DNA from: Amphiscolops sp. MND2022
Taxonomy: Eukaryota
Length of the DNA: 64,000 nt
NCBI GenBank assembly: GCA_964187785.1
Contig: OZ076409.1
Location: 20,028,001 to 20,092,000, forward strand
Reading direction: 5' to 3'
The notes below the pieces were generated by a model. That model ran no database searches. It was given only the letters and a program-made list of their open reading frames with translations, and was not told where the DNA came from. Each line of letters opens with the position of its first letter. Position 1 is the first letter of the stretch. Shown here one piece after another: positions 1 to 64,000 of the stretch. Made by a program: the position numbers and the translations under genes.

Positions 1-60
1 CCACCTGGGTCCAGTTTGTAGAATTCAACAAACTTGTATTCCACAAACTGGACCTAATTC

Positions 61-3000
61 AGAAGAACAAACACTCGAGCATGAACTCATCAAAACTCGT
101 GAGATGATCAACGCAGGTGAATCACCAAAGAACATCAAGATAAGAGATCTAAAACTGAATGTCGAGAGCAAGCAACTTTTCCCTACAACCAACGAGGAAA
201 AAAGAAATGACTACTTTTGAAAATCTTGCTCTTCAACCTCCGAAGCATCAAAACTCACCTGAGAAGGCTGACATTTTCTCAACATATTCTGGTCTCTAAC
301 TTCAAATAGTTGTGTCTAACTGAAACTTGGCTTACACCGGACATGAAAAATGTGCTGAAATATTCCTGCCAAGTTATTCAATATTCCGAGGCGACCGGCA
401 ATCTACAAATTCTTCAATTGAGCATGGAGATGCCTTGCTTGGAATCAAGACCAACATTTCCCACTTGCCCCTCTCCATGTTAACTACAAATCTACAACAA
501 ACATGCTCAGCTGCGATATTTAGTCGTGGTTCATCATCTTTTTGCTGTTGTATATTCTACAATCCTCCTGAAAACAGTCCCTATAGACTGACCAAAAACG
601 ACTTCGAAATTGCCATGAAGTTTTTAGGCGAACAGCGATATGATTGTTGGACAAATATGGATGATCTGAATATGTATAAAACAAATTGGTATAGTCAAAC
701 ATCCGAGGACACTTTTCAGTCCGCAAATTTGGAAACAATTGACAGCAACAACCTCGCTCAAGCTGTGCATTTCAACACGACGAACTCTAGTCCTTTAGAC
801 ATCGTATTGACCACTGCTACTGACCAAATCGGAAACATTCAAATAGACCAAGACTTCGAAACATCAACAGTTAAACCCAATAACAGACAATAAGACTCTA
901 TTGATAACAATTTCGTTTGATGTAGACCTTCCCTAGCGTAACAACACAAAATTCTACAGCTTCTGTCGATGCAATTTCATATCATTGCATCATTAACGAT
1001 CCTCTTTAACGGATCATTAACGGATCTGACGTCATTAACGATCCTTTTTTACATAAATTGTATTCGAATATCGATGAAACGTTGTACGAATTGTATGACA
1101 GGGTCAACAAAACATTGCCCCAAACGCACCCAACACCGTTATTCGCTTCCACCTTGGGTAAGTTAGGAATCTTCAAACCTCATGAAGAATCTGCACACCG
1201 CAGAGAAGCTTCTGGAGAAATATACTTGCAATGAAGCTCGGAAACGAAAATTTGAGCTGATCAGGACCAAACTAAACGTGCGCTTTTCCGAAGACAAAAC
1301 TTGGTACGAGAACAAAATATTTCTCAATCGAGACACTGAAGAACTGTTCGGATATTTGAAAATACTTGGTAAAGAAATAACCACGAGTGAAATACACTGG
1401 AAATCAAATTAAGCAAGAACGTTAATCGACAAAGTCAACCTTTCCAACTAAAATTCCAGGTCCTTTTGGCCTTCGTTTTCCACTGAAACAGATGTTTGTT
1501 TTGTTCTGGTGTAGTGTACGCATTCAATTCGATAACGAAGCCATTCACAAACACCTCAGTGCTCTAAAGCTCCGCAAGAGTAAAGAGAGTGATTATTTTT
1601 TCCCCGCAAATTAACAAGAACTCTCTTCCAGAAATTATACCTTCACTACTAAATTTGTACAACAATTTTGTCCGGACCAAGACTTTCCCTACAATATGGA
1701 AACATGCGGGTGTTATTCCTGTCTTAAAAAAGATATCAGACTTCTAAACATTGAATTCAAACTTCTGGAGAAGATTATGCATGATACAATATTCCGATGC
1801 TTCATTGAATTCTGTAGCGACCGCCAATTTTGAATTCGACCTGGACGGTCTCCAGTTTTACGGATCCTCCAAACATTATTAACATTTCATGATTCATGGT
1901 CTCATGAAAATATATCCCTCATCCTTTTTGACTTCCAACAGGCGTTCGATAGTTTAGACCATGAAATCTCTTTTAAAAAAGCTTGTTCAAAATGAACTCC
2001 ATCAAAGATTCTTCAATCTTCTTCGAAACTATCTTACCGGAGGAAGCCAATCCGTAAATTTTGAGGACGTTACCTCTGAATCTGTCAATGTTCGAGCTGG
2101 AGTTCATCAGGTTTCAATCCTGGGCCCGCCTTTGTTCATGATATTTGTCAATGACCTACCCTCTAGTGCTCTCAATGCCACTGCCTACATGTTTGCAGAT
2201 GACATTACTGCTCTCAACATCGGGAGTAAAGGAGATCTTTGCAAATTTCAGGAAGACATATCTAGAATTCAGAACTGGTGCGATGTCAATAACCTCCATC
2301 TCAATGCCAAAAAAGTGCAGCTTCATGTCTGTTAGGGGCATTGTAGATGCACAGCTTGTAATATCGAATCATAACCCTAACATTGAAGAGACATGTACAG
2401 ATCTTGGTCTAATCATGGACAAAATATTTAAATGGCACAACCACATTGAAAATCGATCTATGAAGACGTTAAAAGTTTTCCAAAGGATACGGCGAAACAC
2501 TACCCTGAACGTGAATATTAAATCCAAAATTAACATCTACAAGTCATTACTAAGTCCTAGCCTGCTATACGCATCCGAATGTTACTGGTCATCTCGCTCT
2601 GAAAGTGAAGCAATTAAACGCCATGAACAAAAAAGTAACCTACTGGGTTTGACTTTGCCAGTCGAAAACTACAAAGAGCGCTTACTTCAACTTGAACTGC
2701 TACTCATTCTCTATCACCAAGAATTGAAAAAACTTCTTTTTTTACTATTATCAGCAATTATTACAATGTGGATTTTGCCCAATACTATGAAATCGAAAAA
2801 TCTAATAGAAGAGGCACGCGCTTCCAATTACCAAACTTGAATTGCGAAGCCCTGAGGGATAATTTTTGGTATCGTTCTTGCTACCGCGGCAACCAAATCA
2901 TGGAATTCCTGAAACCAGATATACAATTTTCAATTAAAGCCCAAAATCTTTAAATTATGTGGAATACCTTCAACAACACCTTCAAAGAACAGAAATTCTG

Positions 3001-3150
3001 CTCGCTTGGTTTTGTTTGTATCCGCCAATCAAGGTCAGAACATTATTAACTCTTCCATTGGGTGCACCTGCAGTAACGCAAAAAACTCATCTTCCCATTT
3101 CTTTTAAATTGTATCACCGGGAGCAATCCCTTCACCACTTGGCGTATTTT
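61..3150 (+). mobile_element. Decayed CR1/L2-group LINE (ORF1 C-terminus, then ORF2 endonuclease and RT with frameshifts and stops)
   Basis: EN motifs (FNLRS, CLTETWL, RGDR, FYNPP, LDIVLT) at 207-893. RT motifs (DFQQAFD, GVHQVSILGP, MFADD, DLGLI) at 1900-2450. C-terminal 'NFWYR' also seen in the intact ORF2 at 21588. Ends at a (TA)n tract. Confidence 0.9.
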
Positions 3151-3224
3151 ATATACTATATATATATATATAAAAATTAATATATAAATACATGTATATA
3201 TAACATAATAAATATATATATAAA

Positions 3225-3286
<62 letters not shown>

Positions 3287-3385
3287 TATATAATTATATA
3301 CATCTATATAATTATGTTACATAATATATATATATATATATATAAATATATTATATATATAATTATAAATATATATATATATATA
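3148..3385. repeat. (TA)n-rich microsatellite at the LINE 3' end
   Basis: Directly visible. Confidence 0.95.
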
Positions 3386-3549
3386 ATTGTTAAGGGTGAC
3401 ATAATGCGGTCGAATTCCTATCGTGGAATTTGAAGCTTCGTCCTAGCGTCGAAGACCCATTCTGGAAAAATTTTGTCGAAGTAATTGAGTTGATGCAAGT
3501 GGTAAAACACCAAAAATACATTTGCGTCCCAAATAACAATGTTTTTGGC

Positions 3550-3733
3550 CCTCGGATATGCCCCCATTTCCTCTAGTGGCCTGCGGTCTTTTGGGGCCGC
3601 TTATGCTCCCATCTTGTTAACCGAGATCGAACAGGAGCAAAGACCCAGCGGGAACGGAGATTGCGAAGTGATTTTAGTGGGAGCTGGACTTCGCGATGGT
3701 GAGGGCGAGCGTGCATACACCGTATATGTCCCC
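3550..3733 (+). repeat. ~180-bp interspersed repeat, 'core B', copy 1
   Basis: Colinear with 20849-21031 (cctcggatatg...gggaacggaga...gagggcgagcgtgcatacaccgtat). Confidence 0.85.
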
Positions 3734-4399
3734 TCAAAATAAGTGGGGAGAGGCTTGTTTGGTGTCGTTAGTAGCGGTATTATCAGCCATTTTAATCTGA
3801 AACCAACAGCAATATAAAAGCTCGAATTAGGTCCAATTTGTAGAATACCAGTTTTTAGAAATCTACAAACTGGTCTCAGGTGGTCCGGTTTGCAGATTTT
3901 TTTCTACAAACTGGATCAATAAATTTTTCAAACTGGCATTCCTTCACACAAGATCCGGATCTTGTTTGCTAATGCCCCCCACGGATTTATCGACCCCTCT
4001 AAAATAATTTAGTATTTGCAGTGTAAAAATTGATGGGTAGTTATTCACGAGAAACAAATTCACGAGAAAGTTCTGACAATTTGGATATAATATTCATAAC
4101 AATAATGCCAAAAATTCGTTTTCCCAAGCAATTGAGGTCTTCGCTCTCTGAGTCGAGTTGTTGTCATTCGAGCATATTGATTTGATCTCATTTTTTTTCG
4201 ACCATTTCACCTCGATCGGGGAGGCTTGCTGTTCTTCATTTAGATACAACCAATGCAGTCGCAGCTGTTAAAATCAATCCAACCAAAGCGGGCGAGGTCA
4301 ATTGCGACTCAAAGCACGTTAAAAGGTGTTTTTTGTGGTCTGCGTACCCACCCGCGATGGAATTGTTCAGCACGAAAGGACGTCAGTCAGAAGTGCCAG

Positions 4400-6895
4400 A
4401 AAAAGTGCCACTGGGCTGTTGTTCGCAGAGGGCAGTGATCTGCTACGACCTGAGAATCTTCAACGATTTGCTTCAGTCCTACTAGCAGCCGGTCCTCAAG
4501 ATCAGGCACTCTAAGCCCCCATGGAGCTTGGAAATATAAACTTCTCAGTTTAGTGGTCTCAGGGGCCAGTGAATCTTTCATTTCGAAAGCGGTTCAAGAG
4601 AAGTGTATTTGACCATGAAAAAGTGTTGCACGACAACAAGGCAATAAGTCTCATCTGGCAGTTTCGGGAACGGTGGAAGTGTCGATGAATATACACTCAA
4701 TACAGTACGCTACTAAGCTCAACGTGGTATCCGACTCTCTGGTATCCGATGTCACTATTGGACTGGAGATCCTTGGCCAACATGAATCGGTTCAGCTTGA
4801 AACAAACGGAACACGCCAAATTGCAATTACGGTATTTTCTCAGCTAACCAAGGAAATAGCGAAACCAATTGTCACTAAATCATAGCACTTTTACTCCATT
4901 ATCAGAGAATTTATTAAAAATGAGGTAGCTAGACTTCTACGTGAAGGAATAATTGAACCAAGTTCTTCTTCCTGGCGAGCACAGGTCTTCGTTGTTTGCC
5001 ACAGAAATAAGCCGCGAAAGGTAATTGATTACTCCGACTATTAACAGATACACTGAACTTGACGCTTATCCTTTTCCTGAAGGTAAATGACGGTAAATGC
5101 GTATCCATGAAGGTTAATGCGTGTTTGGCGTCACTCGAATATCACAGCTTGGTCACATACTGCAGAATTGTACGAAGCGAGCGGACCCTCGCCGACTCAC
5201 AACTTTGACGGAGTATCTTTTACTACAAAATACATCTCAGCTCCATTGGTTGCTAGGTTTCTTTGCCTACAATGCAAAATGGGTTGCTGATTACCATAAT
5301 AAAGTTCGTCCCCTCTTCGACACATATAACCAATCCATCCGCTTCTTCACTCTGCCATGCCGCTATTAAAACAAAACGCTTCTGAAGAAGGAGTTTGGAA
5401 AGGCAACCTCAGATTTCCTGAAAGAGGATACCATTTGATAATGACCACAGATGCTTCGGGAACAGCCTTTGGAGCACATTATCACAAAAAGGTCAACCTG
5501 TCGCCTTGTTCTTTTCGCATTCATTGTCGCCCTCTGAAATGACACAATCGTCGGTAGAACGAGAAGCAATAACGATCATTGAATGCCGCCGCACATGGGT
5601 GCATTTCATTCGCTCGTACCACACTGTTTCCCAAACAGACTAGAAATCTGTGTCCTTCATATTCTTGCTAAAGACAAACAAATATGAAATAGGAGCTGTT
5701 TCGTTGGCGTTTGGAGTTTTCCGAGTTCGCATACAAGATAGAATTTGAACGAGGCTCAGGAAACGTCGCTGCTGACGCTCTCTCACGTATTGATAGTCTG
5801 TCGAGTGGTCCAAAACCAGCAAGTCTCCATAATGCTCTCTCACAACCTGGAATTACTGGGGTTTGGGATAATGCTCAGCGCCACAAATTTGCTTACTATC
5901 TTGATGATATTAAGGCATGTGCTGAAAAATGTCCTACATGTCTAGAATGTAAGTCAGTTTGTTTGGCCAGCCAAATCACACGCGGTGAAGGCAACTGCGC
6001 CCATGAAACGGCTTAGAATTGACCTCATGGGACCAAAAATTCCCTCTCATGCAAATGCTTCACGATACCTCTTAAATGACATCGATGATTTTAAACGTTT
6101 CCTGTTTGCCCTTCCATTGAAAGACATTACGAAAATTAGTCCATATTATTCTTCTGTGGAACCCCAGCCTTCATTCTTTCCGACAGGATAATTCAATCCC
6201 TATCAATCGAATTTGATTCATTCTGTAATCAGGCGGGCATTGCTCATTTGCGAAACACTCCCTACAACCCCAAAGCTAATAGACAATGCTAGAGGTATAC
6301 CGGAGTCATTTTGAAGGGGATCATATGTAACCTCCGTTCTCACGGATTGACTGAAGATAGATTAAAGGAAATGTTGCCCGTTGATTTAGCATTGATAAGG
6401 ACCTTGATCTGTAGGGCAGCAAACAGCAAACCTCACGACCGGTTCTTCGGGTTTCCTTGCCGAAGATCTTCAGCTCTGCGTATTGCAAAGTGGTTAGCGC
6501 CTGATAACAACATTTATGTCAAAACCTTTGTACGGAACAAATCAGATCCCCTAGTGAAACCTGCTAAGGTGGTCGAGGTATTAAATGATTAGTTGATTAG
6601 GGTGCAATGCCCAAGAGGGACAATAGATACGGTTTCATTATCAAAGGCACCCCGTGGCAGTGTCGATGGATGCAAGCTCGAAAAGAAGTCGTTCGACAAA
6701 AGCCTAAGCCTGTTTTCTATACAACACAATGTCATCAACGATGCAGTTAATGTCCTGAAAGTTACTGTGGAAATCATCCGATGACTAAGATGAATTGACA
6801 GAAGTGATTTATTCAGAAATTGATTTCAAGTTTTGAACAAAATGGACAGAAAAGGTCCCAGATGTTTAGAAGAGACTACTGCGATACACTTACCG
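4400..6895 (+). mobile_element. Highly decayed, internally deleted Ty3/Gypsy pol remnant
   Basis: Protease-like GASESFI (~4560), RT-like IIEPSSSSWRAQV and ELDAYP, RNase H TTDASG, EREA and NVAADALSR, integrase CPTC, IDLMGP and TPYNP. Confidence 0.85.
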
Positions 6896-8115
6896 CGAAC
6901 TATCAAGGCTTTTGGGAACAATACCTACATTTTTAAAAGTTTTAGGGTTTTTTGACGAAGGTAAACATAGAACATACTGGTAGATCGACATTACTTTGAA
7001 GAATTTATTAGTCCCTGTTTTCAAAATTAACGTTTAATGAAACGTTCGCTGAGAAACTGGAAAAAATGATTTGACAGATTGAAATGCGTAACTTCTGGTA
7101 ACTGAGTGAGGAAAAACCATGGGGAAAGTCTTCATTTAATATTCAATTTTAACCTAACACCTTTGGTTTGTTACCTGTTTTCAGTCAAAGGCGTCAATAA
7201 CAGAAATTGATTTTGATTAAAACTTCACGATCATAACTGCACACATTCTTCTTTTTCAAAAAAAAACACGACAAAACTACATTTGTATCAAATGTAGGCA
7301 ATTTTTTGACTGCAGCTATTGTAAATTTCAAGCGTTCATCACTAATAACACCACGTGCACGAAAAATTGATCACAGGGCATTAAAACCATGCTTTTGCTC
7401 AGCGCAAGTTTTAAACGTGCAAGAAAACACCTGCTCTAAGCAGTGAAGCAATTTTGAATACACTTTTTGGTGTTTTGTGTGACAAAAAAAACGGCGAATG
7501 CTGGTGTCTCTGGGATTGTTGTGTATACTGTGCATCAGACAAAGCCTGACGTTTGGTTTCCGGTTTCAGTATTTGCTGCTTTCCCGGAAGTGGATTTTGT
7601 GCCCGTTCTCCTGGGCGTGTTCGTTGATTTTCCACGAACGGATTCTCGTCGTTGTTGGTACTTTGCAAACGCTCGATGGTGCGGACAGTACCTGGTAGGC
7701 GGTCCTTCACAACCTTGTCGAATTCCCAAATATTTTCAATTCCAGTGAGTAGCTCTGTTCGAGCCATCCCCTCTGACGGCTTACTGCTCGCTGTTTTACC
7801 TCGATCACTGCGACGGTGTGATCCCAATCGCAGTGGGTGATTACCTGTCTGGTACTGGATAAAGATACAGTCCCTAAACTTGAGAGGTGACACCGTACCG
7901 TGTGTTAGCGAAAAGATTCAGCATTTCTGACGTTTATGGCACGTATTGCTTCTTGCCTGGCCCGCGACGTTTCTTTCCGTGTTTTTCCGAACGTGCCGAT
8001 TGGGCATGAATTCCTATATAGGTCGTCCACGGATCGTCTGAGCTGGGGATTAGTGTTAATAATACATGTAGTCACCACGCTATATCAACCAATGTTGTGG
8101 GTTTTAAGTGTAGAC

Positions 8116-9095
8116 TTGCTCGAATATCGGAGCTGTATTGTGATGAGATATGTTCGAATCCTGTTAGCCCTCAATCTTTGCTACCGTGTCTAGATAGTTT
8201 AGTGGGTTGCTATAGATGTAGAGCTGACATGGGTTGCTCGTACCCAATGTTGTCTTTGAGCTTAGTGAAAGCGAGATAGGAACTCCTTTGAGAAGGGAGC
8301 CATATAGCAAGCTCTAAGTTGGTTAAAACGTCTAGACGGATTGCTCAAAATTCGAAGCTGTAGTGTAATGGTCACAACATCAGGTCTCGACTTGGAAGAA
8401 AAGGTTCGAATCTTGCCAGCTCTAAATCGTTGCTTTTGTGTTTAGACAGTTTAGTGAATTGCTATAATACTATGAGTGGGTAACTTTGTACAAGTTGTTT
8501 TCTGAAAACCTACTGTACGATTCTACAAACTGGACATAAAACTGTAAACTCTACAAAGTTGGGAAAGAGGTTAGTATTTTTGTTGTATGGCTCGGTGGCT
8601 TCGCTCCAAGTAGGAACAAGGAGGTATGGCCAAATGGCACGTCGCTTCGCGTCATTTCGTTACTGCACTTAGGGGTGCAGGAGAAATGTGAGCATAGATG
8701 ACTACGTTATCATAAATAGATCGCCGCAGCACTGTAATTCAATAATTTCAATTGTTTCCTGTTTCAATTTGTTTCATTTCTCTCATTTGGGAAACCACCC
8801 AGACATCGTTAGAAAAGTCTACAAACAAACCCTAAAAGCCAATGTTTGTCGAAAAATTTGATAACCGTTTTGTAGAAGTAATTCTACAAACATACTATCT
8901 ACCTATAGGAATTCCTTTGAGAAGGAAGTATTTTAGAAACCACTAGTTTGATTGATAAGTGTATACGGACTGGTCAAATATCGGAGCTGTATGGTATTGC
9001 AAAGCACGTCACGTCGCGACTCGAAAGAGTAGGTTCGACTTCTGTCAGCCCTAAATTTTTTTTGTGTCTAGATAGTTTAGTGGCTGCTATAACAC
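8116..9095 (+). repeat. Three degenerate tRNA-like repeat units, interrupted by a MITE-like insert
   Basis: Units near 8129, 8354 and 8982 share gagctgta...gttcga...agc(c/t)ct...tagatagtttagtg. The unit at 8354-8423 has an A-box (TAGTGTAATGG) and a B-box (GGTTCGAATC). Confidence 0.55.
8574..8710 (+). repeat. ~140-bp interspersed repeat, 'core A'
   Basis: Colinear with 39415-39556 (ttgttgtatggctcgg...atggcacgtcgct...gactacgttat). Confidence 0.85.
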
Positions 9096-11197
9096 TATCC
9101 CTGTCTTTGTTCGCCGAGTCTTCCAAGTCTTTATAGCGGCGGAGAAAACATTCCTTCGACAGCCTGTTTAGCTAGGAATAAGTTGGAATCAACGTCTTAA
9201 TTTCTTTCTATTGCCTCGACAGGCCTTCGGGCACCTCTTCAATTGGCATTTGCCTGCTGTGGTAGAAGTTCCCACAACGTATGTGGTGAGACTATGTCAA
9301 ATTCTTGGTGGTGCGACTGTGGTACTGCTCAGGAAGATTGGGAGGGCCAGGATGATCTGGTCCTTTTGATTATGAATTTTGTGGGGACAAGGTTGATCGG
9401 TTTTTTCTTGGTACGATGCCTCTGCGTGTTGTGGCGGTAATACGCGCAGTATTCGTTCAAACTGAACTTGTGAGTCGTCTTTGGACTCCTTAATAACTAT
9501 CTTTATGAATACTGCTGATCCTTCTTGAGACATTCACTCGGGCATAAAACTAGAACAGAATAGCGTTGGGTCAGTTTTGCGGATTTTTTATGGTTCTGGT
9601 CCAGCGATGAACGTCTTGTCAATCCGAACAAACAGTTGTCAGAACGTTCGAAACCAACCGCTCTCACCGAAAAGCATCGAAATTTGACCAAAGTTCCAGA
9701 ATTGTTTTGTCCCATAGCTGGGTTGGTTTGAAACGTTGCTTCAAGGCGAGGTTTTACTGTCTCCTAGATTACTCTGTTCAGCGTCTAGCGTTCACCGTTA
9801 CCGGCTGAGTTGCTCGGAATGGATTCGCGTTTCGCATTCGTTTCAATGATCCAGGAAGGATTTGAACCCCAAACATTCGAAAACGCGTCCTTGAATGCTA
9901 GGAATTGCTGCTGTAGGACCAAAGTTTGACAATTGTTGAGATAATGAAGAAATGACGCTTGTTGTGGTGGGTTTTTGACACCAAATGCAATCGGAAATCT
10001 GCTGAATTGGATCGCAATTGTTTAAAAACACTTGTTCCTTGCTGGTGTGCACTACTTCTGATCTACAAAGTCTCCCCAATGTTGTTTGTATTTAACAAAT
10101 ACAATGAAAAATAAAGTGTAAAGATCCTGGGTTTCAGTCTAGACAGTCTGAGGATTTGAGATATAAACTCGCACATTTTCTTCTGATTAGGTACATCAAA
10201 ATTTCGTTGGTTAAACTCACTTGGAATGGCCGACTTTGTTATGGAGTTTGTTTAATGTCACCTGCAGTATACTACTTCTTCTTCTTCTTCTCATTGTCTA
10301 TAGCTTCGTAGCCGATTTGGTCTACATGTGAGAAAAAAGCACTGATGAGACTAATCACAATCAACACAACTTGCTCTTTCTAATAGAGGTCCGTAGTTTT
10401 GAATCAAACAAATATGAAACTACTTTTTGGTCTGTCAAAATCGTGGAATGACTTCCTAGCAAGTACCGCGGAAAACAAAAATACCAACTTGATACAAAAA
10501 TACAAACTTGATTGTTAAAGATGAAATCATTCGTTCAAGTAGCACCATCAAATATTTGGGTGTCTACCAGAAACAAAATCTAACATTCCAAGAAAAAGTT
10601 ATGCATGCGGAATCTCCGGAAAATGGCATGCGGAATCAAAATTCTCTATTCCATCAGAGACCATTTTCCTGAAAAAGTTCGTTTACTGCTATTGAACGCC
10701 CTCGTAATCAGTCATCTCCACTACCCGGCAATTTTGTTGACTGGCCTAACTGAAAATCTCAATACGACCTTAGAGAAACACCTGAATTGGCGAATAGAAG
10801 CCTGTTTTAATCGATTAAGGCACGATCGATCATCAGATCTTAAGATTAAAAACAACATCCTACCGAACCAATATCTCCTTAAAACAAATCACTATCATAC
10901 TTTTGGAAATGGAAAAACAACCTAATGCCGGCGTTCCGAGACTCACAACTGGAGACTGGCAAAACACGAAAACAATCCAGAACCGAGACTCTTTACTTCA
11001 ATATCTTTTGTAGATCTGGTTTTCTGAGAGACAGTTTTTTCAAGAAAACTGTACCCCTGTGGAACACCCTGCCAAAAAACATACGCAAAAAACGTTTCTT
11101 TTCGCTACTGCCAAAATCAAAATTACAAACTTCTATCTCACAAAAATGAAAGTAGAAACCAATTTTCCTGAATATGGAAAAAATTGTTGGAGCAATT

Positions 11198-14097
11198 TGT
11201 GGTGACGTCATTGTCACTTGTTGTTATTCGGTAAACATCTACCGTTCGTTACCGAAGAAGCTACTTCAATTTCATTGGATCCGAGGTTCGGTTATATAAC
11301 ACCGAAGAATAGAAACTTTCTTTATGCGTTACCGATGACCGGTGAAAGAACTCAAGTAAACTCTTACATATTAGATTTGTTTTTTAACTGGTGTCAACTA
11401 TTAGTTTGAATATTATTTTACTGTATTGTAAGGACCATAATGAACTAAAACAAAAACCTGAATTGAACTGATTAAAGAATAAAATCTTTTCAAACCACTT
11501 TACGACAAATGGTGTCCAGACCACCGAAATTCCTTTAACTTTGAAAATTGATTGCAAAAGAAACAGAAAATTTCTTACCGTTATTTCATTTCAACCGAAA
11601 AGGGGGAGACTATATTCAATTCGTTCGGTGGACTTATCAAAATGCAAGCAACGGAGACAAAAAAGCAACTTAATCTGCACGAACCCGAAGCTGCTCTAGC
11701 CTGGATAGATGCATTCAAAGCACGATGTCGGGCGGAAAAGAAAGCAGATGTACCGGCAGCTGGAACAACAAGGATTGAAAATTGCAGCGGCGATTTTCCA
11801 GCGAGCTATAGAAGAAGTGCTCAAAGGACTGGATGGTTGCGTCGCATATCAAGACGATATCTTGTTGTTCGGTGTAACCGAGGCCGTACTCCGGAAAAGA
11901 TACAATGCGGTCAAAGATCGGCTGGCAGCAAAAAACTTCACCGTGAATGAAGACAAGTGCGTATCATTCTCGACAACGTTATCCTTTTTGGGCTATGAAA
12001 CTTTATCGGGAGGAGTAAAGCCGGAACACAAGCACGTTCAAAAGCTTCTCCAACTGCAGCCACCGAAAAATGTCAAAGAAGTTGAAGCTTTTATCGGACT
12101 TATCAACTACTTTGGGCGAATGATTCCCAACTATGCGGCCAAGACGCGGTGTATCGATGAAATCCGGCAAAAAGATAAACCTTTCAAGTGGACCGATGAA
12201 TGCGAAAGGGCATTCCAGTCACTGGTAGATGAGCTTACAAGTGAACCATTGGTACAATCGTACTCATTGGATAAAGAAGTGACTCTCACAACGGATGCAT
12301 CAGAAAAAACCATTGGTGCTGTATTAACACAAAATGATCACCCGGTTATCTACATATCTCGAAACTTGACATCGGCAGAACAGAAATACATTGACATTGA
12401 ACGGGAAGCGCTTGCTGTAGTATTCGCAGTGACCCGACTTCGACAATTTCTATTGGGGAGGAAGTTCATTTTAAGAACAGATCACAAGCCACTACAATAT
12501 ATCTTCAATCCGAGCAACCAGATACCGAAAGTTGTATCAGCGAGACTTGCGCGATGGGAAATAACCCTGATGGCCTATGACTATGATGTACAATACACTC
12601 CCGGTCAAGATATTGGTCATGCGGATGCAATGTCACGCTTACGGTTCAAAGACGATGAAGACGACTTAGTCGCGGTAGCAATGGTTACATTTGAGAAACC
12701 CATGATTGATGCCGAGAAGTTACGGAAAGAGATGCAATCGAATGAGTTCACAAAACGGATGATGAACTGAATCCGAACCGGTAATTGGACAAACTGTACT
12801 AAACTGGAGAAATCTTTTATGAAAGTTTCAAATGAATTAACAGTACAAAATGACTTGATATATAAGGATCGAGAGTTTTTATACCAATTACATGCCGAAA
12901 ACAAGTGATTGAAAAATTTCACGACGTCCATCAAGGAATAAATGCTTTGAAAAACCTGGTAAAAAGTAATGCGTGGTGGCCGTTTATGGACAACGATATC
13001 GAACAATTTGTCAAAAACTGTCCCGAATGCAGCAAAAACCGACCGAGACTGATCGATTCTACCGACAAATGGGAAGAATGCACTCCGTGGGAAAGATTGC
13101 ATATGGACTGGCTTTATGAAGCAAAACACGGTAACATTCTGATCATTGCTGATGCTGGGTCCGGTTGGCTGGAAGCTTTCCCGTGCACGGACCGATCAAC
13201 GCGCAACGTGGTCAGATGTCTCCGAACAATCTTTCTCGGTTTGGAATACCATATACGGTTGTGTCTGATAACGGAAAAGAGTTTGTATCCAAAGACTGGT
13301 TGGCAGCACAAGGATGCAAAAAGATTGACACACCTTTGTATTCACCGAGAAGCAATGGACTGGCCGAAAAAGCTGTTCAATTAATGAAAAGAAGCCTGAA
13401 ATTTTACAATGAAGACATGGGTTGTTCATTGACTACTTATATTGATAAATTTTTGTTCAGTCATCGAAATTCTTCCAATGCTAGAGGAGACACTCCTGCC
13501 AAATTACTACTTGGAAAAAAACTTGAGAAACCCTGTTGTTGGATTTTATGTAGTTAGTGAAAAAGTTATGTACAAACCAACTTCAAACCATGAGCCGAAA
13601 GAACTGACCTACATTATCCGGAAAGGACGAAACACAGCTTGGCTTCATGACAACAACCGAACAATTTTGGCTAGTGACGGACAAATCGCACCTCTACCAT
13701 CATCAAACGTAGTAAAAGTAGAACATCAACCAAACTTTGGACATGATACTATTCAAGATCCAGTCACCCCGAAGACTGGTAACGCTAATAACTTGAGTCC
13801 GGTGCTGACCGAAGAACATACCGCAGTAACCAACGATAGACCGAAACGATTACGAACCCAAACCCAGAAGTATCAAGCAGGATTCGCATGAAGCAACTAA
13901 AAGAGGGGATGTGGTGACGGGGTGACGTCATCGTCACTTGTTGTTATTCGTAAACATCTACCGTTCGTTACCGTAGAAGCTACTTTAATTTCATTTTGAA
14001 TATTATTTTACTGTATTGTACGGACCATAATGAAATAAAACGAAAACCTGAATTGAACTGATTAAAGAATAAAATCTTTTGAAACCACTTTACGACA
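11198..14097 (+). mobile_element. Internally deleted Ty3/Gypsy element with both LTRs
   Basis: LTRs 11198-11507 and 13910-14097 (TG...CA). TSD caatt/caact. PBS-like tggtgtcc at 11510. PPT aaaagagggga before the 3' LTR. RT (YQDD), RNase H (TDAS, EREA, TDHKPL) and integrase (HHCC, SDNG, SNGLAE). Confidence 0.93.
11709..13891 (+). pseudogene. pol: Gypsy pol fragments (RT C-terminal half, RNase H, integrase), frameshifted
   Basis: ORFs 11709-12770, 12905-13384, 13165-13557 and 13442-13891 carry successive pol motifs. Confidence 0.9.
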
Positions 14098-14329
14098 CAA
14101 CTACCGATTCAAAAAGCGTTCATCGACTCTAGGGTTTTCGTCTTGTCTAGTACTTTTTAAACTTGCATGAATTTCAATTACACTGTTCCTTTTGTAAAGT
14201 TACAATACTTCGGTTTATTTTGTGAACTTTTAAAAGGTATAATACAGTGTTCTTTTTTACATTTCTGTACAGAGCACACAATGGCAAATGCTTCTTTTTG
14301 ACAGCTGATCAATTCAGTTCTTTTTCCGA

Positions 14330-14900
14330 AAACTCGTGGGATAGGAAGGTTGACCATTTTGGGTTAGGATCGGGCCATTTGCGTTCCCTGGGGCATCTGT
14401 TTTGAGAGCAAACGGATTCGTCCTGTCTGGGATCCATAATGCCGCGAACATTGGTCTTTGATTATTCCTCATTTATCGTTATTATGTACTCCTGCGCGCG
14501 CAATCGAAATTTCACTGAAAGTTTATCGTGTTCCGCCTCGGTTGCACCACCAATTACTACGTCGTCGATATCCACGACAAATTCTGCTTGGTCTTCATAC
14601 TTGATAGTTGAGCAAGATGTTGATAGTTGAGATCACATTATAGAGAACTTGCAGACGTCAACTTAACCTCGTAAGCTAGAGGCAAAACTCATATCACCTT
14701 TCTTTGTGTCCTGTGTCATTGTCATGCGAGTCCTCCTGCTCGTCATGTAGGTGTCAGCTGTCACGGCTAGAGTCTTGATAGCTGCAAGAGCATTTTTTAC
14801 GGTCGCCGTGGCGTTGTTTAGCTGGAAGCCGTGGGGATTGTTGCCTAGAACAACTTCACAATACTGGAGGAGCTGTAAAGTGCCCTCGTGGTCGGGGGGC
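14330..14900 (-). mobile_element. Short Gypsy remnant (gag-like fragment and RT fragment)
   Basis: Minus-strand DIDDVVIGGATEAEHDK at ~14525-14575 resembles the RT YxDD region. A gag-like segment lies at 14663-14900. Confidence 0.55.
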
Positions 14901-15149
14901 TTCCTGGCTTTGAGAACACGATAAGTGATTGTACCAAAGTGGCTTCTAGGCCTGGAGCACACAATACGTGATTGTACCAATGTGGACATTGCAACGGGTC
15001 TGCAGCACACGATACGTGATAGTACAAAGTGATATTAATCAGCGAGGCGATTGTAGTTCCGTACCAGTTTAGGCGTCGTTTTAGGGAAAATGGGACATTA
15101 TAAAAAGATCTTTTATATATGGAATATGATGAAAAGGAACGATCTGGTG

Positions 15150-15680
15150 AATGCGCAATTGGCCCAAAGTAATTCGACCTAAAATAAATTGGCCTAAATC
15201 ATTCGGTCACTTGGCATATGTCTTCAAGGCAAACGTCTTGCCTGAATAATCACTTGGCTTCACACCATTTGGTTGAAAACCACCAATTTGAAAACACGTT
15301 GCTGATTCTGTCGAAATTATTAATTATATCATAGTCCGTTATGTCCACATACCCCTGGAGCGCCCTGAATACAAAAGCGAAATGAAGCGGAGTGACTTGC
15401 CATAGGTCCAAACCTCAATGTTGCTCCTTGGCGAAGGGATTGAAGCGACCAAGCCATGCAACAAACATGCTGAACGTTTCATAAAGTTTGTTGTTTCTTG
15501 AGCATTACGATAAAAATTCAATTCAGTTTTATTCTTTATTAAGCTATTTTTGCCATTGCTTGAGTTAGAATCGACTTGACCTACACATTGTGGTCATTTG
15601 ACTTGAAACCATTTGGCTAAATGACACGAGGAAAACAATGAGCCAAATGACTTGGAGCCACGTGACTTGTCGCCAACGAA
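15150..15680 (-). mobile_element. Foldback MITE-like element carrying core A (15332-15469)
   Basis: Arms with repeated ttggcc / ccaaatgac motifs around a reverse-strand core A. Confidence 0.55.
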
Positions 15681-16834
15681 CTAACATGAATAGGAGTAAA
15701 GGTTCGTTGTATTTCGCAGGTTCTTTGTAGGTTGTAGAAGTTGCCAGCCCACATACTGAGACAAGCGGATCATGTAGAAACGTCAATCTGTAGGAACAGT
15801 GTCATTTAAAACATTTCTTACAAGGATCCTCTGAAAAGAAGTGATACAATAAAAAGACATCTGAGCTTTTCACGATCTATTACAATAACGTTTACGACAC
15901 TTAACGCGAACACTTAGACTCTTTTTCGTTAAATTAGAATCATTAAACTAGAATCGGTAAATTAGAATTTCGTTAAACAAGAAACATATGCATCACCTAA
16001 CGTTTCTCTTTTGAAGTGTTGTCCTGATTGTTTCCAATGATTTCGAGAAAATCATCGCACTGAAATGTGTTTTTGTCAACATTTGTAGCAATCTTCCGGT
16101 TCTTCGGTCACATGTCATTGGCTTGAAGTTTCCATTCTAACTCAAGCATGGGCTGAAAACAATTTTTTCAAAACTAAAACGAACATGAAGTTCAAAAGAA
16201 ATGATCGGGAGAAACAACAAACGAAAAATGTTACTAAATTTAGCATATTACCGCAGGTACTTGGCAAAGGGAGCAAAGCGACCGAGCCATAAAACAAATA
16301 CGCAAAACAGTTTGTAGCATTGTTCGTTCTTAAACACTGTGTTTGCAATTAAATCCAGTTTTGGTTTTTAATTCTAGCTTCTATTTAGAGCCATTCGGTT
16401 GTTTTCAGCCATTGCATGATTTAGAAAGGAGTTGGCTTAGATTTGTGATCAATTTGCTAAATAATATGGCGCCAAATGACTCGGCAAACAAATTTATCTA
16501 ATGGTTTTGAGCTAATGACTTGCAATATTGAGGCATGGCCAAATGGCACGTCGCCCTGCTTCGCTTCGCTTTGCCTCTGCATGTGGGGCACTAGGGCTAA
16601 TTGAACATAGCTAACAATGTTAAAATAATAAAATGGACAACATCTGCTACGTGTTTCCGGGTCATAATCTTTTGGATGGGAATCTTCTGGGTAGTTTGCG
16701 AAAACATCTGGGTATAAAAACTACCCAAATGAGTTTCCTTTGAAATGGCCAAAAATCATTTTTTCAGACAATGTTTGAGATATTTTATGAAGAGTTTGTC
16801 TCGATTGACTCTGATAGTAGCGACAGTGATGAAA

Positions 16835-19800
16835 CCAATAGTAGAAGTGGTGGTGGTTGTAGCAGTAGTAGTAAAAGACTCGAATTCACTGGAAACAGGA
16901 AACGTAAACAAGAATACGTATGAAAGCTGCATTTACATGTTAAATTGTCTTTCAATGAAAAGTACGATATAAGGAGCGATACTCGGAACATCTACATCTC
17001 ACACGATAGGTACATATAATATTGTAGTTAAACTTTGTTCTCGTCAGATTTTCAAACATTCAAAAAATGCATGTTTGAAATTTTCCAGCGGCCAATTCAA
17101 GCCAAAGATTCTATCTGCAAGTAATACATTGTTTATCCAAGGGGCACGAATACAAAAGTTCTCTTTGGATTTCCATTTTGAGGATCAGTTGATTTCAAAA
17201 AGATCGTGATGTTACTGGTTGTATTGGATTAGTGCTTCAGAGGCATTGCAACATGGAAATTGACACGTGTGTTAATTATTTTTCAGAGAAGAATGAAATC
17301 TGCCTGAACAAGTTGATAACAAATTAACAGGAGATTCAATTTCCCTTTCATAACAGGTACATTCATAATCCAGGCCAGGACAGAACTATCGGAGCACTTT
17401 GTGGAACTTGTTCAAACACTCTAGGCTGAAACAACAAGTAAGTCATTAATCCATAGGAGAAACAACAGGGGACCCAAGGTACTGCCCGTGGTACTCTCAA
17501 AGGCATGGGCCGAATGTTTGAGCAGATGTCATCAAAGCGGACACAATGTGAGCGGTCCGAGAGATATGAGGCAAGTAACCTTGTGATATTTCGGTCGAAA
17601 CCGACAGCCGGGAGCTTTTTGATGAGGAGATCATGAGGCTGACAAAAGCCTTAGCAAAATCAAACTAAACACAAGAAAAGGGGATGTTTTGATCTAAAAA
17701 ATATTACAGGGCACCGAGATAGTGAATCAGTAAGGTTACTGTATTTTGCTTTGTCATAAAATCGACTTGTGTCCTAACGATTTTATCTCTGACATGAGTA
17801 TAAACATAATCAAAACATTTTTTTCCAGAAATAATGAAATGCGTGATAAAATGCCGATCGGCCGGTAATTAGTAACACAGGAAACAAAACCGGACTTATG
17901 CAAAGTGGTAATAGTAGCTAATTTTTAGTCCGAAGTCTCTACAAGATTGAACAATTCAGAGAAATAGACATTGCCCTGCGGGTGCAATAAGATAGCCATA
18001 ATGTTTAAGCACAAAAACAAGGAATGCCTTCGGAAGCACAAGCAGTTGATTCGTCATACAAGGGTGGAGAAGGATACGATAGTTTCTAATTTGAAATCCA
18101 TGTCATCCAACGAAACTTCAATGTTTCCGGGCCACACCATGTCTTCAAGATTTATCAAAGTTGTCGGTTTGCAGACCGAGGCGAAACAAATATTTAGAGT
18201 TTTGCATTTTAAAACATTGTCAGCTTAAGTATTGTCACCATTTTTGGGGAGCGTATTTGGTAAGCCCCTTTTTGAATTTCGAAACCGCAATTTCTTGAAA
18301 CAATGATTTGATACTTTCAAATGGAGGTTTTCAACTGGGCTGGTTTTGTCTAACTCAATGGAGTAGGATAGACTTTGTTAACAGATATTGAAGGAAGCTG
18401 AATAGGAGATGTTCCATTTTTTATCCAATTTACTTTGTAAAGAGTTTTTACAATTTGTTATGTTGATCCTATGAGATGAGAAGTAATATGGAAATAATTG
18501 TATCTAATATGGATATCTAGGCGCTTTCTACTTTTGCTAGAGAGGGATTTTTCCACAACTTAAAAACATTGGTACTATATCTCGACAAAAGTGAGCGAAA
18601 ATGGCAAGCAGTTTGGAAGGAAATTACAAGGTTTTCAGTGATTACTGTCAGATATTATAAGACTCAACTGTATTGTTTGCTAGTTGGAAGAGACTGAAGC
18701 ATTTCGTGGGATTTATCCGTGTTTGAACAAACACCGGAAATGATATGAGAGTTTCTTGGAATGGATAGATTAATTTCAGGGCAATTTGTAATAAAAAACA
18801 AGGGTGTTACCATTTACATCAGTTCTTTGCATATCTAATGGTTTTGGATACAGATCTAAAATAAAAACGATGACTTCTTTTTCATGGGATTTTGATCTTT
18901 TTAGGATTTTCCAGTTAGGTTCAGGAAAAATAAAATCACCGACGAAGTTCCTGTCGTCAGAAAAGTATTGTAAGCTATTGATCAAGCAGTGAGTTTGGAA
19001 TTCGCTTATGTATGCCTGGAGACTGATATTATTGAGTATGCTTCGTTGTTTGGTGAACTTGATGGAAGTTTGTAAAGTAATACATGCAAAAAACAAGGTT
19101 CCCCGTTGTTGCGATCAGGTCAATCTTTTTGAAATGGAATCCTTTCATGACTTCGGAGGTCATTATTTCAGTATGTATGAAAGTTTCGCACGGGAATAAA
19201 AGTTTGATATCATTGGCTACGATCAGATTCTTCACTTTTTGTTGTTTCGATGAACGTTTCAGAGATAGACAATTTATGACAGCGGCATTCAGGACGGAGG
19301 GTCTTTTATCAGTAATCCTCAACTCTTTACTTTTACAAGAGAAAACCAAATTTTTCATTCTTGTCGGTGTTTTCTGAATTGATCTAGATTAACGTTTGCA
19401 TAGAACTATTTTTTCTAGGACCTCCCAGATGAAGTGAGAAACTTTTTCAGATAAAAAAGATAATCGAATTGTTGGAATTTGTAGCTCTTATGGAAGCATC
19501 TTTCCAAAAACCAACCACGGTCATTTTAACATGTTACCAGTAATGGTCTTCGACACACTTTTGTGGACGAGTTGGTATCCGGAAATTGGTTTTTCCTTTT
19601 GCCGATTCGACGAATGGATTTGATATTGCCATCTGACTATTCATTCAGAAACTTAATAATACTAATCACATGACTAGAGTCAGATTCATGGAGACCAGAT
19701 AAAGGACCAATGGCATCAAGTACACCTGTGATACTACACTGAACATTGGAGGATCTAGTACCTTGAGTTCGATCATTATTCGAAACTGTCGTATTAATGA

Positions 19801-20250
19801 AACTTTTGACAATTTTGCAACAACCCATGGCAATGATTCTCTTAGGCGTTTTTCCACATCAGCTTTTATTTGAGATTTGTCAGCGGGAGAATCAGCCAAG
19901 CTTTTGAATTTTTGTTTCGGAACAACTTCTTGGAGAAAATCGATTTTACCTGTGATGGATTTTAACTAGGATGTTATTTCTTCATTTTGTAATGAAAGTA
20001 ACATAGCTTCGGGTAGCATTTGAGAATTGATTTCAAGACAAGCATCCCACATCCAGAGGCAATTCGTTATGGATTCCAGCCATTTGATTTCTCGTTGGAG
20101 AGTGAGACACATTGGCCATGAAACCACTTCACACAACCATGGAATCCAATCCTTGGGGGTTCATCGTCCTTCACCACTTTATGCATGAACATTTTTCGGC
20201 CGCACTTCTTGAGTTTGTTCCGTGTTTTGAGTTCTGAGCACTCATTTAAT
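16835..20250 (-). mobile_element. Decayed near-full-length CR1-type LINE with a PHD-finger ORF1
   Basis: Minus strand: C..KWFHGQCVSL...CLWM.DAC (PHD) at 20040-20150, ORF1 coiled region, EN (INCLSL, CETF, GDF), RT remnants at 17300-17900, and a (TAC/CAC)n tail at ~16840-16872. Confidence 0.8.
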
Positions 20251-20684
20251 TTGAAAATATGAAGCTAGTTCGGATGAAGAGAAACCATCCCCGGGAAAAC
20301 AAAAAATTTGGAGGGCCTTTTTGCCATAGACATCCTCAGATAGGTTCATTGAATATTAGCCTGAAGACGCTTTAAGAAATTGCTCAAAGATGCAGCAGAT
20401 GTTTTCCGTTAGTTCTCTTGTTATTCTAATGAAATTTTTCCCACATTTTTTCAAATTTAGGAAGACGGCTCAAGTGCGTAGGATAAAGTGCCCAGAAATG
20501 CTTACCCCAAAAAACGTACCCAAACGTTTCCTACCCAAGTGGGCTGGGACCGCGTTTCCAATTTAATGATTTTAGGCCAATTGTGGTTGGGCCAAGTGAC
20601 CATTACACGAGAAATTGTGCTGAAAAAAATACGCTTAGTGACCAAATGTATTAGGCCAAATGACTTGTGGGCACAAACTTCGAT

Positions 20685-21190
20685 CTAAGGAAAAAGATGG
20701 TAACGCAGTTCTCTACCTAAGATCTGAATGTCATTTTTTGTACTTGCAATCTAGAGAATGCCAGCTCCTGAATCGTAACTAAAGTCTAAGGATTCCATTT
20801 TTTAGATGTCATTCCCGATTTGGAAATGATTTAAAGTATTAAAACGTGCCTCGGATATGTCCCCATTTCTCTAGTGCCGCACGGCCTCTCGGGGCCGCTT
20901 GTTTTCCCATCTTGCCAAGCGAAGTCGATCAGGAGCGAAGACCTAGCGGGAACGGAGATCGCGAAGCGATCGTAGCGGTAACTGGTCTTTGCGACGGTGA
21001 GGGCGAGCGTGCATACACCGTATAAGACCCCACATTTTTCCTTAGACGTTTTCTCTGTTCATTTTAGACATTGATGACGAATATCCATTATATCTGATAG
21101 TGGAAAAAAAATTTAGATCCTAGTTACGGTGCATGATTTTTAGATCTTAGTTCCTACTTGGAAATTTGTTCAGATCTTATTCCTTAGAGT
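20685..21190 (+). mobile_element. Foldback MITE-like element carrying core B (20849-21031)
   Basis: Ends tctaaggaaaaagat / atcttattccttaga with repeated agatct motifs around core B. Confidence 0.6.
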
Positions 21191-21387
21191 TAAATTATGG
21201 TCCCAAAATGACTTTATGCGAAGTGTCCAATTATCGGTACTTCCTGGCAACGATAACGCAATATCACCAGCGTTAGACTTGGTGGTAGGTCTGTAAGCTC
21301 TTCCAAAGACAGAAAATCTCCCTTGAAATCTTCTTAGCTTTACCAGCAACTTGGCGGAATCTTGTTACTAAAACTGGGTTCATGTAT

Positions 21388-21587
21388 NNNNNNNNNNNNN
21401 NNNNNNNNNNNNNNNNNNNNNNNNNNNNNNNNNNNNNNNNNNNNNNNNNNNNNNNNNNNNNNNNNNNNNNNNNNNNNNNNNNNNNNNNNNNNNNNNNNNN
21501 NNNNNNNNNNNNNNNNNNNNNNNNNNNNNNNNNNNNNNNNNNNNNNNNNNNNNNNNNNNNNNNNNNNNNNNNNNNNNNNNNNNNNNN
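21388..21587. other. Assembly gap (200 N)
   Basis: Run of N. Confidence 1.
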
Positions 21588-24428
21588 GTGCTAATTTATA
21601 ATGTCCGGAGCATTCTAGATATTACACGAAGACAGACATTAGCCAACTCATTAGCGCTACAGGACATTGATATCGTTTGTTTATCAGAAACATGGCTTAC
21701 CTCAGCAATCTCAAACAATTCGTTATTCTTAAACCAGTTCAATGTATTCAGAGGCGACCGACCATCCAAATCGGGCGATAAAACAAGTCACGGAGGTACG
21801 TTAATTGCGTCGTCGAAGCGGCTTATCTCTAAAGAAATACAATTTCCAAATGTAGCCAATGACGATTGTGCCTGTGTGCAAATCGATCTCGATGATACAA
21901 AGATTTTAATTGCATCAATCTACTCAGCCCCAGCCAATAGTCCCTATAAATGGTCATTACAAAAATTCACGGACTTCCTTGTGAATATAGATAATCTGAA
22001 GAATAGCAATAACATAGAGCACGTAATTATCACCGGAGATATAAACTTTGAATTTACCAATTGGTATGTGATGGAGTCTTCTGATAACTTTGAATCGGAA
22101 ATATTGGATTTACTTGTCTACTACAATTTCGAGCAAATGATTCATGAAGACTCATCTGGAAATTCACTCCAGGTCATTCTCACGAACAGCCCAGAATTTG
22201 TGACCCTGTGTAAGATAAATCTTACTACGCATAAATCGTTTGCCATTGACGATAAACCACTGAGCAACCATTATCCCTATTCCATGACGTTCGAGGCCTA
22301 TTATGACCCAACACCCCACGCCAAACTCAATTGCTACTCTTACTCAAAAGCGGACTTTCCATCCGTAAACGATTATATATTATCAAACCCTTTTACTCCG
22401 TACTGTTATAGTAATGTGGATGTTCTTACTGAGCAATGGTACACTTGGTTAGATGAAATTCACAAACAAACCATTCCCAAACGCACCAAGCACCGATCTT
22501 CTTTACCAGCATGGATAAAACCAGAAACTTCATGCGTTATAAGGAAAGTGAAATCAATGGAATCAAAACAGTTACGAAACTTTTCGTATGCCAGATCGTG
22601 CAAAATTCTAAACCTGCTTACAACTATCAAGGAGATGACAAGTATAGATCAATTAGATTACGAGGAAAATGTGTTTAGGTCAAGACGTTTTGACAAAATT
22701 TACCGCTATATCAAAGAAATCAAATCACCTGACAGACTCCCCTCAGTTATGCACTATAGAGACAAGCAAGTCCAAACTGATACTGACAAAGCGAATTTAT
22801 TTAACAATTGGTTCGCAAGTGTGTATAACATTGCTACCCAATTGTTGGAATCCGATGAATTGGTAAATACTGAACCAAGGATTATAACCAGCAGTATACA
22901 CTTCAGCGTGCGCGATATTGTTAAAATACTGTCTAATTTAAACGTGAACAAATCACGTGGACCAGACAATATTCCGAATATTTTCCTCAAAAAGTGTGCC
23001 GAATCTTTAGCCCCGTCAATTTACCTACTCCTGAGGACCGCTGCAAATAAGCACAAATTCCCGTCAGCATGGAAAGATGCCACAATAGTTCCGCTGTTCA
23101 AAAAGGGTGATAAGAGCTGCGTTGAAATGTATCGCCCAGTGGCGCTCCTTTGCACGATATCGAAGGTCTACGAACGCATACTATACGATACCATATATGC
23201 ACACGTCAAGGATGATATAAATTCTTCTCAGTACGGCTTTTCTAGAAACAAATCTGCCGTTCTTCAACTTTTGGACTATGTGGACGATATCTACCGAGCT
23301 AGAGAAAATCAGGATATTTCTTACTTTGCGACAATATACATCGATTTCGAAAAAGCCTTTGATAAAATTTGCCACAACATCCTTTTACGGAAGCTATGGT
23401 CAGCTGGGATTCAGGGGGGTCTACATGACATACTTAGGGATTACCTTAGTAACAGAAGGCAAAGAGTTAGAGTAAACAGCAGTTTGTCGGATTACAAATA
23501 CGCCACAAGTGGTGTCCCCCAAGGGTCGCTGCTGGGACCACTAATGTTTGTCATTTACATCAATGATGTAGTTAAAAACTTGAGCGTGGATTCCAAATTA
23601 TTCGCTGATGACCTAAAACTATATTCTGACGACCATCAAAATCTCCAATTATCCTTGAGACATATCCTTGAATGGTGTAATTCCAACAGAATGAGCGCCA
23701 ATATTAGTAAATGCGGTTATCTGCTATTCAAGGGCAAAGACCAGGGACCCTTTTTGTTTGGAAATTCTGTTTTTGAGAGAAAACAATGTGAAAAGGACCT
23801 GGGAGTTATCATCTGTGACAATCTGAATTGGAGCGAACATATTAAAAGTAGAGTTTCTAAAGCCTATAGCATGTTTCACATGATCAGAAGAAATGTTTCC
23901 CCGAGAACATCCAAAGGAGCGAAAATGAACTTATATCGTGGTTTATTAGTCCCAATTTTAACTTATGGCATGCAAGTTAGCCATGCAAATACCAATTCGC
24001 TTTCTGCTTTAGAATTGTTTCAGGCACGCGTTACGAAATGGATCGACCATGAGCCAGATTACAAAATGAGACTACACCGCCTGAATTTATTACCAATCTC
24101 GCTATACATTAAGTTACATGATATCCTTCTTTTGAGTCGAATAGTCAATGACAAGTACAACTATGACTGGGAGCCGAAGGTACGTTTTCCCCCTTCAGAT
24201 AAAAGAACGAGAGCTGCCGAGTCCGAATTATTTGTACTACCGAAACTGCGATTATCTTCAAGTAGACAAAATTTCTGGTACCGGTCTATTGCGATTCACC
24301 AAGCGACCAAGAAAGACATTGACCTACTATCTCCCACAATTAAAGAAGATCTTACCAAAGTTTTCAAAGAATATTTTGCCAATTCCTACAATTATCATAT
24401 AAAGTCGACGTGGAAAATGACGAGTTAG
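21588..24428 (+). CDS. Uninterrupted LINE ORF2 (APE endonuclease plus RT), CR1/L2 group; true start lies in the gap
   Basis: 946 codons open. YNVRS, SETWL, GDINF; QYGF, DFEKAFD, GVPQGSLLGP, FADD, EKDLGV. Confidence 0.97.
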   Translation: MLIYNVRSILDITRRQTLANSLALQDIDIVCLSETWLTSAISNNSLFLNQFNVFRGDRPSKSGDKTSHGGTLIASSKRLISKEIQFPNVANDDCACVQIDLDDTKILIASIYSAPANSPYKWSLQKFTDFLVNIDNLKNSNNIEHVIITGDINFEFTNWYVMESSDNFESEILDLLVYYNFEQMIHEDSSGNSLQVILTNSPEFVTLCKINLTTHKSFAIDDKPLSNHYPYSMTFEAYYDPTPHAKLNCYSYSKADFPSVNDYILSNPFTPYCYSNVDVLTEQWYTWLDEIHKQTIPKRTKHRSSLPAWIKPETSCVIRKVKSMESKQLRNFSYARSCKILNLLTTIKEMTSIDQLDYEENVFRSRRFDKIYRYIKEIKSPDRLPSVMHYRDKQVQTDTDKANLFNNWFASVYNIATQLLESDELVNTEPRIITSSIHFSVRDIVKILSNLNVNKSRGPDNIPNIFLKKCAESLAPSIYLLLRTAANKHKFPSAWKDATIVPLFKKGDKSCVEMYRPVALLCTISKVYERILYDTIYAHVKDDINSSQYGFSRNKSAVLQLLDYVDDIYRARENQDISYFATIYIDFEKAFDKICHNILLRKLWSAGIQGGLHDILRDYLSNRRQRVRVNSSLSDYKYATSGVPQGSLLGPLMFVIYINDVVKNLSVDSKLFADDLKLYSDDHQNLQLSLRHILEWCNSNRMSANISKCGYLLFKGKDQGPFLFGNSVFERKQCEKDLGVIICDNLNWSEHIKSRVSKAYSMFHMIRRNVSPRTSKGAKMNLYRGLLVPILTYGMQVSHANTNSLSALELFQARVTKWIDHEPDYKMRLHRLNLLPISLYIKLHDILLLSRIVNDKYNYDWEPKVRFPPSDKRTRAAESELFVLPKLRLSSSRQNFWYRSIAIHQATKKDIDLLSPTIKEDLTKVFKEYFANSYNYHIKSTWKMTS

Positions 24429-24516
24429 GCGAAAGCCGGACAACTTTAAGGAGAACCTGTGGAATTCTGGGACCCTGTCCCCTCCTTCGGGAAAAACCCA
24501 TTATTATTATTATTAT

Positions 24517-24552
<36 letters not shown>

Positions 24553-24553
24553 A
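24429..24553 (+). other. LINE 3' UTR with stem-loop and (TTA)n/(TA)n tail
   Basis: aggag...gggac-cct-gtccc-ctcct inverted repeats followed by attattattat and (ta)n, as expected for CR1/L2 3' ends. Confidence 0.75.
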
Positions 24554-24589
24554 ATTTTTTAAAAATGAATTTAGTGGGTTATTTTGTTA

Positions 24590-26240
24590 TTTTCCCACAA
24601 GGGGCTTCCCCCCTCAGTTATCAGTCACAGTTTCTTCATAATTCATAAGTAAATGTCTAGAGGAAATTTCTGGAGTTGTTCATTGTACAGTCACAATGTG
24701 CCCACCATGTACAGGTTATATGTTCTTGGTAGCTTCGACTGATTGTGTCCCAGAGCCATTTCAGTAAGCGGTGATCCAAGCCAGCAAAACATCTGTTGTT
24801 GACAGAGGGTGGGCATAGGTTTGTCAATCTAGCAGTTCGAAACAAGAAATTCTGTACACATTTCTTGTTCCAGGGTCTTTCGCGCTGAAACGTATTTGAA
24901 GTTACAAGCCAGGTTGAGTAGTGTTGAGAGTTCTTCGGAAATTGTTCAGTTAAGTCGGGGCTGAAAAATTGTTCAGGGCTTTAGAGAAGGCAATCAAATC
25001 TAATACCTGAAAGTAGTATGGCAAAGGGAGAAGGTTGAATGTTATCAGTGCTTGTCGATATTTGAGGTGAGGACAAATTCAGCGGAAAAATCTTTTTTGT
25101 TCTGATTCGAGCATTCACATGCATTCCATATTCATATCAATACAAGGAGAAGCGTAGGTTTAATTTGGAAGAACCATATTTTGTATAGAGTTAATTTGGT
25201 GTAGGCGGGAACGTTAGGAGAATTGCGTTTGAGCATAAAAAACACTTTGCTTTCTTTGGTTCCAGCCTTTTCGATATGTGGTTTCCACGATAGATTGCTG
25301 CTAACAACAAATCCAAGGCCTTTATGTGAGTCAATTTCCTTTATTACTTTTGCCTTGAAGCATACTTGCGGAGATGTTGTTCTTCCGAATGACATGAAGT
25401 AGCATTTATTTGTATTGAATGAGGTACGATTATAAAGAGTCCACGAGAATATACCATTCAAGTCACTTTGTCACAATGGAAACGACCAATGTCAACAGCA
25501 AAGTTCAGAAATTTTGCATCATCTGCATTTAATAAAGATTTACTGGATATGTATTTTTTCGGTAGATAAATAATGAAAACCAAATAAAAGAGAGCAGCTG
25601 GAATGGCTCCTTGAGGTACTCCACTACCTGCAAAAATACAATGCGAGAGCATTTTAATAACCCTCACTCTCTGTGGTCGATTTTGCAAGTATGATTCAAT
25701 AAGTATCAAAAGCTTGCCTCAAATTCCATAGCTCTCGAAGTAGAGTATCGTGATCCACTCTATCGAACGACTTTTCAAAGTCAGTATAGATGACGTCAAC
25801 TAGTTTGTTCTGTTCAATTGGTTGTGTATGAGATCCAGATGTGTAAAAAGTTGTAAGATACAAGAGCGGTGTTTTCTAAAACAGTATTGGACATCATCGA
25901 AGAAAGGATGGAGGTGATTAAAAAGTGCTGAGAAGAGACAGTGTCCAAAGATTTTGGAACCCAAGTCAACGAGCGATTTTGGTGTGGGTAGAATATTTTT
26001 TGTGCTGCCTTTCTTGTGAGTAGGGACGACTTTGAATTGCTTCCAGCTCTGGATATGTCGAGGTTCGGCAAAAATTCTTCATTATTTGAAAGAGAAAATA
26101 CGACAATGTATGAGTACATTTCTTGAGAAATATTGCCGGGAGGTCATCGGGTTTGGTTCTCTTTATTTGTTAATATCGATTGTTTTACATAGTTCAACGA
26201 CAACGTTTTTGTTGATAAACAGTTTTTCAAGATAGGGATT
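24590..26240 (-). mobile_element. Decayed LINE RT and 3' fragment
   Basis: ESYLQNRPQRV, SGVPQG, NADDAK, LGFVVSSNLSWKPHI. Confidence 0.85.
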
Positions 26241-27572
26241 GCACAGTTGGCTCCAAGGTTACTATATAAAAAACTGTTTGATTCAAAATAATCACTGGAA
26301 AAAAGTTAGCATAAAGGTTAGCTTTGTCAAGTTCGGATTCAACTTCGCTATTAACAAGCTACAATATTTATTTAAAATTGTCCCTCAATAGTGATATATG
26401 TCAATTTAAAAAACAACAAAGTCTCTCGGGGTAATTATCGATAGCAAAAAACTAGCGGGATCATTCTACCAAAACAACTAGGAGAGCAAAACGAATTTGG
26501 AATAAAATCAAGTCGTTTTGCAATAGAAAATGGAGCCTTGCACTTTAAACGCTAGTTCTGTTGTACAAAACCACCATCTTACCATCACTTTTCTATGCAG
26601 CACCAGTTTGGCTTGAGAAAAACCTCAAATACGTCACAGCAGTACAGAACAGTTTCATAAGGACAGTCTTTAGACACGGATTTTCGCCGAATATCGACTC
26701 ATGTCAGGTTTTGCTATAACGCCGTCTCTTGATCTTCTGAGTACAGCCATCAACGTCATTTTACGACTTTAGCTCAAACTAGAAAACGATTTATTATATT
26801 GGACCCATGATGCATCTTCCTCTTTTCCGGGCAGTGTTGCTAACCTTCCGAGAGTCATGTCACTAGATTCAGAAAGTTTTTGAGAATTCAAAATTGTACG
26901 AGATATAAACAACAAGATGTCAGCCTTTTCATTAACCATCTTTGGAACCTCAGGTGGAAAAATAATGACAACAAGTCATTTCTGAAGCGTTGCACCAAAA
27001 CCCCACCAACTTGTAACACTCTATCGCCCGTATTCAACCTCCAAAGGTATGAAGCTATCAAAACATGTGAAATGCTGATCGACAATTCTTTCGCTTCAGC
27101 CGAAAACGCTTGGAAAATTTAGCAGGCGGAATCTCCGATGTGTCGTTGTGGCAAAAGAGAAAAGACTGCAGAACATTTCTTTCTGGCATGTGGTCTATAC
27201 CAAGACATCAGACCAAAAGACATTGACTCATTGAATCTCTTTGACTCTGAAGACTGCAATGCCACTGTCGACTACATCTCACACTCAACGAAGTTATACG
27301 GAATTGTATAGCTCTCATCAAAAAACCTAACCTAACATTATCCAATTCTCAATGCTTATTTTGTACTATTTATACGTTGAACACCCTCCCGCATATATGA
27401 AATTAGAATATATATAATTTCCCAATCTGGTGCCTGAAAAACTTAAGCACTGATTGGTCTCTTTTGGTCGTTTCTCCGACTTGACCTTGTTTAGAAGGAC
27501 ATCCGCTTGCACATGAGAATATGGGGACCTGGTCTGAAACTCAAAGCGTGCTAGCGAGTCTCTGTATAAAAA
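26240..27572 (+). mobile_element. LINE-A 3' fragment with C-terminal CCHC knuckle (I/Jockey-group-like)
   Basis: LGVIIDS, LYKTTILPSLFYAAPVW, SPMCRCGKREKTAEHFFLAC, and an A-rich end at ~27565. Confidence 0.75.
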
Positions 27573-30500
27573 ATTTAGTGTTCAATAATGACATCTTACA
27601 CGAATGAAAGTCTCACATTTTTGCAATTCAGCCTGTTATTTTTGACCTTCCAATTTTCCTTTTGTTACATTTTTCATTGAGTAAAGTTTTTCCGTGAAGT
27701 TCAATTTTTTCTACAAATACATATGCTGCGAACATAATTTTATGATGGTTGACTTCCGCTTCTATGAGAGAGAAAAAAAGACTTTATTCTCATAAAAAAC
27801 CAAAAAATTCAGCTAATACTTTCAAACAAAACACATTTCGAACAAATACATACAATATAATAGGTACAAAAAACGTCAATAGGGAATGTTTAATTCAACA
27901 GAAATTTGTTTCAATAAATACCAATATGATTACAGGAAGTTGCTTGTCGTCAACGACTCAACCAACCAGCGACGAAAATGGTAATACAATTTTTATCAAG
28001 ACCAGTACCCTTTCGAGCAATCCTAACTCTTTCTTCACGAAGTGCGCGAATATAGCCAATTACGTTTTCCGACACAAAATAATCAGTGGATTTCAAAAGA
28101 GCGATAAAACTTTGGCGAAACTTACATCTCGTTTTTGTTTGAAAAATAGGAAAAAGGCAACACTCTATTTCTAAATGTATTATTGGCCTCAATGACAAAA
28201 CCTTTAATTTGTACAAATTAATAAAACTGAGAAATGAACATAGAGTTGTTTACAAATATTATTAAACATTTTCGAGATAGCAAATTTCGACTAATTTGAA
28301 AAATCAATTTTTACATTTTTTACGGTTTCACAAAGGTCGGTCAATACGGGGTTCGAACCCACGCCGGTCGAGTATCGGCCATACACGTTACCGCTGTGCT
28401 ATGGACGCTTGAAATCAATCCAATTTAATTTGCTAATAAATTAGTTGTCAACAACAGCTGTTTTTTCGCTCTTTTGAAATCCACTGATTATTTTGTGTCG
28501 GAAAAGGTAATTGGCTATATTCGCGCACTTCGTGAAGAAAGAGTTAAGGTTGCTCGAAAGGGTAATGGTCTTGATAAAATTGAATTACCATATTCGTCGC
28601 TGGTTGGTTGCGTCGTTGACGACAAATTTCCTGTAATCATATTGGTATTTATTGTTTATCAGTTGAGATAAAAGGATGAACGTTCTTAGCTCAATAAGGT
28701 GACAAATGGGAAGAACGGAGTGATTTATGAGTAGCTGTTGATAAGAGGTGTTTGTACCAAAAATCCATTTGAAGCACTTTTTTTGAAAATTTTCCATTAA
28801 TTTCAAAGGAGTTATATCGGGTGATCGAGATGGTATCCCATATAAAAGAACAAATAACACTTGTGAGAAATATTTGTTGAATTTTTTGCTTCAATGAATA
28901 AAATCTTCTTTGGATTTTAGTAAGTTTCATCTGCACAGAATCCGACCATTTAAGGTTATGACTTACAATGTTTCCCAGACTCTTTATATAAACAACGTTT
29001 TTTAACAGACAATCATTGATAGTAACAGAGGTTAACCCCTTCAAATATAAACAATTAGTTTTCCCGAGATTGGCAACTTTTTCATTAGATAAATTCCAAT
29101 TGTAGAGACGTGTCACTTTATTGTGAAAATTCAGTGAAGAGAAAAGGAGCTTAAAATCTTTGGCAAACAACCTGATCATAACGTCAAGAAAATTAATCGG
29201 AAGGTCATTGATAAATATAAGAATCAAAAATGGTCCTAGAACTTACCCTTGAAGGACTCCACTTGGTACTGACAGATGTTCGGAAAGGTTGCCGTTCACA
29301 TTGACAACTTGGGTTCTCCCATTGTAACCCTCTATCGCCCCTATTCAACCTCCAAAGGTATGAAGCCATTAAAATATGTGAAATGCTGATCGGCAATTCT
29401 TTCTCTTCAGCCGATTACGCTTGGAAAAATTAGCAGGCAGAATCTCCGGTGTGTCGTTGTGGCAAAAGTGAAGAGACTGCAGAACATTTGTTTCTGGCAT
29501 GTGGTCTATACCAAGACATCAGACCAGAAGACATTGACTCATTGAATCTCTTTGACCCTGAAGACTACGATGCCACTGTCGACTACATCTCACACTCAAC
29601 GAAGTTAAACGGAATTGTATAGCTCTCATCAAAAAACCTAACCTAACCTTATCCAATTCTCAATGCTTATTTTGTACTATTTATACGTTAAACACCCTTC
29701 CGCATATGTGAAATTAGAATTTATAAAATTTCCAATCTGGTGCCTAAAAAACTTAAGCCCTGATTGGTCTCTTTTGGTTGTTTCTCCTGCTTGACCTTGT
29801 TTAAAAGGACATCCGCTTGCACAGGAGATTATGGGGACATAGTCTGAAACTCAAAACGTGCTAGCGAGTCTTTATAAAAAGTTTCGTGTTCAACAATGAC
29901 ATCTTACACGAATGAAAGTCTCACCTTTTTGCAATTCAGCCTGTCATTTTTGACCTTTCGATTTCCCATTTGTAACATTTTTCATTGGGTAAAGTTTTTC
30001 CGTGAAGTTCAATTTTTTCTACAAATACATATGCTGCGAACATAATTTTATGAAGGTTGACTTCCGCTTCGTTGAGAGAGAGAAAAAAACTTTATTCTCA
30101 TAGAGAAACCAAAAGATTCAGCTAATAATTTTAAACAAAACACAATTCCAACAAGTACATACAATATAATAGGTACAAACAACGTCAATAGGGAATGTTT
30201 AATTCAACAGAAATTTGTTACAATAAATACCAATATGATTACAGGAAGTTTCTTGTCGTCAACGACTCAACCAACCAGCGACGAAAATGGTAATACAATT
30301 TTTATCAAGACCAATACCCTTTCGAACAATATCAACTCTTTCTTCACGAAGTGCGCGAATATAGCCAATTACCTTTTCCTACACAAAATAATCAGTGGAT
30401 TTCAAAAGAGCGATAAAACTTTGGCGAAACTTACATCTCGTTTTTGTTTGAAAAACAGGAAAAAGGCAACACTCTATTTCTCAATGTATTATTGGCCTCA

Positions 30501-33500
30501 CTGACAAAACATTTAAATTGTACAAACTAATAAAACTGAGAAATGAACATAAAGTTGTTTATAAATATTATTTAACAATTTCGAGATAGCAAATTTCGAC
30601 TAATTTGAAAAATCAATTTTTACATTTTTTACGGTTTCACAAAGGTCGGTCAATACGGGGTTCGAACCCACGCCGGTCGAGTATCGGCCATACACGTTAC
30701 CGCTGTGCTATGGACGCTTGAAATCAATCCAATTTAATTTGCTAATAAATTAGTTGTCAACAACAGCTGTTTTATCGCTCTTTTGAAATCCACTGATTAT
30801 TTTGTGTCGGAAAAGATAATTGGCTATATTCGCGCACTTCGTGAAGAAAGAGTTAAGATTGCTCGAAAGGGTAATGGTGTTAATGAAAATTGAATTGTCA
30901 TATTCGTCGCTGATTGGTTGAGTCTTTGACGACAAGAAATTTCCTGTAATCATATTGGTATTTATTGTTCATCAGTTGAGATAAAAGGATGAACGTTCTT
31001 AGCTCAATAAGGTGACAAATGGGAAGAATGGAGTGATTTATGAGTAGCTGTTGATAAGAGGTGTTTGTACAAAAAATCCATTTGAAGCACTGTTTTTGAA
31101 AACTTTCCATTATTTTCAAAGGAGTTATATCGGGTGACTGAGATGGGAACCCATATAAAAAAACTAAAGACACTTGTGAGAATTATTGGTTGCATTTTTC
31201 TCTAATGGCGTTTGCCATGGAATTTTTGCTTCAATGAATAAAAATTTCTTTGGATTTTAGTAAATTTCATCTGCACAGAATCCGACCATTTAAGGTTATG
31301 ACTTACAATGATTCCCAGATTCTTTGTATAATCAACGTTTTTTAACAGACAAACATTGATAGCAACAGAGGTTAACCCCTTCAAATTTAAACAATTAGTT
31401 ATCCCGAGATTGGCAATTATTTCATTAGATAAATTCCAATTGTAGAGACGTGTCACTTCATTGTGAAAATACAGTGAAGAGAAAAGGAGCTTAATATCTT
31501 TGGCAAACAACCTGATCATAGCGTCAAGAAAAGTACTCGGAAGGTCATTGATAAATATAAGAATCAAAAATGGTCCTAGAACTTACCCTTGAAGGACTCC
31601 ACTTGGTACTGACAGATGTTCGGAAAGGTTGCCGTTCACATTGACAACTTGGGTTCTCCCATTGTAACACTCTATCGCCCCTATTCAACCTCCAAAGGTA
31701 TGAAGCCATTAAAATATGTGAAATGCTGATCGGCAATTCTTTCTCTTCAGCCGATTACGCTTGGAAAAATTAGCAGGCAGAATCTCCGGTGTGTCGTTGT
31801 GGCAAAAGTGAAGAGACTGCAGAACATTTGTTTCTGGCATGTGGTCTATACCAAGACATCAGACCAGAAGACATTGACTCATTGAATCTCTTTGACCCTG
31901 AAGACTGCGATGCCACTGTCGACTACATCTCACACTCAACGAAGTTAAACGGAATTGTATAGCTCTCATCAAAAAACCTAACCTAACCTTATCCAATTCT
32001 CAATGCTTATTTTGTACTATTTATACGTTGAACACCCTCCCGCATATGTGAAATTAGAATATATATAATTTCCCAATCTGGTGCCTGAAAAACTTAAGCC
32101 CTGATTGGTCTCTTTTGGTCGTTTCTCCAACTTGACCTTGTTTAGAAGGACATCCGCTGGCACAGGAGATAATTGGGACCTGGTCTGAAACTCAAAGCGT
32201 GCTAGCGAGTCTCTGTATAAAAAATTTAGTGTTCAATAATGACATCTTACACGAATGAAAGTCTCACATTTTGCAATTCAGCCTGTTATTTTTGACCTTC
32301 CAATTTTCCTTTTGTTACATTTTTCATTGGGTAAAGTTTTTCCGTGAAGTTCAATTTTTTCTACAAATACATATGCTGCGAACATAATTTTATGATGGTT
32401 GACTTCCGCTTCAATGAGAGAGAGAAAAAGACTTTATTCTCATAGAGAAACCAAAAGATTCAGCTAATACAATTAAACAAAACACATTTCGAACAAATAC
32501 ATACAATATAATAGGTACAAACAACGTCAACAGAGAATGTTTAATTCAACAGAACTTTGTTAACAGCTGTTTTATCACTCGTTTGAAATCCACTGATTAT
32601 TTTGCGTCGGAAAAAGTAATTGGCTATATTCGCACACTTCGTGAAGAAAGAGTTAAGATTGCTCAAAAGGGTATTGGTCTTTAAAAAAATTGAATTACCA
32701 TATTCGTCGCTGGTTGGTTGAGTCGTTGACGACCAGAAAATTCCTGTAATCATATTGGTATTTATTGTTCATCAGTTGAGATAAAGGATGAACGTTCTTA
32801 GGTCAATAAGGTGACAAATGACAAGAATGGAGTGATTTATGAGTAGCTGTTGATAAGAGAGGTTTGTACCAAAAATCCATTTGAAGCACTGTTTTTGAAA
32901 ATTTTTCATTATTTTCAAAGGAGTTATATCGGGTGACCGAGATGGGATCCCACATAAAAGAACAAATAACACTTGTGAGAAATAATGGTTGAATTTTTCT
33001 CTAGTGGGGTTTGCCATGGAATTTTTTGCTTCAATGAATAAAAACTTCTTTGGATTTTAGTAAGTTTCATCTGCACAGAATCCGACAATTTAAGGTTATG
33101 ACTTACAATGATTCCCAGCTTCTTCGTATAATCAACGTTTTTTAACAGACAATCATTGATAGTAACAGAAGTTAACCCCTTCAAATTTAAACAATTAGTT
33201 TTCCCGAGATTGGCAACCATTCCATTTGATAAATTCCAATCGTAGAGACGTGTCAGTTCATTGTGAAAATTCACTGAAGAGAAAAGGAGCTTAATATCTT
33301 TGGCAAACAACCTGATCATAGCGTCAAGAAAAAAACTCGGAAGGTCATTGATAAATATAAGAATCAAAAATGGTCCTAGAACTTATCCTTGAAGGACTCC
33401 ACTTGGTACTGACAGATGTTCGGAAAGATTGCCGTTCACATTGACAACTTGGGTTCTCCCATTGTAACACTCTATCGCCCCTATTCAACTTCCAAAGGTA

Positions 33501-35260
33501 TGAAGCCATTAAAATATGTGAAATGCTGATCAGCGATTCTTTCTCTTCAGCCGATTACGCTTGGAAAAATTTGCAGGCGGATTCTCCAATATGTCGATGT
33601 GGCAAAAGTTAAGAGACTGTAGAACATTTCTTTCTGGCATGTGGTCTATACCGAGACGTCAGACCAGAAGACATTGACTCATTGATACTCTTTGACCCTG
33701 AAGACTGCAATTACACTATCGACTACTTCTCGCATTCAGCGAAGTTAAACAGACTCGTATAGCTCTCATCATTAAAACCTAACCTAACTTATCCAACTCT
33801 CAATGCTTTTTTTGTGTTACAGATACGTTGAACTCCCTCTCGCAAATGTGACATTAAAGTATATATAATTTACTAATCTGGTGCCTAAAAAACTTAAGTC
33901 TTGATTGGTCTCACTTGGACTTTTCTCCTGCTTGATTCTGTTTAGAAGGACATCCGCTTGCACAAGAGATTATGGGGACCTGGTCTGAAACTCAAAACGT
34001 GCTAGCGAGTCTTTATAAAAAGTTTCGTGATCAATAATAACATCTTACACAAATGAAAGTCTCACCTTTTTGCAATTCAGCCTGTCATTTTTGACCTTTC
34101 GATTTCCCATTTGTAACATTTTTCATTGGGTAAAGTTTTTCCGTGAAGTTCAATTTTTTCTACAAATACATATGCTGCGAACATAATTTTTTGATGGTTG
34201 ACTTCCGCTTCTATGAGAGAGAGAAAAAGACTTTATTCTCACAGAGAAACCAAAAGATTCAGCTAATACATTTAAACAAAACACAATTCGAACAAGTACA
34301 TACAATATAATAGGTACAAACAACGTCATTAGAGAATGTTTATTTCAACAGAAATTTGTTAACAGCTGTTTTTTCGCTCTTTTGAAATCCACTGATTATT
34401 TTGTGTCGGGAAAGGTAATTGGCTATATTCGCGCACTTCGTGAAGGAAGAGTTAAGATTGTTCGAAAGGGTATTGGTCTTGATAAAAGTTGAATTACCAC
34501 ATTCGTCGCTGGTTGGTTGACTCGTTAACGACAAAAAATTTCCTGTAATCATATTGGTGTTTATTGTTCATCAGTTGAGATAAAAGGATGAACGTTCTTA
34601 GCTCAATAAGGTGACAAATGGGAAGAATGAAGTGATTTATGAGTAGCTGTTGATAAAAGGTGTTTGTACCAAAAATCCATTTGAAGCACTGCTTTTGAAA
34701 ACTTTCCATTATTTTAAAGGAGTTATATCGAGTGACCGAGATGGAATCCCATATAAAAGAACAAATAACACTTGTGAGAAATAAAGGTTGAATGTTTGGC
34801 TAATGGGGTTTGCCTTGGAATTTTTTGCTTCAATGAATAAAAACTTCTTTGGACATTTGTAAGTTTCATCTGCACAGAATCCGTCCATTTAAGGTTAAGA
34901 CGTACAATGATTCCCAGATCCTTTGTATAATCAACGTTTTTTTTAGACAATCCTTGATAGTAACAGAGGTTAACCCCTTCAAATTTAAACAATTAGTTTT
35001 CCCGAGATTGGCAATTATTTCATTAGATAATTTCCAATTGTAGAGACGTGTCACTTCATTGTGAAAATTCAGTGAAGAGAAAAGGAACTTAAAATATTTG
35101 GCAAACAACCTGATCATAGCGTCAAAAAAATACTCGGAAGGTCATTGATAAATATAAGAATCAAAAATGGTCCTAGATCTTACCCTTGAAGGACTCCACT
35201 TGGTACTGACAGATGTTCGGAAAGATTGCTGTTCACATTGACAACTTGGGTTCTCCCATT
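27011..35260. repeat. Four-unit tandem array of tail-to-tail LINE 3' ends
   Basis: Units start at 27011, 29322, 31662 and 33462 (periods ~2311, 2340, 1800, 1797 bp). The junction gggttctcccatt|gtaac recurs. Confidence 0.95.
28335..28408 (-). other. tRNA-like (Pol III A/B box) sequence, SINE head or tRNA pseudogene; identical copy at 30644-30717
   Basis: TAGCACAGCGG (A-box) and GGTTCGAACCC (B-box). Acceptor and anticodon stems pair poorly. Confidence 0.65.
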
Positions 35261-35272
35261 AAGATAAGGTTT

Positions 35273-35819
35273 AACAAGCCGAGAACGGCCAAAGTCGGCG
35301 CCATATCTAAGGCTCAAAATTTAAAAGGGGTACCCTTCGGGCTTTGTGAAACTCCAGCTGGTTGCAAAAAAAATTCAAAAAATGAAGGGGGGCCCTTTGG
35401 GGACATGAAAAAATTTCCCCGAAAAAACATTTTAAATGATATTTTTGAACAGAGTCACAGTGCCGAAAAATGTAAAAAGGGGGACCCTTTGCAATTTTTT
35501 GACATCCATTGTGTTGCAAAATATCGAAACAAATGAAAGGGGACCCTCTGGTGCAATCCAAAAAAACTTCAACAAACAAGTCGCATAGTGCCGAAAAAAA
35601 GTGGGGCTAAGGTGGGATCTTTAGTGTGTTTTCGAGGTTGTGGGCGTCTGTTTTGTTTTTTCTTTTCGTTTTGGACGCGCTTCTGACGTTGGAGTTGTTG
35701 AGGTTTGAAGTTGTTGAGGTTTGAGGTTGTTGAACAAATGAACAAAAAAGTGGACCTTTCGTGTCTAAAAAAACTGTAGTAGTCAGGCACATTTTCTACT
35801 AAAATGCGCTGATTAAAAA
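35273..35819 (-). mobile_element. Non-autonomous Helentron-associated element (HINE/DINE-1-like)
   Basis: Subterminal IR agtcggcgc (35293) / gcgctgatt (35806), partial IR beside one subTIR (35781-35814), terminal hairpin gccg-agaa-cggc (35278-35289), inserted in a T run with no TSD. Confidence 0.7.
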
Positions 35820-37958
35820 GCAGGAGAAGCTCTGAATCAAATCCAAAGAGCTTCATTTTGGATACTAAAATTTGGTGAGGGACTTCATCGAACGCTTTTC
35901 GTAATCCAAATAGACGAAGAAAAGAATTTAGAAAGACTTTAGAAAAAAATAGATGGGGAAGGAAGCTAGATTTATTGCATTATAGTGTTTCCAGATATTA
36001 TATTAATTGAAGTACAGCATTCTTCCGAGATTGGAAGCCGAATTGTTTAGGGTGAAGTTGAGCTTTGCACAATCCAAAAAGATAAACGAAAAGCAGCCGT
36101 TCAAAAATTAGCAAGATTTCTGACCCTAAACTGATGGGACGGTAGTTTTCAATGCTGGCCTTGGATAGGTTTTGTGCAAGGGTCTGATGAAGGCAACTTT
36201 CCATAATGCGGGGAAGGATTTACAGTCAGTAATAGAGAAAAAAAGATACGCAAGAAGATCAGCAAGCATTTGGAACTTTTTTCAAAAGATGTGAGGGAAA
36301 ATATTCATTGGTGGGATAAGTAGACACTTTGGTTCTCATTATTTCATTCAGGAAGAGATCAGGTCGAATATAGAATTTGAACTCCTTGAGCCTTATGAAC
36401 TCCGAAGATGAGTATGCAACGCTAGTATAAGAAGCGGTGTTGATATTTTCTGCAAAGAACTTATTGAAACTGTTTGCAATATCGACAGGATTTTTATGGC
36501 GTTCTTGATCAAAGAACATAATCTTTGGATAGTCAGAGGACTTTAAACTTCTCAGAAGGGCGAAACAATCGGAGAGATTAGAAGTCATTAACCCATTAAT
36601 GAAACAAAGTTTATCCATTTCGGAAAACTCACGGAACTCAATTTCCAATTCAGAAAGTCGATAGATATTGGTTTTAGATGGGTTTTTGGTCAATTTTCCT
36701 TCTTATTGTGTTTAACATATTCAAAATACGCATCGTTATTGAGCTGTAAAAAAGGGTTAGCTGTACATTTCATTACGTTTCTGCCTAAAAATTGTTTCAA
36801 CACTGGACCAAAGGAGTTCATAGAACCTAGTAACGTCGTTAGTATTAGGTGAGTCTTCAAAGGCAAAAAAGTTCCAAGAATCAATAAATTTTTCTAGATG
36901 TCAATTCTTGAAATAGTTGGATAATGATAGCTTAACTGAAGATCTCTGCGCACCTGACTGTAGACAAAAGCACCATCTGAGCTGGTTAGGATGTTACCAA
37001 GAGTGTTTCCCAGTTTATGCGACGGGGTATCATGAAGAAGAGGTTCAAAGAAAAATCGCGAAAGACATTACAACGTCCTGTTCTATTTGAACAGAACAAG
37101 TCATTGAGGGCCAGTTACAAGATGGAACATTGAGATCGCCTACGAGGAAGTAAGTAACGTTTGAGTAATTTTGGTTAGTCCTGAGTTGACAGTTTTGGAT
37201 GAAAGGTTCAACTTAAAATGGTATGACTCTCTAATCGCTTATTCTTGGTGGGGGATCAACACAGATGAAAGCAAGAGCATGAGAATAGTTCTCCACGACG
37301 AAGCAGACACCAAAAATTTGTCTAATTTCATAATTATTTCTTTTGAAATCACGTTGCTTTTTTTATCTGGAGAACTACTAGCCCACCGTGTTGACAGTCA
37401 GGCCTGTCAATCCTAGTTACTACCTCAAATTGTTTAAAGAGAGGAAAAATTCCGCTGAGAGTTTTGGTGTCTAGCCAGGTTCCGGATAAACATAACGATT
37501 TCAATTTCATAAAGCCTGAGGTAGTTAAGTAGAGTCAGTTGCTTGCTGATTGGATTATTGGATTTAACGTTGTTTTGTGTGTTTGATTGTCAATGGGTAG
37601 TATTTTGGGTCGTTGTTTTGTTTTTGAGTTTTTCATATAGTATGAATAAGTTATACTTTTCTCCAGGGTTAATGTATACACCATTGTGGAATAATTTCTG
37701 ATCTCTTATTCTCAAAAAATCTCGATTTAATCCAAGCTGAATCAGCTCATATCGTTCACTTAGCAGATCTTTCTCTTCTATTTGATCCTTCCAGCAGAGT
37801 TTTGGTTCAACGAAGATCTTAGTACCATTCAGAAGGAAAGCGTTGCTCGAAATTATGCGCTGATCATGTCTGGAAGTTAATGATCTCAACGAGACGTGGT
37901 CTAGCGGTAGATTTTGGCTTGAATTTACCGAGTCTTTACCGAGTCATATTTTCGAAGC

Positions 37959-37997
<39 letters not shown>

Positions 37998-38182
37998 AAA
38001 AAAACGTTTCATGAGACTAAAAGGTCTCTTTGGATTTTTCGGCAATATGCGACTTTTTTATCAGATACTTTCTTTGATAAAAAGCTTTCGGAGTGACTGT
38101 AAATAGGTCGAATTTTTCTGGTCGAAAGGACAGAGGTCGAACCTTTTGATCGAATTGCAGGGATCGAATGGAATGCGGTCGA

Positions 38183-38516
38183 ATTTTGAAAACCAAGGTT
38201 GTAGGGGTTCCGTAACTGCATCACCTGATACTTATGCTGAGAAAACGAGCATCAATCATGACGAACTTGAACTGCAGATGTCAGTTGATTCTCTTCACGT
38301 TGATGTTTCTGCGAAGAAGCAAGTTGAACAAATAACATATCTTTTACCCAAAAATATCTCATCCAACGTTAATCACAATCGAATGAGCTCTCGAGTATCC
38401 TACCTTAGCAGAAGATCCAATCGTTTGAAGCATAAAATGAGGAAACTGCAGATGTGTCAAATAGGACTCCAAGTAGCTCCAAACCCCTGTGATGAAAACT
38501 CAAGTCGATCAAAATC
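38183..38516 (+). pseudogene. 334-bp duplicated fragment of the KANSL1-like coding exon
   Basis: Matches 40499-40832 with 3 substitutions seen. Confidence 0.95.
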
Positions 38517-38742
38517 CAAGCTGAATCAGCTCATATCGTTCACTTAGCAGATCTTTCTCTTCTATTTGATCCTTCCAGCAGAGTTTTGGTTCAACGAAGA
38601 TCTTAGTACCATTCAGAAGGAAAGCGTTGCTCGAAATTATGCGCTGATCATGTCTGGAAGTTAATGATCTCAACGAGACGTGGTCTAGCGGTAGATTTTG
38701 GCTTGAATTTACCGAGTCTTTACCGAGTCATATTTTCGAAGC

Positions 38743-38779
<37 letters not shown>

Positions 38780-39313
38780 AAAAAAACGTTTCATGAGACT
38801 AAAAGGTCTCTTTGGATTTTTCGGCAATATGCGACTTTTTTATCAGATACTTTTCTCAAAGTGGCGATTTTCTCACAAAAATATGCACTTTTGGGTCTTC
38901 ATTGGGGGTAGAAGATTCTGGAATGTTGTACAGAAGAAAGGTTTCTCGAGCTTTGCTATCATATTCACGTTCATCAAGGGTTTCCTTCATAGCGTCTGTA
39001 TACAAAAGATGTTGATTTGAATTTGGAATCTGTCCGTCGGTTTCAGAAGTGGCCGGTTTTCGTTCGATGGACTTTACTGTTTGTGCTGTTTCAGACAACA
39101 CTCCTCTAAGTTGCTTTTTACTTTCACCCAATTGCGACAGAGATTCTCGGAGCAAATACTCGAGAGTAGATTTTCTAGCTTTAGACGTCATTTTCGAAGC
39201 ATCATCTCTCTCTCTCTCTCTAAAAATACGTTTCATGAGCCTAAAAGGTCTCTTTGGATTTTTCGGCAATATGCGACTTTTTTATCAGATACTTTCTTTG
39301 ATAAAAAACTTTC

Positions 39314-39663
39314 GGAGTGACTGTAAATAGGTCGAATTTTTCTGGTCGAAAGGACAGAGGTCGAACCTTTTGATCGAATTGCAGGGATCGAATGGAATGC
39401 GGTCGAATTTTATCGTATTTGTTGTATGGCTCGGTCGCTTCGCTCCCTTCGCCAAGTAGCAACATTGAGGCATGGCCATATGGCACGTCGCTCCGCTTCG
39501 CTTCGCTCCTGCATTCAGGGCACTAGGAGTATGTGAACATATCTGACTACGTTATAAAAATTTCGATCCGAGTTGTTTCGATCCCATTCAAAAATTCGGT
39601 ATGTCGACATGAGGACCAACTCTGATTTTCGATCCCGTTCCTTCGACCTATTTCCGCTCACCC
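39314..39663 (+). mobile_element. Foldback MITE carrying core A (39415-39556)
   Basis: TIR-like ends ggagtgac.gtaaataggtcgaa / ttcgacctatttccgctcaccc with repeated (g)tcgaa motifs. Confidence 0.7.
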
Positions 39664-40494
39664 AAGGCAAGCTTCAGACGAAAAAGTAGCTTATTCCCCG
39701 TCTAGGCTAAATGAGTGAGAACTAAGTGAGTGAGAGAGTGTAGGTAGAGAAGAGTGAATGAAGTGAGTCGATTTATGGCAGAATTCGTAAAAAAACGCAG
39801 TTCAGGCAGAGACTCTCTCTCGCAATCCAGGCAGGCAATGCGGCCAGTGTAGTTGGAACGGTTCGGGACGAAGACCACTTAAGCGAACTTTACTACTTGT
39901 AAATCTGTGTTCAATGACCGTTTTGTTTAATCAAGAAATTTATGTTCTTTGCTTCATTATCGTTACCTTTTCACGATGCTTCATTATCGTTACCTTTTCA
40001 CGAGCCTCATTGAGTTTCTGTATTGAAATGTCCTCGATCCATTGAACTCTCAGGTTGCATGATCTCGTTTCTCAATTCTTTGTTTCCTATCTTGGTTGGA
40101 TTTTTTTTGTCTGTCGCCCGGGCTGGGGGCACATGATGAATGAAGCGTTTTTTAAAACGCTGATTGATGACGATCCAATTCTGAACTCTTTTCAAATGTT
40201 GCTCAACTGTCTGCCTACATCAAAAATCTTCAAGACTCATTTAGAGCAACTTTGAGTTGGTTTCTATAACGATTAAAATATGGACTATTTTTGAAGCTTC
40301 GAATTTATAACGACTTCTCTATGACGAATTGTTTTGAAAATTTTTGAAGGACCGCATATCGCTGTAAATTTATATTAGGTGTTCACTTGTGATTGCGTCA
40401 TCTGTAGAATCCTAAACTGATGAAAGTCACATCGCCACACTGCGTGCCATCTGTTTTCTCTTCCTGTTTTTCTAGAAGTGGTGCTGATATTTCC

Positions 40495-41795
40495 ATGGAT
40501 TTTGAAAACCAAGGTTGTGGGGGTTCCGTAACTGCATCACCTGATACTTATGCTGAGAAAACGAGCATCAATCATGACCAACTTGAACTGCAGATGTCAG
40601 TTGATTCTCTTCACGTTGATGTTTCTGCGAAGAAGCAAGTTGAACAAATAACAAATCTTTTACCCAAAAATATCTCATCCAACGTTAATCACAATCGAAT
40701 GAGCTCTCGAGTATCCTACCTTAGCAGAAGATCCAATCGTTTGAAGCATAAAATGAGGAAACTGCAGATGTGTCAAATAGGACTCCAAGTAGCTCCAAAC
40801 CCCTGTGATGAAAACTCAAGTCGATCAAAATCAAATTTTATGATCATGAAGAAAAAATTGAAGTGTATCCCCGAAGATTCTGATGATACTGATTCTGACT
40901 CTTCATCTTGTAATGATAACGATCACGATGTATCAGTCAAATCAGTTAACCCCAATCACAAGCCAAAATGGAATGAATTGGAGAAGTTGGAAGCATCAAA
41001 AAACGAAATATTAGAGGATTTAGCTTCGCAGAATGCTCAAACTTATAACAAATGGCAATGGCTTCAATTCCAAATTCAAGGTCTGGAATTCAAAATACTT
41101 CAAACTAACGAAACGCTGAGAAAAATTAGATCTCAGGAATTGAAGGCAAAATTCGATACTATTCCTTTCGCGTTATCTGCTGATGGTTCAACGGAAGAAA
41201 CCATAAGTGCTGCAAGAATCCGAGGGCTGGAATCACACCCCAAGAAGAAACTAGTTTCAACTTTGAATGTCATTACTCAGTCCAAAAACGAACTACCCTT
41301 TTCCGGTATCCCTTGTTCGTGTCCGCCAAACTTGTGCTGTATTATATGCGGAGGACCGGGTGTGCTGCATGTTCAAAACCCATCTCCCCTTTCAGACTTC
41401 TGCAGAAGGAGAATAGAAATAGTACACCCTACTTATCACAAAGTTATATGTGCTGGCAAAATGCCTCTTTCAGTCCAATATGGGCGCCTGATAAAAGGAA
41501 GGAAATGGAACTCACGTGCTTCATTGGCTTCCTCCAAGAATGACTCGGCTGCTGCGAAGATTGACGCTGGTTCCAGTGACAGTTTGCTTCAAACCAAGAA
41601 AGCAAGACAGACTCAATTGCAAAGGTTATTGGAAGTCAAAAAGAAAACGCGATCCAAGAAACCTAAAAAGAACAAAGGTACTGACGAGAAGTCTAACAAG
41701 GCTACTTCTAAAGATGGAAACAAGCCTCTCACTAGTGTCGAAAGCGCGGCAGGAGTTGAAAACGACGGAAACAATTCGGATTCAAAGAAAACCAG
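40495..41795 (+). CDS. KANSL1: KAT8 regulatory NSL complex subunit 1 homologue, coding exon 1
   Basis: DSDDTDSDSS; KWQWLQFQIQGLEFKI (cf. RWNWLQAHVSDLEYRI); WIN-like SAARIR; CSCPP..CIICG. Polypyrimidine/AG acceptor at 40475 precedes the ATG. Donor AG|GT at 41796. Confidence 0.88.
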
Positions 41796-42295
41796 GTATA
41801 CTGTCAGGATATGGGCTGTCCTTGTGATGAATTCCATAAATCTTCCATTTTTCGTGGCACACTGAAATTCAGGCTTAGTAGAAGTGTTCCAATTTTGTAC
41901 CAAGACATTTAATGAGCTTCACTTCAAGCTCATCAGATTTTTAGCACTATTTTGAATTTATTTTAAAGATTTTCTGAGTCACATAGGACGATGGTACCAA
42001 CGTCATACAATGTATATTAGTTGTTGGTACGAACTTGAGATTTAGAACATTTTCTGAAGCAGTGACGTTTTTTGCAGGTGAAATTATGCATAGCTGGTGC
42101 TGGACTCGTTATTATTGACTTTCTCGTGAACTTTTAAAATTACCTGAAATCTTAACAATTTTTAAATCATGTAAAATGAAATGAAGCCCAAAAATGTCTT
42201 CAAAAACTATTATTTCTGTCCCCACTGATGGTTTTGATAAAGTGGTTACTTTTTCTTAGTTGGTGTGGAAACAAACTACTGAATCTGTTTTTCAG

Positions 42296-43082
42296 TCGAT
42301 CGTCCAGTCCGGGTCTGTCGAAGTCCTTGTTCAAGGATCCTCCGTATATACCTGACCTGAGTGAATCAAGTGGCGAATCTTCAGATGACGAGCAAGGTTG
42401 CAAGACTAATCTAACCACAGTAATCTCGAAGCCCAAAGCTAACAACCGAAGCAATATGAAAAACTTTATCGTTGGAACTACGTCCAAAGAGTCTACTGAA
42501 CCGCAAATACCTAGAACTACTCAGAAAACTAGCGTAGTTGACCCAACTTCGAACGAAGTGGCGTCCGAGTCAAAACCCAGTGGAAATGAGCAGCCGACTA
42601 ACTCGTCCTCGTTGAAAAAAGTTTCATCTGAAACCGAAATCAGGGAAGACATAGTGATTCCATTGTCAAACTCGCTACCTCTATTTGAACCCGTTATCTA
42701 CAAAACCATCGAGACTCCGCAATGGCGCACTAAGTGGATAGACCCCTTACCTATGAAGAACGTTGGTATACCCAGACAAGAGACATTGGAGGAAATGAGT
42801 GTGGATAAATATGCAGCTATGCACTATCGCTTTGAACACGAAGAGAAAGTTAAAAGCGCCGGACTTCACAGACAGACAAACCCGGGGTCTATGATCAGCA
42901 ACCTCGTTTCCAAACCACCGGAGACCCGTTCTTTGGCAAGTTCCGGGTCGTCGCTAGGCGCTGAGGAGGACATTGGCAGTGGTCCTTACGAAAAAAGAGA
43001 CTTTCCACTGACTCAGCGGCAACTACTAGATTTCAATAAAACTGTTACAACCAGGAATCATGATTTCTTTGATGTTCTTTGA
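42296..43082 (+). CDS. KANSL1: KANSL1 homologue, coding exon 2 with PEHE domain
   Basis: Acceptor ttttcag at 42295 matches the phase-2 donor. DIVIPLS...YKTIETPQWR...EEMS...MH..FEHEE (PEHE) and PYEKRDFPL. Joined CDS is 695 aa. Confidence 0.88.
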
Positions 43083-43426
43083 CAAAACGTGAACGCTTCC
43101 CCCTAAATGTTTGCCTTGGAAATTGACTATGCACCATTTAGCTCGATATTTTTCACATTTTGTTTCATTCTGACGATATGAAAGGAAAAAGTGAGTTTTC
43201 AACAATTCTAATTTGAATGAAACTCCCAAAGTAGTCGATTTTCAGACAAAATAGGTTATTCGTCTTTTGTGTTTCTGTGCTATTCACGCTTTTGTCATCT
43301 GTCTGGAAAGCTGTTTGGGATCATTGCAAGCCTCCTGTTCATGTTTGTGTAGAGACGAAGGTTTAGTTAAATGTCTAAGTGTAGTCAGTATGTTTGTGCT
43401 GCATATAAATACTGATTCATTAGTTG

Positions 43427-43858
43427 GGGAGCGGGACAAAACAGCCGATTTTAAACGGGACAAAACAACCGATTTTAAAACAGTACAGAATCGCCGATTA
43501 GCAAAAATAAAAATCACCGATTTTAATGCGTAAGATTAGCAGTCAATAAAATTATTATTATAACAGTCAACTATGTTCACATACCCCTAGTGCCCTAAAT
43601 GCAGAAGCGGAGCGACGTGCCATATGGCCATGTGTCAATGTTGCTACTTGGCGAAGGGAGCGAAGCGATCGAGCCATACAACAAATATGAACCTCTTCAA
43701 ATAAATCAAGTTCCATGCATATTGGCTGTAACAGCACTCATTTTGTCCCATTTTGAAAATCGGCTGTTTTGTCTCGTTTTAAAAATCGACTGTTTTGTCT
43801 CGTTTTAAAAATCGGCTGTTTTGTCTCGTTTTAAAATCGGCTGTTTTGTCCCGCATCC
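43427..43858 (-). mobile_element. Foldback/Mutator-like MITE with 9-bp TSD, carrying core A
   Basis: TIRs built from gacaaaacagccgattttaaa repeats. cattagttg at 43418-43426 and 43859-43867. Core A reversed at 43558-43687. Confidence 0.85.
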
Positions 43859-44799
43859 CATTAGTTGTTCAACCGCCGCAGCTTCCATCGTCACGTGTAT
43901 CCCTTTCCATTAGTGCGAAGTATTTGTTTAGCCAAATCAGCTCGACCCAACTTTCAAATGTATCGTATGTAAACTTTAATCCATCATTTTCTTTGTAGTT
44001 ATAGTACAATTTGCAACAATGAATGTTTTTTTTTTAAAATTCCTTAGATGCATTGGAAGCATGCTTCAACTATATGAAGATTCAAAATTTAAGCTGCGGA
44101 AGAACAAAACGGGAAGAAGCTAAAAAACTGTTTGGTTTTTAGGGAATTTTGAAAAGTCGGTGACGGAAAAGTGCAAGAATTCCGAAAAGCAAAAGCATGC
44201 AATCAACAAGGATTCTTCAAATTTAATACATGAGGCGATTGCAATTACATGACACATGTGGCGTGTTTTCAAATGCGACGCTGAAAAAAAACTCGTAAAT
44301 GTTGACTTTTTCTTGCAGCCAGGTTGATGAATTCAACAGCAGGTTAAATCCAGAACAAGTCAGGTGTGTTAAAAGGGTAAAAATTCAAATGGTACTAACT
44401 AAAGACCAGAACGTAATAATACACGGAATTGTTTTAAGCTGCAATAATTCCTGTTGAACTTTAATTAGAACTGATCACGAAGTAAATCGTACCTTTAGTA
44501 GGGCCTATGTATCTTTAATTTTGGATCGAGGCCAATAGAATTTCAAACTTCACTGTGATTTACAATTCATCAAGCTTTCTGGCAATTTTGACAATTTTAG
44601 AAGTAGCCGGGCGGAATTTTTGAGAACTCAAATTATTCATGAATTTACTGGTGATATATACCGAACAGGCAAGTTAGTTTATTGAAATTTTCCTTTGTGC
44701 TGATCCGTAACAACCCTGAAACAATGCTGAAGAACAGAAGACTTCTTGAGAGCGTCAAGCTACTCCTGGTTGCCTAGATTACATCTTCAGGCAGTTTTT

Positions 44800-46400
44800 A
44801 CGAGATGGGTCGATTTGTTGACGGAGGTGAAATATTGGAAAATTAAAGAAGTTCGGGAAAAGATCTGATACCTGAATCATGCTCTGCGATTTGGACATGA
44901 ATATTAGCACCGCCTACGTCATGGTGCAACCTTGAGAAATGACATTAAGTCTGTTATAGGTACAAGGTAGCAGACCTTTTTCTAGTATTATAGTCATGAC
45001 AGGCCAAACTTGTATCAAGGTATACCATGGTTGACTCGAATCGTAGATGTTTGAAAACCTCATTTACCACTTCGACAATGAACTTTACGTGGACATTAAA
45101 AACTGTTTCGAGTAAGCGTCTGGTAAAATGTCCCATTTTCGTTGGTGAAAACTCCGGAAAATTCCTCGTTGTGCTTCGATAGGCTCAAGTTTCGTCTTGT
45201 AGGTAGATTTATAGTTCTTGGGACCATACCTAATCACCGATTGAGCATACGCATAATAAAAAACTTTGCGGAAACGGTCACATCTTGTACACTATTCCCC
45301 AACTTTATTGAGTTTTTTATTACCTGCTATATGTTTTTTCTGAAATGAAAATAGCGTCGAAGTAAAAACCTGAATATTTCCATTGAGGCGGCAAAAAATT
45401 CTGCGCCGAACGCCTGAAATGAGAAAGGTTCACAAGCTCCAACGCTTGATGATTCACAATTATCAGTGTTCATGCTCAATTCATTGTTTGAAAACCAGCT
45501 TCGTGCAATCTTAACATGGCTGAAAATTTCATGTTTTGCTTTACGTCCGAAGTTGTACAGGGAGGAGTCGTCAGCAAACCGCGCAATTCGACTTCCTTGA
45601 ATACAGTCGTAAATCATTTATGTACAGCTGAAAACAGAAGGACCTAGAATAGATTCCTGTGGCACTCTGGTGGTTTATGTTGATAATGAAGAGTTTTTAC
45701 TTTGATCAATTACATACTGATTGCTATTCTGTAAATAGATTTGGATAAGATGGAAAATAGGTCCACGGAATCCACAAAATTCCAGTTTTGCTAATAGTAG
45801 CTTATGATCTCTCGTTTGAATGCTTTTTTCAGATCCGTGAAGCAAAAATAGTCTCGATTGCTTTATTAATTTTTTTTGTCTTTTATATTAATTTATTTCA
45901 CCGATTGCATTTGTGAAGATCTAATCATTTCTGAATCGAAGTTGATTGGAGCTCGGAATTTTGTGTTTGGTTACAAACTTGTCATTTTTTTCGAAAGCAA
46001 ATTTTCAAAGCATTTGCTCATTGCAGTCAAAAGGCTGATAAAATGAAGACTACCAGGTTGAATTTTGTTTTCGGTCCTCCATGCATTTATTGAATAGGGT
46101 TGTTAAATTTTTTTGATGATAGGCGAACAGCATTTAGGAATTTCATTGCTGATCTCATCATGACCATTGCCTTGCTTCCGTTTCAGGTAATCTTTTTTTT
46201 CGTGCTCATTTGTGTATGCTAGGACCATTGTCTGTTGAATTCGCTGAATTTGTCCAGGCTTCGTTAGTTGAAATTTTTGCCACTTTTTTTCGAACCCGCT
46301 GGAACACTGGTCAAACGTTTCAGCATTCAGTGTTTTAAAAGGTGGTTGTAAGTATTTTCATAATGATCGGATAAGGTTAGTTTGAGTGTAAGTTTGTTAT
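44800..46400 (-). mobile_element. Decayed LINE RT fragment
   Basis: VPQESILGP, RFADDSSLY, and a KAF motif on the minus strand. Confidence 0.75.
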
Positions 46401-47366
46401 GATTCAGTTTTGAAACAGTTCGAGCATAAACCTTTCAGAGCTAACGAAAAACATTTAACCTTGTCGTTATTTAAGTTTTTTTGGAAAAAAACTTCCATAT
46501 GCCATAAAGTACTCATAAATTTAAAAAACATTTTTTGTAAAAACTCAAAACCCGAAATGAAAGAAATCCAAAGATACGTTTTACTAAAATAAAAGTTTTC
46601 AAAAACAGTTCGTGTCAAAACCCCAAGAGAGTATCTTTGGCTACGTCTAGCTTTGCATGCAAAGAACAAAATAAATACTGCGCGAATACGAGCCCCACGT
46701 ACGCCTGCTCTGCCTCAATTTCACAAACCCTAACCATTAGGCCACCAGAATGTTTTCAGTAGTTTAGGAACTTCTGAGAAGGTATTTTGCCAAAAATCGA
46801 CGAAAAGAATCTCGCTAAAAAATATCTTTTCAAACAATTTTTCCTTCTGACTTTCAGTAAAAATTTCAGATAAAGGTTTTTGATGTCAACTACTTGGTCT
46901 TGTTACCTCTAAGTAAGTGTATGCTGTCAGTGGCTATATCGTAAAATATTCACCTTTCAGTTTCAAGTTAGGTTTTCCATCTTCATCTGGGAAAAACACC
47001 GTTTAAAGTTCAAATTAGATCAATATTCCACTGCGTTTTTCCATCCAGTCAATCATTTTTGACATCACTCCAATACAAAGAAGTTCTCGGTAGCTGCCCA
47101 AGAAAGAATAAGATTGAACTAATACTGTTTTTTCTTGCACTTTTCTTCATAACCTTCTTGTTTGGTTCCTTTTCTAACGTTTTAGAAGGTCTTTCATGTT
47201 GGCTGGTTGGTCTTTTTGCTTTAGCCTCTGGATGCAAAATTATTACATCGTTTCAAGACTTTTACGTATCCTAGTTCCTTTGACCAACGATTTTTCCAGT
47301 ACCATCCAAGTTTTTCGTTTTCGGTTAAAATGAGTTTTTTCCAGTTGGTGAGATCCAAATGACAGC

Positions 47367-50300
47367 TGTAAGATTTTTAGTTTTCCAGTAGCTTTAACTA
47401 TTTGTTGAGAATAGCTCCACTACAACTCAATTAAACCCGTAGGTACCATGCACGAGACAAGGACTGGCTGAGTATCTACATAAATTTTTATTAACTCCGA
47501 AGAAGAGACGAATCAACTTAATCGAAGGCGGTGGGGGTAAGTGTGACAAGGAAATCACGATCTTTACAACTTTGCTATTTTTCCCTCTTTCAGGGGTTTG
47601 TCTCGCTACTCTTGGACTGTTTGAAATTATCTTTTCGCTGATGAAAAGAAGCAGGTTGAACTTTAATTACTATACATCAAATAAATAAGTCGAGTAATAG
47701 ACACAAATACAATTTCACATCCACGAATAATAGAATGAATAATATGATAACATCGATAATAGCGGAGAATATTACTGAGTATATTAGGAGGCATATTAGG
47801 AGGCATATTAGGAGGCATATAACACAAGAGAACAGTATACAAGAATTTCAGCAAGGTTAAGTTTTTGTATCCGTAAGGATGGGGGTGATATCGAAGATAT
47901 CGGAAGAATCAACTCGCCGCAAAATCTCTATCGGTCTTGGAGTGAAAAAAACAACAATCCGTGTATTATCAGCCCACTTAGGCTCAACCGTGTATTATCA
48001 GCCCACTTAGGCTTAAACCGTGTATTATCAGCCCACTTAGGCTCAACCGTGTATTCTCAGCCCACTTAGGCTCAACCGTGTATTATCAGCCCACTTAGGC
48101 TCTTTTACATGTAATACGATAGACCAGCAGTCCACCCTACTCCCGGGTCGAAATCCGTACTAGCGAAAAGCGGGGTAGCAACAATTCAGGCAACTTCAGG
48201 TTGTTAGGCTGAAGGCACGGGCTAACCGGCCAGACGAAGTAAATCTGCAATTTCGATAGTCCGGCGTCTGATGCGGGATGCTATCGGACGCAAAGCAGCA
48301 AACCGTTCTCTAGATTTCAACTCACTTTGTGTGTCGCTAAAATGGCACACACTTCGGCCTCAGTTACTTTTTCGGCAGTTTAGTCATATCATTATTCATA
48401 GTTTATCATCTTTCCTTTTTCGGGTTCTGACTAAGTGTTGAGCAATAGAGTTTTTTCCTACTTCGGTACTGAAAGTTCATTAGAAGTACATTTTCTCAGC
48501 ACGAGTCGGTCCTAGTTCCACCTCCTTGTCAATCATGACTGATGGTTTTACTTCGTTTTCAATAGAATTTAAGGGGTGGTGCTACTGACTCAGTGTTTCC
48601 CACTTTTGTAAACACGACTTGAACTTCGGCTTACTGATTGACATTTGCACCTTTTGCCAGGTCTCTTTTTCTCACGCGGTTCCTGACAACTCTCTCCAGC
48701 TAAATCTGGCTGAAGGAAATAATTTTCTACAATTTACAATGACCTAAAAGGCGATTTTAATTCATATCTAAAAGAATCGATTTTTGTGTTACACTTTCTA
48801 AGGGCAAAAACTAGGTATTCCGATCACGGGGGGCGAAAGTTAAGTACACTATTTGAAAGTACAATCCAAGGGCTACAAAAGCTTGCATAATGGTTTTCTT
48901 TCTATTTCAACTCCTTCATGGTGAAAAACGCCTTTAAAGTTTGGTAGTCAAAAATCACCCGTCGGTTTTCACGCAAATCTCAACTTTGGAGTGCTAGTAC
49001 TCAGTCAATTTGAAAGATACAGGCTGGGGGCATATATACATCGTTAGCCCAAGCCATTAGGAGTATTTTGCACTTTAGATGAGGCCTCTAGCTGGTCTCA
49101 ACAAAATTTGATAGTACTTTTTCTGAAAGTAGTCATTTTCCCTATTTTTATGTCTGGACTTTCAGTTTTGGAGGTCAATATCTCGAAACCAAGGTATTTT
49201 TCGGAAAAACGCTTCTGCTAAACGCTGTGCGCCTGGGTCTTGTGCGTCTACCCTGAAAGTTTCAGTTCGATATCGCTCAAAACGTGCGGGGGGGGGGAGT
49301 TCGCATTTTGGTAGGTCGACATCCCTATCGGCGGAAAGAAATCACAACTTTAAATTCTTGGGGGTTCTTCGCTAGCGCGCCGCAGCACTCTATTTATTAT
49401 TCTATTCACTCCTCCACTTCAATTCTCAAGTACGCTGTGAAAGGGGTGGCTATTGTGCGCTTACTCGTTGAGTACTAAGCGATAACATGTGAAAAACGGC
49501 TTTTTAGGCCAATTTAGGGCTGTTTTTAACGTTTGCTGGCTCAGTTCTCAAAAACTACTGAAAATTATTTATTTTCCAATTAACACAAGTTAGGGCATTC
49601 ATTTATCTTTAATTTAGGCCATATCCGAACAATTTCTGACAACTGTAGCGATCACACAAAATTTTTAAAGGAAACTCAATTTTGGAAAATCGTCAAAATT
49701 TTATATTCACTTATTTTCAAAGCTTCCCCCGATATGTTCCCGGGGTTGCACGACGCTCATATTCTCAACTTAAGCTCTCCTTTGGACGGGCTGTCGAATG
49801 CTGAAAACCGTTTGTCGATATCTTTTTCCATCTTTGAGAAATCTCGTTTTGATTTTTAATTTGCATTAAGAGAGGGGATAATTCCAAAGTGTGCGGCGGC
49901 CGTTTTCTTATTAGCTATGTGTACAGCCACTCACAGCGCGTTCTTAATTTCATTACTTTCGCTTTCTGACACGCTTAGCTGAGTTGCATTCTATGCTGTT
50001 CACGCACACAGCGGAGTTTTCACTCTCGCTTACCCTCAAACACATGTATTAACATAGTAATTTGGCTAAATCTCTATTCTCAGTCAATGATGACTTTAGG
50101 TTCAATTTTTGTGGGAATACGTTGGTTTAAAGTTCTTAAATGTTTACTCAACACGTAGTCAGGTCAGAAAGGAACATTTTGGTGGTTTAATTTTTCTTAT
50201 ATTCGCAATAGGTATTGAGAAATTCAATGTTAAAGTTTCGTTCCGAATAGAATTTTCTTACATAGGTTTAGGTGGTGGCGGCCGTCTCACTGCATTAATA

Positions 50301-50514
50301 CGTTGCGCGGTCGCTTCATAGCAGCTAAGAATGGTTATTTTAGTTGTCCGCGAGACTAAAGACAATATTATTGACATTAAACAATAGTGTGAGGTACTTG
50401 AAGTACTTACTGTAATCTTTACTTTTATACGATATCACCTCGTAAAATCTACCTTGCTGATGGACTAAAATTTAATAAACACCAAATCATGAGCGAAAAG
50501 TCAAAAATCCTACA
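47367..50514 (-). repeat. 3' LTR (3148 bp)
   Basis: Near-identical to 58350-61493; tgtaag...cctaca. Confidence 0.97.
47959..48102. repeat. 5 x 29-bp tandem repeat inside the LTR (also 58942-59085)
   Basis: Unit ccgtgtattatcagcccacttaggctcaa. Confidence 0.95.
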
Positions 50515-50526
50515 TTCCCCCCCCAC
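50515..50526 (-). promoter_or_regulatory. Polypurine tract
   Basis: GTGGGGGGGGAA on the minus strand, abutting the 3' LTR. Confidence 0.9.
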
Positions 50527-52069
50527 TTGGACTACTACTCTCCTGAGTAGTTGGTTTATTTAAATTTTATTCTTTTAGTAGGGGCGTTCTGATTCGTTAA
50601 TTCGTAGTCCAGTCAGGTTGTAATGTAGCCTTGTTTCATCAACTTAATCTCTTTTATTTTGTAAACAAGTGCTTGAAATACATTTATAACAATATAAAAT
50701 CACTCACACTCTATTAACAATCCTCCTAATTAAAGACAAAAACACTCTATTCCTTAAAATACATTAAATTCATCAAAATTTTCCATTCTCTCACACAAAT
50801 TGTATCCCTTTTCTATCCAATATAAGATTTTGGGAGTGAAGTGTGGTCAATTTTAAAACAATCTCTTTTCTGTTATAACTAAGTTCTTTACTGACTGGAT
50901 TTCTTAGTTCATTCTCCTAAGTTTTAATATTTCAATAATTAATTCAATTTTCTGTCCAAGCAAGGAAAATATAGTTTTCGAGCTTTTCTTTGGGGCAAAT
51001 AAATACAGGGGGGGTTTAATGGTTACGGATTTAATCTGGATACAATTATTCATTGTGAAAAGGTTCGTCTCACGTGTAGGGTTCCGTACTAGCGCTGGCA
51101 AGCTTTCTTCACACAAAATAGCCTTCGGATCATCTCGGGACATCTTGTCATCTCGTTGGTAGGGAGAGTGTTGAACTTCGTCGACGGCGATGCTGCTGAG
51201 GTCGAGGCACACATCTTTGTCCAAAGTTCGCACAATTGTTGGTTGTTCTTTCAATCGACATATATAACATCCCACACAATATTAACACACCCCAAAATTG
51301 TGATACTTCATTGAAGAGGAATACTTTTCACTTTTCTGAATTGCAGTCGAAGAGAAGTAGGTTACTTCGCTGAGTTTACCTGAGACAGGTTGCAGAGTCA
51401 TTACAACGGAATAAACGTGCAATCTCCCTTCGCAAGTCATTCGTGGCAAGAACTCTATGTGACCGGTACTCAAATATCGCCATGAAGGGGAGATAGTCTC
51501 TCTTCGGGATCTTCTTCAGTTAACGTACCGAGACTTTGTTAGCGATACTGATTTGACATGTCATTTCTGCGATTTGGTAGTTACGAAAGGTCGCCCGCGC
51601 AGGCCTCGACGGACAAGCCTCAACGCTGGGTTCGAACGAGATCTTACTTTTCACGCCGGTACCCGATTACGTCAACACAAATACTACATTTACATTATCT
51701 TTCGACTATACTAGCGAGTCGAATTATTCAAGCATGGAAAAAAAATTTTTCTGACAACACGAAGCACAGATACATAGAGGTTAAATACGGTAATAATCGT
51801 TTTTTTAAAAGTCCTTCAAATTGATTGTAGGGGCGATGACTACAATTTTTCAATTCTAGTAACTGAGGTAATTAGGTTAAGGCAAAACTAAATGAAGGAG
51901 AGCCGGTAGCGACACGGATGACACTACGTTTCGAACTCATCACCTCCTGATTGACTATCCGAGCTTACAGTTAATTCAATTAGTCATGCTCGCGAACGGC
52001 TAAACGAATGATGAGCTTCACTACTTCGGATGATTCAACTCACCTGACCATCACCCGAAGACATTAATG

Positions 52070-54388
52070 TTATTTTGGCTTTACCACGTACTCGTCTATG
52101 CCAAAGCGCACTGGCGGTCGACGATTCCGTGTGGTTTCTATCATCAGCGAATCTGAACGTTCGCTTTCGTTGTCCTCCTCATCTGGAGGAGGCGGAGTAT
52201 TTCTACTCTCGTGTATTTCTTCATAAACGGGACATGATGATTCCTCTGATGGTTCGGGGACATCTATATACATGGGACGATTTATCAGAGAAACCTCTTG
52301 GTCGTTTTCGGTGCTTATCACGCGGGGAACGTCGTGGAACGACACGTGCGGCCAATTTCTATTGGCTTGGGTTTCCGCCGAAGTAAGGCGAAACACATGA
52401 TACGGTCTATTTTCGGTCTCTTGGTCGGATGAATCGGATTCATCTGCGACTTCTTCATAACTCGGTAGCGTTTTTGTCGCCACTCGTTCGGATCGTTTCG
52501 GCAAGGATTCGCCAAGATACGGTTTGAGACGATTAAAATGGATATTTTGCCACTTTTCCGGGCAACCTGGCTTGCAAATCTGATAGTTCACTTCACTTGT
52601 CTGACTCAATACTTCATATGGACCGTGCCAAGGGAGATGGAACTTTCGGGATTTCGCTTTGTGTGGCTCGAATAACCACACTCGGTCTCCTATTTTAAAA
52701 CTTTCTCCATGGAACTTTTTCTGATAATAATCCTTCTGACGACGTTGTTCTTTCCCCATAGTCAGTTGCGCATGACTATGTACTTCGAATAGTTTATCAC
52801 TCAACTCAGCTCCTACCTCACCTAATTCTAAACGGGGGTCGCCAGGAGGCTTTGGATAGAACAAATCGATCGGATATTGTGCTTCTCTGCCGTACAACAT
52901 CGAGAACGGGGTCGTACCGAGAGTCTTATGTACGGTGGTATTGTACACAAAATTGACGTGGGGTAAGTAGAGATCCCACTCCTGCGGTTTTTCGGCGCAA
53001 TACTTAGAAATAGTATCGGCAATCACTCTATTGAATCTTTCTCCTTGACCATTTCTTTGGGGATGGTATGGAGAAGTCCTAGTTTTATCGATCATGAAAA
53101 CTTGGCAAATATCTTTCATTACTTCGCTGTTGAAGTTAGTTCCTTGATCCGTATGTAAAGTATCGGTAGCCCCAAATTTCAAGATCCACTCTTCGACTAA
53201 GGTCGTGTCCACCGTCTTAGCCGTCATGTCTTTCAAAGGAACGGCAACCGCATACTTTGTATACAAATCCGATATGACTAAAATGTATCGCGCCTGTGAC
53301 TTTTTCGCTAGCGTTACGGGTCCCAAGATATCTGCTGCAACAATACGAAACGGCGCCTTTTCTTCAATTGTTTGCAAATGAGTTTTTCGACTTTTTCCCG
53401 CCGTTGATCTAGCCGCGCAACGCGTGCATTTTGCAAAATACTTTTCTACACTTGACCTGAGACCAGGCCACCAAAATCTCTGTTTAATCCTTGATAACGT
53501 TTTCTCGGCTGCAAAATGACCTCCGCTAAGAGGGGAGTCATGTAACTGATGTAACACTTCGGCTCTCATAGTCGAAGGAACTACTGCCTGCCATATTTCA
53601 CGTTCACGATTGCTAGGTTTCCATTTTCGATAAAGTACTCGATTTGCCAGCGCTAGCTGGTCCCAATTGCTCCAAAGTTCTAACGCTCCTGGACAACTCC
53701 ATCCTAATGCTACTTCTCGGGGGATGGGGTTGGGCCCTAAATCTTTCAATGTACCATCTATCCGAATTCCACGTCTAACCATATAACGGAATAGTAATCC
53801 CGTACTACGATCGCTTCTCTGACCATACGCTAGGTCACTATCTGATCTAGTCCATGAGATATGCCCCCCCACTTGCTCTGATACTAACATTTCTTCAGGG
53901 GTAACGACGGAACAGGCGGAATCTACACTTGATGAACGCGGGGTACCTCGTCTTGCCGAAGTCGAAGGGTACAATTGCTCTTGGTCTCTCGGTGTATACA
54001 CGGAGATCGTAAAAGACGAATCTTGAAACACAACCTCTAGACAAATAGCTACATTTACCCATTCTAGTTCGTCGTCGACGCAACCTATTCTAGGTATTGC
54101 AAGTTTGGAAATTCCGTGGGAACTAGCATGTTCTTTCACTCTCAATAGACTTTCTTTTAATACATCGTATTTGGCAACTTCTCCTTTACAATGCTTGGTG
54201 ATCAATATGTACACATATTGTCCTTTTTCAACATCTTGGTACACTAGAAAACCTCCAACACGATTTACCGACTCTGCGAGAGGCGGTAAATGGGAATACT
54301 TTTTTACGAACGATTTCATGGGAGCAGTGGCTACTCTCATGTCGGCAGATACACACAAAACTAAGGAATCGGGGGATTCGAAAAATCT
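52070..54388 (-). CDS. pol: Pol C-terminal part: TARG1/OARD1-like macrodomain plus integrase
   Basis: Macro: DSLVLCVSAD...YVYILITK...LAIPRIGC..D.LEW...ISVY. Integrase: H-H-C-C, ADILGP, TDQGTNF, ERFNR, WHGPY. Confidence 0.93.
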   Translation of the reverse strand, partial: RFFESPDSLVLCVSADMRVATAPMKSFVKKYSHLPPLAESVNRVGGFLVYQDVEKGQYVYILITKHCKGEVAKYDVLKESLLRVKEHASSHGISKLAIPRIGCVDDELEWVNVAICLEVVFQDSSFTISVYTPRDQEQLYPSTSARRGTPRSSSVDSACSVVTPEEMLVSEQVGGHISWTRSDSDLAYGQRSDRSTGLLFRYMVRRGIRIDGTLKDLGPNPIPREVALGWSCPGALELWSNWDQLALANRVLYRKWKPSNREREIWQAVVPSTMRAEVLHQLHDSPLSGGHFAAEKTLSRIKQRFWWPGLRSSVEKYFAKCTRCAARSTAGKSRKTHLQTIEEKAPFRIVAADILGPVTLAKKSQARYILVISDLYTKYAVAVPLKDMTAKTVDTTLVEEWILKFGATDTLHTDQGTNFNSEVMKDICQVFMIDKTRTSPYHPQRNGQGERFNRVIADTISKYCAEKPQEWDLYLPHVNFVYNTTVHKTLGTTPFSMLYGREAQYPIDLFYPKPPGDPRLELGEVGAELSDKLFEVHSHAQLTMGKEQRRQKDYYQKKFHGESFKIGDRVWLFEPHKAKSRKFHLPWHGPYEVLSQTSEVNYQICKPGCPEKWQNIHFNRLKPYLGESLPKRSERVATKTLPSYEEVADESDSSDQETENRPYHVFRLTSAETQANRNWPHVSFHDVPRVISTENDQEVSLINRPMYIDVPEPSEESSCPVYEEIHESRNTPPPPDEEDNESERSDSLMIETTRNRRPPVRFGIDEYVVKPK

Positions 54389-56874
54389 CTAGGTGGGTGA
54401 GAAATTTGCATTTTCAAATGCCGAGCTACATCCGCTGAGTTTTCCAATTTCTCACGAGCTTTGGTTCGGGCGGCTCGAAGATCGCGTTCGGCTTCAAACA
54501 AAGCACTATCAAATTCGGTGAATTCGGGAATCGGTCCTCTTAACGCATCTTCTTCGCCGGGGAGCCATTGGGGTACGTCATTCGGTCGTCGACTAAGGCC
54601 GTCCGCATTACAATATTTATCACCTGGACGATGTACTATTTGATAGTCATACTCCTGAAGTTTCTGAACCATTCGAAAAGTCATTCCATCCGCATTTTGC
54701 CTAAACAACCATTGAAGACTAGCATGATCTGTGCGAATAATACATTTGGATCCGTAAATGTACGGTCTGAACCACTGGACGGCTTGAACTACACCTAGCG
54801 CTTCTCTTTTGGTTGTTGCATAATTTACCTCCGTTTTAGTTAGAACTCGCGACTCAGAGGCAATTGGATACTCTATCCCATCGATCACTTGCGACAAAAC
54901 TGCGCCGAGCGCCGTATCACTAGCATCGGTATCAATAATGAACGGAAGTTAAAAATTTGAAAATGCCAAAATTGGAGCTTCTAACAATCTTTTCTTCAGC
55001 GTTCGGAACGCTTTGTCATGTTCTTCGGTCCATGTGAACTTTAATCCTTTGCTCGTCAACAAATAAAGTGGCCTAGCCATTTCCGCGAAGTTTTGGACAA
55101 ACTTCCGATAATAGTTGCAGAAGGCAACAAATGAGCGAACTCCGGTGACGTCGGTCGGAGGCTCCCATTCGCGTATTGCCGCTAACTTTTTCGGATCTGG
55201 TTGGATCCCTTCCTTGTTAATCACATGACCTAGATAGTGGACCTCGGTGCGGAATAAGTTGCATTTCTTCGGTTTAAGACGTAAACCGGCTTTGCGCAAA
55301 ACTATAAACACCTTTTCTAAATGCTCCAAACGTTCTTCTGGAGTTTTGCTAAACGTTAGCACATCATCTAGGAATATGAGCACATGTTTATATAGATCTT
55401 CTTTAAAAATGTCGTTCATGTTCCGTTGGAAAGTTGGCGGGGCGTTCGTTAAGCCAAAAGGCATTTTCAAACACTCAAATAACCCTCCATCCGGAGTACA
55501 AAATGCCGTTTTGTGCCGGTCTTCGGTCGCGACTGGAATCTGCCAATTGCCACTTGCTAAATCGAGAGACGAGAAGACTCCCGCCCCTTGCAGTGCATCA
55601 ATCGTTTGACCGATCCGAGGCAACGGATACGCGTCCTTTACGGTAAGGTCGTTCAACTTTCGATAATCTATACACATTCGGTTTGAGCCGTCTTTCTTAG
55701 GCACCATTACTATGGGGCTGCTGAAAGGACTTTTACTCGGTACGATCACTCCTTTCTCAAGCATCTCGCGAATTTCTTCACGAACGGCTTCTAATTTATG
55801 CGGAGCAATTTTGTAGGGCGAAATTTTGAACGGTATCGCATCGCCTATGTCTATGCGGTGTTCTATTCCTACAGCGGTTCCTAACGGGTCTGAAGGCAGT
55901 GAAAACACATCTCTGTAATCACGAATCAAATCTCGCAATTTTTCCTTTTTTTCGGCATTCTCGAGTCCAGGGGTGGCTAAATTTAAAATTTCGTCAACTT
56001 CCTGTTCGAGTTTTTCGTTTATTTCGGAGGCCGCTGATACTGTGTCAGGACCGGGTACCATTTCGCAAACAAATGCGTCATCTTCCGGCGGGGGAACATG
56101 ACCGCTTAGGACTTGCATGGGTACTTTGATGATGAAACCATCATCTTTGGGGATCGTTAGTTTTTGTTCGACTAAGTCAGTCGAGCATTGATTTTCCATC
56201 ATGAATTTTAAGCCAATCATGATCTCAGGGTAGAGATCTTCCACAACCACGAATTCATCGGAAGCGACGCACGTTCCGATTTTAACTTCTGCTTTTACGA
56301 TACCTTTGGTAGGCATCTCGTTGGCTATTGGGCCTGTTAAACGACTGGGATTGGGGGCTATTGGGTTACCAATAGTCTTAGCCAATTCCAAACTCATCAA
56401 ACTTCTACTCGCACCAGTGTCTATCATGGCCCAACAGCGTAGGCTTTCGACTTCATAGGGGATTAAAAGCGTGGCCCCTGGAATGTATTGACTATGGGTC
56501 AGTTTTCTCGATTTTACCTCATCAGACCGGGCCTGAGTTGGAAATTCTCGTTCTTTCTTGGAAAAAATTTTCACAGAGCCAGGCTCTGCTTGTTTATCCT
56601 CAAAAAGATTTCGTATGGGGGGACTATTTACAACAGGGGTATGGGATTCTTTTGGGAAACAACCTCCTGGGCCAAACTCATCACTCATTTGTTTCCAAGT
56701 TTCGGGGTCGATCCGCCTACTGCGATTGCGCTGTCGCAAACGGCTATCGTTACTCCTAGATCTAGAACGAACACGCTGACTTGTTTGTGGAAAATTTGTA
56801 GCAGCTGGGGAAGGGATGGAATCCCAAGCGCGAGTAGAGCCTGCTACTGCATACTCGGCTGTCGGTAGTTTAAA
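54389..56874 (-). CDS. pol: Pol N-terminal part: protease, RT, RNase H (-1 frame to gag; in-frame TAA at 54949; frameshift near 54390)
   Basis: IDTGA; RMCIDYRKLN, MPFGL, FLDD; DTDAS, REAL, TDH, NADGLSR. Confidence 0.95.
56798..56874 (-). promoter_or_regulatory. -1 programmed ribosomal frameshift signal (U UUA AAC plus predicted pseudoknot)
   Basis: Heptamer at 56868-56874 in the correct gag phase. The -1 frame is open into pol. Complementary stems lie downstream. Confidence 0.8.
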
Positions 56875-58244
56875 GAATTAGACTGCGGAAGACTTGGACA
56901 TTGCTTAGCGTAGTGACCTATCGCCTTACAATTAAAACATTCCGCTTCTTCGGGGGGAGGGTGCGAAACATTTAGCTGACCCGACGATCCTACCCTATTT
57001 AGAGGCGCGCGATAGTTAGGATTGAGAGGGGCTTGAAAACGGGGAGCTTGCCAACTCTGAGGCTGCCCACCAACCGGCTTTTGCGAACTTCCTAACTCTC
57101 CTACGATCGCAGATGACATGTCTTTCATACCCTGCATTAGGATTTCGTTTTGTCTGGTCATCATTTCGACTTGTTTTGAGGAACTTTGTTCTAAGTTTTT
57201 CGTTATTTGATCGGTTTGCTTGGATATCTGCTGGCAGATGGAATTTTCGAATCGATCAAAGCGACTTGCCACATTGGTTAAAGATGTTTGAAGGACGGCA
57301 AATTTTTCTTCGATTTGGTTGTTGCTCGAATAGCCAGCTCTCACTAGATCGGGATCCTCGTATTCGTCGTACGAATAACGCAATTTATCCAGTTTTCGCT
57401 CTCTTTTTGATTCGTGAGTCTTGTGGATTATTTCGAGTTCCTGTGCTCTTTGCAAAGTTTCCCCGAAATCACGGTCACGCTCGTCTTCATACAAACTAAG
57501 TTGTATTCGCGAATCAAAAAGCCCTTCAATAAATTGATCTCTCATATCGCGTTCTCTTTCCCGGAGCGGTTTTTCAGGAAAGGCTATATCAGCGAGTTGA
57601 CGTACTCTTCTCGAGTAGTCTCTTAGGTCTTCATTTTCCCATTGTTTAACTGCTTTAAATTCCGACCGTGTAGCTCGCTGACTGCGATATTGCTGCATTT
57701 TGGGTTTCAAAATTTCAAGTAGTTCATCAAACCGTGGGGGATAAGAACCTGGTTCTTTTTCAACATATCTTTGGGGGACAGTTTCAAATTCTTCAATAGC
57801 CCACGATGTTAAACAAGTAGGCATTGCTGCAATTTTTTGACTATCATTCCACCCATTTGCTTTAGCAACTGCTTTGAAGTGTTTTACCCAGCTTTCCCAG
57901 CGGTTGTAATCTTTGCCGGGGAACTTTTCTGGTTTTATTGGCGACTTTTCATATAAAGGTTTTTGTCTTCTTTTGGATTCATTTTCCAGAACCATGGAGT
58001 CGTCAGAATCTAGGTCTGCTTCCATTTTGAATCTTTTAATTTCTTTTTCCATTTCTTTCAATCGCCGATAAGCATCTCTTTTACACTCCTTTTCCGTGGC
58101 GGCCAATCCTACGAAGGAAAGTTTAGTGGACTTACTGAGGAGTGGTTTACTACCACCTGTGACGGGAGTATGGGTGCCGTTGGGATCTTCTTGGGTGACG
58201 GGGGAAATCTGCTGATCGTTGTTGTCGTCTCCAGACATCGTCAA
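56844..58244 (-). CDS. gag: Gag with CCHC zinc knuckle (first ATG at ~58238)
   Basis: PEKFPG..WESWVKHF...ANGW capsid-like region; CFNCKAIGHYAKQC. Confidence 0.95.
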   Translation of the reverse strand: MTMSGDDNNDQQISPVTQEDPNGTHTPVTGGSKPLLSKSTKLSFVGLAATEKECKRDAYRRLKEMEKEIKRFKMEADLDSDDSMVLENESKRRQKPLYEKSPIKPEKFPGKDYNRWESWVKHFKAVAKANGWNDSQKIAAMPTCLTSWAIEEFETVPQRYVEKEPGSYPPRFDELLEILKPKMQQYRSQRATRSEFKAVKQWENEDLRDYSRRVRQLADIAFPEKPLRERERDMRDQFIEGLFDSRIQLSLYEDERDRDFGETLQRAQELEIIHKTHESKRERKLDKLRYSYDEYEDPDLVRAGYSSNNQIEEKFAVLQTSLTNVASRFDRFENSICQQISKQTDQITKNLEQSSSKQVEMMTRQNEILMQGMKDMSSAIVGELGSSQKPVGGQPQSWQAPRFQAPLNPNYRAPLNRVGSSGQLNVSHPPPEEAECFNCKAIGHYAKQCPSLPQSNSLNYRQPSMQ

Positions 58245-58329
58245 GAAGGGTTCGGCAACTCAAAGGGGTGAAGGGAAGATAAGGGAGAGAAGTAAGCAAA
58301 GAAAGAGGAAATAACAAAGACGCAAAGAA

Positions 58330-58348
58330 AGCCCACCCAGGAGCGCCA
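58330..58348 (-). promoter_or_regulatory. Primer-binding site, probably tRNA-Asn
   Basis: Plus strand agcccacccaggagcgcca resembles the animal tRNA-Asn(GTT) 3' end plus CCA, 1 nt from the LTR. Confidence 0.8.
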
Positions 58349-58349
58349 A

Positions 58350-61300
58350 TGTAAGATTTTTAGTTTTCCAGTAGCTTTAACTATTTGTTGAGAATAGCTC
58401 CACTACAACTCAATTAAACCCGTAGGTACCATGCACGAGACAAGGACTGGCTGAGTATCTACATAAATTTTTATTAACTCCGAAGAAGAGACGAATCAAC
58501 TCAATTGAAGGCGGTGGGGGTAAGTGTGACAAGGAAATCACGATCTTTACAATTTTGCTATTTTTCCCTCTTTCAGGGGTTTGTCTCGCTACTCTTGGAC
58601 TGTTTGAAATTATCTTTTCGCTGATGAAAAGAAGCAGGTTGAACTTTAATTACTATACATCAAACAAATAAGTCGAGTAATAGACACAAATACAATTTCA
58701 CATCCACGAATAATAGAATGAGTAATATGATAACATCGATAATAGCGGAGAATATTACTGAGTATATTAGGAGGCATATTAGGAGGCATATTAGGAGGCA
58801 TATAACACAAGAGAACAGTATACAAGAATTTCAGCAAGGTTAAGTTTTTGTATCCGTAAGGATGGGGGTGATATCGAAGATATCGGAAGAATCAACTCGC
58901 AGCAAAATCTCTATCGGTCTTGGAGTGAAAAAAACAACAATCCGTGTATTATCAGCCCACTTAGGCTCAACCGTGTATTATCAGCCCACTTAGGCTGAAA
59001 CCGTGTATTATCAGCCCACTTAGGCTCAACCGTGTATTCTCAGCCCACTTAGGCTCAACCGTGTATTATCAGCCCACTTAGGCTCTTTTACATGTAATAC
59101 GATAGACCAGCAGTCCACCCTACTCCCGGGTCGAAATCCGTACTAGCGAAAAGCGGGGTAGCAACAATTCAGGCAACTTCAGGTTGTTAGGCTGAAGGCA
59201 CGGGCTAACCGGCCAGACGAAGTAAATCTGCAATTTCGATAGTCCGGCGTCTGATGCGGGAAGCTATCGGACGCAAAGCAGCAAACCGTTCTCTAGATTT
59301 CAACTCACTTTGTGTGTCGCTAAAATGGCACACACTTCGGCCTGAGTTACTTTTTCGGCAGTTTAGTCATATCATTCTTCATAGTTTATCATCTTTCCTT
59401 TTTCGGGTTCTGACTAAGTGTTGAGCAATAGAGTTTTTTCCTACTTCGGTACTGAAAGTTCATTAGAAGTACATTTTCTCAGCACGAGTCGGTCCTAGTT
59501 CCACCTCCTTGTCAATCATGACTGATGGTTTTACTTCGTTTTCAATAGAATTTAAGGGGTGGTGCTACTGACTCGGTGTTTCCCACTTTTGTAAGCACGA
59601 CTTGAACTTCGGCTTACTGATTGACATTTGCACCTTTTGCCAGGTCTTTTTTTCTCACGCGGTTCCTGACAACTCTCTCCAGCTAAATCTGGCTGAAGGA
59701 AATAATTTTCTACAATTTACAATGACCTAAAAGGCGATTTTAATTCATATCTAAAGAAATCGATTTTTGTGTTACAACTTCTAAGGGCAAAAACTAGGTA
59801 TTCCGATCACGGGGGGCAAAAATTAAAAACACTATTTAAAAGGACAATCCAAGGGCTACAAAAGCTTGCTCCATGGTTTTCTTTCTATTTCAACTCCTTC
59901 ATGGTGAAAAACGCCTTTAAAGTTTGGTAGTCAAAAATCGCCCGTCGGTTTTCACGCAAATCTCAACTTTGGAGTGCTAGTACTCAGTCAATTTGAAAGA
60001 TACAGGCTGGGGGCATATACACATCGTTAGCCCAAGCCATTAGGAGTATTTTGCACTTTAGATGAGGTCTCTAGCTTGTCTCAACAAAATTTGATAGTAC
60101 TTTTTCTGAAAGTAGTCATTTTCCCGATTTTTATGTCTGGACTTTCAATTTTGGAGGTCAATATCTCGAAACCAAGGCATTTTTCGGAAAAACGCTTCTG
60201 CTAAACGCTGTGCGCCTGGGTCTTGTGCGTCTACCCTGAAAGTTTCAGTTCGATATCGCCCAAAACGTGCGGGGGGGAGTTCGCATTTTGGTAGGTCGAC
60301 ATCCCTATCGGCGGAAAGAAATCACAACTTTAAATTCTTGGGGGTTCTTCGCTAGCGCGCCGCAGCACTCTATTTATTATTCTACTCACTCCTCCACTTC
60401 AATTCTCAAGTACGCTGTGAAGGGGGCGGCTATTGTGCGCTTACTCGTTGAGTACTAAGCGATAACATGTGAAAAACAGCTTTTTAGGCCATTTTAGGGC
60501 TGTTTTTAACGTTTGCTGGCTCAGTTCTCAAAAACTACTGAATATTATTTATTTTCCAATTAACACAAGTTAGGGCATTCATTTATCTTTAATTTAGGCC
60601 ATATCCGAACAATTTCTGACAACTGTAGCGATCACACAAAATTTTTAAAGGAAACTCAATTTTGGAAAATCGTCAAAATTTTATATGCACTTATTTTCAA
60701 AGCTTCCCCCGATATGTTCCCGGGGTCGCACGACGCTCATATTCTCAACTTAAGCTCTCCTTTAGACGGGCTGTCGAATGCTGAAAACCGTTTGTCGATA
60801 TCTTTTTCCATCTTCGAGAAATCGCGTTTTGATTTTTAATTTGCATTAAGAGAGGGGATAATTCCAAAGTGTGCGGCGGCCGTTTCTTATTAGCTATGTG
60901 TACAGCCACTCACAGCGCGTTCTTAATTTCATTACTTTCGCTTTCTGACACGCTTAGCTGAGTTGCATTCTATGCTGTTCACGCACACAGCGGAGTTTTC
61001 ACTCTCGCTTACCCTCAAACACATGTATTAACATAGTAATTTGGCTAAATCTCTATTCTCAGTCAATGATGACTTTAGGTTCAATTTTTGTGGGAATACG
61101 TTGGTTTAAAGTTCCTAAATGTTTACTCAACACGTAGTCAGGTCAGAAAGGAACATTTTGGTGGTTTAATTTTTCTTATATTCGCAATAGGTATTGAGAA
61201 ATTCAATGTTAAAGTTTCGTTCCGAATAGAATTTTCTTACATAGGTTTAGGTGGTGGCGGCCGTCTCACTGCATTAATAAGTTGCGCGGTCGCTTCATAG

Positions 61301-61493
61301 CAGCTAAGAATGGTTATTTTAGTTGTCCGCGAGACTAAAGACAATATTATTGACATTAAACAATAGTGTGAGGTACTTGAAGTACTTACTGTAATCTTTA
61401 CTTTTATACGATATCACCTCGTAAAATCTACCTTGCTGATGGACTAAAATTTAATAAACACCAAATCATGAGCGAAAAGTCAAAAATCCTACA
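58350..61493 (-). repeat. 5' LTR (3144 bp)
   Basis: Near-identical to 47367-50514. Confidence 0.97.
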
Positions 61494-63009
61494 ACAGCTG
61501 AAAGAAGTCCCTCAGAAACAAATAGTGTAACATGCCACAGTATCGCGATCACTTTTTCCACAGATTCAGCTTGGTTGTCGTTCAGTTTGTGTTGTGTAAG
61601 TATTTCCAATGACGTCAAGCCACAGAACAAGTTTCGATTTGCCTTTCAGATTTCTACATTTCAAAAGTTCAACCCTGGTGTGATGAAAAGAGTTGAGTCT
61701 CGATGCTTTAGCAGTAGAAACAAGCCGGAAGGGCCGAAGTCGCTGCCCCACTGGAGGTTCAAAAAACCACGTTTTTTTAAGAAATGCAAGGGTACGCAAT
61801 TTTTAAACTTATAACAAGCTTACAGTGCCGGAACATGCTAAATAAGATACTCATAATCTTCAAAATCCGCGTTTCCCCCAACTGGAAACTTCGAAAACCC
61901 CAATTCTTGAAAATGAACATCTTTCCAGAAGTGTTGGAAGAAAATCTTATAGTGCCAAAAAACGAGCTCAATGCTCGCAAAACGTTTTTTTTTCAAGCCA
62001 AATACATTTTGCAAAATGAAGGAGTGCCCAAATGAATTCGACCAAATAATTTTCTTCTATGAAAAGTGTCATGTCTTGTCCACGGTCTTTGAGAACACTC
62101 TCATCAGTTCAACAGGACCATAAAAAAACCCAAAAACGTCACCCTTAAATCTCAGGAAGCGGTTTTCTCAAACATAACTTTTCGTAGATGGGCTCTTTGT
62201 AAACACATTCCTGAAAACTCAATTTAAGGAGAGGGACAAGTAGAGAGAAAGATAGAGAGATGTTGAGAAATTTGAAATGTTTTGAAAATTTGTGGAATAT
62301 TTTAATATTATAAAGAAGATTATCAACTTGGCAGTTTGTATGATTATATTAGAAATGATCATCTTTTTCTGAATATTTTCCGCCCGCATTAAATGGGGGA
62401 GGAAAATCATAATCGGTGTTGCGTGTCCCTTCGACCTCACCTATAGTTACTTGACTATTTTAGTTACCAGAAACTAAAATAGACAAGTAAGTAAAACAGC
62501 TTAGAGGGGGGAATGATATCTAAAGTCAAAAATGAAAATGAGATCTATAGGAAATGAGATCTAAACTATCAGAACGGGATTAATATCTAAAGGGAATAAG
62601 ATCTAAAATCACTAGATTGAGAACTTATAATTTATATCCTATTCCCCCTCCCAAAATAGCAAGAAGCGGAAAATATCCTCCCAAAAGAAGGCGGAAAATA
62701 TCCCAGTGCTTAGCGGGCGTCTTGTTGATGTTTGTAAACAAATTTTTGAAATCTCTCAAGACGTGTCTGGCTCCGGATCTTTTTCTCTCAGCACCCAAAA
62801 GCGACTTGCGTTAGCAGAGGTGATATCAACAAAGAAAGAGACGCTCTTCTCTCCACACTCGAGTGTGCAACTTCACATTTTTATAGTAGCGGAAGATTAC
62901 AAATTGTTAGGCCTAAGAAATATTTCAAAATTTCAAAACTGGACTTGATATCAAACGAAATGATCTTTACTTTAAATTTTGTATAACAAACAGTTTGTAA
63001 AACTGCTCA

Positions 63010-64000
63010 TTTGTGAAACTTGTGATAGAAAATTTGTCAATCGATTGGGTTTAAATAGCCATCTCCGATCACAGATGCATCAATGTACCTCGAAAAAAAA
63101 CGAAGAGTTGCTTGCCCTCAATGTGATAAAACATTCTCTTGTCGACAAAATATGAATCGCCACACTCGAGAAATTCACAATTACATGGGACATAAATCGG
63201 TGGAACAGTGCTTTCTGTGTTCCTTCATAACGAAATGCATTCTGCATTTGTTTTCACATTCCAAAAATGTGCATAACAAAAACATCCATTGATTTGTTCG
63301 TTTTGCGTTACAACCTTTGGAGACACTGAGTCTCTTTATAGTCATCAGAAAGAAGTGCATGATTTGCCTCGCCCTATAACAGCACTAAATTATGGTGATA
63401 AACAACCCACGATTACAGCCAACAACGCTACCACACCAACTACAAAGCAGCGACTCAAAGACCACAATTGCTTTATGTACGGTTTAGCTACAGTGTGGCA
63501 TCGAAAGGTTGGATCAGCACTCCTCCCATCCGGACAACACCCACAACTCAAACGAACTGATCCCAGAAAATGCTCGGAAGCTAACCCTATTGCTCATTAA
63601 CCAAGGGATGAAATTGACATGCCTCTGGGTCTCGGACAAATTCCACGATTCGAAGAAATCAAAAAGTGCAGAACCAACCTTTTTCAGTAAGTAACTTTGA
63701 TTATCAAAGTCAGTTCATACTTTTGGATTTTAAAAACCGGAAAAGATCAGATATGGCGTTGTAAAAACTTTTCGAACCGATGAACATTTCATGCATTGCG
63801 AAGTTTCGTTATGTTTACAGATTCGAAGACCAATCAATTTTACCTGTTCGTGGTTCAAATAAAATTGGGAATCTTCTTGACGTCGACTTGCTGCTGTTGG
63901 AGGATGGCTTCACACATCACTATGTTCTAATAACCAATCTCAAAGCTTTGATTTGCACTGTGAAAAAATTAACAAACAACTATAAAGAGATATTCTGCGC
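63010..64000 (+). pseudogene. Disrupted C2H2 zinc-finger array followed by a Polinton/adintovirus pPolB-like N-terminal region (runs off the window)
   Basis: Four C2H2 motifs at 63010-63360; DHNCFMYGLATVWH; PMNISCIAKF...VDLLLLEDGFTHHYVLITNLKALI...IFC. Confidence 0.6.

What the first reader, a model, noticed from the sequence alone, without database searches (positions are those of the whole stretch)
54060..54365. Macrodomain keeps the catalytic Lys/Asp pair but has remodelled ADP-ribose-binding loops
By my manual alignment, the TARG1 K84 (ITK) and D125 equivalents are retained. However, H32 becomes L, the MGAGIA loop becomes VATAPM, and G123 becomes V (GCVDD versus GCGLD); a bulky residue at G123 blocks ADP-ribose binding in TARG1. 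That many changes is more than decay of a copy whose LTRs differ by only ~1.5% could explain. The family may therefore encode a pseudo-enzyme or an altered-specificity reader.
Basis: partly seen in the sequence, partly recalled or inferred. Interest (0 to 1): 0.7.

Follow-up and report, generated by a model that had tools for sequence, protein, structure and literature searches.

The report
Pocket-blocked macrodomain in Gypsy retrotransposon Pol
A lineage of Gypsy-type jumping genes carries, inside its replication polyprotein, a copy of the ADP-ribose-removing domain TARG1 whose ADP-ribose pocket looks blocked in every subfamily examined while the fold stays conserved, which suggests an enzyme repurposed for a non-catalytic job.

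Summary
Observation confirmed. A Ty3/Gypsy element (LTRs 98.4% identical) encodes a TARG1-like macrodomain between RNase H and integrase (PDB E 5e-19; fold TM 0.86). This copy is broken (stop 54949-54951, frameshift near 54385), but the pocket changes are not decay. They recur in six subfamilies with 52-77% domain identity, four with full-length Pol ORFs: G123 is V/I in 72 of 72 copies, I44 is P in 68 of 70, G43 is G in 0 of 70, and the adenine-binding D20 varies. Canonical-type domains keep G123 in 142 of 145. The domain has no indels and is as conserved as the protease. The 'retained catalytic pair' is weaker than claimed: D125 holds (71 of 72), but K84 is Arg in all five full-length subfamily D ORFs. 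H32 binds through its main chain, so H32L says little. Best reading: an ADP-ribose-binding-dead pseudo-macrodomain kept as a non-catalytic module of Pol (0.5). Altered specificity 0.2; vestigial spacer 0.15. No binding or activity was measured. Unrelated Gypsy lineages carry canonical TARG1-type domains (7 of 7 fit the published pattern). New variant of a known kind.

The parts
58350..61493 (-). 5' LTR (3144 bp, TG...CA)
   Evidence: blastn self-match, 98.38% over 3148 columns; ends read
47367..50514 (-). 3' LTR (3148 bp, TG...CA)
61494..61498 (-). 5-bp target-site duplication, upstream copy
   Evidence: same 5-mer flanks both LTR ends
47362..47366 (-). 5-bp target-site duplication, downstream copy
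58331..58348 (-). candidate primer-binding site (starts TGG one base after the 5' LTR); priming tRNA not identified
   Evidence: sequence; interpretation from general knowledge of LTR elements
50515..50524 (-). polypurine tract
   Evidence: G-run abutting the 3' LTR
56844..58259 (-). gag ORF with C-terminal CCHC knuckle
   Evidence: zf-CCHC E 1.6e-5
54952..56877 (-). pol, first part: protease, reverse transcriptase, start of RNase H
   Evidence: Asp_protease_2, RVT_1, RT_RNaseH_2
54949..54951 (-). in-frame stop codon inside RNase H (copy-specific break)
   Evidence: tblastn against natural full-length copy P0026
54385..54948 (-). rest of RNase H and the linker leading to the macrodomain; frameshift at about 54385
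   Evidence: RT_RNaseH E 4e-30
53990..54385 (-). TARG1-like macrodomain with remodelled ADP-ribose pocket (first strand truncated in this copy)
54317..54334 (-). loop 1 / helix 1 start: VATAPM in place of TARG1 MGAGIA (G43->A, I44->P)
54194..54196 (-). Lys equivalent to TARG1 K84
54071..54085 (-). loop 3: GCVDD in place of GCGLD (G123->V, L124->D, D125 kept)
52070..53581 (-). integrase (HHCC zinc finger, core, SH3/p58 C-terminal domain) and C-terminal tail

Best explanation
A Ty3/Gypsy lineage captured a TARG1-type macrodomain into pol, between the RNase H linker and the region upstream of integrase (shown: position; absent from close sister lineages). On the stem of six subfamilies (A-F) the ADP-ribose pocket was rebuilt: both phosphate-loop glycines were lost (G43 -> A/T/E/S/L, G123 -> V/I), I44 became Pro, an acidic residue entered the phosphate loop (L124 -> D), and the adenine-binding D20 became free to vary (shown as sequence). 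It most likely no longer binds or hydrolyses ADP-ribose (inferred from TARG1 and Mac1 mutants). The fold has since been under purifying selection (shown at protein level only). I infer that it now serves as a non-catalytic protein-interaction or scaffold module, most likely carried at the C-terminus of RT-RNase H and separated from integrase by a variable Ser/Thr-rich linker and a possible protease site. K84/R and D125 are probably kept as a structural ion pair. Partner and role are not identified.
For: Lineage-wide state: G123 V66/I6 of 72; I44 P 68 of 70; G43 G 0 of 70; L124 D70/E2 of 72; D20 D42/N14/I6/E4/H1/L1 of 68; canonical-type set G123 142 of 145, G43 140 of 144, I44 I 125 of 143, D20 D 116 of 137. 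Of 35 positions at least 80% conserved in canonical-type domains, 10 are replaced in all six subfamily representatives, 7 of them in pocket loops (L21, H32, M40, G43, I44, A45, G123); 17 are identical in all six. G43E, I44E and G123E each abolish ADP-ribose binding and catalysis in TARG1 (PMC5928194, passages); subfamily E naturally has Glu at G43 (7 of 7). G130V abolishes SARS-CoV-2 Mac1 activity (PMC12992833, passages; equivalence to G123 is my recalled alignment). K84 is Arg in 5 of 5 full-length subfamily D ORFs with intact PR, RT, RH and IN motifs. Constraint: macro identity 52-77% among A-F with no gap columns, against protease 50-58% and the following linker 18-50%; invariant columns over A, D, E, F: macro 0.47, protease 0.36, linkers 0.14-0.31, RT 0.73. 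AlphaFold model of natural copy P0057: pLDDT mostly 84-97 over the domain, TM 0.86 to TARG1.
Against: No binding, activity or docking was measured; coordinates of the model could not be inspected, and its alignment was dominated by canonical TARG1-like rows. The distal-ribose subsite is largely kept (C33 67 of 68, D37 D/E 68 of 68, T83 63 of 72, K84 64 of 72, D125 71 of 72), which fits retained chemistry. Point mutants in TARG1 or Mac1 need not predict a co-evolved pocket: G130D kept activity in cells (PMC12992833) and a neighbouring second-site change partly compensated a Gly-to-Val mutant in MHV (10.1101/2021.03.30.437796, passages). No dN/dS: DNA of relatives was not found. Sister lineages without the domain have full-length Pol ORFs, so it is dispensable in principle. 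Copies within a subfamily are not independent; the effective sample is six related subfamilies.
Confidence: 0.5

Rival explanations
1. Altered-specificity reader or enzyme: the adenosine and diphosphate sites are gone but the distal-ribose subsite (C33, S35, D37, T83, K84, D125, plus the new D124) binds or processes another ligand, such as a ribose or abasic nucleic-acid end or a basic peptide, during reverse transcription or integration.
For: The loss is asymmetric: adenine and phosphate residues are changed while distal-ribose residues are kept (site assignments from PMC6397177). New residues are fixed (V40 69 of 70, P44 68 of 70, D124 70 of 72, P152 66 of 66). Long stem (1.45) then short branches in the domain tree.
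Against: K84 is Arg in subfamily D (5 of 5) and T83 is Val in E (8 of 8), S35 is Ala in B (11 of 11); Arg cannot form the lysyl adduct described for TARG1 (mechanism from PMC9967889, passages; chemistry from own knowledge). No ligand candidate has any direct support.
Confidence: 0.2
2. Vestigial folded spacer: the domain lost its function after capture and is conserved only because a misfolded insert would harm Pol.
For: Seven close relatives lack the insert (P0228, P0230-P0235). Two neighbouring lineages carry differently eroded macrodomains (G: P0226/P0383; P0227), so loss of the pocket recurs. Much of the conservation is in core positions.
Against: All six subfamilies keep the whole domain with no gap columns while flanking linkers diverge and take indels; polar positions are invariant in all six representatives (for example S41, H42, S49, N51, D114 of the domain), though their surface exposure was not checked.
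Confidence: 0.15
3. Pocket-independent nucleic-acid binder, like the coronavirus SUD macrodomains or pocket-dead TARG1.
For: TARG1 G123E and G43E still bind RNA (PMC5928194, passages). A G-quadruplex-binding SARS macrodomain is in print (title only, reference list of PMC11696869). Pol acts on RNA and DNA.
Against: That binding is ascribed to basic patches, and these domains are less basic: net charge -5 to +3 against a canonical median of +4; D+E 15-21 against a median of 15.
Confidence: 0.08
4. Still a TARG1-like ADP-ribosyl hydrolase that counters host PARP-mediated restriction.
For: K84 and D125 kept in most copies; fold intact; other Gypsy lineages carry canonical versions at the same site.
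Against: Fails the GxGxD pattern in 0 of 115 matches; three positions whose single mutation kills TARG1 are all changed.
Confidence: 0.07
5. Copy-specific decay of a canonical domain.
For: This copy has a stop and a frameshift.
Against: The same residues stand in full-length Pol ORFs of the family and in five other subfamilies.
Confidence: 0

Closest known systems
Human TARG1 / OARD1 / C6orf130 (PDB 4J5Q, 4J5R, 4J5S, 2L8R), ALC1-like macrodomain class
   Same: Best sequence and structure match (E 5.4e-19; Foldseek E 8e-14, TM 0.86, 36% identity); C33, D37, T83, K84, P118, G121, D125, W129 mostly kept.
   Different: GxG phosphate loop broken (G123 V/I), G43 lost, I44 Pro, L124 Asp, D20 variable, K84 Arg in one subfamily; embedded in a retrotransposon Pol; less basic.
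Canonical TARG1-type macrodomains in other Gypsy polyproteins (P0127, P0145, P0196 between RNase H and integrase; P0176, P0181 after integrase; P0178, P0195 beside a protease domain)
   Same: Same domain class captured by the same superfamily, three at the same junction.
   Different: 7 of 7 match TKx(30,35)Px[IL]GxGxD; the four in the RT-RNase H tree lie far from this lineage on long branches, which points to separate captures.
Macro domains in fish epsilon-like endogenous retroviruses (Basta et al. 2009, seen only as cited in PMC4977317)
   Same: A macro domain carried by an LTR retroelement (review passage).
   Different: Retroviruses, not Gypsy; class, position and pocket state unknown to me because the paper was not held.
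Non-ADP-ribose-binding viral macrodomains (coronavirus SUD / Mac2-Mac3)
   Same: Works-like precedent: a macro fold kept inside a viral polyprotein for a pocket-independent role (title; the rest recalled).
   Different: Different macrodomain class; those bind G-rich nucleic acid, whereas this domain is neutral to acidic.

Membership tests
TARG1-type hydrolase | TARG1/ALC1-like macro fold | tested here: met
   (model built from an alignment rich in canonical rows)
TARG1-type hydrolase | Published pattern TKx(30,35)Px[IL]GxGxD (PMC6397177) | tested here: not met
   0 of 115 lineage proteins (70 contain loop 3); 128 of 145 canonical-type domains match
TARG1-type hydrolase | Catalytic K84 | tested here: inconclusive
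   K in the window copy and 64 of 72 copies; R in 6 (5 of 5 subfamily D), N in 2
TARG1-type hydrolase | Catalytic D125 | tested here: met
   71 of 72
TARG1-type hydrolase | Adenine site D20, L21, F22, I44 | tested here: not met
   D20 kept in 42 of 68 (only subfamilies A, B and one D copy), L21 0 of 68, I44 0 of 70
TARG1-type hydrolase | Loop 1 glycine G43 | tested here: not met
   0 of 70 against 140 of 144
TARG1-type hydrolase | ADP-ribose binding and hydrolase activity | not testable with these tools
   no assay or ligand-scored docking available
Ty3/Gypsy LTR retrotransposon | Order PR-RT-RNase H-integrase | tested here: met
Ty3/Gypsy LTR retrotransposon | TG...CA LTRs, short target duplication, polypurine tract | tested here: met
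Ty3/Gypsy LTR retrotransposon | RT-RNase H groups with Gypsy elements | tested here: met
   named nearest hits are annotated Gypsy / K02A2.6-like from animals; tree of 50 rows, no non-Gypsy outgroup
env-bearing Gypsy (errantivirus-like) | env ORF between pol and the 3' LTR | tested here: not met
   the 1556 bases hold no ORF over 125 aa in this copy; other copies not examined

The most novel reading that the evidence does not exclude
The lineage converted a captured ADP-ribose eraser into a new-specificity module: the adenosine and diphosphate sites were plugged while the lysine/aspartate distal-ribose site, now with an extra aspartate, was re-aimed at another ligand (a sugar or abasic end in cDNA or the integration gap, or a basic chromatin peptide), giving Pol a new processing or targeting function. 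It would be the first macrodomain of this class with a non-ADP-ribose ligand that I could find in 10 literature searches.
Probability: 0.2. Interest if true: 0.8.

Novelty: new variant of a known kind. Interest (0 to 1): 0.47.

Why it matters
Retroelements have taken up macrodomains several times, which hints that ADP-ribosylation acts on mobile DNA. This lineage is a natural experiment: high-copy subfamilies (clusters of 624, 512 and 207 member sequences) keep the domain yet carry changes at the three positions biochemists mutate to inactivate TARG1. Set beside canonical Gypsy versions, it offers a small, directly testable series for how a pseudo-enzyme arises and what a TARG1 fold does without its pocket. 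If it is only a spacer, the interest is modest.

Tried and rejected
No genome is held for the window, so copies in the same assembly could not be counted. No sequencing run was listed; this says nothing on expression. Scans for DNA of relatives found none: metagenome contigs with P0001 (140 pattern hits, 0 confirmed) and P0363 (24, 0 confirmed), viral contigs with P0351 (6, 0 confirmed); hence no dN/dS. The ESM Atlas gave no answer. Complex prediction of RNase H region with the macrodomain of P0026 gave no verdict (score 0.00, no controls); not evidence either way. A search around subfamily G found no intermediate with a canonical pocket (2 hits of 5308 candidates). The domain tree could not place G or P0227 (long branches), so one capture versus several in this neighbourhood is open. 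One search had an off-by-one labelling error and crashed; one search replaces it. Literature: 10 searches (macrodomain+retrotransposon; macro domain+gypsy+integrase, 16; macro domain+endogenous retrovirus+pol, 17; TARG1+G123E, 23; TARG1+retrotransposon, 38; TARG1+K84+D125, 45; macro domain+retrotransposons+ADP-ribose+reverse transcriptase, 46; macro domain+LTR retrotransposon, 55; macrodomain+endogenous retrovirus, 59; macrodomain+G130V/G1439V/G131V, 64) showed no listing describing a Gypsy TARG1-like domain; most listings were judged by title and abstract start only, and subscription journals and repeat databases are not covered. Sharifi 2013, Peterson 2011 and Basta 2009 were not held. Passages of 10.1101/2021.11.30.470311 and PMC8195603 had nothing on point. 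Rejected: copy-specific decay; H32L as evidence of pocket loss; an env gene in this copy.

Full report
Observation. The stretch lies on the minus strand of an LTR retrotransposon. Two 3.15 kb repeats (47367-50514, 58350-61493) are 98.38% identical, 47 mismatches in 3144 aligned bases, K2P 1.5%, with TG...CA ends, a 5-bp target duplication and a polypurine tract. Between them lie gag and pol in the order protease, RT, RNase H, integrase, the Ty3/Gypsy order; no env-sized ORF follows pol. The frame 52070-54388 opens with a domain whose only strong PDB matches are human TARG1/C6orf130 (5 of 7 hits at E up to 1, E about 5e-19). Pfam barely sees it (Macro E 0.033). This copy is dead: an in-frame stop at 54949-54951 and a frameshift near 54385 that removes about 8 codons at the start of the domain.

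Family or decay. A homologue search returned 12 proteins of 76 candidates; with cluster members, 51 of 70 proteins cover the domain, and G123 is V in 49 of 49, I44 is P in 48 of 48. Four members are full-length 1563-1565 aa Pol ORFs with intact catalytic motifs. The window domain differs from one of them at 4 of 131 residues. A second search with the RNase H-macro region (228 hits of 6131 candidates, best 120 listed) and cluster look-ups gave six subfamilies, A-F, which form one clade on an RT-RNase H tree (100/100, 50 rows). Over 113 proteins of A-F, 76 cover part of the domain: G123 V66/I6 of 72, I44 P 68 of 70, G43 never G (A35, T15, E7, S7, L4, D1, P1), M40 V 69 of 70, L124 D70/E2, D125 71 of 72, K84 K64/R6/N2, D20 D42/N14/I6/E4/H1/L1. 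These copies are not independent; the effective sample is six related subfamilies, of which C has one sequence. The comparison set was 145 canonical-type domains cut from the best 150 of 1023 hits of an exhaustive search; I dropped 24 of 169 rows first (13 hits belonging to the remodelled clade, 5 added family members, 6 partial repeats of P0076). In it G123 is G in 142 of 145, G43 in 140 of 144, I44 is I in 125 of 143, K84 is K in 142 of 145. The published TARG1 pattern TKx(30,35)Px[IL]GxGxD (PMC6397177, passages) matches 128 of 145 of these and 0 of 115 lineage proteins, 70 of which contain loop 3.

Constraint. Among A-F the domain is 52-77% identical with no gap columns, the protease 50-58% (A, D, E, F only), the linker before it 42-78%, the Ser/Thr-rich linker after it 18-50%, the C-terminal tail 27-60%, RT 73-91%. 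Invariant columns over four full-length representatives: macro 66 of 141, protease 35 of 96, following linker 4 of 28, RT 119 of 162. So the domain is constrained about as much as the protease. This is protein-level evidence; no DNA of relatives was found, so there is no dN/dS. In a domain tree the A-F clade sits on a long stem (1.45, SH-aLRT 99) with short branches inside, the pattern of a shift followed by renewed constraint, though the time on the stem is unknown. An AlphaFold model of natural copy P0057 gives the TARG1 topology and matches 4J5Q at TM 0.86; the alignment behind it was mostly canonical rows, and I could not inspect the pocket.

What the changes mean. PMC6397177 (passages) divides the TARG1 site into an adenosine part (D20, L21, F22, I44, L47, P118, Y150, L152), a diphosphate part (the GxG loop) and a distal-ribose part (main-chain amides of H32 and C33; S35, T83, D125; K84). 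In A-F the adenosine part keeps only P118 (67 of 72) and Y150 (67 of 70); D20 and F22 vary, L21 is F, I44 and L152 are P (L47 is variable in the canonical set too and tells nothing). The diphosphate loop has lost its second glycine and gained an acid. PMC5928194 (passages and Introduction) reports that G43E, I44E and G123E each abolish ADP-ribose binding and catalysis while G43E and G123E still bind RNA. All three positions are changed here, and subfamily E has Glu at 43 (7 of 7). For Val, PMC12992833 (passages) reports SARS-CoV-2 Mac1 G130V inactive in vitro and in cells, but G130D active in cells; that G130 equals TARG1 G123 is my recalled alignment. An MHV study (10.1101/2021.03.30.437796, passages) found the Gly-to-Val mutant severely impaired but partly compensated by a neighbouring change, a warning that co-evolved pockets can adapt. 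That Pro at 44 removes a backbone amide used to hold phosphate is from my own knowledge of macrodomain structures. The distal-ribose part is best kept (C33 67 of 68, D37 D/E 68 of 68, D125 71 of 72), but K84 is Arg in all five full-length subfamily D ORFs, T83 is Val in E and S35 is Ala in B. TARG1 uses K84 as a nucleophile to form a lysyl adduct (PMC9967889, passages); Arg would keep an ion pair with D125 but not that chemistry (inference). H32 contributes a main-chain amide, so its loss is weak evidence.

Mechanism. Shown: position, fold, lineage-wide pocket changes, protein-level constraint, absence from seven close relatives. Inferred: loss of ADP-ribose binding and hydrolysis (about 0.8 overall), and a present role as a non-catalytic interaction or scaffold module (0.5). 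The tight, conserved join to the RNase H side and the variable linker on the integrase side suggest that it travels with RT-RNase H; that is a guess from anatomy. Rivals: altered-specificity reader or enzyme (0.2), vestigial folded spacer (0.15), pocket-independent nucleic-acid binder (0.08; the domains are less basic than canonical ones), normal TARG1-like eraser (0.07).

Comparison. It descends from the TARG1 class but fails the TARG1 pattern, so I do not file it as a TARG1 hydrolase. Capture of such domains by retroelements is not unique: among 55 longer hits scanned, seven retroelement proteins carry canonical domains, all matching the pattern, and the four in the tree are far from this lineage. 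Two neighbouring lineages hold differently eroded versions that the domain tree cannot place. Fish endogenous retroviruses with macro domains are cited in PMC4977317 (passage; original not held). Ten literature searches showed no description of a pocket-remodelled Gypsy macrodomain (listed under Tried and rejected); no supplements were read, and repeat databases and subscription journals are not covered.

Verdict. A real, lineage-wide, constrained pseudo-macrodomain in Gypsy Pol; a new variant of a known kind. Interest 0.47; 0.8 if a new ligand is found (probability 0.2).

Noticed in passing
window 47367-50514 and 58350-61493: The LTRs are unusually long (3.15 kb) and hold a 29-30 bp tandem array (about 47956-48104) and a 12 bp tandem repeat (about 47725-47832).
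   Followed up: no
P0226 / P0383 (subfamily G): A sister lineage with full-length 1743 aa Pol ORFs has a differently eroded macrodomain at the same junction (22-27% identity to A-F; loop 1 replaced, loop 3 with an insertion).
   Followed up: partly
P0227, residues 57-192 and 1455-1611: A close relative carries an eroded TARG1-like domain in front of the protease and an SGNH/GDSL hydrolase after integrase: this Gypsy neighbourhood repeatedly gains accessory domains.
   Followed up: partly
P0127, P0145, P0196, P0176, P0181, P0178, P0195: Canonical TARG1-type domains in unrelated retroelement polyproteins at three or four different positions.
   Followed up: partly
P0095, P0166, P0156, P0157, P0150, P0091: TARG1-type domains fused to ATP-dependent DNA ligase domains and/or a ligase III-type BRCT domain.
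   Followed up: no
subfamilies A-F, just after the Ser/Thr-rich linker behind the macrodomain: A short conserved Cys-containing motif precedes the pre-integrase region and may be a protease site (reading as a cleavage site is from recall).
   Followed up: no
window 27000-35300: Four tandem copies of a 1.8-2.3 kb unit, 70-95% identical, with LINE-like RT fragments.
   Followed up: no
window 21591-24428 (+): Long LINE ORF with endonuclease and RT, next to the 200-base N gap at 21388-21587.
   Followed up: no
window 11550-13900 (+): A second, fragmented LTR retrotransposon pol, about 30% identical to this element's RT-RNase H.
   Followed up: no
window 40408-43082 (+): Two long ORFs, the second with a weak PEHE match (E 0.0067, below cut-off), possibly a host MSL1/KANSL1-like gene.
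   Followed up: no
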